Shown here: piece by piece, positions 1-32,000 of the stretch
Layout: the number at the start of each line of letters is the position of its first letter
How positions within the stretch are numbered: the first letter of the stretch is position 1
Origin: Edaphobacter aggregans
Lineage (GTDB): Bacteria > Acidobacteriota > Terriglobia > Terriglobales > Acidobacteriaceae
NCBI RefSeq assembly: GCF_003945235.1
Contig: NZ_RSDW01000001.1
Span: 3,930,001 to 3,962,000 of the forward strand
DNA: 32,000 nucleotides
Reading direction: 5' to 3'
Notes under the pieces: generated by a model
Told to the model about the DNA's origin: nothing
The model's input: only the letters and a program-made list of their open reading frames with translations
The model's database searches: none
Translations under genes and position numbers: made by a program

Positions 1-5
1 ATCAA

Positions 6-284
6 GTGAAACGGATTTTGATCAGAATAGTGGTAGGGCTGGCTTTGGCGTTGGCGGTGGTGTATCTGGGAGACCTGTTGGTCTGGCGGGTGCGAGTGGG
101 GATGGGCGGCGGCATGGGGAAGACGCAAGTGAGCCGGTTTGTGGTCGCTCCGCTGAAGGGAAATAAGGAGGAGTACTACTTCGACGGGACGACCATGGTG
201 GATTGCAGCCGGTCGCTGTTTCCGCAGGCGGGGAGTGGGGCTTGCTGGTGGCTGGAGCGGCATCATGTGGTTTATGAGCGGTGA
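6..284 (+). CDS. small membrane-anchored hypothetical protein (92 aa)
   Basis: GTG-start ORF with an N-terminal hydrophobic helix (IRIVVGLALALAVVYLGDLLVW). Its GC-rich third positions match the neighbouring genes. No family recognised. It lies at the window edge, so the true start could be upstream. Confidence 0.45.
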   Translation: MKRILIRIVVGLALALAVVYLGDLLVWRVRVGMGGGMGKTQVSRFVVAPLKGNKEEYYFDGTTMVDCSRSLFPQAGSGACWWLERHHVVYER

Positions 285-304
285 CGGGGTCGGAAAAGAG
301 CATA

Positions 305-440
305 CCCCAGGGGCTGAAGTCCCTTTCCTTTTGCGGGGTAGAGAGGCCCAAGGCTGAAGCCTTGGGGTACCTAGAGGCAAAGGCAACAGCAAAGGCAAGA
401 GCAGATCCCCTTCGGGGATGACAAACAAAAAGGCAACGGC
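305..440 (+). repeat. intergenic multi-hairpin repeat cluster, copy A (GCTGAAGC-loop hairpins plus GCAAAGGCAA-type direct repeats)
   Basis: Hairpin AGGGGC-TGAA-GTCCCT lies at 309-324. A perfect 8-bp hairpin CCCAAGGC-TGAA-GCCTTGGG lies at 347-366. Tandem gcaaaggcaa(c/g)agca repeats lie at about 377-403. Hairpin ATCCCC-ttc-GGGGAT lies at 405-419. The first two modules recur with similar spacing at 16412-16466. Confidence 0.6.
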
Positions 441-497
441 TTAGAGCTGGATGCCTGGGTGCGATATGGCTTAGGGGCTGGGTGGAGAACAGGGGAG

Positions 498-2417
498 CTA
501 GGTGGAGGCCTTTTGGGTTGGGAAGGGGGATGGGTGCGCGGTGGGGGTTGTGGACAGGACTCGCCAGAGGATGGCGCCTAGCAGGGGAAGGACGGCGACG
601 ATCACGAAGGCCGAAGGTCCGCCCTCTCCCAGGTTGAGAAGTCGGGTGATAGTTGGAGAGGTTATGGCGGTGATCAGAGCCCAGGCGAAGGTGCAGACTC
701 CAGCGAAGAAGGCGGTGTGTCGTCTGGGAAGCATGGCTATGCCGTCGGAGAGGGCCATGATGATGAATCCGGCGCCGAGGAACATCTGGCAGGCGAGGAG
801 GGGTACGGCCATGTCCAGTCTGTAACTTCTGAGAGCTGTCATCTGTAAGGGGACGAGAAGGAGTCCGGCGATCGAGAGGATGAAGAAGATGAGGCCGGGA
901 CGAGTGCCGCGTGGTTGGAGGTGGTCGGCTAATTTGCCGAAGAAGAGATAGCCGGCGATCAGGCCTGCTGATGTGAGCCAGAATATGAAGCTGCGGCTCT
1001 CGATGCGTATCGATGCGATTCGCGCGGAGTAGGAGAAGACGAAGGCAACGGGAATTGCTCCGAAGCTGTAGACAGCGACGTTAGCGAAGAAATTGCGCGC
1101 CCAGCGGGATTCTTCGGTGGCTTGGGGTGGGGATGAGCCGGACTGGGAGATGGTGGCTCGCAGCATGAGCCAGAAGATGATCCAGACGATGCTCAGCAGG
1201 GCTGCGAAGGTGCAGGCGAAACGCCAGGAGAAGCGTATGGCGATCGGTATGAAGATGGGAGCAGCGAACACGGTTGCAAGCGGACCTCCCGTATAGGCGA
1301 TGCCGAGGCCGACGGCGCGACGGGTGGCGGGAAGGGTGTCGACGACGGCCTTGACGGCAGCGGGGACGGTTGCGGCGATGCCGAGGCCAAGGATGCTGTG
1401 AGCGAGAATGAGTCTGGTAGGGCTTTGCGACAGTCCATGGCTCGCTAAGGCGAGCGACCAGATGACAATGGCGCTGAGTGTAGGGAGCCAGAGGCCAGCG
1501 CGATCCATCCATAGTCCCCAGAAGGGACTGGCGAGCATATAGAGGATGCTGAAGCCGAGGAGTGCGAGGCCTTGTTGTTCGGAGGTCAAATCGTCAACAA
1601 AAAATCCTGAATAGAGGAGGCTGAAGATGTTTCGGCCTGAGTAGCTGAGGAATGTCAGCAGAAGCATTGCGACGCAAGGCGCCCATTGTTGGAAGGCTGA
1701 GGTGGATGGAAGGGTGATCTCCTGCGGTGGGGGCGAGGGAGTTGTAACGGGGATGTTTGTTGGGGTGGGCTTGGCTTCGATATGGACGGGAGGTGCTTGA
1801 GGTGGGAGTGGGTCAGGGGTGATTTTGTAGTTGGGGGCGATGAACGATGGTGCGGGGGATTGCTCTGGTTTGTTTTTTTTGATGGCCTTCGGCTTGGGTT
1901 CGGGCTTGGGTTCGGGCTTTGGTTTGGTGGCTGGTTCTTCGTGGACTGGTTTGGGCGCTTCGGGTTGGCGATGTGGGGGCTCGATAATCGGTTGTGGAGG
2001 GGTTTGCTGACGAGGCAGCTCGACGTTCGGGTTGACGGCCAGGTTGCTGAGGAGGATGCGAAGGCCTCGGGCGTAGTCGGTCCGGAAGTCGACGTGTTGA
2101 TAGGGGCGGAGGCGAAAGGGGATTTTGCATTCGCGATAGAGGACAGGGATGACGGTCTTGTGCTCCTCGAGGGCGAAGGAGATTTCGTCGTCGACGTTGG
2201 TGGAGTCGACGGATGAAGGAGAGAGGATCACGAGTATGCGTGGAGAGGCGGTTAAGGCATCCTGCACGGAGCGGGCCCAGCGTTCGCCGGGTTTGATGTC
2301 GAGTTGATCCAGCCACACGGTAGCTCCGGCGGACTTCAGGTCTTCGGCGAGCCGAAGCGCGAAGTCGGAATCGTCACGGGAGTAACTGACGAAGGTTGCC
2401 TGTGGCTCTGCCGCCAA
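498..2417 (-). CDS. TIR domain / Pro-Lys-Glu-rich linker / 12-TM MFS-type transporter fusion protein (639 aa)
   Basis: TTG start at 2417 is preceded by AAGGAG (2425-2430) with a 7-nt spacer. The N-terminus has a TIR_2-like pattern (TFVSYSRDD...ILVILSPSSVDSTNVDDEISFA...VIPVLY). The linker contains KPKPEPKPEPKPK. The C-terminal half has 12 hydrophobic helices arranged 6+6, with MFS motif-A-like GLWMDRAG after TM2 and GKLADHLQPRG after TM8. Confidence 0.85.
   Translation of the reverse strand: MAAEPQATFVSYSRDDSDFALRLAEDLKSAGATVWLDQLDIKPGERWARSVQDALTASPRILVILSPSSVDSTNVDDEISFALEEHKTVIPVLYRECKIPFRLRPYQHVDFRTDYARGLRILLSNLAVNPNVELPRQQTPPQPIIEPPHRQPEAPKPVHEEPATKPKPEPKPEPKPKAIKKNKPEQSPAPSFIAPNYKITPDPLPPQAPPVHIEAKPTPTNIPVTTPSPPPQEITLPSTSAFQQWAPCVAMLLLTFLSYSGRNIFSLLYSGFFVDDLTSEQQGLALLGFSILYMLASPFWGLWMDRAGLWLPTLSAIVIWSLALASHGLSQSPTRLILAHSILGLGIAATVPAAVKAVVDTLPATRRAVGLGIAYTGGPLATVFAAPIFIPIAIRFSWRFACTFAALLSIVWIIFWLMLRATISQSGSSPPQATEESRWARNFFANVAVYSFGAIPVAFVFSYSARIASIRIESRSFIFWLTSAGLIAGYLFFGKLADHLQPRGTRPGLIFFILSIAGLLLVPLQMTALRSYRLDMAVPLLACQMFLGAGFIIMALSDGIAMLPRRHTAFFAGVCTFAWALITAITSPTITRLLNLGEGGPSAFVIVAVLPLLGAILWRVLSTTPTAHPSPFPTQKAST
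1891..1926 (-). repeat. 12-nt tandem repeat (about 3 copies) encoding the (PEPK)n linker
   Basis: ggcttgggttcg occurs at 1891-1902 and 1903-1914. A degenerate third copy, ggctttggtttg, lies at 1915-1926. On the minus strand these are in frame and encode KPEPKPEPKPK. Confidence 0.75.
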
Positions 2418-2615
2418 GGGTTGTCTCCTTATGCAGGAATTTCATAGTAGCTGATCCGGGTGGAATTCTCTTCCTATTGAGATTGATGTGGGAGCGGAAA
2501 TGTCCGACGTATGAATGGCTGCTCTTGAAGAATGTGGAGATTGAAACGGCTTAAGAGAACAACTTTTTGCGGGAAGCGGGTCATCAAAATTGTTGATGTC
2601 AGGAGTGATAGATCT

Positions 2616-3140
2616 ATGAAGAAACTTTTTGGACTGTTAGTTGTAGTGCTTCTTCTTTCTTTCCCAGCGTTAGCGCAGCATCCTGGCGGCGGCGGTCATC
2701 CGGGGGGCGGCGGGCATCCTGCTCCGGCGAATGGGCCTGCTGCGTATCACGGGGCGCCGCATGTTGAACCGAACCGTAACTTCAGCGATGCGCCGGGACA
2801 TCCGAATGTTCCTCATGTTCACCCGAACGGGGAGTGGATGGGACATGATGGCGGACCGAATGATGTGCACTATCATCTCGACCATCCGTGGGAGCATGGG
2901 CACTTTGTGGGTGGGTTTGGGCCTAGCCATGTTTGGCGTCTGTCTGGGGGCGGGCCGTCGCGATTCTGGTTTGGCGGATATTACTTTGGCGTGGCTCCGT
3001 ATGATCTGGCATACGTCAATGGCTGGAACTGGTACGGGGATGAGATTGTGATCTACGAGGATCCGGATCATCCGGGTTGGTATCTGGCCTATAACACTCG
3101 CCTGGGCACCTATGTGCACGTGCAGTATTTCGGAGCATAA
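2616..3140 (+). CDS. exported His/Gly-rich protein (174 aa precursor), possible periplasmic metal-binding protein
   Basis: I take the internal ATG at 2616, which has AGGAG at 2601-2605, as the start. The signal peptide is [21 protein letters not shown]. The mature part starts [14 protein letters not shown] and carries 17 His by hand count. The C-terminal part is aromatic-rich ([23 protein letters not shown]). Confidence 0.75.
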
Positions 3141-3155
3141 CGGCCGATTCTGGTT

Positions 3156-3200
3156 GGGCTTCCTCTTCGCGACGATACTGCTGTCGCGAAGAGGAAGCCC
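3156..3200. terminator. bidirectional intrinsic terminator hairpin between convergent genes
   Basis: Perfect 18-bp stem: GGGCTTCCTCTTCGCGAC (3156-3173) pairs with GTCGCGAAGAGGAAGCCC (3183-3200), with a 9-nt loop. It sits between the stop at 3140 (+) and the stop at 3242 (-). Confidence 0.8.
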
Positions 3201-3241
3201 CTGATGATTTTGCTGCGATGATGCGTTCGATGCGGCCGCTG

Positions 3242-4081
3242 TCAGCAGCCGGTGAAGGAGACGAATGCTCCGAGCTGCGACGGCAGGGTTGGGTTAAAGG
3301 GTTCGAATGGGTAGGTCTTTGATGTGTCGAAGCCTGCGGTTGTGGCCGCGTTGAAGTCGACAAAGGGCAGGAGCGCGTTGACGGCCTGATCGATTGAGGT
3401 CCAGCAGAGGGTTCTTTCGTAGCCGTTGTTGTTGGGCGGGTCTACGCTTTCGGCGACTCCGCTGATGCCGGTGATGGTTTCGATGGGGCCTCCGAATTTT
3501 TTGGTGACGTCGGGGCCGACGACACGGGCCAGGGTGCGGTGGTCGCTCTCGATGCCCATGATGCGGGCTGCCGTGACTCGCAGGTTGCGCGTGCTGAAGT
3601 TGCGCACGCCGACCAGATAGGCTGCGATGAAGGCGTCTTCGAGGGTGACCAGGATGTTGAGAGTGGTCTGTGCGTCGGCGAACATGTTGGGGGGATAGAA
3701 GAAGGAGGTGAAGGGTGTGGGCTGGTCGGTTACGGATTGCTCGAGGAGGTAGTGGGACATCTCTTCCTGCAAGGCGGCGGCCAGATATCCCTGGTCGTCC
3801 GATGGAATCTTTTTGAAGAAGGGCGCGGTGTTGATGATGTTGCTGTAGGTGGTGACGGCGAGGGCTTCGGCGATCTCGGCTGCGACGAGGATGTCGCGGT
3901 CGCCCTTCTTTAGATGGTCCTTCTCGGCCTTCATCGTGTCGGCTTCTTCTTCCTGCTGGGCCGAGGCTGTGGTGATTAGTCCTCCGAATGCGGTGAGGCT
4001 GGTGGCTCCGGCGAGCGTGGCGCTCTTGAGGAAGGATCGTCTGGAGAATGCTGCGTGGTTTTGCTCGTTTGGTGCGTACAT
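3242..4081 (-). CDS. Tat-exported ferritin-like domain protein
   Basis: Twin-arginine signal (FSRRSFLKSATLAGATSLTAF...ASA). The body is helical and ferritin-like (DILVAAEIAEALAVTTYSNII, LQEEMSHYLLE, LEDAFIAAYL). The preferred start is the ATG at 4081, with AGGAG (4091-4095) and a 9-nt spacer (4082-4090). The ORF track's longer start is at 4117. Confidence 0.8.
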   Translation of the reverse strand: MYAPNEQNHAAFSRRSFLKSATLAGATSLTAFGGLITTASAQQEEEADTMKAEKDHLKKGDRDILVAAEIAEALAVTTYSNIINTAPFFKKIPSDDQGYLAAALQEEMSHYLLEQSVTDQPTPFTSFFYPPNMFADAQTTLNILVTLEDAFIAAYLVGVRNFSTRNLRVTAARIMGIESDHRTLARVVGPDVTKKFGGPIETITGISGVAESVDPPNNNGYERTLCWTSIDQAVNALLPFVDFNAATTAGFDTSKTYPFEPFNPTLPSQLGAFVSFTGC

Positions 4082-4212
4082 ATTGCGTCTCTCCTGTGTG
4101 AATTTCAGGAAAGTCATCCGTTGTCGTAAGTGGAAGTGGCCCGTGGCTACTTTCCTGGCTGGATGAGGTACGAGTCGAGATTTGGGAGTGGATTGGGCGT
4201 AGCAGAAAAATT

Positions 4213-4261
4213 ACAAATGCAGACTGATCGCGCTTTTTACGGCGTGAAGGCCTGCATTTGT
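4213..4261 (-). terminator. probable terminator downstream of the SIS gene
   Basis: A 10-bp stem pairs ACAAATGCAG (4213-4222) with CTGCATTTGT (4252-4261). On the minus strand it is followed by AATTTTTCTGC. The 29-nt loop is unusually large. Confidence 0.5.
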
Positions 4262-4268
4262 TTGCGGG

Positions 4269-5396
4269 TTATTCCTGGACTACGGCTTTGACGAGGTTGC
4301 GGGGATTGTCTACGTCGATGTTTCGGCCTATGGCCATGAAGTAGGCGAGGAGTTGCAGGGGGACGACTTCGTAAAGGGGGGAGATGTACTCGGCGCACTG
4401 CGGGACGTGGATGGTGTGGCGGCTGAGTTTGGCGATTTCGGTGTCGCCTTCGCTGACGATGGAGATGATCTCGGCTCCCTGCTTGTTCATGTCGCGGACG
4501 AGGTTGACGGTTTTTTCGTAGCGGAGGATGGAGTCGGGTGCGTGGGGGTCGCGGGTAGCGAGGACGACGAGCGGGGTGTTGCGGTCGACGAGGGCGTTGG
4601 GGCCGTGCTTGAGCTCGCCGGTGGGGTAGCCTTCGGCTTGAATGTAGGCGGACTCTTTGAGCTTGAGGGCGCCTTCGCGAGCGATGGGGTAGTGGACGCC
4701 GCGGCCGAGGAAGAGGAAGGACTCGGCGGAGTGGAGGGAGTTGGAGAGCTCGGCGACCTGGGTCTCCCAGCGGGGGAGTGCGGCTTCCATGGCGGCGGGG
4801 ACGGCGTAGAGCTCATGAAGGTAGGACTCGACGACGGCGCGGGTCATGCGGCCACGGACCCGTGCGGCGTAGAGAGAGAGCAGCGAGATGACTACGAGCT
4901 GGGTGGTGAAGCTTTTGGTGGCGGGGACGGCTCGCTCGATGCCGGCGAGGGTGGGGAGAGAGCAGCCGGCGAGCTTCGCCATGGTGGAGTTGGGCTTGTT
5001 GGTGATGGCGATGGTGGAGCTGCCGCGTGCGGTGGCCTCGCGGAGGGCTTCGGAGGTGTCGGCGGTTTCGCCGGATTGGGAGATGACGAGGAAGCAAGGG
5101 TTCTTGAGGGTTTGGGTGGAGCGGTAGATGTACTCGCTGGCGTATTCGACGTCGACGGCGATGCCTGCAAGATCTTCGAAGAGGATTTCGCCGACCAGGC
5201 CGGCGTGGCGGCTGGAGCCGCTGGCGGAGATGAGGAGACTCTCGCGGCCTACGAGGGCTTGGCGGGCGGCGACGAAGGTTTCTTCGCGGAGGCTGTTGCC
5301 GTCGGCGTAGGCGGCGAGAGTCTCGGTGATGGCTTGCGGCTGCTCGAAGATCTCGCGGAGCATGGCGTGGGGGAAGATTTTGTCCTTGGGAAGCAT
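4269..5396 (-). CDS. double-SIS-domain sugar-phosphate isomerase/deaminase (isomerase half of GlmS; AgaS / NagB-II / FrlB-like)
   Basis: 375 aa with no glutaminase domain. SIS motifs are present (LLISASGSSRHAG, FLVISQSGETADT). The GlmS-like C-terminus reads DVDNPRNLVKAVVQE. Confidence 0.88.
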   Translation of the reverse strand: MLPKDKIFPHAMLREIFEQPQAITETLAAYADGNSLREETFVAARQALVGRESLLISASGSSRHAGLVGEILFEDLAGIAVDVEYASEYIYRSTQTLKNPCFLVISQSGETADTSEALREATARGSSTIAITNKPNSTMAKLAGCSLPTLAGIERAVPATKSFTTQLVVISLLSLYAARVRGRMTRAVVESYLHELYAVPAAMEAALPRWETQVAELSNSLHSAESFLFLGRGVHYPIAREGALKLKESAYIQAEGYPTGELKHGPNALVDRNTPLVVLATRDPHAPDSILRYEKTVNLVRDMNKQGAEIISIVSEGDTEIAKLSRHTIHVPQCAEYISPLYEVVPLQLLAYFMAIGRNIDVDNPRNLVKAVVQE

Positions 5397-5450
5397 TGCT
5401 TGGTTTTACCTCATGGATCAGTCTAGTGATAAGTTTGGACGCCAAAAAGA

Positions 5451-5476
5451 ATGGTGCGGGAAAAATCCCGCACCAT
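5451..5476 (-). terminator. intrinsic terminator between the PIG-L and SIS genes
   Basis: Perfect 10-bp stem ATGGTGCGGG / CCCGCACCAT with a 6-nt loop. On the minus strand it is followed by TCTTTTTGG. Confidence 0.75.
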
Positions 5477-5497
5477 GGCTAACACTTTGCGCTTTCG

Positions 5498-8335
5498 CTA
5501 GTGGTTCGAAGGGGTTGTGGTGAGGCCGGGATTTTTGCCCATGCTGAGGAGATTCGCCATGATGCGGTAGGAGCCGGGGACGCCGTCGGGCATCTGGCGG
5601 AAGAAGGCGTAGGCCAAGTAGACGTAAGCACCCTTGCCGTAGCGGGTGTAGAGGAGACCACCCTTCTGTGGGTCCTGGCCTGCGTCGTGCATCTCGGTGA
5701 GGGCGACGTAGTGTGGGTCCCAGGTACGCATGAAGCCGTGGCCGCGCTCTTCGACCCAGTTGTCGAAGTCGGCAGTGGTGATTTTGTTAGGCCAGTTGAA
5801 GACGGGATCTTTGGGATCAAGGAGACTGACCTTGTTGTCTTCTTCGATGACCTTCTCGGGGTCGCCGGAGAGGCTGAGTGGGTAGGGGCCGTAGTTGTGG
5901 TCGAACTCCTGGGTCTGGTACTGGACGATGACGGTGCCGCCGCCTTTTGCGTATTCGAGGAGACGATTGTTGAAGGTCTTCAGCTCGGGACGGGCAGCGT
6001 AGGCGCGGATGCCGAGGACGATGGCATCGTATTGGGAGAGGTCGCCGGTGGCGATGTCCTGTGCGGAGAGGAAGATTGGGTGGATGCCCATGTCTTCGAG
6101 CGACATGGCGACGTCATCGCCGGTACCCATGATGTAGCCGACCTTAAGGTTGGGTGCCGTTTTTACGTCGACACCGCTGGTGCGGTAGGTGGCAGGACGA
6201 TAGTGCGGATAGGGGCGGAGGCCAGCGTAGCCGACGGTCTCGAAGCCCTGAGTGTATTTTTCGCCGTTGTATTCGGCCACGGCGGTGATGGTATAGGGCT
6301 TGGGCTGGACGGACTCGGGTTGAACGCGGAAGACGAGGTTCTGATCTTCGCCCTCACGTGTGGTGGCGAAGTCGGCTACGGCGGGAGTGGACATCCATCC
6401 CTTGGGGAGATCGAGGTGGACCTGGCCTTTGGCCGGGCCTTTGACGCTGCTGTGGAGGGTAACGTGTAGCTCGAACGTGGTGCTCATGAGCGGAACGATG
6501 CCGGCCAGTGGGGAGACGGTGAGCGAGATGGCCGGCGCTACTAGGAGGGGTTCGAGGACGGGGCCATCGCCGTTCATGCGGTGGATGGTCTGGACGACTC
6601 CGGTGAGCTTGATATTGACGCCCTGATACGCGACTGTGGCCTCGGCCAGGAGAGGGTAGGGCCGATTGGGAAGGTTGAGGTACCGGAGATCGCTGATGTC
6701 GTAGTAGGACTGTTCGAGATTGGGACGGCTGAAGTAGGGCTTGGTCAGCTCAGCGTCTTTAGGGACGGTGATTGCGATCAATTGATCGCGGGAGTCGCTG
6801 GGGGCCATCGCTCCGGTGATGGAATCTTTGGGTGTCATGATCCAGCCGGGTCCGGCTTCGGATTTGACCTGAACATCGGTGAGTGAGACGGGCTCGCTAC
6901 CCTGGTTGGCGATGTGGACGGAGACGTTGAAGGTCTGGCCGGGGATGACGTTCTGCGAGGTTGGTGTTTGTATGGACATGTCACCGAAGGGGCCGGAGCG
7001 CTGAGGGCCCGCACCGTCGGCGGTGTTTGCAAGGAATGAGAGGCCGAGGGATTGCTTCAAGGCTTCGTTGAACTGGGCCTGCTTGATCTGGAGCTCATGC
7101 GCCATGTTGTAGCGAGATTCGGCGGGGAGGTTGCTCTTGTTTACTTCGTCGAGGAGGGCGTTGGTCTGGGCGAGGCCTTTGGCGAGGGTCGGTGCAATGG
7201 TGGAGGGGGTGGCGGCGTTGAAGTCCTTGATGGCGGACTCGACGGTCGCGTTGAGTGCGTTCAGTTTTTCGCGCCAGGGTGCTTGCTGAGCTTCAGGTGC
7301 ATAGGATGCGATGCCGGCCAGGGTGATGTCGATGCCGTCGAAGAAGCTGGATTCATGCGGGGAGGTCGAGATGCGCGCGGCGTAGAGGTGATATGGGCTG
7401 GAGGTGGAACGAGGGAGGGGGATGGCTATGCCACCGTTCTGAGACTTCTGCTCGTTGAGGCCCTCGCGGGAGATCTGCATGTAGGAGGAGCCGAGGAGAG
7501 GATTGTAGGTTCCGGTGGGGATCTCGACGTTGGTGGAGGGGACGCCTTCGATCCAGGTGTCGTCGGCGTAATTGCGGAAGCGGACGGGTTCCCAGTGGCC
7601 GGTGGCGTAGTCGTAGACGCCTTTGTCGGAGATGCGGGCGAAGGGGACGCGGCCGTAGACCTTGAGCGGTGTCCAGGGGAGGAGGCCAGCTTTGATCTGG
7701 TCAGGGAACATGTTGGGATCGCCGGCGGCCTTGTAGGCTTCTTGCGCCATGGCGCCAGAGACTTGATGGTGACCGTGGCCATCGGAGACGTTGCCGACGA
7801 AGGTCGAGGTGATGACGAGTGGGCGCTGCATGCGGATGACTCGGACGACGTCGTAGAGGACGCGATCTTTGCCCCAGGTCTTGAGGGCTTCTTCAATGGT
7901 CTTGGAGAAGCCAAAGTCAGCGACGCGAGTGAAGTACTGATGGACGCCGTAGTAATTGCCGGCGGCGAGCAGTTCCTGGGTGCGGAGGGTTCCGAGCTCG
8001 TCCCAGTAGTCGGAGGTCATGTCGTTTTGACCGCCTTCGCCGCGGTTGAGAGTGAGAAGGGTCGTATCGACGCCCTGGCCGCGGCCTTCATAGGTGAGCA
8101 TGCCGCCGTCTTCGTCGTCAGGGTGCGCGACGACCATGGCGAGGCTGGCGCGGGTGTGAAGCTTCTTAAGAGACTGGGAGAGAGCGGCGGAGCCTCGATC
8201 GATCGGGAGCGGACGAGCAAAAGCCGATTGATAGTGAGAGGATTCCGGCTGCTGGGCGACGACGTTCGTTCCGTTGAGGCAGAGAGAAGATATGAGAAGA
8301 CCCAGAGTGGTGCCGCGGAACAATTCAGATCTCAT
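5498..8335 (-). CDS. exported PIG-L/LmbE-family deacetylase with a large C-terminal extension (945 aa)
   Basis: Signal peptide (LGLLISSLCLNGTNVVAQQ). PIG-L motifs VVAHPDDEDGG and DGHGHHQ are present. The C-terminal region resembles a ThuA / class-I-amidotransferase fold (YDAIVLGIRAYA...GGGTVIVQYQ). AGGAG lies 9 nt upstream of the ATG at 8335. Confidence 0.88.
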   Translation of the reverse strand: MRSELFRGTTLGLLISSLCLNGTNVVAQQPESSHYQSAFARPLPIDRGSAALSQSLKKLHTRASLAMVVAHPDDEDGGMLTYEGRGQGVDTTLLTLNRGEGGQNDMTSDYWDELGTLRTQELLAAGNYYGVHQYFTRVADFGFSKTIEEALKTWGKDRVLYDVVRVIRMQRPLVITSTFVGNVSDGHGHHQVSGAMAQEAYKAAGDPNMFPDQIKAGLLPWTPLKVYGRVPFARISDKGVYDYATGHWEPVRFRNYADDTWIEGVPSTNVEIPTGTYNPLLGSSYMQISREGLNEQKSQNGGIAIPLPRSTSSPYHLYAARISTSPHESSFFDGIDITLAGIASYAPEAQQAPWREKLNALNATVESAIKDFNAATPSTIAPTLAKGLAQTNALLDEVNKSNLPAESRYNMAHELQIKQAQFNEALKQSLGLSFLANTADGAGPQRSGPFGDMSIQTPTSQNVIPGQTFNVSVHIANQGSEPVSLTDVQVKSEAGPGWIMTPKDSITGAMAPSDSRDQLIAITVPKDAELTKPYFSRPNLEQSYYDISDLRYLNLPNRPYPLLAEATVAYQGVNIKLTGVVQTIHRMNGDGPVLEPLLVAPAISLTVSPLAGIVPLMSTTFELHVTLHSSVKGPAKGQVHLDLPKGWMSTPAVADFATTREGEDQNLVFRVQPESVQPKPYTITAVAEYNGEKYTQGFETVGYAGLRPYPHYRPATYRTSGVDVKTAPNLKVGYIMGTGDDVAMSLEDMGIHPIFLSAQDIATGDLSQYDAIVLGIRAYAARPELKTFNNRLLEYAKGGGTVIVQYQTQEFDHNYGPYPLSLSGDPEKVIEEDNKVSLLDPKDPVFNWPNKITTADFDNWVEERGHGFMRTWDPHYVALTEMHDAGQDPQKGGLLYTRYGKGAYVYLAYAFFRQMPDGVPGSYRIMANLLSMGKNPGLTTTPSNH

Positions 8336-8404
8336 GGTGCGAAGCTCCTGAGGGATTACAGAGGTGTAAAAAGTCGACGATGGTAATGGATATCATGAGG
8401 TGAA

Positions 8405-8420
8405 AAACTTTGTAAAGTTT
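8405..8420. promoter_or_regulatory. perfect palindrome AAACTTTGTAAAGTTT in the divergent PIG-L / ROK control region (candidate operator)
   Basis: 7-bp arms AAACTTT and AAAGTTT with a 2-bp centre, in an AT-rich 95-bp divergent intergenic region. A related CTTTGTCAAAG lies at 9790-9800. Confidence 0.45.
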
Positions 8421-8451
8421 ATTTACATATTTGGGGTATCATCGTTGTCGA

Positions 8452-9705
8452 ATGAACACCGTCGAAAAAATGCGTCTGCCTCATCTCTCTACCGTACAGT
8501 ATCCCCCAGAAATGGAGACAGGGCCTTCGCGACCGGCGCATCTGCGTCAGGTGAATGCGCGGGGATTGCTGCGGTTGCTTCGTGAACACAATCCATGTTC
8601 GAAGGCGGACCTGGTGCGGTTGTCGGGGTTGAGCGCGCCAACTGTGTCGAGCGCTGTCGCGCATCTTGAATCGCTGGGGCTTATTGAGAATTTGGGGGAA
8701 GGAGAATCGAGCGGTGGGCGACCGCCCGGGTTGCTGCGTTTTCACGCGGAACATGGATATGTTGCCGGCGCGGATATTGGCGGGACGCGGCTGCGGATGA
8801 TACTTGCGGATTTGAACGGCAAGGTGCTGACGCAGTGGTCGACCCTACTGACCGAGAAGCAGCGGACCCCGAAGGCTGTGTGCTCTCTGATGCACGAGGG
8901 GCTGAAGGTGATGTGCCAGGAAGAGAGTACGTCGCTCAAGAAAGTACTGCATCTGACGGCGGGCGCACCGGGGATTACGAATGTTGATTCGGGAATTGTT
9001 CTTTCTGCGCCGAACCTTAAGGACTGGGATGACGTACCTCTGCGTACGATGATCGAAAAAGAGATGGGTATTCCGGCGCTGGTAGAGAATGACACGAACC
9101 TTGCTGCGGTGGGCGAGCACTGGCGTGGGTCGGCCACGGGAGTAGAGGATTTTATTTTTGTTGCGTTGGGAACAGGTGTGGGCGCGGGAATTTTTCTGCG
9201 CGGACGCTTGCATCATGGGGCGAACTGGAGCGCGGGGGAGATTGGCTACACGCGCGCGGAGGGATGTTCGCGACATCCGTTGCAGGTGCATTCGCCTGGG
9301 CAACTGGAGCGGTCGATTGGGGGAGTGGGCATCGAGAAGGAGTGGATGCGGCTGCTCGGACGGAGCCGCCGGGCGAATGAATCGGCTCTGACGAAGCTGC
9401 GGGCATCGGAGATATTCGACCTTGCTGTGGATGGCGACAGGGCCGCGGCTGAAGTTGTTCACTATGCTGCGCAGATTTTGGCTAACTGCATTGTTGACCT
9501 GGCGCTGGCGCTCGATCCAGAGGTAGTCATTCTAGGAGGCGGCGTGGGCGCTCACGCCGAGCTTTGTAGGGCCACGGAGAAATTACTGCAACAGAATGAA
9601 TTTGCCTGTCCACGCGTTCGGTCCAGCTCTCTCGGTACGCAGGCGCAACTCCACGGGGCAATTTCGCTTAGTCTCTCGGCCACGGAAAACAGGTTGCTGG
9701 CTTAG
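8452..9705 (+). CDS. ROK-family transcriptional regulator (NagC/Mlc-like; N-terminal wHTH plus ROK sugar-kinase fold)
   Basis: HTH region: NARGLLRLLREHNPCSKADLVRLSGLSAPTVSSAVAHLESLGLI. ROK core: ADIGGTRLR, ENDTNLAAVGE, LGTGVGAGI, SAGEIGY. The start is uncertain: TTG 8431, ATG 8452, 8470 or 8512, and none has a clear SD. Confidence 0.85.
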   Translation: MNTVEKMRLPHLSTVQYPPEMETGPSRPAHLRQVNARGLLRLLREHNPCSKADLVRLSGLSAPTVSSAVAHLESLGLIENLGEGESSGGRPPGLLRFHAEHGYVAGADIGGTRLRMILADLNGKVLTQWSTLLTEKQRTPKAVCSLMHEGLKVMCQEESTSLKKVLHLTAGAPGITNVDSGIVLSAPNLKDWDDVPLRTMIEKEMGIPALVENDTNLAAVGEHWRGSATGVEDFIFVALGTGVGAGIFLRGRLHHGANWSAGEIGYTRAEGCSRHPLQVHSPGQLERSIGGVGIEKEWMRLLGRSRRANESALTKLRASEIFDLAVDGDRAAAEVVHYAAQILANCIVDLALALDPEVVILGGGVGAHAELCRATEKLLQQNEFACPRVRSSSLGTQAQLHGAISLSLSATENRLLA

Positions 9706-9789
9706 ATTCAATAAAGAAATCATATTGACAAGCACAAGGTTGTTGCCCTAGTGTTAGGGCCACACTTCCTAAATAGATTTTACTAAGTT

Positions 9790-9800
9790 CTTTGTCAAAG
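9790..9800. promoter_or_regulatory. palindrome CTTTGTCAAAG upstream of the TonB receptor gene (possible second operator)
   Basis: 5-bp arms around a central T, located 53 nt upstream of the ATG at 9853. It shares CTTTGT..AAAG with the 8405-8420 palindrome. Confidence 0.3.
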
Positions 9801-9852
9801 CGATTTAAAGAAACGCTGATTTCGCTTCACCGTTGAAGTTTCAGGAGGCTAC

Positions 9853-12837
9853 ATGTCGATTCTTCGCATTGCCCAAACAGCTCTCTTCGGCGCCGCTCTT
9901 GCAGCGGGGCTTGTAGTTTCCAGCGCGAGTTTGCCCGCGTGGGCGCAGTCGCAGTCGATCAACGGCACGATTCGCGGACTGGTCTCGGACTCCACCGGGG
10001 CGCCGATTGCAGGGGCGACGGTGACAGTGAAGAATCTGGATACCGGATATACGCGTATCGTAACCTCTGCAGGGGATGGTCTTTACATCGCTCCCGATCT
10101 GCCGGTCGGAACATATTCGGTGAGTGCGCAGGCGGCTGGCTTTGCTCTGCTTACACAGACTGGTATCCACCTTGCTGCAGGAAACGAAACCGTTATCGAC
10201 CAGGTGCTCAAGGCGGGATCCGTGGCCACCGTGGTTGAGGTGACCTCCGATGCGCCGATTCTCGAACCAGCGCGGTTCACGCTGGGCCGCACGATTTCGC
10301 CGGAAGAGACGCAGAACCTTCCGCTGACGTCGCGCAATCCGTATAACTTCATCCTGTTTCAGCCGGGGGTGAGCGGCCATCCTAATCCGGAGAATGGGAT
10401 TCCGCGCACGGTGAATACGAACGGCCTGGTGGACCGCATCAGCTATCAACTGGACGGCATGGTGGATACGGAGACGGATCGTTATGGTCTGCGTTTGTTC
10501 GCTATTTCCGACTCGTATGTAAGCGAAGTGCAGACGATTGCCAATAGCGCTCCTGCAGAGTTTGGCAATACTGCTGGTGTTACGTTCAACGTGATTACAC
10601 CGACAGGGACCAATCACTATCACGGACTGGTGCAGTACATCTGGCGGCCAAAGGCGGCGAGCTCCTGCCCGATTCTGCAAAACTGCGTTGCAGGTACGAC
10701 TGGCTATGCTCCTAAGCCCGATTTGCATGTGGATGACTATGTGGGGCGCATCGGTGGACCGGTAAAGAGGGACAAACTATTTTTCTTCGCTGCCTACGAA
10801 AAGTTGAAGCGCGCCAATCCTCAGGCGATCACGATTACGCCAGCTAATCAAGCTACGTTGATCGGCTACGGGATCAATGCAGCTCTCTTCAATCCTGCGC
10901 CAAGCGTGCAGCGGGCGCAGTGGCTGGATGTACGTGGTGACTGGACCATCAACACGAAGAACCAGGCCTTTGTGCGGTACAACTATTTCCGCAATAACTA
11001 TCCGTTCAACACAAACGTCGGCGGTTTGTATGCTCAGGACGCGTCATCGGACTTTCAGGATCGGGCTCATATCATCGGAGCACAACTGATTACGACCTTC
11101 ACTCCGAACATTCTGAACGAGTTTCGCGGCTCGTGGCCCTACCGCAATGAACACCATGTTGCGGGCCCAATTACGGGACCTGGGCCAATGATCACGATCA
11201 CCGGAGTCGCCAACTTCGGCGGCACAAATGCAGCTGCTGACAAGTTCCAGGAGAAGATTCCGTCGTTCAACGACAACGTGACCTGGATCAAAGGTGCGCA
11301 CACGATGAAGTTCGGTGTCGGCCTTCAGAAGAACCTGGACACACAACTGCAAGATGTTTATGTGCAGTACACGTTTGCCTCCATTGCACAGTGGCAGAGT
11401 GCGAAGAACGGTACGACACCGCACGTTTACAGCAATGTGAAGGCGAGCATCGGACAACCTGGCGCGGCTTACCATTCGGTCTTCTTCAATCTGTTTGCGC
11501 AGGATACGTGGCAGGTGAAGAAGAACTTACTGCTCTCCTATGGCCTTCGCTATGACCAGTACCGCGCCCCTACACCCCCAGCGGGCGAGCCCTTTGTCTA
11601 CACGCAGGGTTTCCGCACTCCGCTTGGGAATTTTGCGCCGCGGTTCGGTGTTTCGTATCAGCCGAATCCGACGACAGTTGTTCGTTTGAATGCTGGGCTC
11701 TTCTATGAAGCGACACCGACAAACACGTGGTACAACCCGCTGTACAACAATGGCGCGGCGGGAAGTGGTTCTTTCATCGCGACCGTGACGGGTGCCTCGT
11801 CGGAGGCGGCTGCGACAAGCTGCCAGCCAGCCTTCCCGAACACTCCTCAACAGGTTCCGGCAAGCTGCCTTGGAACACAGAGCATCTACGCCCTGACTCC
11901 GAGGTTCAAGAACGAGTATGTATGGAACGTCAATGCACAGGTGCAGCAGCAGCTCACGAAGAGTGACTCGCTGACTCTTGGATACATCATGACCAATGGG
12001 CGCAATATGCAGTTCCTGCGGAATATGAACCTCATTAATCCGGTTGGCACTCTGCTTGACGGACGTCCTGTTTTTCAGACAGCAGTGAATGCGAACACGC
12101 GTCTGTTTCCGCAGTTCAACAACATTACGCTGATCGACGTTGGCTCGAACTCTTCGTACAACGCGCTGACAGCGACCTATGAGCATCGGATGTCGCTGGA
12201 TTGGACGATGAGCGCGTCTTACACGTGGTCGCACTCGATCACTAACACGCCGGAGGCCAATTCGTATGAGTTCTCGACGCCGGTGCAGGACACGACCAAT
12301 CCTAACGGGGACCGCGGCAATAGCGGTGTCAACCGTCCGCAATCGCTGACGGTGAGCACGGTGTATGCGCCGACGGCACACTTCGAGAATCGAATCGCGA
12401 ACGTGCTTGCCAACGACAATAATCTTGCGCTGCTAGGCAATTTCTCGAGCGGCGATCAACAGATCATGACTGTCAGTGCGGCGCTCAACAACGATGCGAT
12501 CGCCACGAGTCGGCCACTGTTCATTGGACGAAACACCTTGCGCGCCCCGAACATCGCTCAAGTAGATGCCCGCTACACACGTGGCTTTGGCACCTATTGG
12601 GAGCGCGTGAAGCCTCAGTTGCTGATCGAGGCCAACAACCTGTTCAACCGTTCCAACGTGACCTCGATCAATGGAACGGCGCAAGTGGTGCCTCTCAACT
12701 ACGTTGGGCCATCGAATGGCAATCCGGCCACCTTCAACCGGCTGGCGGGCACGATTACCTCCCAGCCGACGCTGGCGCCGACGAGTTCGGTTCTAGAGGC
12801 ACGAATTCTTCAGTTCGGTCTGAAGGTCGAGTTTTAG
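9853..12837 (+). CDS. TonB-dependent outer-membrane receptor with an N-terminal carboxypeptidase-regulatory-like domain (994 aa)
   Basis: AGGAGG lies at 9843-9848. Signal peptide ends ...LPAWAQS. CarbopepD_reg-like segment: GTIRGLVSDSTGAPIAGATVTVKNLDTGYTRIVTSAGDGLYIAPDLPVGTYSV. A long beta-barrel follows, ending LQFGLKVEF with a terminal aromatic residue. Confidence 0.92.
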   Translation: MSILRIAQTALFGAALAAGLVVSSASLPAWAQSQSINGTIRGLVSDSTGAPIAGATVTVKNLDTGYTRIVTSAGDGLYIAPDLPVGTYSVSAQAAGFALLTQTGIHLAAGNETVIDQVLKAGSVATVVEVTSDAPILEPARFTLGRTISPEETQNLPLTSRNPYNFILFQPGVSGHPNPENGIPRTVNTNGLVDRISYQLDGMVDTETDRYGLRLFAISDSYVSEVQTIANSAPAEFGNTAGVTFNVITPTGTNHYHGLVQYIWRPKAASSCPILQNCVAGTTGYAPKPDLHVDDYVGRIGGPVKRDKLFFFAAYEKLKRANPQAITITPANQATLIGYGINAALFNPAPSVQRAQWLDVRGDWTINTKNQAFVRYNYFRNNYPFNTNVGGLYAQDASSDFQDRAHIIGAQLITTFTPNILNEFRGSWPYRNEHHVAGPITGPGPMITITGVANFGGTNAAADKFQEKIPSFNDNVTWIKGAHTMKFGVGLQKNLDTQLQDVYVQYTFASIAQWQSAKNGTTPHVYSNVKASIGQPGAAYHSVFFNLFAQDTWQVKKNLLLSYGLRYDQYRAPTPPAGEPFVYTQGFRTPLGNFAPRFGVSYQPNPTTVVRLNAGLFYEATPTNTWYNPLYNNGAAGSGSFIATVTGASSEAAATSCQPAFPNTPQQVPASCLGTQSIYALTPRFKNEYVWNVNAQVQQQLTKSDSLTLGYIMTNGRNMQFLRNMNLINPVGTLLDGRPVFQTAVNANTRLFPQFNNITLIDVGSNSSYNALTATYEHRMSLDWTMSASYTWSHSITNTPEANSYEFSTPVQDTTNPNGDRGNSGVNRPQSLTVSTVYAPTAHFENRIANVLANDNNLALLGNFSSGDQQIMTVSAALNNDAIATSRPLFIGRNTLRAPNIAQVDARYTRGFGTYWERVKPQLLIEANNLFNRSNVTSINGTAQVVPLNYVGPSNGNPATFNRLAGTITSQPTLAPTSSVLEARILQFGLKVEF

Positions 12838-12856
12838 ACTCATACTGAAGGAAGGT

Positions 12857-14365
12857 ATGCCAAATTTACCGATTAAGGGCAAATCGGTGTTTCCAGCACC
12901 GATCTACCGCGACACCGTCTTAGTTCAGGTCTTTGCGGATGCCAAACGATATTTTCTAGAGCCGCTGCTGGAGATCGAGTATGCGCATACGCTGATGCTG
13001 GCGCGACAGGGCATCATGCCTGAAGCTGAAGCGGCCCTGTGCCTTCGCGCGCTGGACCAGCTTGATATCGATGAGGTTCGTTCGGCGCAGTACGACGGGA
13101 CATTTGAGGATCTGTTCTTCTACCTGGAGAAGAAGATTGCCGCAGTGTGCGGCGAAGAGGTTGCCGGCAAGATGCATACGGCTCGCAGCCGCAATGATAT
13201 TGATCTGACGATGTATCGCATGGTTCTGCGCGAGTGGTTGACACAGACACTGGTGGCGACGTTGCATCTTCGCCGCAGGCTTGTGGAGTTGGCATGGGAG
13301 CATCGTGCTTCGCTGATGCCGGCATATACGCATAATCAGCCTGCGCAACCGACTACGCTGGGCCACTACCTGATGGCGTATATCGAGATTCTGGAGCGCG
13401 ATGCTGAACGGATTCAAGCCGCTTATGCTCGGGTGAATCGCAATCCGCTGGGAGCCTGCGCGATTACGACGACCGGATTTCCTATAGATCGGCACTACAC
13501 AGAGAGGCTGCTGGGTTTTGCGGGACTGCAGGTCAATTCGTATGGGGCGATTGCAGCGGTGGATTATCTCGCCGAGAGCTGTTTCGTATTGGCTGGCACG
13601 ATGCTTAGCCTGGGGCGGTTTGCGCAGGATCTTCTGTTGTGGAGCACTGTAGAGTTCGGCTACTTGCGGCTTAGTGATGCTTATGTACAGATCAGTAGCA
13701 TCATGCCGCAGAAACGCAACCCGGTGCCTCTGGAGCATGTGCGGATTCTTGCCAGCCGCGCTTTGATGCAGGCACAGAGTGTTGTTGGATGTTTGCATAA
13801 CACTCCGTTTGCCGATATGAATGATGCCGAAGACGAGTTGCAGCCGCTGGTGTATACGGCATTTGAAGATGGCGAGCGAAGTCTTCGATTGCTAGCTGGG
13901 GTTTTGGATGAAGTGAAGTTCCATACTGAGCGCATGGCTGTGGCCGCAGATGAGAACTTTCTTCCGGTTACTGAGTTGGCCGATACGCTGGTGCGGTCGA
14001 CGGGCATCAGCTTCCATGCGGCGCATGCAGTTGTGAGCGCCGCAGTGAAGGAGCTTGAGGGCAACTATGACGCGGAGGCGATAGCGGAGATTATTGTGCG
14101 TGAGCTTCCGTCGATTGTTGAAGGGACTCGGATGATTTCTCGTGAGACGATCAGGACTTCGCTGAGTGCGCAGAACTTTGTTGCGGTTCGGCAGGTTGCG
14201 GGTGGACCGGCGAGTGAGGCGCTAGATCCGGAGATTCTGCGGGCCAGGGAGCAACTCCTGATTGATGAACGGTGGCTGTTTGATGAGGAGAATCATCGCA
14301 GGAATGCGCGAACGATGATGAGAGAAGAGAGCGATGCTCTGCTGCGGCGGGTCGATGGACGTTAG
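12857..14365 (+). CDS. argininosuccinate-lyase-like enzyme (aspartase/fumarase superfamily), divergent N-terminus
   Basis: All three superfamily motifs are present: HTARSRNDIDLT, YTHNQPAQPTTLGH and SSIMPQKRNPVPLE. The start is 19 nt after the receptor stop, with a GAAGGAAGG SD. The canonical ArgH N-terminal WGGRF motif is absent. Confidence 0.9.
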   Translation: MPNLPIKGKSVFPAPIYRDTVLVQVFADAKRYFLEPLLEIEYAHTLMLARQGIMPEAEAALCLRALDQLDIDEVRSAQYDGTFEDLFFYLEKKIAAVCGEEVAGKMHTARSRNDIDLTMYRMVLREWLTQTLVATLHLRRRLVELAWEHRASLMPAYTHNQPAQPTTLGHYLMAYIEILERDAERIQAAYARVNRNPLGACAITTTGFPIDRHYTERLLGFAGLQVNSYGAIAAVDYLAESCFVLAGTMLSLGRFAQDLLLWSTVEFGYLRLSDAYVQISSIMPQKRNPVPLEHVRILASRALMQAQSVVGCLHNTPFADMNDAEDELQPLVYTAFEDGERSLRLLAGVLDEVKFHTERMAVAADENFLPVTELADTLVRSTGISFHAAHAVVSAAVKELEGNYDAEAIAEIIVRELPSIVEGTRMISRETIRTSLSAQNFVAVRQVAGGPASEALDPEILRAREQLLIDERWLFDEENHRRNARTMMREESDALLRRVDGR

Positions 14366-15788
14366 CCGGCTTCCGTTGACTTCAACTTCTCCGCCTAAGC
14401 CGCCAGAGTTGCAGCGCGGGCTTTCGACGCTCTCGGCGCTGGGGTTGAATGTTATCGGCATGGTGGGTATAGGGCCATTTGTCACTCTGCCGCTGATTGT
14501 CGCAGCTATGGGTGGACCGCAGGCGATGCTGGGTTGGGTATTGGGGGCGGCCTTGTCGTTGTGCGACGGGATGGTCTGGAGCGAGTTGGGGACAACGTAT
14601 CCGGAAGCTGGGGGTTCGTATGCTTATCTGAAACATCTTTATGGCGAGCGGAGATGGGGACGAGTGTTCTCCTTTCTTTACGCATGGCAGCTCTTGTTCA
14701 GTTCGCCGTTGTCGATTGCTTCGGGTTGCATCGGGTTCTCCCAGTACGTGTCGTTCTTTCTTCCGAATGCGGCCACGCCTTTGTTTTCGACGAGGTTTGT
14801 GGGGGTTCCGATTGTCGTTAGCGGACAGACACTGATCGCGATGAGCGCGTGCGCGCTTGCGATAGCGGTGCTGTATCGGAGCATTGTTCAGATCGATAAG
14901 ATTGTTCGCTGGTTGGGCGTTGTGGTTGTCCTAACGCTTGTGTTTGTTATTTTCGCGGGTTTCACTCACTTTCATCCGAGTATGGCTTTCGATTTCCCAG
15001 CGGGGGCCTTTCATATCGATAGCGCGTTTTTCATCGGGCTGGGTGCTGGACTGCTGGTTGCAACCTATGACTACGGTGGTTATTACGGCGTTTGCTTCGT
15101 GGGCGCGGAGGTTCGCGATCCGCAGCGGACGATTCCGCGTGCGGTGTTGGGTTCGGTTGTTATTGTCGGCACACTGTACCTGCTGATGAATGTCAGCGTG
15201 CTGGGCGTGCTGCCGTGGCGTGAACTGATGCAGGATAACGGCAGCCATGCGCGAATGTTTGTCATCGCTGAGTTCATGGAGCGGTTATATGGGCATGGAG
15301 CCGCGGGTGTGATCGTGGTGTTGATCGCGGTGGCGGCGCTTTGTTCGGTGTTCGCTTTGTTGCTTGGGCAGTCGCGGATTCCGTTTGCGGCGGCTCGGGA
15401 TGGCAACTTTCCTGCGTGGTTTGGTGCGATTCATCCCAAGCTTCGGATGCCGCACCATTCGCTGCTGACGCTGGGGGCGATGACGCTGATCTGTTGCATC
15501 TTTCGATTGCAGGAGGTGATTACCGCCCTTGTGGTGATTCGCATCCTGTTCCAGTTTCTGCTGCAGGGAGTGGCGGTCCTGCTACCCAAACATCGACGGG
15601 AGCGGAGGGTGCGCGGATACCGCATGCCGCTCTATCCGATTCCTGCGTTGCTGGCGCTGAGCGGGTTTCTGTTCATTCTGTTCTCGCGGCCGAACTTTCA
15701 GCGAGAGATACGGACCGCGGGGGTGATTCTGCTGGCTGGATTGATGGTTTACCTGATTCGGTATCTGCGCCTACGGAGTGCGGTGTGA
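14334..15788 (+). CDS. APC-superfamily amino-acid/polyamine-type permease (about 12 TM)
   Basis: Sequence pattern LGLNVIGMVGIGPFVTLP...GGSYAYL. It overlaps the lyase-like stop (14363-14365). An alternative start at ATG 14355 would give an 11-nt overlap. Confidence 0.9.
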   Translation: MLCCGGSMDVSRLPLTSTSPPKPPELQRGLSTLSALGLNVIGMVGIGPFVTLPLIVAAMGGPQAMLGWVLGAALSLCDGMVWSELGTTYPEAGGSYAYLKHLYGERRWGRVFSFLYAWQLLFSSPLSIASGCIGFSQYVSFFLPNAATPLFSTRFVGVPIVVSGQTLIAMSACALAIAVLYRSIVQIDKIVRWLGVVVVLTLVFVIFAGFTHFHPSMAFDFPAGAFHIDSAFFIGLGAGLLVATYDYGGYYGVCFVGAEVRDPQRTIPRAVLGSVVIVGTLYLLMNVSVLGVLPWRELMQDNGSHARMFVIAEFMERLYGHGAAGVIVVLIAVAALCSVFALLLGQSRIPFAAARDGNFPAWFGAIHPKLRMPHHSLLTLGAMTLICCIFRLQEVITALVVIRILFQFLLQGVAVLLPKHRRERRVRGYRMPLYPIPALLALSGFLFILFSRPNFQREIRTAGVILLAGLMVYLIRYLRLRSAV

Positions 15789-15841
15789 AGGTACCCCTCC
15801 CCCCTACTTTGCCGCGTAAAGTCTAGCAGGGAAATACTTTA

Positions 15842-15872
15842 AGTCCGGACTTGCTGTTTGGAAGTCCGGACT
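15842..15872. terminator. 11-bp hairpin formed by two copies of the palindrome AGTCCGGACT
   Basis: AGTCCGGACTT (15842-15852) pairs with AAGTCCGGACT (15862-15872), with a 9-nt loop. It lies in a convergent intergenic region just upstream of the canonical terminator. Confidence 0.5.
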
Positions 15873-15880
15873 CAAAAAGG

Positions 15881-15910
15881 AAAAGGCCCCGATTGTTTTC
15901 GGGGCCTTTT
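15881..15910. terminator. bidirectional intrinsic terminator
   Basis: AAAAGGCCCCG (15881-15891) pairs with CGGGGCCTTTT (15900-15910), with an 8-nt loop. An A-tract lies on the 5' side and a T-tract on the 3' side. Confidence 0.85.
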
Positions 15911-16010
15911 GCTCTATTTCTAGTGTAACAAGCTGAGGAAGCTGATTCGGCACCTCATAATCTATTCGTTTTGAATGAGATAAGCCCGTTTTGGGATTGA
16001 CAGATCTTGG

Positions 16011-16346
16011 CTATTTGATGAGGTCGCGGTAGTCTTCGCGGGTCGGGGTGAAGACGTCGAGGACTTCGGAGGGTTCGAGGGCGGAGGCCTGGTGTTCGAC
16101 ATTGCCGTCGACGATGAAGCTGTCTCCGGCGTGGGCGTCGAAGACTTTTCCGTCAACGTCGACGCGGATAGCTCCGCTGATGACGTAGACGAGCTGATGA
16201 TGGGGGTGGCTGTGGCGGGCTCCTACCCAGCCTTCCTCGAAGTAGTGACGGACGAGCATCAACTGGTCGGTGTTGGCGAGGACCTGGCGGCGCATGCCGG
16301 GCTCGGGGGTGAAGGTTTTAGGGTCTTGGTTTTTTACGAAGGTCAT
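16011..16346 (-). CDS. cupin-domain protein (111 aa)
   Basis: Cupin motifs GARHSHPHHQLVYVISG and GDSFIVDGNVEHQA. GGAG lies 6 nt upstream of the ATG. Confidence 0.85.
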   Translation of the reverse strand: MTFVKNQDPKTFTPEPGMRRQVLANTDQLMLVRHYFEEGWVGARHSHPHHQLVYVISGAIRVDVDGKVFDAHAGDSFIVDGNVEHQASALEPSEVLDVFTPTREDYRDLIK

Positions 16347-16404
16347 CTTTGGCTCCGTCGTGGGTTGATTCCAGAGTAGCGGATGGATCGCCTGTGAGGG
16401 GAGC

Positions 16405-16555
16405 GTACTTCAGGGGCTGAAGCCCCTTGATTGCCGAACATTCTATGGCACGGCTGAAGCCGTGCCCTTAAGCAAGACGGTTCGCGCTTTGCGCGAATGA
16501 ACCCAGGTCTCAGAACCGAGACCTGGGGCACCCGCACCCGGTGGGTTTCTTTTCT
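16405..16555 (+). repeat. intergenic multi-hairpin repeat cluster, copy B
   Basis: Four perfect hairpins occur in series. The first is AGGGGC-TGAA-GCCCCT at 16412-16427. The second is GGCACGGC-TGAA-GCCGTGCC at 16447-16466. The third is TTCGCGC-TTT-GCGCGAA at 16481-16497. The fourth is CCCAGGTCTC-AGAACC-GAGACCTGGG at 16502-16527. A T-rich tail tttcttttct follows. Confidence 0.65.
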
Positions 16556-16629
16556 CATAGTCGCAACGGAGTGAGTTGGAAGTGAGACGGTACACTGAGC
16601 ATTCGAAAAATTCTGCGAAAGGAGCACTG

Positions 16630-16986
16630 ATGCTCTCAGAAACCGAGGCTCGGCAATTTGCGCATAGTTGGATTCAGGCTTGGAACTCCCATGATCTCGA
16701 GGCTGTTATGTCTCACTATGCACCGGAGGTTGTTTTGACTTCGCCTACAGCGGCGAAGTTATTGAGTGATCCTTCTGGGACCGTTACCGGCAAAGAAGGC
16801 GTGCGGAGTTATTTTGAGCGTGGGCTTGAGGCCTACCCGAATCTCAACTTCGAACTTCTGGACGTGATGTGGGGAGTTTCCAGTGTCGTTCTCTGCTACC
16901 TAAATCAGAAGGGCACGAAGACTGGGGAGTTTATGGAATTCGATGCGGGACGGAAGGTTGTCAGAGTCGTCGCTAATTACACGTGA
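16630..16986 (+). CDS. NTF2-like / SnoaL-like small protein (118 aa)
   Basis: ATG at 16630 with AAGGAG (16619-16624) and a 5-nt spacer. The N-terminal pattern ARQFAHSWIQAWNSHDLEAVMSHYAPEVVL is typical of SnoaL/NTF2-like folds. Confidence 0.72.
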   Translation: MLSETEARQFAHSWIQAWNSHDLEAVMSHYAPEVVLTSPTAAKLLSDPSGTVTGKEGVRSYFERGLEAYPNLNFELLDVMWGVSSVVLCYLNQKGTKTGEFMEFDAGRKVVRVVANYT

Positions 16987-17064
16987 ACGTACGGCTCAAC
17001 CATCAAGGAACGCGATACCACTTCATTTGGCCAAACGCGAAAGAACGCTGAAGGAATTAATTAA

Positions 17065-17751
17065 ATGTTGGTAATGAGGTTTCGACAAAAATCTGGCGCG
17101 AAGGTGAGGTTCTTTCAAGTATTTCTTTTAGTGCTTATCCAGTCCTCCGCGATGGCTTGGCCGCAGTCTCATGCGGCAGACCTGCGGAGTGTTGACTTCA
17201 AGAACTTCTCTTATCCGTGGGTTCACCCGAGTAGTTGGCCAAACCATCTACAGTGGATGAGCCTTCGGCTAAAGCAGCATATTCGGTTAGTTAACGGGAA
17301 ATGGGACGAGCGCGATGAAAGTGACAGATCCAACCATTTGCCGTTCTCGGGAGTTACACTCGAAGGAATTAAATACGGCAGGCTCTCTAGCAACAACAGC
17401 GAGGATGCGATCGTAGTTCTTCGGTACGACTCCGGAGGTACGCAATATCACTATTGGGTTTATATTTACGGCGACTCAGGCGGGACACCTAAACTGTTGG
17501 GCTTCTTTCACGCAGGTGACCGTGCCGCACATGGTCTTTATCAAGTTTTTGTCAAAGACCAGATTCTGAACGTTCGGCTTTTCGATCCAAAGTACCAAGA
17601 GGGCGATTGCTGCTCTAACGGATACCTAAACTATCAATTTCGCTGGAATGGAGAGGGCTTCGATGCGATGGGGAATCCTGTCTCGGGGCGCGTAGATTCG
17701 AAGTCGCAGAGGCCTGTCTCACTCTTTGGACTACCGATAGATCGACCTTAA
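17065..17751 (+). CDS. orphan exported hypothetical protein (228 aa) in a low-GC islet
   Basis: Signal-peptide-like VRFFQVFLLVLIQSSAMAWPQSHA. No family recognised. A strong terminator follows. G+C is clearly lower than in the flanking genes. Confidence 0.6.
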   Translation: MLVMRFRQKSGAKVRFFQVFLLVLIQSSAMAWPQSHAADLRSVDFKNFSYPWVHPSSWPNHLQWMSLRLKQHIRLVNGKWDERDESDRSNHLPFSGVTLEGIKYGRLSSNNSEDAIVVLRYDSGGTQYHYWVYIYGDSGGTPKLLGFFHAGDRAAHGLYQVFVKDQILNVRLFDPKYQEGDCCSNGYLNYQFRWNGEGFDAMGNPVSGRVDSKSQRPVSLFGLPIDRP

Positions 17752-17779
17752 AACAATCAGAGATCTAAAGGAGACAAAT

Positions 17780-17811
17780 GCAAAGAGGCGAGCTTTCGCT
17801 CGCCTCTTTGC
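17780..17811. terminator. bidirectional terminator hairpin
   Basis: 14-bp stem GCAAAGAGGCGAGC / GCTCGCCTCTTTGC with a TTTC loop, between convergent stops at 17751 (+) and 17825 (-). Confidence 0.85.
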
Positions 17812-17824
17812 GGATCAGGAACGG

Positions 17825-20800
17825 TTAGTTGTGAGGGTAGTCGACCCTTATGGTTAGGATTTCGTAGGGGCTGATGGGGGCTGTGACTTTGTTGTTGGAC
17901 ACCGTTAGGGGGGAGCCTTGTGGCTTCTCCATGAGGTTGGTTTCGGTGGCGGAGGTGGCTCCGGTGGGGACGGTGAAGGTTACATCGGATTGTTTGCCGG
18001 CCCACTCGAAGACGCGGAAGATGAGGCCGTTGTCGTCCTCAGCTTTTTTGATTGCGGTGAGGATTACGTTCTCCGGTGTGACGGAGGCGTAGGAGTGCTC
18101 GAGGGGTAGGGTGCCGGTGTGGGAGCCGACCTGTGCGGCGCGCAGTTCGTAGTTGTATTGGTAGCCGCGGCGTGCGGTGAGGGCCTGTTTCCATGTTCCG
18201 GCGTGCGGGTAGAGGGCGTAGCTGAAGTGCTGGTGGCCGCGGTCGGCTTCGGGGTCGGGCCAGGTGGCGGAGCGCAGGAGGGTTAGGCGCAGGACGTTGC
18301 CTGCGGCGTCGTAGCCGTATTTGGCTTCGTTGAGGAGCGAGAAGCCGTGCTGGGCGTCGCCGAGGTCGGCCCAGCGGAGAGCGGGGACTTCGAACTTGGC
18401 TTGCTCCCAGGTGTTATTGCGGGTAGTGGTGCGCTCGATGTTGCCGTAGGGGATGTCGTAGGTGGCCATGGGGCCAGTGGCGGCGAGCGGGAAGGCTGCC
18501 TTGAGGAGGACGTGGGTCTCGTGCCAGTCGATGTCGTTGATGACGTCGACGGTGTCGGTGTTGGCGTAGAGCTGGAGGTCCTGAACGAACTTCGAGGACT
18601 GCCAGGTGCGGGTGACGCGGATGACGGCACGCATGGGGCCGCTCTCGACGAGCTTGACCGAGTCAACGTTGCTGATGGGGGTCATGTGGTCGAGAGTGCC
18701 GGGGTCGATGTTCCAGGCGTCGTATTCCTTGGGGAGATCGTGGAAGGTCTGGAGCTGGTTGCCGCAGGCTCCGCTGGCGAGGGACTCGAAGTTGGACTTC
18801 TTGTCGTAGAGGCTGGTGATGCAGCCGGTGGAGGAGTCTACGACTACCTTGAGGAAGGCGTTCTCCATCGTGGTGCCGCTGGCTTTGAGGTCCGTCGCAA
18901 AGGGCTTGGTTCCTGCAGTGACGTGGAGTACCTGATAGCCCATGGAGGGGACGTCTTTTGCGGCGATCAGGATTTTGTAGGTGTTGGTCTTGGGGTCGCT
19001 CTCGGTGACGAATGAGGGCAGGACGTTGTTGTGGGCGTCGAGGACTGAGACGCCGTTGGTGGATGCGGTGGGAAGCTGGACTGTCGCGGTGGTGATGCCG
19101 GTGTGGCTCCAGGCGAGCGGGTTGAAGACGAGGACGGGTACTTCGCCTGCGGCTTTGGTGTTGATGCCTGCGGCGAGGGTGTTGAGGGCGTTGGTTGAGA
19201 TTTCGTTGGTGGCCCAGCGGACCTGGTCGAATTCGGCCTGTGCTTCTTTGTAGATGATGCCGATGCCGGAGCCGGCGGCGAGGTCGTGGAAGCCGTTGAA
19301 GGCAATCTTCTTCCAGGCGTCGGTGAGTTCGGCGTGGGGGTAGGGCTTGCCGTCGAGCCATGCGAGAGAGGCTAACTTTTCGGCGTTGATGGTGCGCTCT
19401 TCGGATTCGCGCATGTTGCGCTTGTGCTGGGCCTGGGTGGTCATGACTCCGCGGTGGTACTCGAAGTACATCTCATCCTTCCAGGTGGGGATGGCGATTT
19501 TGCCGGGGTCGGGCGTGGGGAAGGTGTAGCCCTTGGCGATGGAGGTGTAGTTCCAGACGGGCGAGTTGGGGGAGAGGTTTTGCTCGGAGTTGGTGAAGAA
19601 GGATTGGGCGACGCCGAACTGGATGTTGGGCATGATCTTGCCGGGCTGGGCCCAGTGATTGCCCTCGTCGAGGATGGCGCGGGTGGGGCCGCCGCCGTGG
19701 TCGCCGATGCCGTAGAGGTCCATCATCTTTTCCATGCCGGGTGCGCGTTGGCGGGCCACGGCGAGGTCGGCGGAGAGGCGGACGGGGTTGAGGTTATTGT
19801 TGGCGTAGTCGTGCGGGAAGTAGGTGAGGACTTTGCTGCCGTCGGGAGACTGCCACCAGAAGAGCTTGAAGGGGAGCTGGTTGGTGTCGTTCCAGGTCAT
19901 CTTCTGGGTGACGAAGTAGTCCATGCCAGAGCGTTTGTAGATCTGGGGGAGCTGCCAGTTGTAGCCGAAGGAGTCGGGGTTCCAGCCGATGCGGACGTCG
20001 ACGCCGTACTGGTCTTTGAAGAAGCGCTTGCCGATGAGGAGGGAGCGGACCTGGGATTCGCCATCGGGCATGTTGAGATCGGGCTCGACCCACATGCCGC
20101 CGACGATCTCCCATCGGCCTTCCTTGATGCGCTTTTTGATCTCTTCGTTGATGGCTGGGTATTTTTGCGCGATCCAGTCGTTGTAGGCGGCGGCGGATTG
20201 GGTGTAGGTGTAGTCGGGGTACTCGTTCATGAGCTGGAGCGCGGTGGAGAAGGTGCGCTTGACTACGTCGACGGTTTCGGTAACGGGCCAGAGCCATGCG
20301 GCGTCGATGTGGGAGTTGCCGGTGAGATGGAATGTGGCTTGTTGCAGAACGGGCTTGATGGGCTCGAGCTTTTGGCGGGAGGCGGTGAGGGAGGCGTCGA
20401 ATTTTGATTGGTCGGCGGCTTCGAGGGCGGCGAGATCAACGGTGGTGATGGATTGGTTGAGGGTGGCTAGGTCCTGCGTGGGGTTCTTGGAGAGCGAGGG
20501 CAGGAGGGCGGCGCTGGAGAGGAACTCGGTGCGAAGGTCGGAGGGGTTGGGGCGGCCGGAGGCGAAGTCGATCTTCATGGTCGCGCGGTCGAAGGTCTTG
20601 GTGTCGACGGTGTGGAGGAGTTTTACGGCGATGAGGACCTTGTCGCCGGGCTTGGCCTGGTCGAAGAGGACGATGGGTTCGAGGTCGTCACCGAGGGCTA
20701 CGCGGCGGCCGTTGAAGTAGATGATCTGCGGCATGGGGCCGTTGGCGTTGGCACGGAATTGGAACCAGATGCGGGCTCCGGTGAGGTCGTAGCCATTGAG

Positions 20801-21124
20801 ATTTTTGGGGACTTCGACGAGGCGACGGAACCAGACGGCGTCGTTGGGGGCGTGGCTGCGGGGCTTGACGATGGGCCAGGAGGAGTCGTCGAGGTTCGGG
20901 TCTTCGCCGTGGGCGAGGTCGCCTACGTGGGAACGCCACTCGTCGGCGGGGAGGTTGTCGAGGGTGCCGAGGCGCTCGACGACTTTTTGGGAGTTGGCGG
21001 GGAGGGTTGCGATGATGTCGGCGATCTCTTTGGGGGATTGCGCGTGGGCGGGGATCAGGGCGGCGGTGACGAAGGCGGTGAGGAGGATCGTGGTGATACG
21101 GCGCAGAGAGGCGATGACAGTCAA
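17825..21124 (-). CDS. exported GH38-family alpha-mannosidase (Ams1/TM1851-type architecture, 1099 aa)
   Basis: TTG start with AGGAG (21131-21135) and a 6-nt spacer. Signal peptide TILLTAFVTAALIPAHAQS. GH38 core: GNSHIDAAWLWP...GRWEIVGGMWVEPDLNMPDGES...GWNPDSFGY. Confidence 0.92.
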   Translation of the reverse strand: MTVIASLRRITTILLTAFVTAALIPAHAQSPKEIADIIATLPANSQKVVERLGTLDNLPADEWRSHVGDLAHGEDPNLDDSSWPIVKPRSHAPNDAVWFRRLVEVPKNLNGYDLTGARIWFQFRANANGPMPQIIYFNGRRVALGDDLEPIVLFDQAKPGDKVLIAVKLLHTVDTKTFDRATMKIDFASGRPNPSDLRTEFLSSAALLPSLSKNPTQDLATLNQSITTVDLAALEAADQSKFDASLTASRQKLEPIKPVLQQATFHLTGNSHIDAAWLWPVTETVDVVKRTFSTALQLMNEYPDYTYTQSAAAYNDWIAQKYPAINEEIKKRIKEGRWEIVGGMWVEPDLNMPDGESQVRSLLIGKRFFKDQYGVDVRIGWNPDSFGYNWQLPQIYKRSGMDYFVTQKMTWNDTNQLPFKLFWWQSPDGSKVLTYFPHDYANNNLNPVRLSADLAVARQRAPGMEKMMDLYGIGDHGGGPTRAILDEGNHWAQPGKIMPNIQFGVAQSFFTNSEQNLSPNSPVWNYTSIAKGYTFPTPDPGKIAIPTWKDEMYFEYHRGVMTTQAQHKRNMRESEERTINAEKLASLAWLDGKPYPHAELTDAWKKIAFNGFHDLAAGSGIGIIYKEAQAEFDQVRWATNEISTNALNTLAAGINTKAAGEVPVLVFNPLAWSHTGITTATVQLPTASTNGVSVLDAHNNVLPSFVTESDPKTNTYKILIAAKDVPSMGYQVLHVTAGTKPFATDLKASGTTMENAFLKVVVDSSTGCITSLYDKKSNFESLASGACGNQLQTFHDLPKEYDAWNIDPGTLDHMTPISNVDSVKLVESGPMRAVIRVTRTWQSSKFVQDLQLYANTDTVDVINDIDWHETHVLLKAAFPLAATGPMATYDIPYGNIERTTTRNNTWEQAKFEVPALRWADLGDAQHGFSLLNEAKYGYDAAGNVLRLTLLRSATWPDPEADRGHQHFSYALYPHAGTWKQALTARRGYQYNYELRAAQVGSHTGTLPLEHSYASVTPENVILTAIKKAEDDNGLIFRVFEWAGKQSDVTFTVPTGATSATETNLMEKPQGSPLTVSNNKVTAPISPYEILTIRVDYPHN

Positions 21125-21269
21125 GTGCGACTCCTTTGGGTTCTGTCCGGTTTCGTTAGCGGTTACTTTGAACGACCAGATTTTCCGGTAAAAGCGAACA
21201 GAGGGAGTCTAACGCACTTTGCGCTCCTCGTGGACCGGGAGCGCAGGGCGGATTTAGATGGGAGACGGA

Positions 21270-22325
21270 TTAGCGTTTGAGGATGGCTTCGAGGTATTCG
21301 AGGGCTCGGGGGTCTTTGGATTGGCCCAGCCAGAAGATGGCTTCTTTGCGAATGGTGGGGTTGGAGTTGGTGTCGGCTACGTGCATGAGTTGGGGGACGC
21401 CTTCGTCTTTGGGAAGCTGGCTGAGCGCGAAGACGGCTTTCTTTTTAACTTGCAGTTCGGGGTCGTTCTGGATGGCGTCGGTGATAGCGGCGCTAGCTTT
21501 CTTGCCGGCCTTTTGGGCCAGCCAGAAGATGGCCTGACCGCGGACCTGCGGGCTGGAGTCGGACTTGGCCATTTTGAGGAGTTCGTCCGTCGCGGCGGGG
21601 TCAGAGTTGATGGAGAGGTCGAAGGTTAGTTTTTCGCGGAGTTTGGGATCTTGTTCTTTGGTGATGAGCTGCTGAAGGACGAGGAAACCTTCGTGTCCGC
21701 GCTTGGCACCCAGCCAGAAGGCGGCTTTTTCGCGGAGGCGCGGGGTGTTGGTCGGGGCGGCGAGTGAGGCGAGGGCCTCAGTCGCGGCTGGAGTGGCATG
21801 CATGGCGAGGGTGACGAGGGAGTCTTCCGTGACGCGTTTGCCCTGATCGTCCTCGGGCTGAGCGGCGAGCTTGGTCAGGAAGGTTACGCTGTCGTTGGGC
21901 TGGACGCCGGTGAGCCAGGTGAAGGGGACGCCGCCTGCGTTGAGCCGGCAGCCTGCGTTGGCGGGACGGACTTTGATGATGGCTCCGTGATCGAGGCGGA
22001 GGAGGACGTACATGTTAGCTGGCGATGGTTTTTGATCGCTGCTGCTCATGCCGTCTCGCGTGGACTCGAGTTGATATTCACCGCAGCATCCATCTTCAGA
22101 CTGTGATGCGCCCTCAGAATCTGAACATGAAGAGAAATTCGTTCGTGGAAGAGCAGGCACTTCATATCCAAGCCATTGGGGCTGAGTTGAGCGCTGAAAT
22201 CGCGCCACCGTCGCGGACAGTCCTGCGCCTGCGGGCTCAGTGTTGAACTGCGTGTTGATGACTTTAGGCTGTTGCGCGACGATGGCGGACGCGCTGAGGA
22301 TGAGGGCGATGAGAAAGTGTTTCAC
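21270..22325 (-). CDS. exported HEAT-repeat protein with a Cys-containing N-terminal domain (351 aa)
   Basis: GTG start with AGGAGG 9 nt upstream. Signal peptide MKHFLIALILSASAIVAQQ. HEAT-like repeats: TPRLREKAAFWLGAK, SPQVRGQAIFWLAQ, DPELQVKKKAVFALSQL, NPTIRKEAIFWLGQS. Confidence 0.8.
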   Translation of the reverse strand: MKHFLIALILSASAIVAQQPKVINTQFNTEPAGAGLSATVARFQRSTQPQWLGYEVPALPRTNFSSCSDSEGASQSEDGCCGEYQLESTRDGMSSSDQKPSPANMYVLLRLDHGAIIKVRPANAGCRLNAGGVPFTWLTGVQPNDSVTFLTKLAAQPEDDQGKRVTEDSLVTLAMHATPAATEALASLAAPTNTPRLREKAAFWLGAKRGHEGFLVLQQLITKEQDPKLREKLTFDLSINSDPAATDELLKMAKSDSSPQVRGQAIFWLAQKAGKKASAAITDAIQNDPELQVKKKAVFALSQLPKDEGVPQLMHVADTNSNPTIRKEAIFWLGQSKDPRALEYLEAILKR

Positions 22326-22370
22326 GGCGTAGTTCCTCCTGACGATGTGGGGGGCGATTGCTGGCGTCGG

Positions 22371-23609
22371 CTACTTGTTGAGGATTTCGAGCATGTAAGC
22401 GGTGGCTTCCGGGTTGTGCATGATGCTGAGCTGCTGCACGATGGATTGCTTGAGGGCAGGGTCTTTCTCGGTTTTGGCCAGGGTGACGAGATCGTGTGCG
22501 TCGTTGGCGAGGAAGAGGGCTTGGACGGCGGCTTTCTTGGTCTCGGGGTCGGCGCTGTTCTGGTAGATGGCGAGTAGCTTTGGTGTGGCCTCGGAACCTC
22601 CGGCGATGCCGAGGTTGCGGATAGCTTTGCGGCGGAGGTCGGGGTCCTGCTCGGTGGTGGCGATGTTTCCGAGGACCTCGGCACCTTTGTGGCCTGCGGG
22701 GATGAGGCTGTTGATGATTTCGGCCTTGATCTCGGGACTCTTTGCTTCACTGTAAAGAGTCTGGAGTTGTGTAGTTGCACCGAGTGCTCCGAGGGTATGG
22801 ACGGCGGTACGGATGAGTTGCGGATCGGTCTCGTTGCGGGCGGCCTCGACGAGTTTGTCGGGACTGTTGGTGACCACGTAGGCCTGGAGGATGGCCTTCT
22901 TTACGGCTACGTTGGTGGTGTGCTGGTAGATGTCGGCAAGGACATCTACGGATTGCCTGCCGCGGATGGATAGCATGCGGATTGCCCTAATCTGCAGGGT
23001 GGGATTCGATTGGCCGCGGGCGATTTGGCCGATGAGATCCTGAGCCTGTTTGGAGTCGCTCTGGGAGAGGACGAAGAGGGCGCGCTCCTTGAGCTTGTCA
23101 GAGCTATTGCCGGCGAGAATTTGCTGGATGGCGGGGATAGCGTGGGATTCATCCTGCTGCATGATGGCACTGAGGGCGAGGAGCTTTAGTTCGTCGTCCT
23201 GGGTGGCCTCGGGCGACATGAGCTGCCCGCTGTGGCTGTGGATTTCGATTTCGAGGGCGCCGCACTCGTCGAGCCATTTGCTCTTGGGGTAGGTGCGGCG
23301 GAGCTCGGCACAGGTGCTGAGTGCTCGGGCTGACTGGCCTTCTTTGTTTTCAGCGTAGGCACGCCAGTAGAGGGCGCCTTCGGCTCGCTCGCCGCGCATC
23401 TGGACGACTTTGTTGAAGAGGTCGACGGCGTCGGACCAGCGTCCTTCGTTGATGGCGCGGGTGCCGTCGTTGTAGAGGGCGTCATCCTTGGCGGCGGGGG
23501 AGAGTTCGTAGGCGATGAGCTCCGGCTTGACGAGCTCGGCAGAGAAGGCCTGCGGCGCAAAGAGAGGAGAGGCGAGGATGGCAGCGAAGATGAGTGATGT
23601 GTTCTTCAT
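22371..23609 (-). CDS. exported TPR plus HEAT-repeat protein (412 aa)
   Basis: Signal peptide MKNTSLIFAAILASPLFAPQAFSA. N-terminus is TPR-like (GRWSDAVDLFNKVV...GALYWRAYAENKEG). HEAT-like repeats: NPTLQIRAIRMLS, DPQLIRTAVHTLGALG, DPDLRRKAIRNLGIAG, DPETKKAAVQALF, DPALKQSIVQQLS. Its ATG directly abuts the upstream stop (TAAATG). Confidence 0.8.
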   Translation of the reverse strand: MKNTSLIFAAILASPLFAPQAFSAELVKPELIAYELSPAAKDDALYNDGTRAINEGRWSDAVDLFNKVVQMRGERAEGALYWRAYAENKEGQSARALSTCAELRRTYPKSKWLDECGALEIEIHSHSGQLMSPEATQDDELKLLALSAIMQQDESHAIPAIQQILAGNSSDKLKERALFVLSQSDSKQAQDLIGQIARGQSNPTLQIRAIRMLSIRGRQSVDVLADIYQHTTNVAVKKAILQAYVVTNSPDKLVEAARNETDPQLIRTAVHTLGALGATTQLQTLYSEAKSPEIKAEIINSLIPAGHKGAEVLGNIATTEQDPDLRRKAIRNLGIAGGSEATPKLLAIYQNSADPETKKAAVQALFLANDAHDLVTLAKTEKDPALKQSIVQQLSIMHNPEATAYMLEILNK

Positions 23610-24383
23610 TTAGATGGATACCCCTTTCGTTCGGACGGCTCCGGTTTGCTGCTCTTTTTCGTCGCCTTGCACGCGGGAGCGCAGGACGCGGACTTCGAAG
23701 AGGAGGCCGTCGGTGTTCATTTCTTTTTGCAACTCGGCGAGGCGGGCAGGGCTTGGGTTGTCGGGTTCGTTGGCAATCTCGACGAGGACGCGCTCGAGGC
23801 GGTCGAGGGCTGCAGTTAGAGCGGGATCGCCTGATTTGGCTGCGCTCGCGCGGTAGAGGCGATTGGCGGAGAGAAGGTCCTGTGCTTCAGCTTTTACGGG
23901 TGCCGCGGCTTCGGCGGAGTCTGCGTGTTTGAGTTCGACCAAGAGGCGCTCGGAGCGGTCGAGGTGGTCGCCAAGGACTACGAGGACGATGGGCTGACGA
24001 GGTGCATTGTTCGCTGCCGTCTGGATTTGGGCCGGGTGTTGATGGTTCTCCCATTGACGGCCGGCGAAGAAGGCTACGGCGACTAGGAGTGCGCATCCGG
24101 TGACGAAGGCGAGGGCCTTCAGATTGGTCAAGCGGGTCCAGAGGCTTTGATGCTTCTGTTCGTAAACCGGCACGAAGTTGCGGATGGACTGCCAGACATG
24201 CTCGCCATATTGGGCGTCGCGGGCGGGTGGAGTGATGGGCTCGATTGCGGCGAGGTCGTTGCGGAGTGCGGCGTAGATGTCAGCGCATTGACTGCATTCG
24301 CGCAGATGGCCATCGATGCGCGTGGGCTGCTGGGATTCTCCGTAGTAATGCTCGATAAGTTGTTCTTCGGTCAGATGGTTCAT
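23610..24383 (-). CDS. transmembrane zf-HC2 (ZAS-type) anti-sigma factor (257 aa)
   Basis: The N-terminal HLRECSQC fits the H-x3-C-x2-C motif. There is a single TM helix (LKALAFVTGCALLVAVAFFAG) and a helical extracytoplasmic C-terminal domain of about 140 aa. The start overlaps the upstream stop (ATGA). Confidence 0.82.
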   Translation of the reverse strand: MNHLTEEQLIEHYYGESQQPTRIDGHLRECSQCADIYAALRNDLAAIEPITPPARDAQYGEHVWQSIRNFVPVYEQKHQSLWTRLTNLKALAFVTGCALLVAVAFFAGRQWENHQHPAQIQTAANNAPRQPIVLVVLGDHLDRSERLLVELKHADSAEAAAPVKAEAQDLLSANRLYRASAAKSGDPALTAALDRLERVLVEIANEPDNPSPARLAELQKEMNTDGLLFEVRVLRSRVQGDEKEQQTGAVRTKGVSI

Positions 24384-24535
24384 GCAATTACCTTGAGTAG
24401 CGTGAGGCTGCGGCGAAGCGCGGCATAGGTGTCAGCACAGTCGCTGCACTTGCGCAGGTGGGTTGCCACAGGTTCGGGTTGGGGGGTGTCCTTGTAGAAG
24501 TACGCGACGAGTTCTTCTTCGGTTAGGTGCTTCAT
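24380..24535 (-). CDS. 51-aa soluble zf-HC2 mini anti-sigma paralogue (absent from the ORF track because it is under 60 aa)
   Basis: Hand translation: MKHLTEEELVAYFYKDTPQPEPVATHLRKCSDCADTYAALRRSLTLLKVIA. It retains H-x3-C-x2-C. By hand alignment, 25 of 51 residues are identical to the N-terminus of the downstream anti-sigma. ATGA overlaps occur at both ends (sigma stop 24532-24534, next start 24383). Confidence 0.62.
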   Translation of the reverse strand: MKHLTEEELVAYFYKDTPQPEPVATHLRKCSDCADTYAALRRSLTLLKVIA

Positions 24536-25104
24536 GCGTTCACCCTGAGTGGTGCCAGGCCGCGGCGGAGTTTCTGTACGGCACGGAAGACCGCTTGTTT
24601 GGCGGAGTTGGGAGCGATGTGGAGCGTGGCGGCGATCTCTTCAGTGGAACGGGCTTCCATGTGGCGGAGGATGAAGGCGGTGCGCTCGGTGGGGGTGAGA
24701 CGCTGCATGGCGCGGGCCTGGAGGGCTTCGATCTCCTGGCTGAGGAGGAGGCGCTCGGGATCGGCGGCGGTGTCGGCGACCTGCACCTGATGCTGAGTGG
24801 GGTCGGCGTCTTCGGCGATCTGATAGTTGGCGGCGGGTTGTCGTTTGTTCTTCATATTGAGAGCACAGTTGACTGCGATACGGTAGATCCAGGTTCCGAA
24901 CTCAGATCGTGACTCGAAGCTTTCGAGCTTCTGATAGCCGCGGAGGAAGGCTTCCTGAACGACCTCTTCGGCGTCGGCTTCGTCGCCGGTGATGCGGAAG
25001 GCTACGCGGAAGACAGTCGGGCTGTGGCGTACGACGAGCTTGCCGTAGGCCTCTTTGTCTCCGGTGAGAACCGCCCGGATGATCGAGTGGTCGTTCTCTT
25101 CCAT
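24532..25104 (-). CDS. ECF-type sigma-70 family RNA polymerase sigma factor (190 aa)
   Basis: Region 2 pattern: AYGKLVVRHSPTVFRVAFRITGDEADAEEVVQEAFLRGYQKL..F.TWIYRIAVNCALN. Region 4 pattern: LTPTERTAFILRHMEARSTEEIAATLHIAPNSAKQAVFRAVQKLR. Confidence 0.92.
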   Translation of the reverse strand: MEENDHSIIRAVLTGDKEAYGKLVVRHSPTVFRVAFRITGDEADAEEVVQEAFLRGYQKLESFESRSEFGTWIYRIAVNCALNMKNKRQPAANYQIAEDADPTQHQVQVADTAADPERLLLSQEIEALQARAMQRLTPTERTAFILRHMEARSTEEIAATLHIAPNSAKQAVFRAVQKLRRGLAPLRVNA

Positions 25105-25255
25105 TCAGCGCATTAGACAGGGTTTTAGGGCGCCGGTTAGGAAGAATTTTTCGTATCGGATTTTGGAAGAGATCCGGGTTCGGGATACGGGGTGTTGAGT
25201 CGCGCTACACTGACGTAGTTGGGGGGCCCAGGCAAGCCGATTTGCGTGGAGGGTC

Positions 25256-26941
25256 ATGCTGAGAAGCTATCCGCAATGCGAAGAGAGATTTAGACGGGCC
25301 GGGATTTGGGTGTGGGTCCTCTTTGTTCTGCTGCTTTTACCGGTGGGAAGCTGGGGCGTGGTCTGGGGGCAGGGTTTGTCTTCGGCTGTGAAGTCTGCTA
25401 CTGGCGGCTCGCCCCCGCCTGCTGATGCGACTGCCGCGCCTGTGGTGGCTCCTCCACCGCCTGTTCCTGCTGATCCGCTGGGGCGGACTTCGCCGCATGG
25501 GACTGTGCTCGGGTTTTTGCGGGCGGCGGAGGAGAAGGACTACACCAAGGCTGCGAAATTTCTTGATGGAAAGCGGTCGCCGGAGCAGGCGACTGAGCTG
25601 GTTGTGCAGCTGAAGTACCTGCTGGATCAGGGGCTTTCGACCAGCCTCGACGACATTTCGCGCTCGCCCCAAAAAGATATTGAGGACGAGCATCGGGTGA
25701 CGAGGGAGCGGATCGGTCTTCTAAAGACCCCGGATGGTGAGATGGAGGTGCTGCTCGATCTTGTAAAGAGACCAGGGGAAGCGTCTATCTGGCTCTTTTC
25801 GCAAGAGACACTGGACCGCGTTCCGGAAGCCTATTCCAGCGAGCACCGCAAGGACATAGAGGATTACTTTCCGGCATGGTCTCAAAACATTCGCTTTCTC
25901 TCTGTCCCGCTGTGGCGCTGGGGCACGATCCTCGTCTACCTGCTGATGGTGTTTTTGGCAGCCAGCCTTATTACCAGAGCGATGATCTGGCTGTTTCGAC
26001 GGCTATTCAAAAATAGAGTGACTGCGAGCGTAGAAGAGTCTGTTCTCGCGCTGAAAGCGCCGATCTTCTGTGTTTTGGGTGCGATTATGAATCGCGCTGC
26101 GGCCGGCTACGCCCGCACTGCGTTGAGCCGCCACTATTGGAGTGTCGTCGGGCTTATTTTGTTGTGGGTGAGTGGGGCGTGGCTGCTGGTGCGGATCACG
26201 AACATTCTCGTCTCGGTGTGGCGTCACAGGCTCCTACTGAAGATGCAGGTGGAGCGGGCCACGCTTGTCAGTCTGCTGGGGAGAATATTTACGATTCTGG
26301 TCGGGCTCGTGCTGGTGCTTGTGCTGCTGGCACAGGCCGGCGTGAATGTCTCTGCAATGGTTGCCGGTTTAGGTATCGGCGGCGTTGCGCTGGCTCTTGC
26401 GGCGCAGAAGACCCTGGCGGATTTGTTTGGCGGACTCTCCATCGTGATGCGTGGCGCGGTACGGGTGGGCGACTTCTGCCAGATCGACGGGCTCACCGGG
26501 ACTGTCGAAGATATCGGTACCAGCTCTTTGAGTCTGCGAACACTGGGTCGCTCCGTGGTGTCGATTCCGAATTCGAAGGTGGCGGAGGTGAATCTCGAGA
26601 ACTTTGCAATGCGTGATCAGTTCTGGCTGAACCAGACTTTCACGCTGCGGTTCGATACGCCACATGCAGTCGTGAGGGAGGTGCTGGAGAAGATCGTGCA
26701 GTTGCTGCTGGCGCATCCGGAGTTCAATAAGAATTCAGCGCGGGCTCGACTGATTAATTTGACCCCATCAGGGCCGCAGATTGAGGTTTTTGCTTACTTT
26801 CGGAGGCCGGGCGCGGATTGGGCGGTGTTTTTGGGGGAGCAGGAGAAGATCATGCTCCAGATATTAACCATTGTTGAGGAGGCTGGGAGCAGCCTGGCGG
26901 CCCCGATTGGCGTGGTGCGGATGGAGAAGGAGAAGGCGTAG
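25256..26941 (+). CDS. MscS-family mechanosensitive channel with an extended N-terminal exported domain (561 aa)
   Basis: MscS core: GIGGVALALAAQKTLADLFGGLSIVMRGAVRVGDFCQIDGLTGTVEDIGTSSLSLRTLGRSVVSIPNSKV. It has an N-terminal signal/TM segment and several TM helices. Confidence 0.9.
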   Translation: MLRSYPQCEERFRRAGIWVWVLFVLLLLPVGSWGVVWGQGLSSAVKSATGGSPPPADATAAPVVAPPPPVPADPLGRTSPHGTVLGFLRAAEEKDYTKAAKFLDGKRSPEQATELVVQLKYLLDQGLSTSLDDISRSPQKDIEDEHRVTRERIGLLKTPDGEMEVLLDLVKRPGEASIWLFSQETLDRVPEAYSSEHRKDIEDYFPAWSQNIRFLSVPLWRWGTILVYLLMVFLAASLITRAMIWLFRRLFKNRVTASVEESVLALKAPIFCVLGAIMNRAAAGYARTALSRHYWSVVGLILLWVSGAWLLVRITNILVSVWRHRLLLKMQVERATLVSLLGRIFTILVGLVLVLVLLAQAGVNVSAMVAGLGIGGVALALAAQKTLADLFGGLSIVMRGAVRVGDFCQIDGLTGTVEDIGTSSLSLRTLGRSVVSIPNSKVAEVNLENFAMRDQFWLNQTFTLRFDTPHAVVREVLEKIVQLLLAHPEFNKNSARARLINLTPSGPQIEVFAYFRRPGADWAVFLGEQEKIMLQILTIVEEAGSSLAAPIGVVRMEKEKA

Positions 26942-27010
26942 AGGTTTCGTGGGTTCTGGGGCTGGGATGTAGACTTGTGCTGTCCGAACGAGCGTGTTTG
27001 AGGTGGGGCG

Positions 27011-27520
27011 ATGCAGATTGCTTATACGCTGACGTTCCCAGAGTTCCTTGAGGGGCAGCGGGTTCATGAGAACCGTAGTGTGAAGACGCGTGTTCTGCGA
27101 TTTTTGAACTGGTGGTTCTTCCCGCTGCTGGGGCTGGTGCTGGTGCTCGGCTCGATCATGCTTTGGCGTGAGGGGTCGCCGTGGGTGACGGTGATTGTGG
27201 TGTTTTTGTATGGATTGTTTCTCGTCAGCTATCGCTTGCTGTTGGTTGGGAGGGCAAAGAACAAATACGTCAACACGCGGCGCGGGAATGGGAGCGTACT
27301 GCTGGATGTCTCAGAGGAGCAGATTGTCGCGGAGTGGCCGGAATTTGCGAGAAGTGTGGCCAGTTGGTCGGCGATAAAGAAGTTTCGTGAGGATGAGAAA
27401 GTTCTCCTGATTTATGTTGCCCCAGCGATCTTCTTTATTGTGCCGAAGCGTGCTCTATCGCCAGAACAGTTGAGCGAGCTTTTGTTTTTGCTGAATCGGA
27501 AGCTTGTGTTGCGTGGGTGA
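27011..27520 (+). CDS. YcxB-like membrane protein (169 aa)
   Basis: Two central TM helices and a C-terminal pattern WSAIKKFREDEKVLLIYVAPAIFFIVPKRALSPEQLSELL, typical of the YcxB-like domain. GAGGTGG lies upstream of the ATG. Confidence 0.7.
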   Translation: MQIAYTLTFPEFLEGQRVHENRSVKTRVLRFLNWWFFPLLGLVLVLGSIMLWREGSPWVTVIVVFLYGLFLVSYRLLLVGRAKNKYVNTRRGNGSVLLDVSEEQIVAEWPEFARSVASWSAIKKFREDEKVLLIYVAPAIFFIVPKRALSPEQLSELLFLLNRKLVLRG

Positions 27521-27542
27521 ATGATTGCAGAAGAGACCTGCC

Positions 27543-27752
27543 TTAGCGGAAGATGCGTAGTTCGAGCAGGAAGAAGAAGAGTACACCTGCTGACCCGATC
27601 GTGATCCACATCTTGAGAAGGAAGGTGTTAATGCCTTCTGATGGATCCTTTACGCGAAGCATCCAGTTCGTGCAGAGAAAACCAACCGCGCAGACGGCTG
27701 TGCTGTACAGAATCATGCGAACGAGTGGGAACAAAAGGCGGTGGGCGGTCAC
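27543..27752 (-). CDS. possible small two-TM membrane protein (69 aa)
   Basis: GTG-start ORF (alternative ATG at 27716) with two hydrophobic segments. There is no convincing SD, and it begins only 20 nt after a strong hairpin. It is the only non-overlapping ORF in a 310-bp gap. Confidence 0.35.
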   Translation of the reverse strand: MTAHRLLFPLVRMILYSTAVCAVGFLCTNWMLRVKDPSEGINTFLLKMWITIGSAGVLFFFLLELRIFR

Positions 27753-27771
27753 GTCGATTCCCCAGTCGTTA

Positions 27772-27817
27772 TAAGACTAGAAGAGGCGGCACGAGTGGCC
27801 GCCTCTTCTCAGTCTTA
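27772..27817 (-). terminator. strong hairpin immediately downstream of ilvE
   Basis: TAAGACT+AGAAGAGGCGGC (27772-27790) pairs with GCCGCCTCTTCT+c+AGTCTTA (27798-27817). That gives 19 bp with one bulge and a 7-nt loop. It lies 12 nt after the ilvE stop. There is no clear U-tract. Confidence 0.6.
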
Positions 27818-27829
27818 CAGAACGCAGAT

Positions 27830-28771
27830 TTATACGGCTACGGGTTCGCCCACCTTGACGTTGACCGGGGTGAGCCAGTTGTGGCGGTCGGGCTTGAGTC
27901 CGTTGACAATGTTGAAGAACTCGTCGTGCAGGGCCGTGGTGATGGGGCCCATGGTGCCGTCGCCTACGAGGATGCGGTCGACCGAGCGAAGGTGGGTGAC
28001 CTCGGCGGCAGTGCCGGTGAAGAAGGCTTCGTCACAGATGTAGAGGAGCTCGCGGGGGAGCGCCTGTTCTACGACTTCGATGCCGAGCTGCTTGGCGAGG
28101 GTGATGACGGAGCTACGTGTGATGCCGTTGAGAACGGAGTTCGCGAGAGGCGTGGTGTAGAGGACGCCGCCGCGGACGATGAAGAGGTTCTCGCCGGAGC
28201 CTTCGGAGAGGTAGCCGTTGACGTCGAGCGCGATTCCTTCGGAGTAGCCGTTGATCTCGGCTTCCATGCGGATGAGCTGCGAGTTCATGTAGTTGGCGCC
28301 GGCCTTTGCGAGTGAGGGCATGGTGTTGGGTGCGAGGCGTGACCAGCTGGAGACACAGACATCGGCGCCATCGTTGCCGGGGACATATTTGCCCCAGGGG
28401 AAGTTGGCGATGTAGACCTCGATGGGAGACTTCAGCGGATTGACGCCGACTTCGCCGTAGCCACGGAAGGCGATGGGGCGGATGTAGCAGGGCGCGACGC
28501 CGTTTGCCTCGATCACATCGACGACTGCGGAGCAGAGTTGGTCGACGGTGTAGGGGAGGGGCATGCGGTAGATCTTGGCAGAGTCGATGAGGCGGGCCAT
28601 GTGCTCGGGAAGGCGGAAGACTCCGGCGCCGTTGGGCTGCGAATAACAGCGGATCCCCTCGAATACAGAGGAGCCATAGTGGATGACGTGGCTCATGACA
28701 TGGATCTGTGCCTTGTCCCAGGGAATGAGCTGTCCGTTGTGCCAGATGTTCGCGGTGGTTTGTAAGGCCAT
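27830..28771 (-). CDS. ilvE: branched-chain amino acid aminotransferase
   Basis: 313 aa. N-terminus IWHNGQLIPWDKAQIHVMSHVIHYGSSVFEGIRCY and later YIRP..FRG, GANY, GSGENLF, FFTGTAAEV motifs fit class IV aminotransferases. AGGAG lies 6 nt upstream of the ATG. Confidence 0.93.
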   Translation of the reverse strand: MALQTTANIWHNGQLIPWDKAQIHVMSHVIHYGSSVFEGIRCYSQPNGAGVFRLPEHMARLIDSAKIYRMPLPYTVDQLCSAVVDVIEANGVAPCYIRPIAFRGYGEVGVNPLKSPIEVYIANFPWGKYVPGNDGADVCVSSWSRLAPNTMPSLAKAGANYMNSQLIRMEAEINGYSEGIALDVNGYLSEGSGENLFIVRGGVLYTTPLANSVLNGITRSSVITLAKQLGIEVVEQALPRELLYICDEAFFTGTAAEVTHLRSVDRILVGDGTMGPITTALHDEFFNIVNGLKPDRHNWLTPVNVKVGEPVAV

Positions 28772-28795
28772 GTTGGGCTCCTAGGTGGAAGGTTA

Positions 28796-28801
28796 ATTAT
28801 A
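28796..28801 (-). promoter_or_regulatory. perfect TATAAT -10-like hexamer upstream of ilvE
   Basis: The minus strand reads ...cgactcgcTATAATtaaccttccacctAGGAGcccaacATG. No good -35 was found. The hexamer sits at the base of the left arm of the long inverted repeat. Confidence 0.35.
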
Positions 28802-28962
28802 GCGAGTCGGCAGGTCGGCTCGGCAGCGGGCCAGCGGATTTTGTGATGAACGGCGTGTTAGTGCTCCGTGAAAGATCGGAAGCTTTCGAAATATTGCAGT
28901 GAAGTGAACCGGCTAATTTTTCTTCGCTGGCTTGCCTGCCTAGCTGACCTGCTGACTCGCTA
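28800..28962 (+). repeat. 38-bp imperfect inverted repeat flanking an 84-nt spacer (long hairpin or MITE-like element) in the ilvE / MarC divergent region
   Basis: Left arm 28801-28838 pairs with right arm 28923-28961. By hand pairing there are 32 Watson-Crick pairs, 5 G:U positions (plus-strand sense), 1 mismatch and 1 bulge. Confidence 0.7.
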
Positions 28963-28999
28963 ACCTGCCTGCTTGCTGCTTCGCATGTGAGAATGGAGC

Positions 29000-29683
29000 G
29001 TGGCGTTTGATCCTCATTCCGTTAGCTTTCAGGAGCTTCAGCACTCGGTATATGTGCGCTTTTCGGTGCTGGCACTGAGCTCGATCTTCTTTCTGGTGGA
29101 TCCGTTTGCGGCGTTGCCTACGTTTCTAGCCGTGACGGCGGGAAGCGATGATGCGCGGCGGAGGCGGATGGCGTGGAAGGCTTCGCTGACGGCGTTATTT
29201 TTTCTGAGCGGATTCGCGGTAGCAGGGCAGTACATCTTTCGCATGTTCGGAATTACGCTGCCTGCGTTTGAGATTGCTGGTGGAGTAATTCTGCTGCTGA
29301 TCGGGTTGGATATGCTCGAGGCGAAGCGGTCGGCTACGCAGGAATCGAGCGAAGAGGCGCATGAGGCGGCGAGCAAGGAGGACGCGGGGATCGTTCCGTT
29401 GGGGATTCCGATGCTGGCCGGCCCGGGAGCCATTACCAGCGTGATGGTGCTGGTGGGGCAGGCGCAGACGAAGTGGCAGATGGCAGCGATTTTGGGCTCG
29501 ATCTTCATTACGGCAGTGGTGTGCTATCTGGTTCTTGGGAACTCAGACAAAGTGGCGCGGGCGCTGGGGGATACGGGGATCCGCATCCTTGTGCGCATTA
29601 TGGGTTTGCTGCTGGTAGCGCTGGCGGTGCAGTATTTTGTGAACGGAATGGCTGACCTTGGGGTGATTGCGAAGCCCTCGTGA
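29000..29683 (+). CDS. MarC-family (UPF0056) integral membrane protein
   Basis: Sequence pattern FFLVDPFAALPTFLAVT...AFEIAGGVILLLIGLDML...IVPLGIPMLAGPGAITSVMVL. The GTG start is uncertain because the SD spacing is poor. Confidence 0.82.
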   Translation: MAFDPHSVSFQELQHSVYVRFSVLALSSIFFLVDPFAALPTFLAVTAGSDDARRRRMAWKASLTALFFLSGFAVAGQYIFRMFGITLPAFEIAGGVILLLIGLDMLEAKRSATQESSEEAHEAASKEDAGIVPLGIPMLAGPGAITSVMVLVGQAQTKWQMAAILGSIFITAVVCYLVLGNSDKVARALGDTGIRILVRIMGLLLVALAVQYFVNGMADLGVIAKPS

Positions 29684-29751
29684 GGCAACGTGATGGTTGG
29701 CGGTTGCCCTCTCATGGGGCATAGGCCAATTTCGAAGTGGAGAGGCAGCGC

Positions 29752-31233
29752 ATGAGGCAGGCGATGCGAGGGGCATGGTTGGTTCTGGGCGCGGTCCTTC
29801 TGGTGGGAGCATCGACGCAGTCGGCGTGGGCGCGATTTCAGCCGCAGAGCTGCAAAAATTCGTTTACCGAGCAGCAGGAGATTACCGAAGGCGGAAAGGT
29901 GGCGGCAGAGGTCTTCAAGCAGATGCCGGTGTTGCCGGATAGCTCGCCTGTATCGCAGTATGTGCGGCAGCTTGGGGCGAAGCTCGTGGCTGTCGCGCCG
30001 GGATACAAGTGGCCTTACAACTTTCACGTCGTAGCGAGTGAGGAGATCAATGCGTTTGCGCTGCCGGGTGGGGCGATGTTTGTGAACCTGGGGACGATTC
30101 AGGCAGCCGAGACCGAGGCGCAGTTGGCCGGGGTGATGGCGCATGAGATCTCGCACGTGGTGATGCGGCACTCGACCTGCAACCTGACTAAGCAGCAGAC
30201 GATCGGGACATGGGCCGGGCTGGGGCAGATGGTGGCGGGGATCGCCCTGGGGAATGGCGCGCTAGGCTCAATGGCGAATCAGGGGATCGGGATGGTGACG
30301 GGGCTCGGTTTTTTGAGGATGTCGCGAGATTACGAGAAGCAAGCCGATCTGCTGGGCGCCGGAATTTTGTATGACGCGGGCTATGATCCGCGAGGGCTGC
30401 CGCAGTTCTTCGAGACGATTCAGGCGAAGTATGGCGAGGGTGGGGCACAGATCTTCAGCGATCATCCGAATCCGGGCAACAGAACGCAGTATGTGAATGC
30501 GGAGATCGCGACGTTTCCTCCGCGGCCGAATCCGACTGTGACCTCGCCGGAGTTTACGAAGATTCGGGCACTGGCGGCCAAGGAGAAGACCTACAACGCC
30601 AAGGAGGTTCAGACGGGGGGGTGGCGTCAGACAGGGAAGTATGCGCTGGTAGCTGGCGGGCCTGCGCAGGTGATTCCGGCGGCTCCTGCAGGTCGTGGGC
30701 AGGGTGGGGCTGTGGGTGTGAGGCTAAGCCAGAGTGCGCTGGGACTCAATGACCGGATGGTTGCGTATCAGGGGGCTGGGTTTTCGGTGAGCTATCCGTC
30801 GAGCTGGCAGAAGGGCGAAGGGCAGAACGGCAGCGTGGCGTTTGTGCCGCCGAATGGATCGGGGCAGTCGGGAATTGCGTATGGAGCGCTGATCGATTCG
30901 GTAAGGTTTAAGACTGCGATAACGGATGCGAATACGTTGGCGCAGGCGACCTCGGCGGTGGCGCAGCAGATGAGTCAGCAGAACGGTGGAATGCAGCAGG
31001 CTAGCCAACTAGTGGCGGTCACGGTTGGAGGGCAACCGGGGAATGCTGTGGAGTTGCGAGGCCGGTCGCCGGTTGCGGATGGCGGATCGGCGTTGGTGGA
31101 ACGGGACTGGCTGGTGACGGTGGTGCGTCCTGACGGGAGCTTGAGCTACATGGTGTTTGTAGCGCCGGAGCCGGACTTCGCCGCGTTGAAGCCGGTGTTT
31201 TCGACGATGGTGCAGAGTTTCCGCGTGCGTTAG
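29752..31233 (+). CDS. exported M48-family zinc metalloprotease with a C-terminal extension
   Basis: ATG at 29752 with GGAGAGG (29739-29745). Signal peptide AWLVLGAVLLVGASTQSAWA. Motifs INAFALPGGAMFV and GVMAHEISHVVMRH (HExxH). The ORF track's longer start is the GTG at 29737. Confidence 0.88.
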   Translation: MRQAMRGAWLVLGAVLLVGASTQSAWARFQPQSCKNSFTEQQEITEGGKVAAEVFKQMPVLPDSSPVSQYVRQLGAKLVAVAPGYKWPYNFHVVASEEINAFALPGGAMFVNLGTIQAAETEAQLAGVMAHEISHVVMRHSTCNLTKQQTIGTWAGLGQMVAGIALGNGALGSMANQGIGMVTGLGFLRMSRDYEKQADLLGAGILYDAGYDPRGLPQFFETIQAKYGEGGAQIFSDHPNPGNRTQYVNAEIATFPPRPNPTVTSPEFTKIRALAAKEKTYNAKEVQTGGWRQTGKYALVAGGPAQVIPAAPAGRGQGGAVGVRLSQSALGLNDRMVAYQGAGFSVSYPSSWQKGEGQNGSVAFVPPNGSGQSGIAYGALIDSVRFKTAITDANTLAQATSAVAQQMSQQNGGMQQASQLVAVTVGGQPGNAVELRGRSPVADGGSALVERDWLVTVVRPDGSLSYMVFVAPEPDFAALKPVFSTMVQSFRVR

Positions 31234-31781
31234 TGCAGGAGCAAGACTGATGCGGCGACGAGAAGCCCAGCTGCTCCGAGGACCAGACCGACGAAGAAGA
31301 ACGTTCTGTTGCGGGTGAAGAGAGTGATAGAGGAGAGAACGACGGCGATCTGAAGGAGGGCTTCGCCCAGATCGAAGCGCGCGGCTTTGGCTTCCGCATG
31401 GGTAACGCTTTCCTCATATTCGTGAGCTTTTTGCTGCTCCTCGACGAGATCGGCCTTCAGCTTAGCTATGTGGGTTTTGTATTCGGCGGTCTTCGCTTGG
31501 ATTGCAGCGGAATCGGCGCCAGACTGTGCGGACAAAAGATCAATGGCGACAGAGAGGCTGTCCATGCGAATCTTCTTGGCCTGATATTCGTTCCATTGAT
31601 CGCTGGTGCGGGTCTCCATCAGGATGGCTTCGGTGTGGGCGCGGTGGCCCAGAACGGTAACCATGGCAACGAGAACGGCAAGGATAGAGATGGCAAGCGA
31701 GATGACTTTGAGCGATTCGCCGCCTGACTCACCGGATTCCTGCAACTTGTGGGCGAACTCCTGGACTTCACTGGGCTCCAT
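31230..31781 (-). CDS. DUF4337-like membrane protein (N- and C-terminal TM helices, central coiled coil)
   Basis: Sequence pattern SLAISILAVLVAMVTVLG...SDQWNEYQAKKIR...coiled coil...LLQIAVVLSSITLF. I prefer the ATG at 31781 over the TTG at 31841. The family assignment is from memory of the N.W..YQAK pattern. Confidence 0.6.
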   Translation of the reverse strand: MEPSEVQEFAHKLQESGESGGESLKVISLAISILAVLVAMVTVLGHRAHTEAILMETRTSDQWNEYQAKKIRMDSLSVAIDLLSAQSGADSAAIQAKTAEYKTHIAKLKADLVEEQQKAHEYEESVTHAEAKAARFDLGEALLQIAVVLSSITLFTRNRTFFFVGLVLGAAGLLVAASVLLLH

Positions 31782-32000
31782 GATGGGTGATTGTAAAACC
31801 TGTGAGAGTGGATTGCTGGCGCTGTGGCTGATTGTCAGCAAAATAGCGATTGCACAGGTGACTAAGGGGTCAAATGGGGTGAGACGCCAGATTTTTTCAG
31901 CCTGTATTTACATGGACTTGACGGAGTTTTCTACAGGAAATGCAAGTTATTCACAGCGGCAGGGTTGCGCTCGGGCTGAGTCGTTGATAATCTCAGGAAG

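Follow-up and report, generated by a model that had tools for sequence, protein, structure and literature searches.

A TIR domain is covalently joined to a 12-TM transporter fold in Edaphobacter aggregans, and we favor the interpretation, at a probability of roughly 40%, that the product is an inner-membrane, transceptor-like receptor with a TIR output activated by clustering. The gene lies in the 32,000-nucleotide stretch of DNA analysed here (the window), as an uninterrupted 639-aa open reading frame at 498..2417 that corresponds to WP_125486189.1, currently annotated only as "MFS transporter"; from N- to C-terminus it encodes a TIR_2 domain, a predicted disordered linker of ~110 aa, and a 12-TM MFS domain. 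It belongs to a family of membrane-anchored TIR proteins that is apparently undescribed. The features are as follows, with the basis of each in brackets.

498..2417, minus strand: complete TIR-linker-MFS gene, 639 aa (open reading frame and Pfam; orthologues of like architecture)
2425..2430, minus strand: Shine-Dalgarno sequence AAGGAG, 7 nt ahead of the TTG at 2415-2417 (sequence; TTG kept in orthologues)
2034..2417, minus strand: cytoplasmic TIR module, aa 1-128, a near-invariant family cassette (Pfam TIR_2, AF2, Foldseek, dN/dS)
2184..2186, minus strand: codon for E78, equivalent of the catalytic Glu in NADase TIRs (alignments; 112/112 relatives)
1698..2033, minus strand: Pro/Lys/Glu-rich disordered tether, aa 129-240 (AF2 pLDDT 31-40; 35% amino acid identity to the 50% orthologue; dN/dS 0.31-0.45)
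543..1697, minus strand: 12-TM MFS domain, aa 241-625, DgoT/SLC17-like and fast-evolving (Pfam MFS_1; DgoT 6e9n/6e9o the best PDB match in sequence and fold)
1632..1637, minus strand: codons G261-R262 in TM1, equivalent to DgoT D46-R47, with the Asp lost and the substrate-carboxylate Arg kept (alignments, one of them of P0009 with DgoT)
1494..1517, minus strand: MFS motif A, GLWMDRAG, aa 301-308, with D305 and R306 invariant (alignments)
1377..1400, minus strand: H340...I347 in TM4, equivalent to DgoT R126...E133, with both charged residues replaced (HMMER alignment to 6e9n and the E133Q mutant 6e9o)
304..325, no strand assigned: terminator-like hairpin that reads on either strand, lying between a convergent 92-aa gene and the TIR-MFS gene (consensus scan only)

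The fusion is real. One open reading frame with one architecture is present in the isolate genome and, as full-length orthologues with 93%, 70%, and 50% identity, on three metagenome contigs that are independent and come from separate projects; the fused architecture, the TTG start, and the synteny persist down to 50% identity, and the gene is vertically inherited, with PIG-L/SIS/ferritin-like housekeeping synteny in every orthologue. The initial annotation had proposed a TTG start with AAGGAG ahead of it, which agrees with the AAGGAG at 2425-2430 and with the TTG common to all four orthologues (L001, L002, and L003 among them). It gave no strand; the reading frame is on the minus strand. The only close relative that appears to be TIR-less, P0004, is on a metagenome contig and encodes linker and MFS, and since the contig edge cuts the gene 31 nt upstream, its TIR status cannot be judged. 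The TIR-MFS gene is monocistronic, with the neighbours on either side lying on the opposite strand, and scans of its 5′ region gave only chance-level Rfam matches to riboswitches or RNA motifs and promoter scores at shuffle level. The view that a TIR-MFS fusion is not a described architecture also stands, as a literature search gave no report of one, nor any account of a tethered TIR-TM family; the conflict-system papers of the Aravind group name TM-Sel1/PASTA modules only within iSTAND systems.

The N-terminal domain, previously noted as TIR_2-type, has a significant Pfam match (PF13676, aa 9-122, E=4.3e-28, 98.7 bits against a cutoff of 28), and its AF2 model (pLDDT 86) adopts a flavodoxin-like TIR fold that Foldseek matches to solved TIRs at TM 0.78-0.87 and probability 1.00. 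These include the NADase TIRs of SPARTA, SARM1, and AbTir, as well as MyD88/MAL filaments, with TM 0.80-0.87 for Hydra TRR-2 and the SPARTA TIRs. A Glu in the segment NVDDEISFA had been placed at the catalytic position, and this residue, E78, at the start of alphaC, does align with the Glu of BtTir WTEYE, PdTIR WPQKE, and Cat1 WCWDE, and without gaps with AbTir, at chain position 78 of that protein; it is present in 112 of 112 relatives. D77 is likewise invariant, there is little or no variation at S11, Y12, R14, D37, and G44, and the cassette contains NAD-pocket-like motifs, FxSYSR and WLDQLDIxPG. The Trp of W-x-x-x-E is replaced by Asn74, and Asn occupies this position in 89% of the family. 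TIR NADase activity requires a catalytic Glu but is not guaranteed by one; the conserved residues suggest that the domain may be competent as an NAD+-cleaving or signal-generating enzyme via E78, if it is not instead a signalling scaffold. The cassette shares with enzymatic TIRs (SARM1, AbTir/BtTir, SPARTA TIR-APAZ, Thoeris ThsB, Cat1) the fold, the catalytic-position Glu, and the betaA 'FxSY-R' and BB-loop 'WxD...PG' motifs, and by analogy with them would be expected to be activated through oligomerisation. It differs from them in its membrane attachment through a disordered linker, in lacking any APAZ/pAgo, ThsA, SAVED, CARF, or ARM/SAM partner or domain, in the Asn that replaces the WxxxE Trp, and in being conserved far above the level of defence TIRs.

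The C-terminal half was correctly described as a 6+6 TM MFS bundle: Pfam MFS_1 matches aa 251-585 (E=1.5e-23, 83.8 bits, cutoff 33.4), AF2 places twelve TM helices in that arrangement with pLDDT 85-93, and the top Foldseek matches are the transporters DgoT and sialin, with NorA also matched. The motif-A-like segments GLWMDRAG and GKLADHLQPRG are both present and conserved in the alignment. The closest solved relative is E. coli DgoT, one of the SLC17/ACS anion:H+ symporters (PDB 6E9N/6E9O), with which the domain has in common the 12-TM fold, motif A, and R262, the equivalent of DgoT R47, invariant in all 15 aligned sequences. However, D46, E133, and R126 of DgoT correspond to G, I, and H here, the score against the NCBIfam subfamily TIGR00893 is 57 bits, far under the cutoff of 395, and the domain here has a TIR and tether N-terminal to it and changes about tenfold faster than its neighbours, as described below. 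The TM1 motif is YSGR, compared with YVDR in the TIR-less paralogues, and that of TM4 is GLGIAATVPA, compared with GFGEGATFPA; across five fused sequences the D46 column reads G/S/A/G/A and the E133 position is I or L in all five, whereas the TIR-less paralogues (P0005-P0012) keep the equivalents of D46 and E133, together with those of R126 and R47 and motif A. These paralogues lie in a conserved zwf-pgl-glk-M1 peptidase-MFS context, which is compatible with a sugar-acid substrate for them and is uninformative for the fused protein.

In DgoT, D46 (TM1) and E133 (TM4) are the obligatory protonation sites; D46N and E133Q abolish net transport and leave binding and partial conformational change intact, R47 triggers closing of the gate, and the D46N/E133Q double mutant is still exchange-competent (PMC10149257, PMC11649914). 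Judged from the alignments, the MFS half is descended from DgoT/SLC17-type anion:H+ symporters, with the proton-coupling residues lost and the fold kept, so that a transporter fold is present without the residues for energy-coupled transport, as in non-transporting transceptors. The initial annotation had suggested a transceptor in which transporter conformation or a ligand gates TIR oligomerisation or NAD+ cleavage. The transceptor idea gains independent support, because the D46/E133 pair is lost while the ligand-contacting Arg is kept; gating by conformation is disfavored by the linker, which was correctly noted as Pro/Lys/Glu-rich and is predicted to be disordered over aa 129-240 (AF2 pLDDT below 40), and the full-length AF2 model has no confident TIR-MFS interface. 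A disordered tether of ~110 aa argues against direct gating of the TIR by conformation and makes clustering or proximity more plausible. A membrane-embedded Asp, D559 (in 'ALSDG'), is conserved and could serve as an alternative protonation site. TIR-MFS fusion has also arisen independently, in P0032/L013/L014 and in P0054, and because P0032 retains both acidic residues, coupling loss does not hold for TIR-MFS proteins in general. A protein search with the MFS domain alone as query, meant to find TIR-less intermediates already without the D/E pair, returned fused orthologues only. That no intermediates appeared carries little weight as evidence, because word-index searching has low sensitivity with hydrophobic queries and here failed to recover P0003 and P0005-12.

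The two halves evolve at very different rates. The dN/dS (ω) of the TIR is 0-0.13, compared with 0.37-1.4 for the MFS domain, the linker and MFS outpace the TIR and every syntenic neighbour roughly tenfold, and the MFS dN is 7-13 times that of those neighbours. In the closest pair there are 24 nonsynonymous and 6 synonymous differences in the MFS domain, against 3 and 18 in the neighbours plus TIR (p=4e-6). The MFS rate in this pair is statistically indistinguishable from neutrality (binomial p=0.67), and for this reason the domain could be little more than a membrane anchor. Within the helices, its variation is skewed toward the periplasmic half (p=5e-5), and across the family the pattern of conserved TIR and diversifying C-terminus recurs, together with recombination at the module boundary. 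We read this as a probable signature of a conserved output with a diversifying sensor, and count it in favor of a receptor.

Full-length searches at E<=1e-30 recovered ~1,270 clusters (50% identity), most of them via the TIR module, and there are 570 family loci in species-representative genomes. The family is found mainly in Acidobacteriota, and the TIR cassette keeps 58-78% identity between paralogues whose C-termini are unrelated. The commonest layout is TIR, tether, one TM helix, and a variable periplasmic domain (BNR, Sel1, DUF1566, PASTA, and others), with TonB_C also among the C-terminal modules of the envelope paralogues, and this topology is supported by a positive-inside bias of 74 versus 19, in agreement with the earlier expectation that the N-terminal TIR faces the cytoplasm. 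Short TIR-only genes adjoin some of the TIR-TM-X genes, and a few relatives bearing the cassette have STAND/AAA_35 or WD40 modules. The TIR-MFS protein is thus no isolated case but a polytopic representative of a very large family, and any explanation of it must also fit the single-pass members.

Our preferred reading is of a receptor with its sensor in the membrane. The MFS half would not carry out H+-coupled uptake, and would act as a periplasm-facing sensor of a ligand or perturbation, probably an organic anion. Because the tether could not relay a conformational change, the likeliest signal would be a shift in how concentrated or clustered the tethered TIR is locally. The TIR may then associate with further copies of itself or with the cassettes of its paralogues, among them the TIR-only proteins that adjoin some family members; assembly would either create an active NAD+-cleaving or signal-generating enzyme dependent on E78, or nucleate a signalling scaffold. 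The family would then be a TIR-output counterpart of the repertoires of membrane Ser/Thr-kinase or anti-sigma receptors. Transporter-fold sensors with cytoplasmic signalling include yeast Snf3/Rgt2, which no longer transport and which signal through a long cytoplasmic tail, E. coli UhpC, and SLC5-histidine kinase fusions such as CbrA/CrbS. Mammalian RhBG has been found to signal via the TIR domain of MyD88 (PMC11294993). The protein described here is unlike these transceptors in that its TIR is covalently fused, N-terminal, and bacterial. Against the receptor reading stand Asn74 in place of Trp, a best match (Hydra TRR-2) without the Glu, the MFS rate in the closest pair, P0032, and D559. Ligand-induced clustering is also not known for MFS proteins, and family-locus clustering and the PADLOC and Rfam scans identified no ligand, downstream receptor, or partner gene.

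The best sequence match of the TIR is the Hydra receptor TIR TRR-2 (PDB 4W8G/4W8H; E=5e-13), which is also top-ranked by structure, shares the betaD/DD-loop motif 'IPVLYRxCxxPF.L' with the cassette, and is without the catalytic-position Glu. Toll-like and Toll-related receptors (TRR-2; TLR1/2/6; MyD88) resemble the family in being transmembrane, with a conserved cytosolic TIR, a variable extracytoplasmic sensor, and a repertoire of many paralogues. They differ in that the bacterial TIR is N-terminal (type II), such that the family would have the topology of an inverted Toll-like receptor, the sensor is a polytopic MFS domain (Sel1, BNR, or DUF1566 in relatives) rather than LRRs, there is no death-domain adaptor, the setting is bacterial, and the cassette has the Glu that TRR-2 is without.

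This match to a scaffold-type receptor TIR, with the match to MyD88/MAL filaments, counts toward the leading alternative, which we consider possible if on the unlikely side: that the TIR is non-enzymatic and gathers envelope proteins (MFS, Sel1, BNR, PASTA, TonB_C, and others) on a common membrane platform, setting the place and partners of an MFS domain that still acts as a uniporter or exchanger. Conservation extends over the whole TIR, the motif common to TRR-2 included, and not the pocket alone; the high cassette identity despite unrelated C-termini would be expected if copies must stay mutually compatible; and the adjoining TIR-only genes and the exchange competence of the DgoT double mutant fit as well. 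However, the invariant E78 and D77 and the NAD-pocket-like motifs suit an enzyme at least equally, and a housekeeping platform does not explain C-terminal modules that change fast and recombine.

A broader form of the receptor reading, which we regard as unlikely but worth stating, is that the Acidobacteriota may have a repertoire in the style of Toll-like receptors, with hundreds to thousands of inner-membrane proteins combining one near-invariant TIR cassette on a flexible tether with fast-evolving, recombining periplasmic sensors, and signalling once TIR assembly is induced, through chemistry derived from NAD+ and possibly via TIR-only adaptors; the TIR-MFS protein would be an uncoupled transporter used as an organic-anion sensor or as guard of an entry route. 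If true, this would be bacterial transmembrane pattern recognition with a TIR output, separate from the known operon-encoded defence systems.

A stand-alone sensor for abortive infection seems distinctly unlikely. Here the degenerate MFS domain would guard, or act as a decoy for, an inner-membrane entry route of phages or contact-dependent toxins, and its perturbation would cause NAD+ depletion by the TIR. In its favor, the sensor half diversifies and recombines while the TIR is conserved, a classic immune-receptor signature, the variation is concentrated on the periplasm-facing side, the defence-library HMMs that come closest are those of SPARTA and SAVED TIR effectors, and the STAND/AAA_35 or WD40 modules of some relatives are typical of conflict systems. 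But there is no defence island, the cassette had no confirmed matches on 2.9 million viral contigs, and its identity across classes of the phylum is unlike that of fast-diverging defence TIRs. The earlier statement that no defence partner is adjacent was correct, with no Pfam or PADLOC defence model matching the flanking genes; PADLOC on eight unannotated or nearby window proteins gave one generic HEAT-repeat match only, ~19 kb away, and all-versus-all clustering of flanking ORFs within 3 kb at 80 family loci gave no conserved partner gene. (The largest flanking cluster is an antisense ORF of the TIR gene itself, and those with at most 13 loci are explained by local synteny, for example with S41 peptidase or FabF.) Known systems fit poorly: for Thoeris, ThsB_TIR scores 17.4 bits, under its cutoff of 21.2, PADLOC ThsB matches are at E=6e-5 or weaker, and there is no ThsA (SIR2/Macro-SLOG) neighbour; for SPARTA, PADLOC Aga_TIR covers the TIR part only (aa 7-128), with no APAZ in the protein and no Ago gene in the window; and for CBASS, Pycsar, and type III CRISPR there is no SAVED, CARF, or STING domain in the product and, the gene being monocistronic between opposite-strand neighbours, no cyclase in an operon with it. 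The previously suggested membrane-integrity sensor with an abortive-infection-like output is thus without support, given vertical inheritance in housekeeping synteny, the monocistronic setting, and absence from viral contigs.

We think it very unlikely that information flows the other way, with the TIR as a cytoplasmic NAD(H)- or nucleotide-binding regulator that tunes a functional facilitator or exchanger to metabolic state. Regulatory domains are common at the N- or C-termini of transporters, the TIR pocket residues are conserved, and motif A, R262, and all twelve helices are kept; but the cassette is also found on many periplasmic domains that are not transporters and offer it nothing to gate, the 110-aa disordered tether and the lack of a confident modelled interface make allostery unlikely, and key coupling residues are lost. 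That a frameshift or misassembly joined two genes, or that the MFS half is a decaying pseudogene, is barely credible: the dN/dS of about 1.4 in the closest pair points that way, but the frame is intact on the independent contigs, which led us to reject an assembly artefact, MFS ω is 0.37-0.45, below 1, at greater divergence, and twelve helices, motif A, and R262 are all retained.

Almost all that is understood of bacterial TIR domains concerns secreted virulence factors or soluble components, with NADase or signal-generating activity, of anti-phage systems encoded in operons. A different use, and a numerically large one, is suggested here, in which a conserved cassette on the cytoplasmic face of the inner membrane is recombined with periplasmic and polytopic modules. 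A cassette that signals would make this the first family in bacteria to share the logic of a Toll-like receptor, and would make the TIR-MFS protein an experiment of nature in which a proton symporter was turned into a sensor; a cassette that serves only as a scaffold would still represent a new principle of membrane organisation in a phylum dominant in soil. These predictions are directly testable because E. aggregans is a cultured isolate. We note that the proteins of the family are under- or mis-annotated, for example as "MFS transporter", "TPR repeat protein", or "photosystem II stability/assembly factor-like".

The gene at window positions 498-2417 encodes a conserved, monocistronic, membrane-tethered TIR domain joined to a complete but derived MFS domain, and its product (WP_125486189.1 / RSL17742.1 of E. 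aggregans by exact look-up, with the database name "MFS transporter") is a member of a large family sharing the same TIR cassette. The reading that we favor, with a probability of roughly 0.4, is a receptor or transceptor in which the MFS half would serve as sensor and the TIR would be switched on by proximity or assembly, not by allostery.

Features of the TIR-MFS locus
6-284, plus strand: ORF of 92 aa with a TM helix at the N-terminus of its product, convergent with TIR-MFS
304-325, readable on both strands: terminator-like hairpin, from a consensus scan
498-2417, minus strand: TIR-linker-MFS gene, 639 aa, ORF call with TTG start
2425-2430, minus strand: Shine-Dalgarno AAGGAG, 7 nt 5' of the TTG start
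2616-3140, plus strand: 174-aa secreted His/Gly/Pro-rich protein, divergent from TIR-MFS, its position kept in all orthologous loci
3242-15788: ferritin-like, SIS-domain, 945-aa PIG-L-family deacetylase, ROK-family regulator, CarboxypepD_reg TonB-dependent receptor, argininosuccinate-lyase-like and amino-acid permease genes

All of the sequence features listed in the initial annotation are present in this ORF, the strand alone having been left out, and its proposal of a TIR-MFS make-up is borne out by Pfam matches well over the gathering thresholds (TIR_2 at residues 9-122, E=4.3e-28; MFS_1 at residues 251-585, E=1.5e-23); ACS-type MFS subfamilies in NCBIfam and SPARTA, SAVED and ThsB TIRs in PADLOC are all sub-threshold. 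The proposed TTG start with AAGGAG is confirmed at that spacing, and TTG is kept in 4/4 TIR-MFS orthologues, which may make for low translation initiation; TTG or GTG is the apparent first codon in 57 of 112 members of the TIR-X family, X being the variable C-terminal part. The fusion is genuine and vertically inherited, artefactual joining of two genes being essentially excluded. Full-length relatives P0001, P0002 and P0003 (93%, 70% and 50% identity), each from an independent metagenome contig, share the window's gene order: PIG-L deacetylase, SIS, ferritin-like, the divergent 174-aa His/Gly-rich secreted protein, TIR-MFS, and the convergent 92-aa membrane protein. In all loci both neighbors are transcribed in the opposite direction, which makes the gene monocistronic. 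P0004, the one close relative that seems to lack the TIR, is simply truncated: its start lies 31 nt from the edge of a contig.

The TIR domain is modeled by AlphaFold2 (residues 1-130) with pLDDT 86, and Foldseek matches it to the Hydra Toll-related receptor TRR-2 TIR (TM 0.80-0.85), to SPARTA TIR-APAZ (0.84-0.87), and also to SARM1, MyD88 and AbTir (0.78). A candidate Glu had been placed at the catalytic position, and this assignment stands: in single-sequence and profile alignments E78 aligns with the W-x-x-x-E Glu of BtTir (WTEYE), PdTIR (WPQKE) and Cat1 (WCWDE), it corresponds in ungapped register to AbTir chain residue 78, which we take to be E208, and it is invariant in 112/112 relatives. 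Conservation is also complete or almost complete at D77, F9, S11, Y12, R14, W35, D37, Q38, D40, G44, K87, P91 and C97. NAD+-cleaving catalysis is nonetheless no more than plausible, because the Trp of the motif is replaced by Asn74, because the Glu is required yet insufficient alone for NAD+ cleavage in characterised TIRs, and because the best sequence match is a receptor-type TIR without the Glu (E=5e-13). We consider it rather unlikely that the TIR is a non-enzymatic scaffold or localisation module.

Over its first 128 residues the protein shares 58-78% identity with the N-termini of very many proteins whose C-termini are unrelated, among them Sel1, BNR/Ycf48-like propellers, DUF1566, TonB_C, PASTA, TPR, WD40 and cyclophilin, and this family context makes the finding more interesting than a single gene. 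An exhaustive HMMER search of 1.84 billion cluster representatives with the full-length query yielded 1,270 clusters at E<=1e-30, most of which, among the matches listed, align via the TIR alone. Two short exact motifs identified 570 cassette loci in species-representative genomes, a set without E. aggregans itself although the window has both motifs exactly; the great majority belong to Acidobacteriota (Acidobacteriaceae, Korobacteraceae, Silvibacterium, Terracidiphilus, Bryobacterales, Blastocatellia and Thermoanaerobaculia), with more than one copy in several genomes. Members usually run from the TIR through a linker of 45-180 aa and a single TM helix to a C-terminal domain. Lys and Arg are more numerous before than after the helix in 74 proteins and the reverse in 19, which puts the TIR in the cytoplasm and the variable domain in the periplasm. 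Of 77 members taken from genomes, Pfam assigns PSII_BNR to 14, Sel1 to 9, WD40 to 4 and MFS to 2. As to the spread of the fusion, it arose at least three times, in the E. aggregans orthologue group with its shared synteny, in P0032/L013/L014 with another MFS subfamily, and in P0054.

Several family loci (L016 at 2227-2835 and 2971-4680, L035, L046, L051 and L011) have either a short TIR-only gene (~200 aa) adjoining a long TIR-TM-X gene or a tandem of two full TIR-X genes, which recalls pairs of a receptor and its adaptor. L019 and L022 contain TIR fragments of 77-79 aa, and P0128, P0132, P0133, P0134 and P0158 are giant proteins of 1,400-2,200 aa with five to seven tandem TIRs, ~200 aa apart and 30-40% identical to ours. 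Cassettes of the Acidobacteriota type (60-65% identity) in MAGs of other phyla, L058 (Verrucomicrobiia), L071 (Flavobacteriaceae) and L080 (Parafilimonas), reflect either horizontal transfer or binning contamination.

No conserved partner gene lies within 3 kb in 80 family loci, and none of 2.9 million viral contigs carries the cassette. Neither Pfam nor PADLOC finds defence-related genes in the 32-kb window, as the initial annotation had stated for adjacent genes; PADLOC, run on eight unannotated or nearby window proteins, matched only a generic HEAT-repeat model about 19 kb from the gene. A stand-alone abortive-infection guard we think quite improbable.

The output half is conserved and the membrane or periplasmic half is fast-evolving. 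Nei-Gojobori comparisons of the window with TIR-MFS orthologues give dN/dS of 0-0.13 for the TIR, 0.31-0.45 for the linker and 0.37-0.45 for the MFS (about 1.4 in the closest pair). What decides the matter is the comparison with syntenic genes of these genome pairs. Relative to orthologous locus L002, identity is 88-95% for the SIS, ferritin-like, PIG-L, 174-aa and 92-aa genes (dN 0.03-0.07, ω 0.08-0.13) and the TIR is like them (90%, dN 0.06), while for the MFS it is 46%, at a dN of 0.45. Relative to L001, the neighbors plus TIR have 3 non-synonymous and 18 synonymous changes, and the MFS has roughly 24 non-synonymous and 6 synonymous ones (Fisher p=4e-6), an MFS pattern indistinguishable from neutrality (p=0.67). 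None of the periplasmic loop positions is invariant (0%), and invariance is 26% in the periplasmic helix halves and 48% in the cytoplasmic ones (p=5e-5), an asymmetry partly generic to MFS proteins. Other orthologous family pairs show ω of 0.03-0.2 for the TIR and 0.2-0.6 for the C-terminus. In several pairs dS is strongly discordant between the halves: L059/L063 have TIRs 99% identical (dS 0.14) and C-termini 43% identical (dS 1.2), and L004/L011 show the opposite; this two-way discordance points to exchange between genes, by recombination or gene conversion, where TIR and linker meet.

The Pro/Lys/Glu-rich linker (residues 129-240) is 35% identical to that of the 50% orthologue and has pLDDT of 31-40 in the full-length model. 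Gating of the TIR by transporter conformation, suggested initially, is disfavored in its literal form because a tether so predicted could not relay a conformational change mechanically. The proposed MFS fold holds, with 12 helices (pLDDT 85-93) and E. coli DgoT (TM 0.74-0.75, target-normalised) and sialin as top Foldseek matches; DgoT is also the best PDB sequence match. In the nearest relatives without a TIR (P0005-P0012, 38-43% identity), TM1 keeps YVDR and TM4 keeps GFGEGATFPAG, motifs that HMMER aligns to DgoT D46-R47 and E133, the E133Q entry 6E9O fixing the column unambiguously. TIR-fused orthologues have G, S or A at the D46 position and I or L at that of E133, and the canonical coupling residues are lost; H340 replaces R126, and there is no variation at R262, which corresponds to R47, or at D305 and R306 of motif A. 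In DgoT, net H+-coupled flux needs both D46 and E133, the D46N and E133Q mutants keep galactonate binding and partial conformational transitions, and R47 touches the substrate carboxylate and sets off outer-gate closure (PMC10149257, PMC11649914). The MFS half is thus a derived and probably uncoupled DgoT-like domain, which by homology would bind an anionic ligand and undergo conformational change without proton-driven uptake, with the caveats that identity to DgoT is about 23%, that a membrane-embedded Asp, D559, is conserved and that the independent fusion P0032 retains both acids. That the TIR regulates a working facilitator is very improbable.

The protein is a bona fide TIR and MFS superfamily member. 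The defining tests separate it from DgoT-type H+ symporters, since it has neither D46 nor E133 and scores well under the cutoff of the subfamily HMM, and likewise from Thoeris, from SPARTA, and from CBASS, Pycsar and CRISPR TIR effectors. It seems best classed among TIR signalling modules and transporter-derived sensors. The functional logic of the favored receptor or transceptor reading would be similar to that of transceptors such as Snf3/Rgt2, UhpC and SLC5-kinase fusions, and the architecture is similar to a Toll-like receptor, but inverted. A further parallel in functional logic would be RhBG, which signals via the MyD88 TIR (PMC11294993). TIR-MFS is a genuine, unusual architecture and, as first supposed, probably an undescribed one: neither the fusion nor the family of tethered TIRs is described in the literature searched, which took in few subscription journals.

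Among the neighbors, the 174-aa protein is 88-99% identical across orthologous loci and has no Pfam or PADLOC match, its mechanical ORF start at 2532 being over-extended; the 92-aa protein matches no known family, and its gene also adjoins TIR-MFS in L001, L002, L003 and L086. The 3242-15788 cluster resembles a locus for the utilisation of amino sugars or glycans, and its proximal part is syntenic with TIR-MFS in relatives. TIR-less MFS paralogues with the D46/E133 pair (L084 and L085, gene 6001-7200) lie in a conserved order of zwf, 6-phosphogluconolactonase, glucokinase, M1 aminopeptidase and MFS, a context that hints at a sugar-acid-related substrate of the ancestral transporter.

Follow-up and report, generated by a model that had tools for sequence, protein, structure and literature searches.

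An argininosuccinate lyase paralogue within a modular importer and amino-sugar locus of Edaphobacter aggregans: a putative glucosaminyl-malate lyase

Described relatives and how the locus compares

The EDDS lyase of Chelativorans sp. BNC1 is a catabolic lyase, distinct from argininosuccinate lyase (ArgH), that releases fumarate from N-substituted aspartates and whose amine pocket includes D290 and Y320 (PMC6973171). With 508 aa and a C-terminal tail (structures 6G3D-6G3I and 6RX8), it resembles in layout the 502-aa lyase described here, which is encoded in a 32,000-nucleotide stretch of Edaphobacter aggregans DNA (the window). ArgH/delta-crystallin (EC 4.3.2.1; T. thermophilus 2E9F, E. coli 1TJ7) shares with this protein the Pfam domains Lyase_1 and ASL_C2, while XcbC (NCBIfam NF052535), a diverged ArgH-like enzyme of coenzyme M biosynthesis, eliminates an oxygen-linked leaving group, phosphate. 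Among enzymes acting on amino sugars, BshB/Bca and MshB/Mca, members of the PIG-L family, deacylate GlcNAc- or acyl-GlcN-aglycone conjugates, and the archaeal-type chitin route combines the PIG-L deacetylase Dac with the SIS deaminase GlmD, with bacterial counterparts in the NagB-II routes. The window likewise encodes a PIG-L deacetylase, a GlmS-like SIS enzyme and a NagC-type ROK regulator, but it adds an APC permease, a TonB receptor and a fumarate-type lyase, and the locus lacks a chitinase or glucosaminidase.

Consistent with a sequence-only reading of the window, the receptor, lyase and permease genes are tightly packed on the same strand. An Oar-like TonB-dependent outer-membrane receptor (9853..12837, +; Pfam CarboxypepD_reg, OMP_b-brl_4 at 327.6 bits and a TonB barrel) is followed by the aspartase/fumarase-superfamily lyase, an ArgH paralogue (12857..14365, +), and by an APC-superfamily permease (14334..15788, +; Pfam AA_permease_2, 157 bits) that reaches no NCBIfam equivalog and scores 99.6 bits against FrlA. 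Between the receptor stop TAG, ending at 12837, and the lyase ATG at 12857 lies the expected 19-nt spacer, with the ribosome-binding site GAAGGAAGG inside it, and the predicted overlap with the permease is also present, the lyase stop TAG at 14363-14365 lying downstream of either permease start (ATG 14334, 32-nt overlap, or in-frame ATG 14355, 11-nt overlap). The proposed tandem terminator was found as two hairpin elements that close the operon beyond the permease stop at 15788 (15842..15910, +): two copies of the palindrome AGTCCGGACT at about 15842-15873, then a 12-bp G+C-rich hairpin and T-tract at 15881-15910. As had been proposed, the larger ORFs of the window yielded no gene of arginine biosynthesis.

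While the three genes and their packing stood, the boundaries of the three-gene operon did not: the functional unit is larger and modular, with a ROK regulator, a secreted PIG-L protein and a GlmS-type SIS enzyme upstream. The ROK-family regulator (8431..9705, +; Pfam ROK and MarR_2/HTH_24) has an N-terminal winged helix and is of the NagC/Mlc type (NagC 119 bits). Divergent from it is a 945-aa PIG-L/LmbE-family deacetylase or amidase (5498..8335, -) with a signal-peptide-like N-terminus, a PIG-L domain at residues 67-200 (PF02585, 60.1 bits), the metal motifs VVAHPDDEDGG (AHPDDED) and HGHH, a Pfam NPCBM_assoc match, and extra middle and C-terminal domains. It shares its fold motifs with BshB/Bca and MshB/Mca, and its best NCBIfam matches are Mca, MshB and BshB1, all far under cut-off; its export and about 700 additional residues mark it as something other than a biosynthetic BshB, and the genome encodes a separate BshB1. 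Beyond it lies a cytoplasmic double-SIS enzyme (4269..5396, -; two Pfam SIS domains), a stand-alone isomerase domain without glutaminase whose closest PDB matches are GlmS isomerase domains. It scores 370.5 bits against PRK00331 (GlmS; profile positions 248-599), 122 bits against NagB-II (cut-off 430), 97 bits against GlmD (cut-off 580) and just 30.5 bits against FrlB; it is a putative GlcN-6-P deaminase. The window contains no gene for a sugar kinase.

Separation of the lyase from housekeeping ArgH

All three superfamily motifs noted earlier are present in the lyase (TARSRNDIDLT 108-118, YTHNQPAQPTT 157-167 and SSIMPQKRNP 280-289, the last continuing to LEH) and align with E. coli ArgH and with the genome's own ArgH, as do the signature residues of the serine loop and of catalysis (S280, K286, N288, T158/H159, E293). 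The two proteins part at the positions that hold the arginine moiety, which in delta-crystallin we take to be Y323, Q328, K331 and D293 together with the N-terminal WGGRF/FNxS region. The ArgH block PLAYNKD(L/M)QEDK reads PFADMNDAEDEL in the lyase, with D320, E325, D326 and L328 in place of Y, Q, E and K; V290 replaces D after KRNP, and the conserved Arg of NSxDxxSDRD is gone. The W(G/S)GRF signature that the E. coli enzyme shares with the genome's canonical ArgH is indeed absent, the N-terminus carrying instead a family-specific FPAPxY..TVL segment, and the lyase has a C-terminal extension of about 40 residues. Compared with EDDS lyase, V290 and M321 align with the amine-pocket residues D290 and Y320, Thr-His is kept where EDDS lyase has Thr-Gln, and both clade and sugar-type context differ.

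In profile searches the lyase clears the equivalog threshold of TIGR00838 (347.5 against 279.5 bits), which fails to set its clade apart because PRK06705 scores equally (344.7 bits). True ArgH is the best PDB sequence match (234.6 bits), with EDDS lyase (6g3d, 6rx8) at 225-229 bits; XcbD reaches 82 bits and XcbC 241.9 bits against a cut-off of 575, and the substrate of XcbC, phosphosulfolactate, and its context are unrelated to this locus.

A canonical argH lies elsewhere in the genome (G000:C1:383469-384914) and scores 503.7 bits on the profile that gives the lyase 347.5. In the phylogeny proposed earlier, the lyases form a clade distinct from canonical ArgH (34 tips, SH-like support 0.98; canonical ArgH was selected as outgroup), and D320 occurs in 51 of the 53 tips of the wider clade. 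The paralogue is patchy, present in 13 of 61 genomes of the genus, 12 of 121 of the family and 57 of 401 of the phylum. The second copy, this patchy spread and the replaced arginine-binding positions uphold the view that the lyase is not housekeeping argH; the gene is a separate, accessory one, evidently mislabelled by database naming, public annotations calling its orthologues argininosuccinate lyase.

Modular conservation and links to bacillithiol genes

Within Edaphobacter the six genes are retained; in other genera (L018, L021) they occur reordered as a single colinear string. Of 30 Acidobacteriaceae loci, 28 have a receptor close to the lyase, immediately upstream of it where the locus was mapped, 23 have the ROK regulator, and 13 conserve the SIS enzyme beside PIG-L. 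Since the receptor–lyase–permease linkage is thus kept in relatives and a canonical argH exists, the sequence-only reading survives on both counts where it could have failed. The closest relative (L070 in genome G160) lacks a 6.0-kb ROK–receptor–lyase block (8400..14395, +), which lies between the PIG-L and SIS side and the permease: by blastn, 4269-8399 corresponds to L070 8297-12429 and 14396-16346 to L070 12508-14450, with about 78 bp in place of the block. The pairing of APC with PIG-L persists in loci without the lyase (L070, L071, L072), and the lyase-linked PIG-L proteins form an orthologue group (at least 61% identity) separate from a more frequent paralogue of about 50% identity. The receptor and lyase are part of one indel block, and in evolution the permease goes with PIG-L.

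Over about 80 loci, the partners of the lyase clade are importers (APC, SSF or ABC; 61 of 80), large PIG-L proteins, sugar kinases and GlcN-6-P deaminases, and never a glycosidase, leaving the lyase as the sole candidate for freeing the sugar. At the paralogous locus in the same genome (L072), which has no lyase, a GH4 glycosidase and kinases fill that role. Homologues with 43-50% identity to the lyase are accompanied by a ROK kinase and APC (L076), an ABC importer and a 990-aa PIG-L (L077), a ROK regulator, ABC, PIG-L and NagK-type kinase (L080), a receptor, APC and PIG-L (L084), or a sugar ABC, a PfkB kinase and a NagB-II-like SIS enzyme (L128). The last lies on a repABC-type replicon that is probably alphaproteobacterial, and alphaproteobacteria are expected to use glutathione.

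In at least four acidobacterial lineages the lyase adjoins bshA, bshB or bshC. The strings observed are bshB1-bshA-lyase with 3-4-nt junctions, adjoining bshC, all three bsh genes exceeding NCBIfam cut-offs (L081); receptor-PIG-L-lyase-bshB-bshA, adjoining bshC (L116); PIG-L-lyase adjoining bshC (L096); and the lyase adjoining bshC (L132). In a further family (f31; L133, L134), bshC lies about 2 kb past the ROK end of the cluster, and ten other genomes have a similar lyase-bshC spacing of 11-13 kb. Such adjacency is limited to a minority of lyase loci; in the window's genome, bshA, bshB1 and bshC are above cut-off but dispersed and unlinked to the locus. The bacillithiol idea had been set, and tested on this genome, before the bsh-linked loci emerged. 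Across Acidobacteriota, bshC is present in 56 of 57 lyase-positive and 172 of 344 lyase-negative genomes, a comparison confounded by shared ancestry; one clade member, moreover, lies outside this phylum on the probably alphaproteobacterial repABC-type replicon.

Candidate substrates and a proposed pathway

The gene structure, the protein families, the separation from ArgH, the modular pattern of conservation and the genomic ties to amino-sugar and bsh genes are solid ground. The general idea of uptake and cleavage with fumarate release is still the best reading, and we tentatively favour, at somewhat less than an even chance, a locus for the accessory uptake and breakdown of a small N-acylated glucosamine conjugate bearing a malate-type (1,2-dicarboxyethyl) group, the substrate most likely being bacillithiol, its conjugates or the precursor GlcNAc-malate. 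The lyase would then be a glucosaminyl-malate (or related) lyase. We infer every step of the pathway: the compound would cross the outer membrane via the TonB-dependent receptor and lose its acyl group (acetyl or cysteinyl) to the secreted PIG-L in the periplasm; the APC permease would import the resulting glucosaminyl-malate, its amine now free. The ArgH-like lyase would remove the malyl group by the beta-elimination of its superfamily, giving fumarate and glucosamine; a kinase encoded elsewhere would supply GlcN-6-P, from which the GlmS-type SIS enzyme would form fructose-6-P and ammonia, both divergent operons being under ROK control. As all the recurring partners are amino-sugar enzymes and, in several lineages, bacillithiol genes, the bond cleaved may be the C-O of a malyl glycoside instead of C-N. 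The nearest characterised relatives, ArgH and EDDS lyase, all cut C-N bonds. XcbC, with its oxygen-linked phosphate, would be the one example in this branch of a C-O bond being cut. We found no bacillithiol breakdown route in the published literature.

The C-N bonds cut by ArgH and EDDS lyase speak for retaining the earlier chemistry on a sugar, with an N-(1,2-dicarboxyethyl) amino sugar or a Heyns- or Amadori-type N-substituted aspartate with a sugar amine cleaved to fumarate and an amino sugar, which is then phosphorylated and deaminated. The recurrent triad of lyase, sugar kinase and GlcN-6-P deaminase fits, and the weakly FrlA-like permease and kinase/SIS pairing recall the frl operon; however, the SIS enzyme is much nearer GlmS/NagB-II than the FrlB deglycase, the bshA/B/C adjacency is unaccounted for, and the recurrent PIG-L deacylase goes unexplained, since such a substrate would have no free amine to begin with. 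To our knowledge no natural compound of this type has been described, and we consider this reading unlikely. The aminopolycarboxylate or metallophore substrate suggested earlier (EDDS-, aspergillomarasmine- or opine-like, with chelate uptake through the receptor) fares worse and is very improbable. TonB receptors often bring in chelates, and EDDS lyase scores close to true ArgH and has a similar C-terminal extension, but its pocket residues are replaced, the regulator is of sugar type, metal-regulated or chelate-transport genes do not recur in the loci compared, and nothing ties the locus to either compound class.

Doubtful too, though not to that degree, is a non-catabolic enzyme of the bacillithiol pool, either a C-S lyase undoing fumarate succination of bacillithiol or cysteine or a biosynthetic enzyme making an acceptor acid or bacillithiol variant. 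Thiol addition is known in the superfamily from XcbD, which with XcbC is among the profile matches; L081 shows translational coupling of the lyase with bshB1-bshA, L116 has it in a single string with bshB-bshA, and the lyase is nested in bshC-positive genomes. This would leave unaccounted for the importers of most loci, the sugar kinases, the GlcN-6-P deaminases and the repABC-type replicon, and bacillithiol synthesis does not require the lyase, which is missing from most bshC-positive genomes. In L081 and L116 themselves, where destroying GlcN-Mal beside bshB-bshA would be a futile cycle, the enzyme may serve repair or biosynthesis instead. Scarcely credible is a second argininosuccinate lyase that sits in the locus by chance: the TIGR00838 score and public label agree with such an isozyme, but the lyase scores 156 bits lower than the genome's real ArgH, lacks the WGGRF N-terminus, has D, E and L for Y, Q and K of the PLAYNKD(L/M)QEDK block and V for D after KKNP, keeps conserved importers and sugar enzymes as partners, and does not occur in about 80% of congeners, though an argH-type function would be expected everywhere. 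If breakdown of a glucosamine-malate conjugate is the correct reading, a soil Edaphobacter gene labelled argininosuccinate lyase would encode a fumarate-releasing lyase for the glucosamine-malate core of bacillithiol.

A paralogue apart from the housekeeping argH

The genome containing the window, an Edaphobacter-type single contig of 6.15 Mb, carries its canonical argH elsewhere (C1:383469-384914), with a TIGR00838 score of 503.7 bits, and the window lyase (12857-14365) reaches 347.5 bits with the same model. Because this exceeds the TIGR00838 cut-off of 279.5 bits, the lyase receives the public label of argininosuccinate lyase, the name that its orthologues also bear in public sources. The paralogue is accessory, being present in 13 of 61 sampled genomes of the genus (a tally that takes in one unpublished genome, G129), 12 of 121 of the family, and 57 of 401 of the phylum. 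Its sequence places the protein in the aspartase/fumarase superfamily, within the ArgH branch, with all three superfamily motifs present and the catalytic residues S280, K286, N288, T158-H159, and E293 retained. The W(G/S)GRF N-terminus that E. coli ArgH shares with the genome's own ArgH is missing from it, as is the Arg of NSxDxxSDRD; the ArgH block PLAYNKD(L/M)QEDK has become PFADMNDAEDEL, and V290 stands in place of the Asp after KKNP. We take the replaced positions to be those that hold the arginine moiety in ArgH/delta-crystallin. The canonical gene elsewhere in the genome, the patchy distribution of the paralogue, and these replacements together bear out the sequence-only reading that this is not housekeeping argH.

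A search of 1.8 billion representatives returned, among the best 150 matches, mostly proteins of ~500 aa. In a FastTree phylogeny of 138 sequences, which we chose to root on two canonical ArgH sequences and which leaves out EDDS lyase and PRK06705 members, the window protein falls within a 34-tip clade (support 0.98) whose signature comprises VQxSSIMPQKRNPVxLEH, HNTPF(G/A)DxxDxEDxLQP, and an N-terminal FPxPxYxxTVL. Two fused homologues were also seen: P0192 (576 aa) joins a GntR-type HTH to a lyase relative, and P0209 (657 aa, locus L135) joins Amidohydro_2 to the lyase, a domain arrangement that suggests a hydrolase-then-lyase order within one protein.

Architecture and modularity of the locus

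Three forward-strand ORFs, encoding an Oar-like TonB-dependent receptor (9853-12837), the lyase (Pfam Lyase_1 and ASL_C2), and an APC permease (14334 or 14355-15788), lie exactly where the sequence-only reading had placed them. The receptor stop, TAG at 12837, is followed by a 19-nt spacer bearing a GAAGGAAGG ribosome-binding site and by the lyase ATG at 12857; the permease frame opens at ATG 14334 or in-frame ATG 14355, and the lyase stop (14363-14365) falls within it. Two hairpins lie 3' of the permease stop, the second (15881-15910) with a 12-bp G+C-rich stem and a T-tract. A ROK/NagC-type regulator (8431-9705) is encoded upstream of the receptor, and divergent from it are two genes, one (5498-8335) for a PIG-L protein of 945 aa that is secreted and the other (4269-5396) for a free-standing SIS enzyme of the GlmS-isomerase type. 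GC skew on the forward strand is very strong and persistent, at 0.15-0.36 in most 1-kb windows of 1-32000, and is close to 0 only across the receptor gene (10-13 kb).

The same six genes occur together in ~20 Edaphobacter/Acidobacteriaceae loci, and in two loci from other genera (L018 and L021) they are rearranged to a single colinear string, ROK-receptor-lyase-APC-PIG-L(-SIS). In the closest relative (L070), with flanks 86-96% identical, SIS-PIG-L faces APC and ~78 bp replace window positions 8400-14395, which marks ROK-receptor-lyase as a cleanly bounded indel of 6 kb; at another locus, L071, PIG-L and APC are paired without the lyase. The proposed three-gene operon is thus physically real but composite, since the ROK-receptor-lyase block is separable and PIG-L and APC pair without the lyase, and the unit is larger than proposed, with ROK, PIG-L, and SIS added.

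The locus varies in other ways. In loci L007-L011 and L024-L037 the receptor slot holds either of two types, 73-80% or only 43-48% identical to that of the window, in loci whose remaining genes are ~75% identical to the window; on these comparisons, this looks like cassette-like replacement of an outer-membrane receptor at a fixed position. In one Edaphobacter genome (L012), a 1061-aa DUF3857/transglutaminase-like/TPR protein (5892-9077 of that locus) takes the place of the APC permease after the ROK-receptor-lyase block. The window's own genome has a paralogous locus (L072, G000:C1:5851000-5870900) that encodes LacI, PfkB, an Oar-like receptor, PIG-L (950 aa, 53% identity), APC permease (43%), PfkB, and a GH4 glycosidase, and may serve the import and splitting of a different glucosaminide, for example a mycothiol-type glucosaminyl-inositol. 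The sequence-only reading had noted palindromes upstream of the receptor (CTTTGTCAAAG, 9790-9800) and in the ROK/PIG-L gap (8405-8420), and we considered the former as a conserved operator for ROK. A loose pattern search of 20 loci, orthologous or related, recovered neither these nor similar patterns, so any co-regulation through the 9790-9800 site is putative.

Partners of the lyase and links to bacillithiol genes

We compared 80 lyase loci, comprising 30 from Acidobacteriaceae (some duplicated between collections), 41 from the rest of the Acidobacteriota, and 9 representatives of metagenomic or other origin, with neighbors assigned by tblastn and Pfam matches rather than curated annotation. 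Within 10 kb of the lyase, an inner-membrane importer (APC, SSF symporter, or ABC) was found in 61 of the 80, a TonB-type receptor in 45, and a large PIG-L protein in 41. More distant homologues, at 43-50% identity and including fusion protein P0209, lie in varied layouts: ROK kinase-lyase-APC (L076); lyase-ABC importer-990-aa PIG-L (L077); ROK regulator-ABC-PIG-L-lyase-NagK-type kinase (L080); receptor-lyase-APC-PIG-L (L084); ROK, sugar ABC importer, lyase, PfkB kinase, and NagB-II-like SIS on a repABC-type replicon (L128/L129); and an Amidohydro_2 hydrolase adjoining the lyase (L131). No glycosidase was found beside the lyase in the compared loci; in paralogous L072 a GH4 enzyme occupies that place. 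Read most simply, these neighborhoods suggest that a deacylase would act first and the lyase would then free an amino sugar that is later phosphorylated and deaminated.

PIG-L is the family of BshB/Bca, and malate is the only common aglycone known to us that could leave as fumarate; we therefore looked for bacillithiol biosynthesis genes in the window's genome. All of bshA, bshB1, and bshC scored above cut-off, in agreement with gene-content predictions for Acidobacteria (PMC6282198). Loci linking the lyase to bsh genes turned up after this check: bshB1-bshA-lyase, with 3-4-nt junctions (L081), and receptor-PIG-L-lyase-bshB-bshA (L116) both adjoin bshC, as do PIG-L-lyase (L096) and a lyase (L132). 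In family f31 (represented by L133 and L134), bshC lies ~2 kb past the ROK end of ROK-receptor-SSF-PIG-L-lyase, and a similar lyase-bshC spacing of 11-13 kb was seen in ten further genomes. Among the genomes sampled from the phylum, bshC is present in 56 of the 57 with the lyase and in 172 of the 344 without it, a tally that takes in G204, an unpublished genome. Those with the lyase come from 16 GTDB families and share ancestry, so this co-occurrence is supportive and no statistical proof.

A candidate route for bacillithiol breakdown

These data point to a catabolic locus that has at its core a superfamily enzyme of probably new specificity, with a predicted substrate. We think it likely that the enzyme is a non-ArgH fumarate-type lyase within an uptake pathway for amino-sugar conjugates. 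The complete route, running through a glucosaminyl-malate lyase to fructose-6-P, is our leading proposal and a tentative one. The receptor would take in bacillithiol, its disulfide or conjugates, or GlcNAc-malate; the secreted PIG-L protein would strip the cysteinyl or acetyl group, and the permease would bring in zwitterionic glucosaminyl-malate. S280 of the lyase would then remove the malyl C3 proton and the glycosyl oxygen would depart, yielding fumarate and glucosamine. A conserved acidic cluster (D320, D323, E325, and D326) would suit the free glucosamine ammonium, so that deacylation would be needed before the lyase step, and a kinase encoded elsewhere together with the SIS deaminase would give fructose-6-P and ammonia.

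Other readings were weighed against this one. That the enzyme is a C-N lyase acting on an N-(dicarboxyethyl) amino sugar seems to us unlikely. Rather less probable is a role in bacillithiol repair or biosynthesis, for instance desuccination, for which the bshBA-lyase operons speak but which leaves importers, kinases, and deaminases without explanation. The sequence-only reading had favored an aminopolycarboxylate or metallophore substrate; this we abandoned as the lead and now consider very improbable, as every recurring partner, like the regulator, is of an amino-sugar type and the lyase also lacks D290 and Y320, the pocket residues of EDDS lyase (PMC6973171). A true second ArgH, as the public label implies, is hardly credible: in tests of ArgH specificity, context, and distribution the lyase fails all three, and it should therefore not be filed as ArgH.

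Two further substrates were suggested by neighboring genes. An Amadori compound (fructosyl-aspartate, frl/fra-like), raised by the APC and SIS (plus PfkB) pattern, is weakened by an SIS protein far nearer GlmS/NagB-II than FrlB, and accounts for neither PIG-L nor the bsh links. An N-glycan (GlcNAc-Asn) was raised by a GH38 mannosidase at 17825-21124; GH38 adjacency was seen only in Edaphobacter-type synteny and in no other genera, and the chemistry is unsuited to the lyase superfamily.

Among bacterial thiols, bacillithiol and its derivatives are regarded as the most widespread (PMC6282198), and our literature searches found nothing on their breakdown or environmental recycling, on bacillithiol catabolism, on a glucosaminyl-malate lyase, or on this ArgH paralogue clade. 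A rule that counts the clade as argH, as the TIGR00838 cut-off does, would lead to over-calling of arginine biosynthesis and to a catabolic trait being missed. It is possible, though slightly more doubtful than the pathway itself, that this large clade represents the first bacillithiol catabolic or salvage route, a C-O lyase converting glucosaminyl-L-malate to glucosamine and fumarate, with its substrate supplied through TonB-dependent uptake and the action of a secreted PIG-L amidase/deacetylase. Soil Acidobacteria and plasmid-borne relatives in other phyla could in that case draw on the chief low-molecular-weight thiol of Firmicutes and of numerous further bacteria; L072 may do likewise for glucosaminyl-inositol. 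The candidate enzyme and locus make bacillithiol breakdown directly testable. If the proposal is true, glycosyl leaving-group elimination would be a reaction type new to the superfamily's ArgH branch, and the locus would be a genetic marker of thiol or necromass scavenging by abundant soil Acidobacteria.

Follow-up and report, generated by a model that had tools for sequence, protein, structure and literature searches.

On the minus strand of a 32,000-nucleotide stretch of Edaphobacter aggregans DNA (the window), an ECF-type promoter is followed by genes for a sigma factor, two HxxxCxxC proteins, and two large proteins with predicted signal peptides. The features are as follows:

25113-25140, minus strand: ECF-type promoter (-35 CTAACC at 25140-25135, -10 GTCTAA at 25118-25113)
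24532-25104, minus strand: ECF sigma factor of 190 aa, RpoE/AlgU/SigW-like
24380-24535, minus strand: mini-ZAS of 51 aa, a soluble truncated paralog of the anti-sigma N-terminus
23610-24383, minus strand: single-pass TM anti-sigma of 257 aa (cytoplasmic HxxxCxxC domain, 1-87; TM segment, ~88-110; predicted periplasmic four-helix bundle, ~131-243; short tail)
22371-23609, minus strand: predicted exported TPR-like/HEAT protein of 412 aa, HEAT_2 above cut-off (signal peptide; TPR-like N-terminal region, ~39-125, with C100/C116; then HEAT repeats)
22335-22340, minus strand: Shine-Dalgarno sequence AGGAGG, read from the sequence 9 nt 5' of the GTG of the 351-aa gene
21270-22325, minus strand: predicted exported four-Cys beta domain plus HEAT protein of 351 aa, start codon GTG (signal peptide; beta-rich N-domain, ~19-142, with C67, C80, C81, and C126; HEAT, 143-351)
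21221-21244, minus strand: GC-rich hairpin GCGCUCC...GGAGCGC, a possible terminator ~25 nt 3' of the 351-aa gene's stop codon

By direct reading of the sequence, the sigma and mini-ZAS genes, as well as the mini-ZAS and TM anti-sigma genes, are joined by ATGA overlaps (24535-24532 and 24383-24380, respectively). The TM anti-sigma and 412-aa genes abut as TAAATG (23612-23607), and a 45-nt gap (22326-22370), with the AGGAGG inside it, separates the 412-aa and 351-aa genes. All of these positions agree with a previous sequence-only reading of the locus, as does the 151-bp divergent region between the operon and an MscS-like gene (25256-26941). According to RNA folding, the 3' hairpin has a free energy of -26.4 kcal/mol (z = -2.6 vs. 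shuffled sequences); it has no U-tract and was not called by a consensus terminator scan.

While five open reading frames are present here, as had been described, the conserved operon comprises only four genes, because the mini-ZAS is lineage-specific: among the loci compared, it is in frame in the window and in L003, L004, and L005, which are closely related to it, and in no others. The mini-ZAS is 50% identical to residues 1-50 of the TM anti-sigma, including H3, H26, C30, and C33, the putative zinc ligands. In the lineage of the window, part of the anti-sigma gene would have been duplicated, adding this 51-aa soluble protein, probably as an extra cytoplasmic brake. That it is instead a decaying remnant of a tandem duplication, which would leave an ordinary four-gene operon as the functional unit, is a serious possibility, though we place it somewhat below an even chance. 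Consistent with decay, the mini-ZAS is missing from all but the four closely related genomes, has no counterpart of its parent's fourth helix and TM segment, and changes faster than its neighbors, with amino-acid changes in 13-16 of its 51 codons where the 351-aa protein is 91-94% identical in the same genomes. On the other hand, the frame is exactly 51 codons long in all four genomes, without a stop codon or frameshift, and the ATGA overlaps on both sides, the C-terminal KVIA, and all four putative ligands have been kept. Its changed codons are non-synonymous and synonymous in a ratio of ~1.3:1, below the roughly 3:1 estimated for neutral drift, which indicates a constraint that is relaxed, yet not absent.

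Conservation of the cassette and its promoter

Two samples were compared: 80 Acidobacteriaceae genome loci anchored on the 351-aa protein (54-94% identity), and 80 metagenome loci for which a distant anti-sigma served as the anchor. Further distant loci were compared across Terriglobia and Vicinamibacteria. The sigma factor, the anti-sigma, and the ~412-aa and ~351-aa proteins form a four-gene unit that is kept across Acidobacteriota. The order of the four genes is the same in every genome locus with enough flanking sequence, in relatives with only 28-35% identity in the N-domain, and in Vicinamibacterales. In the metagenome loci, the anti-sigma is accompanied by the sigma in 71/71 cases, a 412-like protein in 54/57, and a 351-like protein in 23/24. 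Short flanking sequence or a longer N-terminus accounts for the nominal misses. In both samples the 412-aa-type gene always lies after the anti-sigma gene, and the stop and start codons of the two frequently overlap or abut. One homolog of the N-domain-HEAT protein, at locus L086, was found outside any ECF context. Since the two HEAT genes strictly accompany the sigma and anti-sigma genes, the objection that the sequence-only reading had foreseen, namely a HEAT pair that does not travel with the sigma in other genomes, falls away.

The flanking genes are wholly different from clade to clade, and the cassette is therefore autonomous. For instance, only 8 of ~75 Acidobacteriaceae loci, and none of the distant ones, have a divergent MscS gene beside the operon, and the GH38 neighbor is likewise not conserved; because neither is kept, the osmotic-stress connection once suggested by the MscS gene fails. 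The eight MscS-flanked loci include the closest relatives of the window and Edaphobacter aggregans. No gene for a site-1 or site-2 protease is linked to the cassette.

The motif TAACC-N16-GTCTAA has a single match in the window, where none is expected by chance. The same motif with the same spacing is found upstream of the sigma gene in ~74/75 Acidobacteriaceae loci and in 61/63 of the distant ones. Among the latter, the distance from the motif to an in-frame ATG downstream is 7-8 nt in 54 loci and 11 nt in 6. Within ±8 kb of the genome loci (~75 genomes), there is no second strong copy, and only four weak matches with a variant -10 (TCCAA) occur. This arrangement implies that the sigma would autoregulate its own operon. 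In the window, the -10 element is 8 nt from the sigma ATG (7-8 nt in nearly all loci), a distance that implies a leaderless or nearly leaderless transcript. Since the HEAT genes lie behind this conserved ECF-type promoter, the only such site in the window, they very probably belong to what the sigma itself switches on, in line with the earlier suggestion that they could be regulated by it.

Domain architecture of the four proteins

The sigma is an ECF (group 4) sigma-70 factor of ~190 aa that consists of sigma2 and sigma4 domains only (Pfam Sigma70_r2, 68.9 bits; Sigma70_r4_2, 48.5 bits; NCBIfam TIGR02937, 96.9 bits vs. a cut-off of 42.9). As in other ECF systems, an anti-sigma gene lies directly downstream (through the ATGA overlaps), and the promoter that the sigma is predicted to use combines an AAC-containing -35 with a conserved -10. 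Its closest solved structures are AlgU (6in7), RpoE (1or7), and SigW (5wuq). The sigma is below the cut-off of all equivalog models (RpoE, SigW, and PRK11922), and two candidate assignments were rejected on this basis: RpoE (TIGR02939, 110.3 vs. 236.15 bits) and the ECF30-like SigW (NF007223, 118.2 vs. 209 bits; TIGR02948, 108 vs. 243.1 bits).

The anti-sigma is a "hypothetical protein" in every database name and matches no Pfam family above threshold. Its most frequent weak match among 48 homologs is zf-HC2, which is never significant (9/48, best E = 0.071); the NCBIfam "antisigma" model scores 26.7 bits against a cut-off of 100, and no significant match to any solved anti-sigma was obtained among PDB sequences. 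The protein does, however, carry the motif of zinc-binding anti-sigmas (ZAS, class I anti-sigma domain), H-x3-C-x2-C with an upstream His, in what are modeled as N-terminal helices. H3, H26, C30, and C33 are invariant in the 48 homologs, and the HxxxCxxC (H26/C30/C33) is also kept in the anti-sigmas of distant clades. The AF2 model is helical and of low confidence (pLDDT 61 overall and 64-81 over the bundle), and its Foldseek matches are generic four-helix bundles (E > 0.1). Mean identity is 64% in the periplasmic bundle, in contrast with 45% in the cytoplasmic sigma-binding domain, and in distant clades the corresponding values are 41-43% and 21-37%. Because the bundle is better conserved than the domain that would contact the sigma, these data suggest that a conserved protein may bind it in the periplasm, the HEAT proteins being the most plausible candidates, in an RseB- or ExoR-like role. 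A mirror-tree/partial-Mantel test was non-discriminating on this point, with all domains covarying at r ~0.9.

Both large proteins are HEAT repeat proteins, with HEAT_2 scores of 81.8 bits (412-aa) and 84.3 bits (351-aa) against a cut-off of 27.7; the 351-aa protein also matches HEAT_PBS (43.8 vs. 20.9 bits). Its AF2 model (pLDDT 84) shows paired helices from residue 143 to 350, with low confidence in the Cys loop at 59-103, and its Foldseek matches are alphaRep/HEAT folds only (alphaRep at a probability of 1.00). As had been proposed, both proteins are predicted to be Sec-exported, and their signal-peptide-like N-termini are kept in all orthologs despite low identity. The "TPR+HEAT" label given to the 412-aa protein holds for its HEAT part, but the TPR part is weak: the N-terminus is below the cut-off for TPR_6 (23.9 vs. 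26.3), YfiO (24.6 vs. 25), and TPR_16 (21 vs. 32.7), and the BamD and YbgF models of NCBIfam match it weakly. Its C100 and C116 covary: 73 sequences have both, 49 have neither, and one is mixed.

The Cys cluster previously noticed in the N-terminus of the 351-aa protein, SSCSDSEGASQSEDGCCGEY, is located at residues 65-84. The surrounding domain matches no Pfam family, and four Cys are present in 89/108 sequences, while the HEAT part is Cys-free in 106/108. It belongs to a family of 580 clusters at 50% identity, in which the domain is always at residues ~20-165. This four-Cys beta domain is novel and previously undescribed. The Cys pairs and their covariation in the HEAT proteins fit with an oxidizing compartment.

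A candidate periplasmic receptor

The best explanation of the whole, in which we have even confidence, is that the cassette is a self-contained envelope-signaling unit whose HEAT solenoids gate the anti-sigma. The RpoE/AlgU-like sigma would transcribe its own operon from TAACC-N16-GTCTAA, and translational coupling would yield the anti-sigma, whose cytoplasmic HxxxCxxC domain would hold the sigma at the membrane. Two more genes on the same transcript would supply Sec-exported, disulfide-containing solenoid proteins, which are proposed to sit on the four-helix bundle of the anti-sigma in the periplasm and set its stability or conformation. An envelope, redox, or metal cue could then act on the solenoids, the Cys-rich domain being the most likely sensor, and loosen the complex, such that the anti-sigma would lose its activity, with regulated proteolysis as the probable mechanism, and release the sigma. 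The freed sigma would boost all four proteins and so reset the system. More tentatively, the anti-sigma bundle and the two solenoids could form a three-part periplasmic receptor, with the four-Cys domain of the 351-aa protein as its redox, metal, or envelope-cue sensor.

It is rather unlikely that the solenoids are output only, that is, response effectors, such as scaffolds or chaperones in the periplasm by which the envelope would be protected or mended, while the bundle senses the cue alone. Such effectors would be expressed from the autoregulated promoter, and since its motif has no other strong copy in the window or within ±8 kb in ~75 genomes, the operon may be the main or only target of the sigma. 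HEAT/alphaRep-type solenoids are also generic protein-binding scaffolds, and one homolog (L086) is found where there are no ECF genes. However, the absolute co-occurrence of the HEAT genes with the anti-sigma gene, in a fixed order over phylum-level divergence, and the frequent overlap or abutment of their start and stop codons argue against this reading, and the well-conserved periplasmic domain of the anti-sigma is more easily reconciled with a conserved protein partner than with a variable ligand. Least probable by far is a cytoplasmic thiol or metal switch, in which the HxxxCxxC anti-sigma and the mini-ZAS would sense oxidative or metal stress in an RsrA/ChrR-like manner, with the periplasmic parts serving as an anchor or being unrelated: the pattern of invariant residues, H3/H26/C30/C33, is that of the zinc ligands of ChrR and is retained by the mini-ZAS, but many ZAS-motif anti-sigmas, such as RsiW, are not redox sensors, the cytoplasmic domain is the least and the periplasmic bundle the best conserved folded part, and two obligatory exported partners would be left unexplained.

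Comparison with known systems

The sequence-only reading knew of no characterized ECF module with such a composition, and none of the papers covered by a literature search connects HEAT-repeat proteins with an ECF anti-sigma; nor does the main text of the ECF Hub classification 2.0 describe an Acidobacteria-dominated group with HEAT context. The cassette is uncharacterized, though it varies a plan that is familiar from other systems. In the E. coli rpoE-rseA-rseB-rseC and P. aeruginosa algU-mucA-mucB-mucC-mucD systems, whose RpoE and AlgU are the closest solved relatives of the cassette sigma, an autoregulated operon likewise encodes a single-pass anti-sigma followed by one or more co-transcribed periplasmic accessory proteins. 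RseB and MucB bind the periplasmic domain of RseA and MucA, respectively, and gate proteolysis of the anti-sigma. The cassette promoter, written as AAC-N18-TCTAA, has the same geometry as the sigmaE/AlgU consensus, GGAACTT-N16-TCTGA/TCAAA. In contrast, the cassette sigma fails the RpoE equivalog model; its anti-sigma has the HxxxCxxC and a predicted four-helix-bundle sensor, with no RseA_N or RseA_C match; the accessory proteins are HEAT/TPR-like solenoids rather than RseB/MucB folds; there is no linked gene for a DegS/MucD-type protease; and the start is predicted to be leaderless. Assignment of the cassette to ECF02/RpoE-RseABC (AlgU-MucABCD) was rejected on the equivalog result and on finding no RseA, RseB, or RseC families downstream.

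The ZAS anti-sigmas, R. sphaeroides ChrR, B. subtilis RsiW, M. tuberculosis RslA, and S. coelicolor RsrA, share with the cassette anti-sigma an N-terminal helical His...His-x3-Cys-x2-Cys. The gene is likewise directly downstream of its sigma and overlapping, and the protein is membrane-anchored like RsiW and RslA. It differs from them in having no significant match to the solved members, zf-HC2 below threshold, and a strongly conserved, unannotated predicted bundle on the outside.

For the solenoids, a functional analogy is offered by ExoR-ExoS/ChvI of Rhizobiales. ExoR is a periplasmic Sel1-repeat alpha-solenoid that binds the periplasmic domain of ExoS, which stays inactive until ExoR is displaced by a cue. 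There is no homology, however, as ExoR targets a histidine kinase and its repeats are Sel1, not HEAT.

Acidobacteriota rank among the most abundant bacteria in soil, and, to our knowledge, next to nothing has been learned about how they perceive their environment. The cassette is one of few signaling units conserved from Terriglobia to Vicinamibacteria, and its sharply defined promoter could be used for reporters, regulon prediction, and the engineering of orthogonal switches. If the HEAT proteins are only outputs, this would be an ordinary uncharacterized ECF group. If they are co-sensors, a new type of periplasmic accessory protein would stand beside the RseB/MucB and ExoR paradigms, and HEAT repeats would gain a role in the bacterial periplasm; a three-part receptor would further constitute a new, Acidobacteriota-wide class of ECF periplasmic co-sensor with a leaderless, autoregulated sigma gene.

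In both sequence and fold, the C-terminal half of each large protein matches the PBS-lyase-type HEAT repeats (HEAT_2/HEAT_PBS; E. coli YibA, CpcE/F), a natural family that also underlies the artificial alphaRep proteins. Known PBS-type HEAT proteins are cytoplasmic. In contrast, the cassette pair has predicted signal peptides and conserved Cys pairs, and its repeats are fused to a TPR-like region in one protein and to a novel four-Cys beta domain in the other.

Operon anatomy and genomic setting

The ECF operon occupies five consecutive minus-strand ORFs (21270-25104), and when these and their junctions were re-read they proved exactly as the sequence-only reading had claimed:

Genes of the ECF operon
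24532-25104, minus strand: ORF, sigma factor, 190 aa
24380-24535, minus strand: ORF, mini-ZAS (zinc-binding anti-sigma fragment), 51 aa
23610-24383, minus strand: ORF, transmembrane (TM) anti-sigma factor, 257 aa
22371-23609, minus strand: ORF, 412-aa protein, predicted exported
21270-22325, minus strand: ORF with GTG start, 351-aa protein, predicted exported

Read directly, the first two junctions are ATGA overlaps and in the third the stop abuts the next start (TAAATG); the last is a 45-nt spacer in which AGGAGG precedes the GTG of the 351-aa gene by 9 nt. The Cys cluster claimed for the 351-aa protein is likewise present, as are the 151 bp that separate the operon from a divergent MscS-like gene. 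With regard to domains, Pfam recognizes Sigma70_r2 and r4_2 in the sigma factor and HEAT_2 in both large proteins, but the TPR label given to the 412-aa protein is sub-threshold: its N-terminus falls just below the Pfam cut-off for TPR and gives weak NCBIfam matches to BamD/YbgF. A GC-rich hairpin (z = -2.6) located 25 nt 3' of the last stop codon may mark the end of the operon transcript.

Functional links to neighbours or to known systems were considered and rejected. The hint of an MscS or osmotic-stress connection is not sustained, as a divergent MscS gene is confined to 8 of about 75 Acidobacteriaceae loci, the distant loci all lacking it, and a scan of the window found no promoter motif facing it. 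A GH38 mannosidase gene is downstream in one subclade only, sometimes with 1-2 kb inserted; it lacks the promoter motif and is separated from the operon by the hairpin. A defence role (PADLOC) was represented by a weak, generic HEAT-ARM match outside any defence context.

The window itself (1-32000) has an extreme strand asymmetry, the plus-strand GC skew being +0.15 to +0.36 almost throughout, and base use at third codon positions tracks the DNA strand, not the coding strand (C3 0.46-0.73 and G3 0.12-0.21 in minus-strand genes; G3 0.43-0.57 and C3 0.16-0.22 in plus-strand genes). The ECF operon is on the side with the C-rich coding strand. Long ORFs on the two strands overlap each other at 27641-28315 (plus) and 27830-28771 (minus); the plus-strand ORF is probably not a real gene, because its third positions are atypical for that strand (G3 0.21, C3 0.36).

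Conservation of a four-gene module

Anchored on the 351-aa protein and sampling each GTDB species by a single genome, a scan gave 499 relatives; loci were retrieved for the 80 best (54-94% identity, almost all of them labelled as Acidobacteriaceae or relatives), and their ORFs were searched with the window proteins. Among these 80, every locus with enough flank encodes the sigma factor, the TM anti-sigma, a 412-like and a 351-like protein in the same order on one strand, and neighbouring genes usually overlap or abut. To reach further, the novel N-terminal domain (N-domain) of the 351-aa protein was searched alone against 1.8 billion cluster representatives, yielding 580 clusters in which it always lies at about residues 20-165 of 340-440-aa proteins. 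The full module is kept at 28-35% N-domain identity (loci L083, L084/85 and L087), and the four genes recur in a locus assigned by profile search to Vicinamibacterales (L089) and in locus L090, with flanking genes unrelated from clade to clade. A reverse metagenome scan of 80 loci, anchored on a distant-clade anti-sigma (alignment A5), placed the sigma gene upstream of the anti-sigma in 71/71 loci, a 412-like gene downstream in 54/57 and a 351-like gene next in 23/24; short flanks or longer N-terminal extensions account for the nominal misses. The HEAT genes are thus clearly co-conserved with the sigma/anti-sigma pair from either anchor, decisively against the outcome that the sequence-only reading had named as refuting it, and the four-gene unit is the conserved, obligate module.

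The "five-gene operon" of the sequence-only reading therefore holds for the ORFs in the window, but the conserved unit has four genes, as the mini-ZAS is lineage-specific. Among the best 80 of 499 loci it occurs only in the window and its three closest relatives (L003, L004 and L005). It shares 50% identity with residues 1-50 of the 257-aa anti-sigma and is a lineage-specific partial duplication of that gene. In these four genomes it has exactly 51 codons, neither ATGA overlap has been lost, and the four putative zinc ligands are retained along with a C-terminal KVIA; it evolves more quickly than the adjacent genes, non-synonymous codon changes outnumbering synonymous ones by about 1.3 to 1. 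It probably yields a soluble ZAS fragment of three helices, and the balance tips modestly towards its being functional.

Several loci depart from the general pattern. A homologue with the N-domain and HEAT repeats (L086:6001-7071; 29% N-domain identity) lies outside any ECF context, beside a TPR_12 protein, a 75-aa ORF and an ankyrin-repeat protein, so this protein family is not always tied to the sigma/anti-sigma pair. Downstream of the module, L083:7312-10761 encodes an M1 aminopeptidase that carries an ERAP1_C (HEAT-like) domain and, beyond it, a bacterial RNase A-like toxin/CdiI_2 immunity pair. Weak ERAP1_C matches occur in 7/11 N-domain-HEAT proteins. The association is probably coincidental. 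Close copies on MAG contigs labelled "uncultured Gammaproteobacteria" or "Steroidobacteraceae bacterium" (L047, on the 496-kb contig CAVRHU010000010.1, and protein P0181) are 74% identical in the 351-aa protein and 73% in the anti-sigma, and probably reflect mis-binning or mislabelling, not transfer.

Promoter and predicted autoregulation

While a plain GGAAC...CGT promoter scan gave no matches, alignment of 75 loci over the 140 nt that precede the sigma gene uncovered a sharply conserved block, CCTAACCG-N15-TGTCTAA-TGCGCTGA-ATG:

25113-25140, minus strand: ECF-type promoter block, the sole match in the 32-kb window (0 expected by chance)

A relaxed form, TAAC[CT]-N14-17-[GA]TC[TC]AA, precedes the sigma gene in about 74/75 loci, and within ±8 kb of the loci there was no convincing second copy, only four weak matches to -10 variants. 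The motif is found in 61/63 of the distant and anti-sigma-anchored loci, where an in-frame ATG follows GTCTAA by 7-8 nt in 54 loci and by 11 nt in 6. Its AAC-N18-TCTAA geometry, which is that of sigmaE/AlgU promoters, fits the solved structures closest to the sigma factor, namely AlgU, RpoE and SigW. The operon is therefore predicted to be positively autoregulated, with this promoter used by its own sigma, in which case the HEAT genes would be at least part of the sigma factor's output. The sigma gene has no SD sequence upstream, and its transcript would start at, or a few nt from, the ATG, making it leaderless or nearly so.

Two further features of this region were observed. From the -10 element to the start (25102-25116, minus strand), most Acidobacteriaceae read TCTA-ATG-CGC-TGA-ATG, which creates a two-codon mini-ORF (ATG-CGC-TGA) whose stop abuts the sigma ATG. 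The 8-nt TGCGCTGA is conserved far beyond the needs of a spacer; distant clades differ in sequence and keep the spacing alone.

Proposed periplasmic control and relation to known systems

The anti-sigma matches no Pfam family, zf-HC2 being its commonest, never significant, match, and databases list each copy as "hypothetical protein". H3, H26, C30 and C33 show no variation, and distant clades retain the HxxxCxxC core, together with HYYGE, AFFAGR, GDHLxRS, ANRLYR, LERxLxE and GLLF motifs. An AF2 model (pLDDT 61 overall, 64-81 in the periplasmic part) shows helices at the N-terminus, then a single TM helix and then a four-helix bundle (131-243). The conserved face of this bundle comprises R143, S144, E145, R146, N174, R175, Y177, E197 and R198. 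For the anti-sigma, Foldseek returned generic four-helix bundles only and a PDB sequence search returned nothing. In anti-sigmas the periplasmic part is usually less conserved than the cytoplasmic part. Here the pattern is reversed: mean identity within Acidobacteriaceae is 64% for the bundle versus 45% for the cytoplasmic sigma-binding domain, and in four distant loci 41-43% versus 21-37%, which points to a protein partner, itself conserved, in the periplasm. A ZAS redox switch acting in the cytoplasm alone, for which the invariant putative zinc ligands might speak, is improbable given such a bundle. Most of 77 Acidobacteriaceae copies end in K-G-[VA]-[ST]-[IL] (23610-23627, minus strand), which might, in this clade, serve as a tail recognized by a PDZ-type protease or a HEAT groove; a conserved C-terminal degron was rejected as a general mechanism, since KG[VA]S[IL] is missing in distant clades.

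In all orthologues the two large proteins begin with signal-peptide-like sequences, which lend good support to their predicted export to the periplasm. The AF2 model of the 351-aa protein (pLDDT 84) comprises a beta-sheet-plus-helix N-domain, with a Cys-rich loop (59-103) of low confidence, and, after it, HEAT repeats with structural matches to alphaRep-type proteins. No Pfam family covers the N-domain, and in Foldseek searches with the whole model the HEAT part dominated all matches. Four Cys are present in this domain in 89/108 homologues, even numbers predominating, and the HEAT part is devoid of Cys in 106/108. Sequences of the 412-aa protein either have C100 and C116 together (73) or lack the two (49), with one exception; such pairing is a disulfide signature.

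In the reading with most support, the module is an RpoE-like ECF cassette with an anti-sigma under periplasmic control. Most plausibly, the two solenoid proteins would be accessory factors that act on the conserved four-helix bundle and modulate the anti-sigma, comparable in function to RseB/MucB (on RseA/MucA) or ExoR (on ExoS), with the Cys-rich domain of the 351-aa protein as candidate sensor. The anatomy, co-conservation, promoter motif and Cys patterns are observed directly; binding of the solenoids to the anti-sigma, proteolytic release and the signal are parts of this scheme that we infer. The main rival, that the solenoids are simply exported output of the sigma factor, agrees with the predicted autoregulation; it is possible, if less likely. 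Mirror-tree and partial Mantel analyses of bundle-HEAT co-evolution do not separate these readings, as every domain pair correlates.

The ECF module is uncharacterized and spans the phylum; its accessory proteins are unusual, and its promoter is predicted to be autoregulated and leaderless. It is relevant to specialists in ECF factors and Acidobacteria, and conceptually unsurprising. Literature searches found no link between HEAT-repeat proteins and ECF anti-sigma factors; a purely computational ECF Hub (sub)group for this sigma may already exist. The "SigW" that high sugar induces in Granulicella sp. WH15 (PMC7074687) could be the orthologue of the cassette sigma. The sigma factor passes the cut-off of the general ECF model only and falls below all equivalog cut-offs (RpoE, SigW, PRK11922). 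The cassette would work like rpoE-rseABC and algU-mucABCD, but it does not belong to ECF02, as its sigma is below the RpoE equivalog cut-off and the RseA/B/C families are absent. Its anti-sigma shares the ZAS motif with described anti-sigma families but belongs to none of them, and the HEAT parts of both large proteins fall within the PBS-lyase/alphaRep HEAT family, here in predicted exported form.
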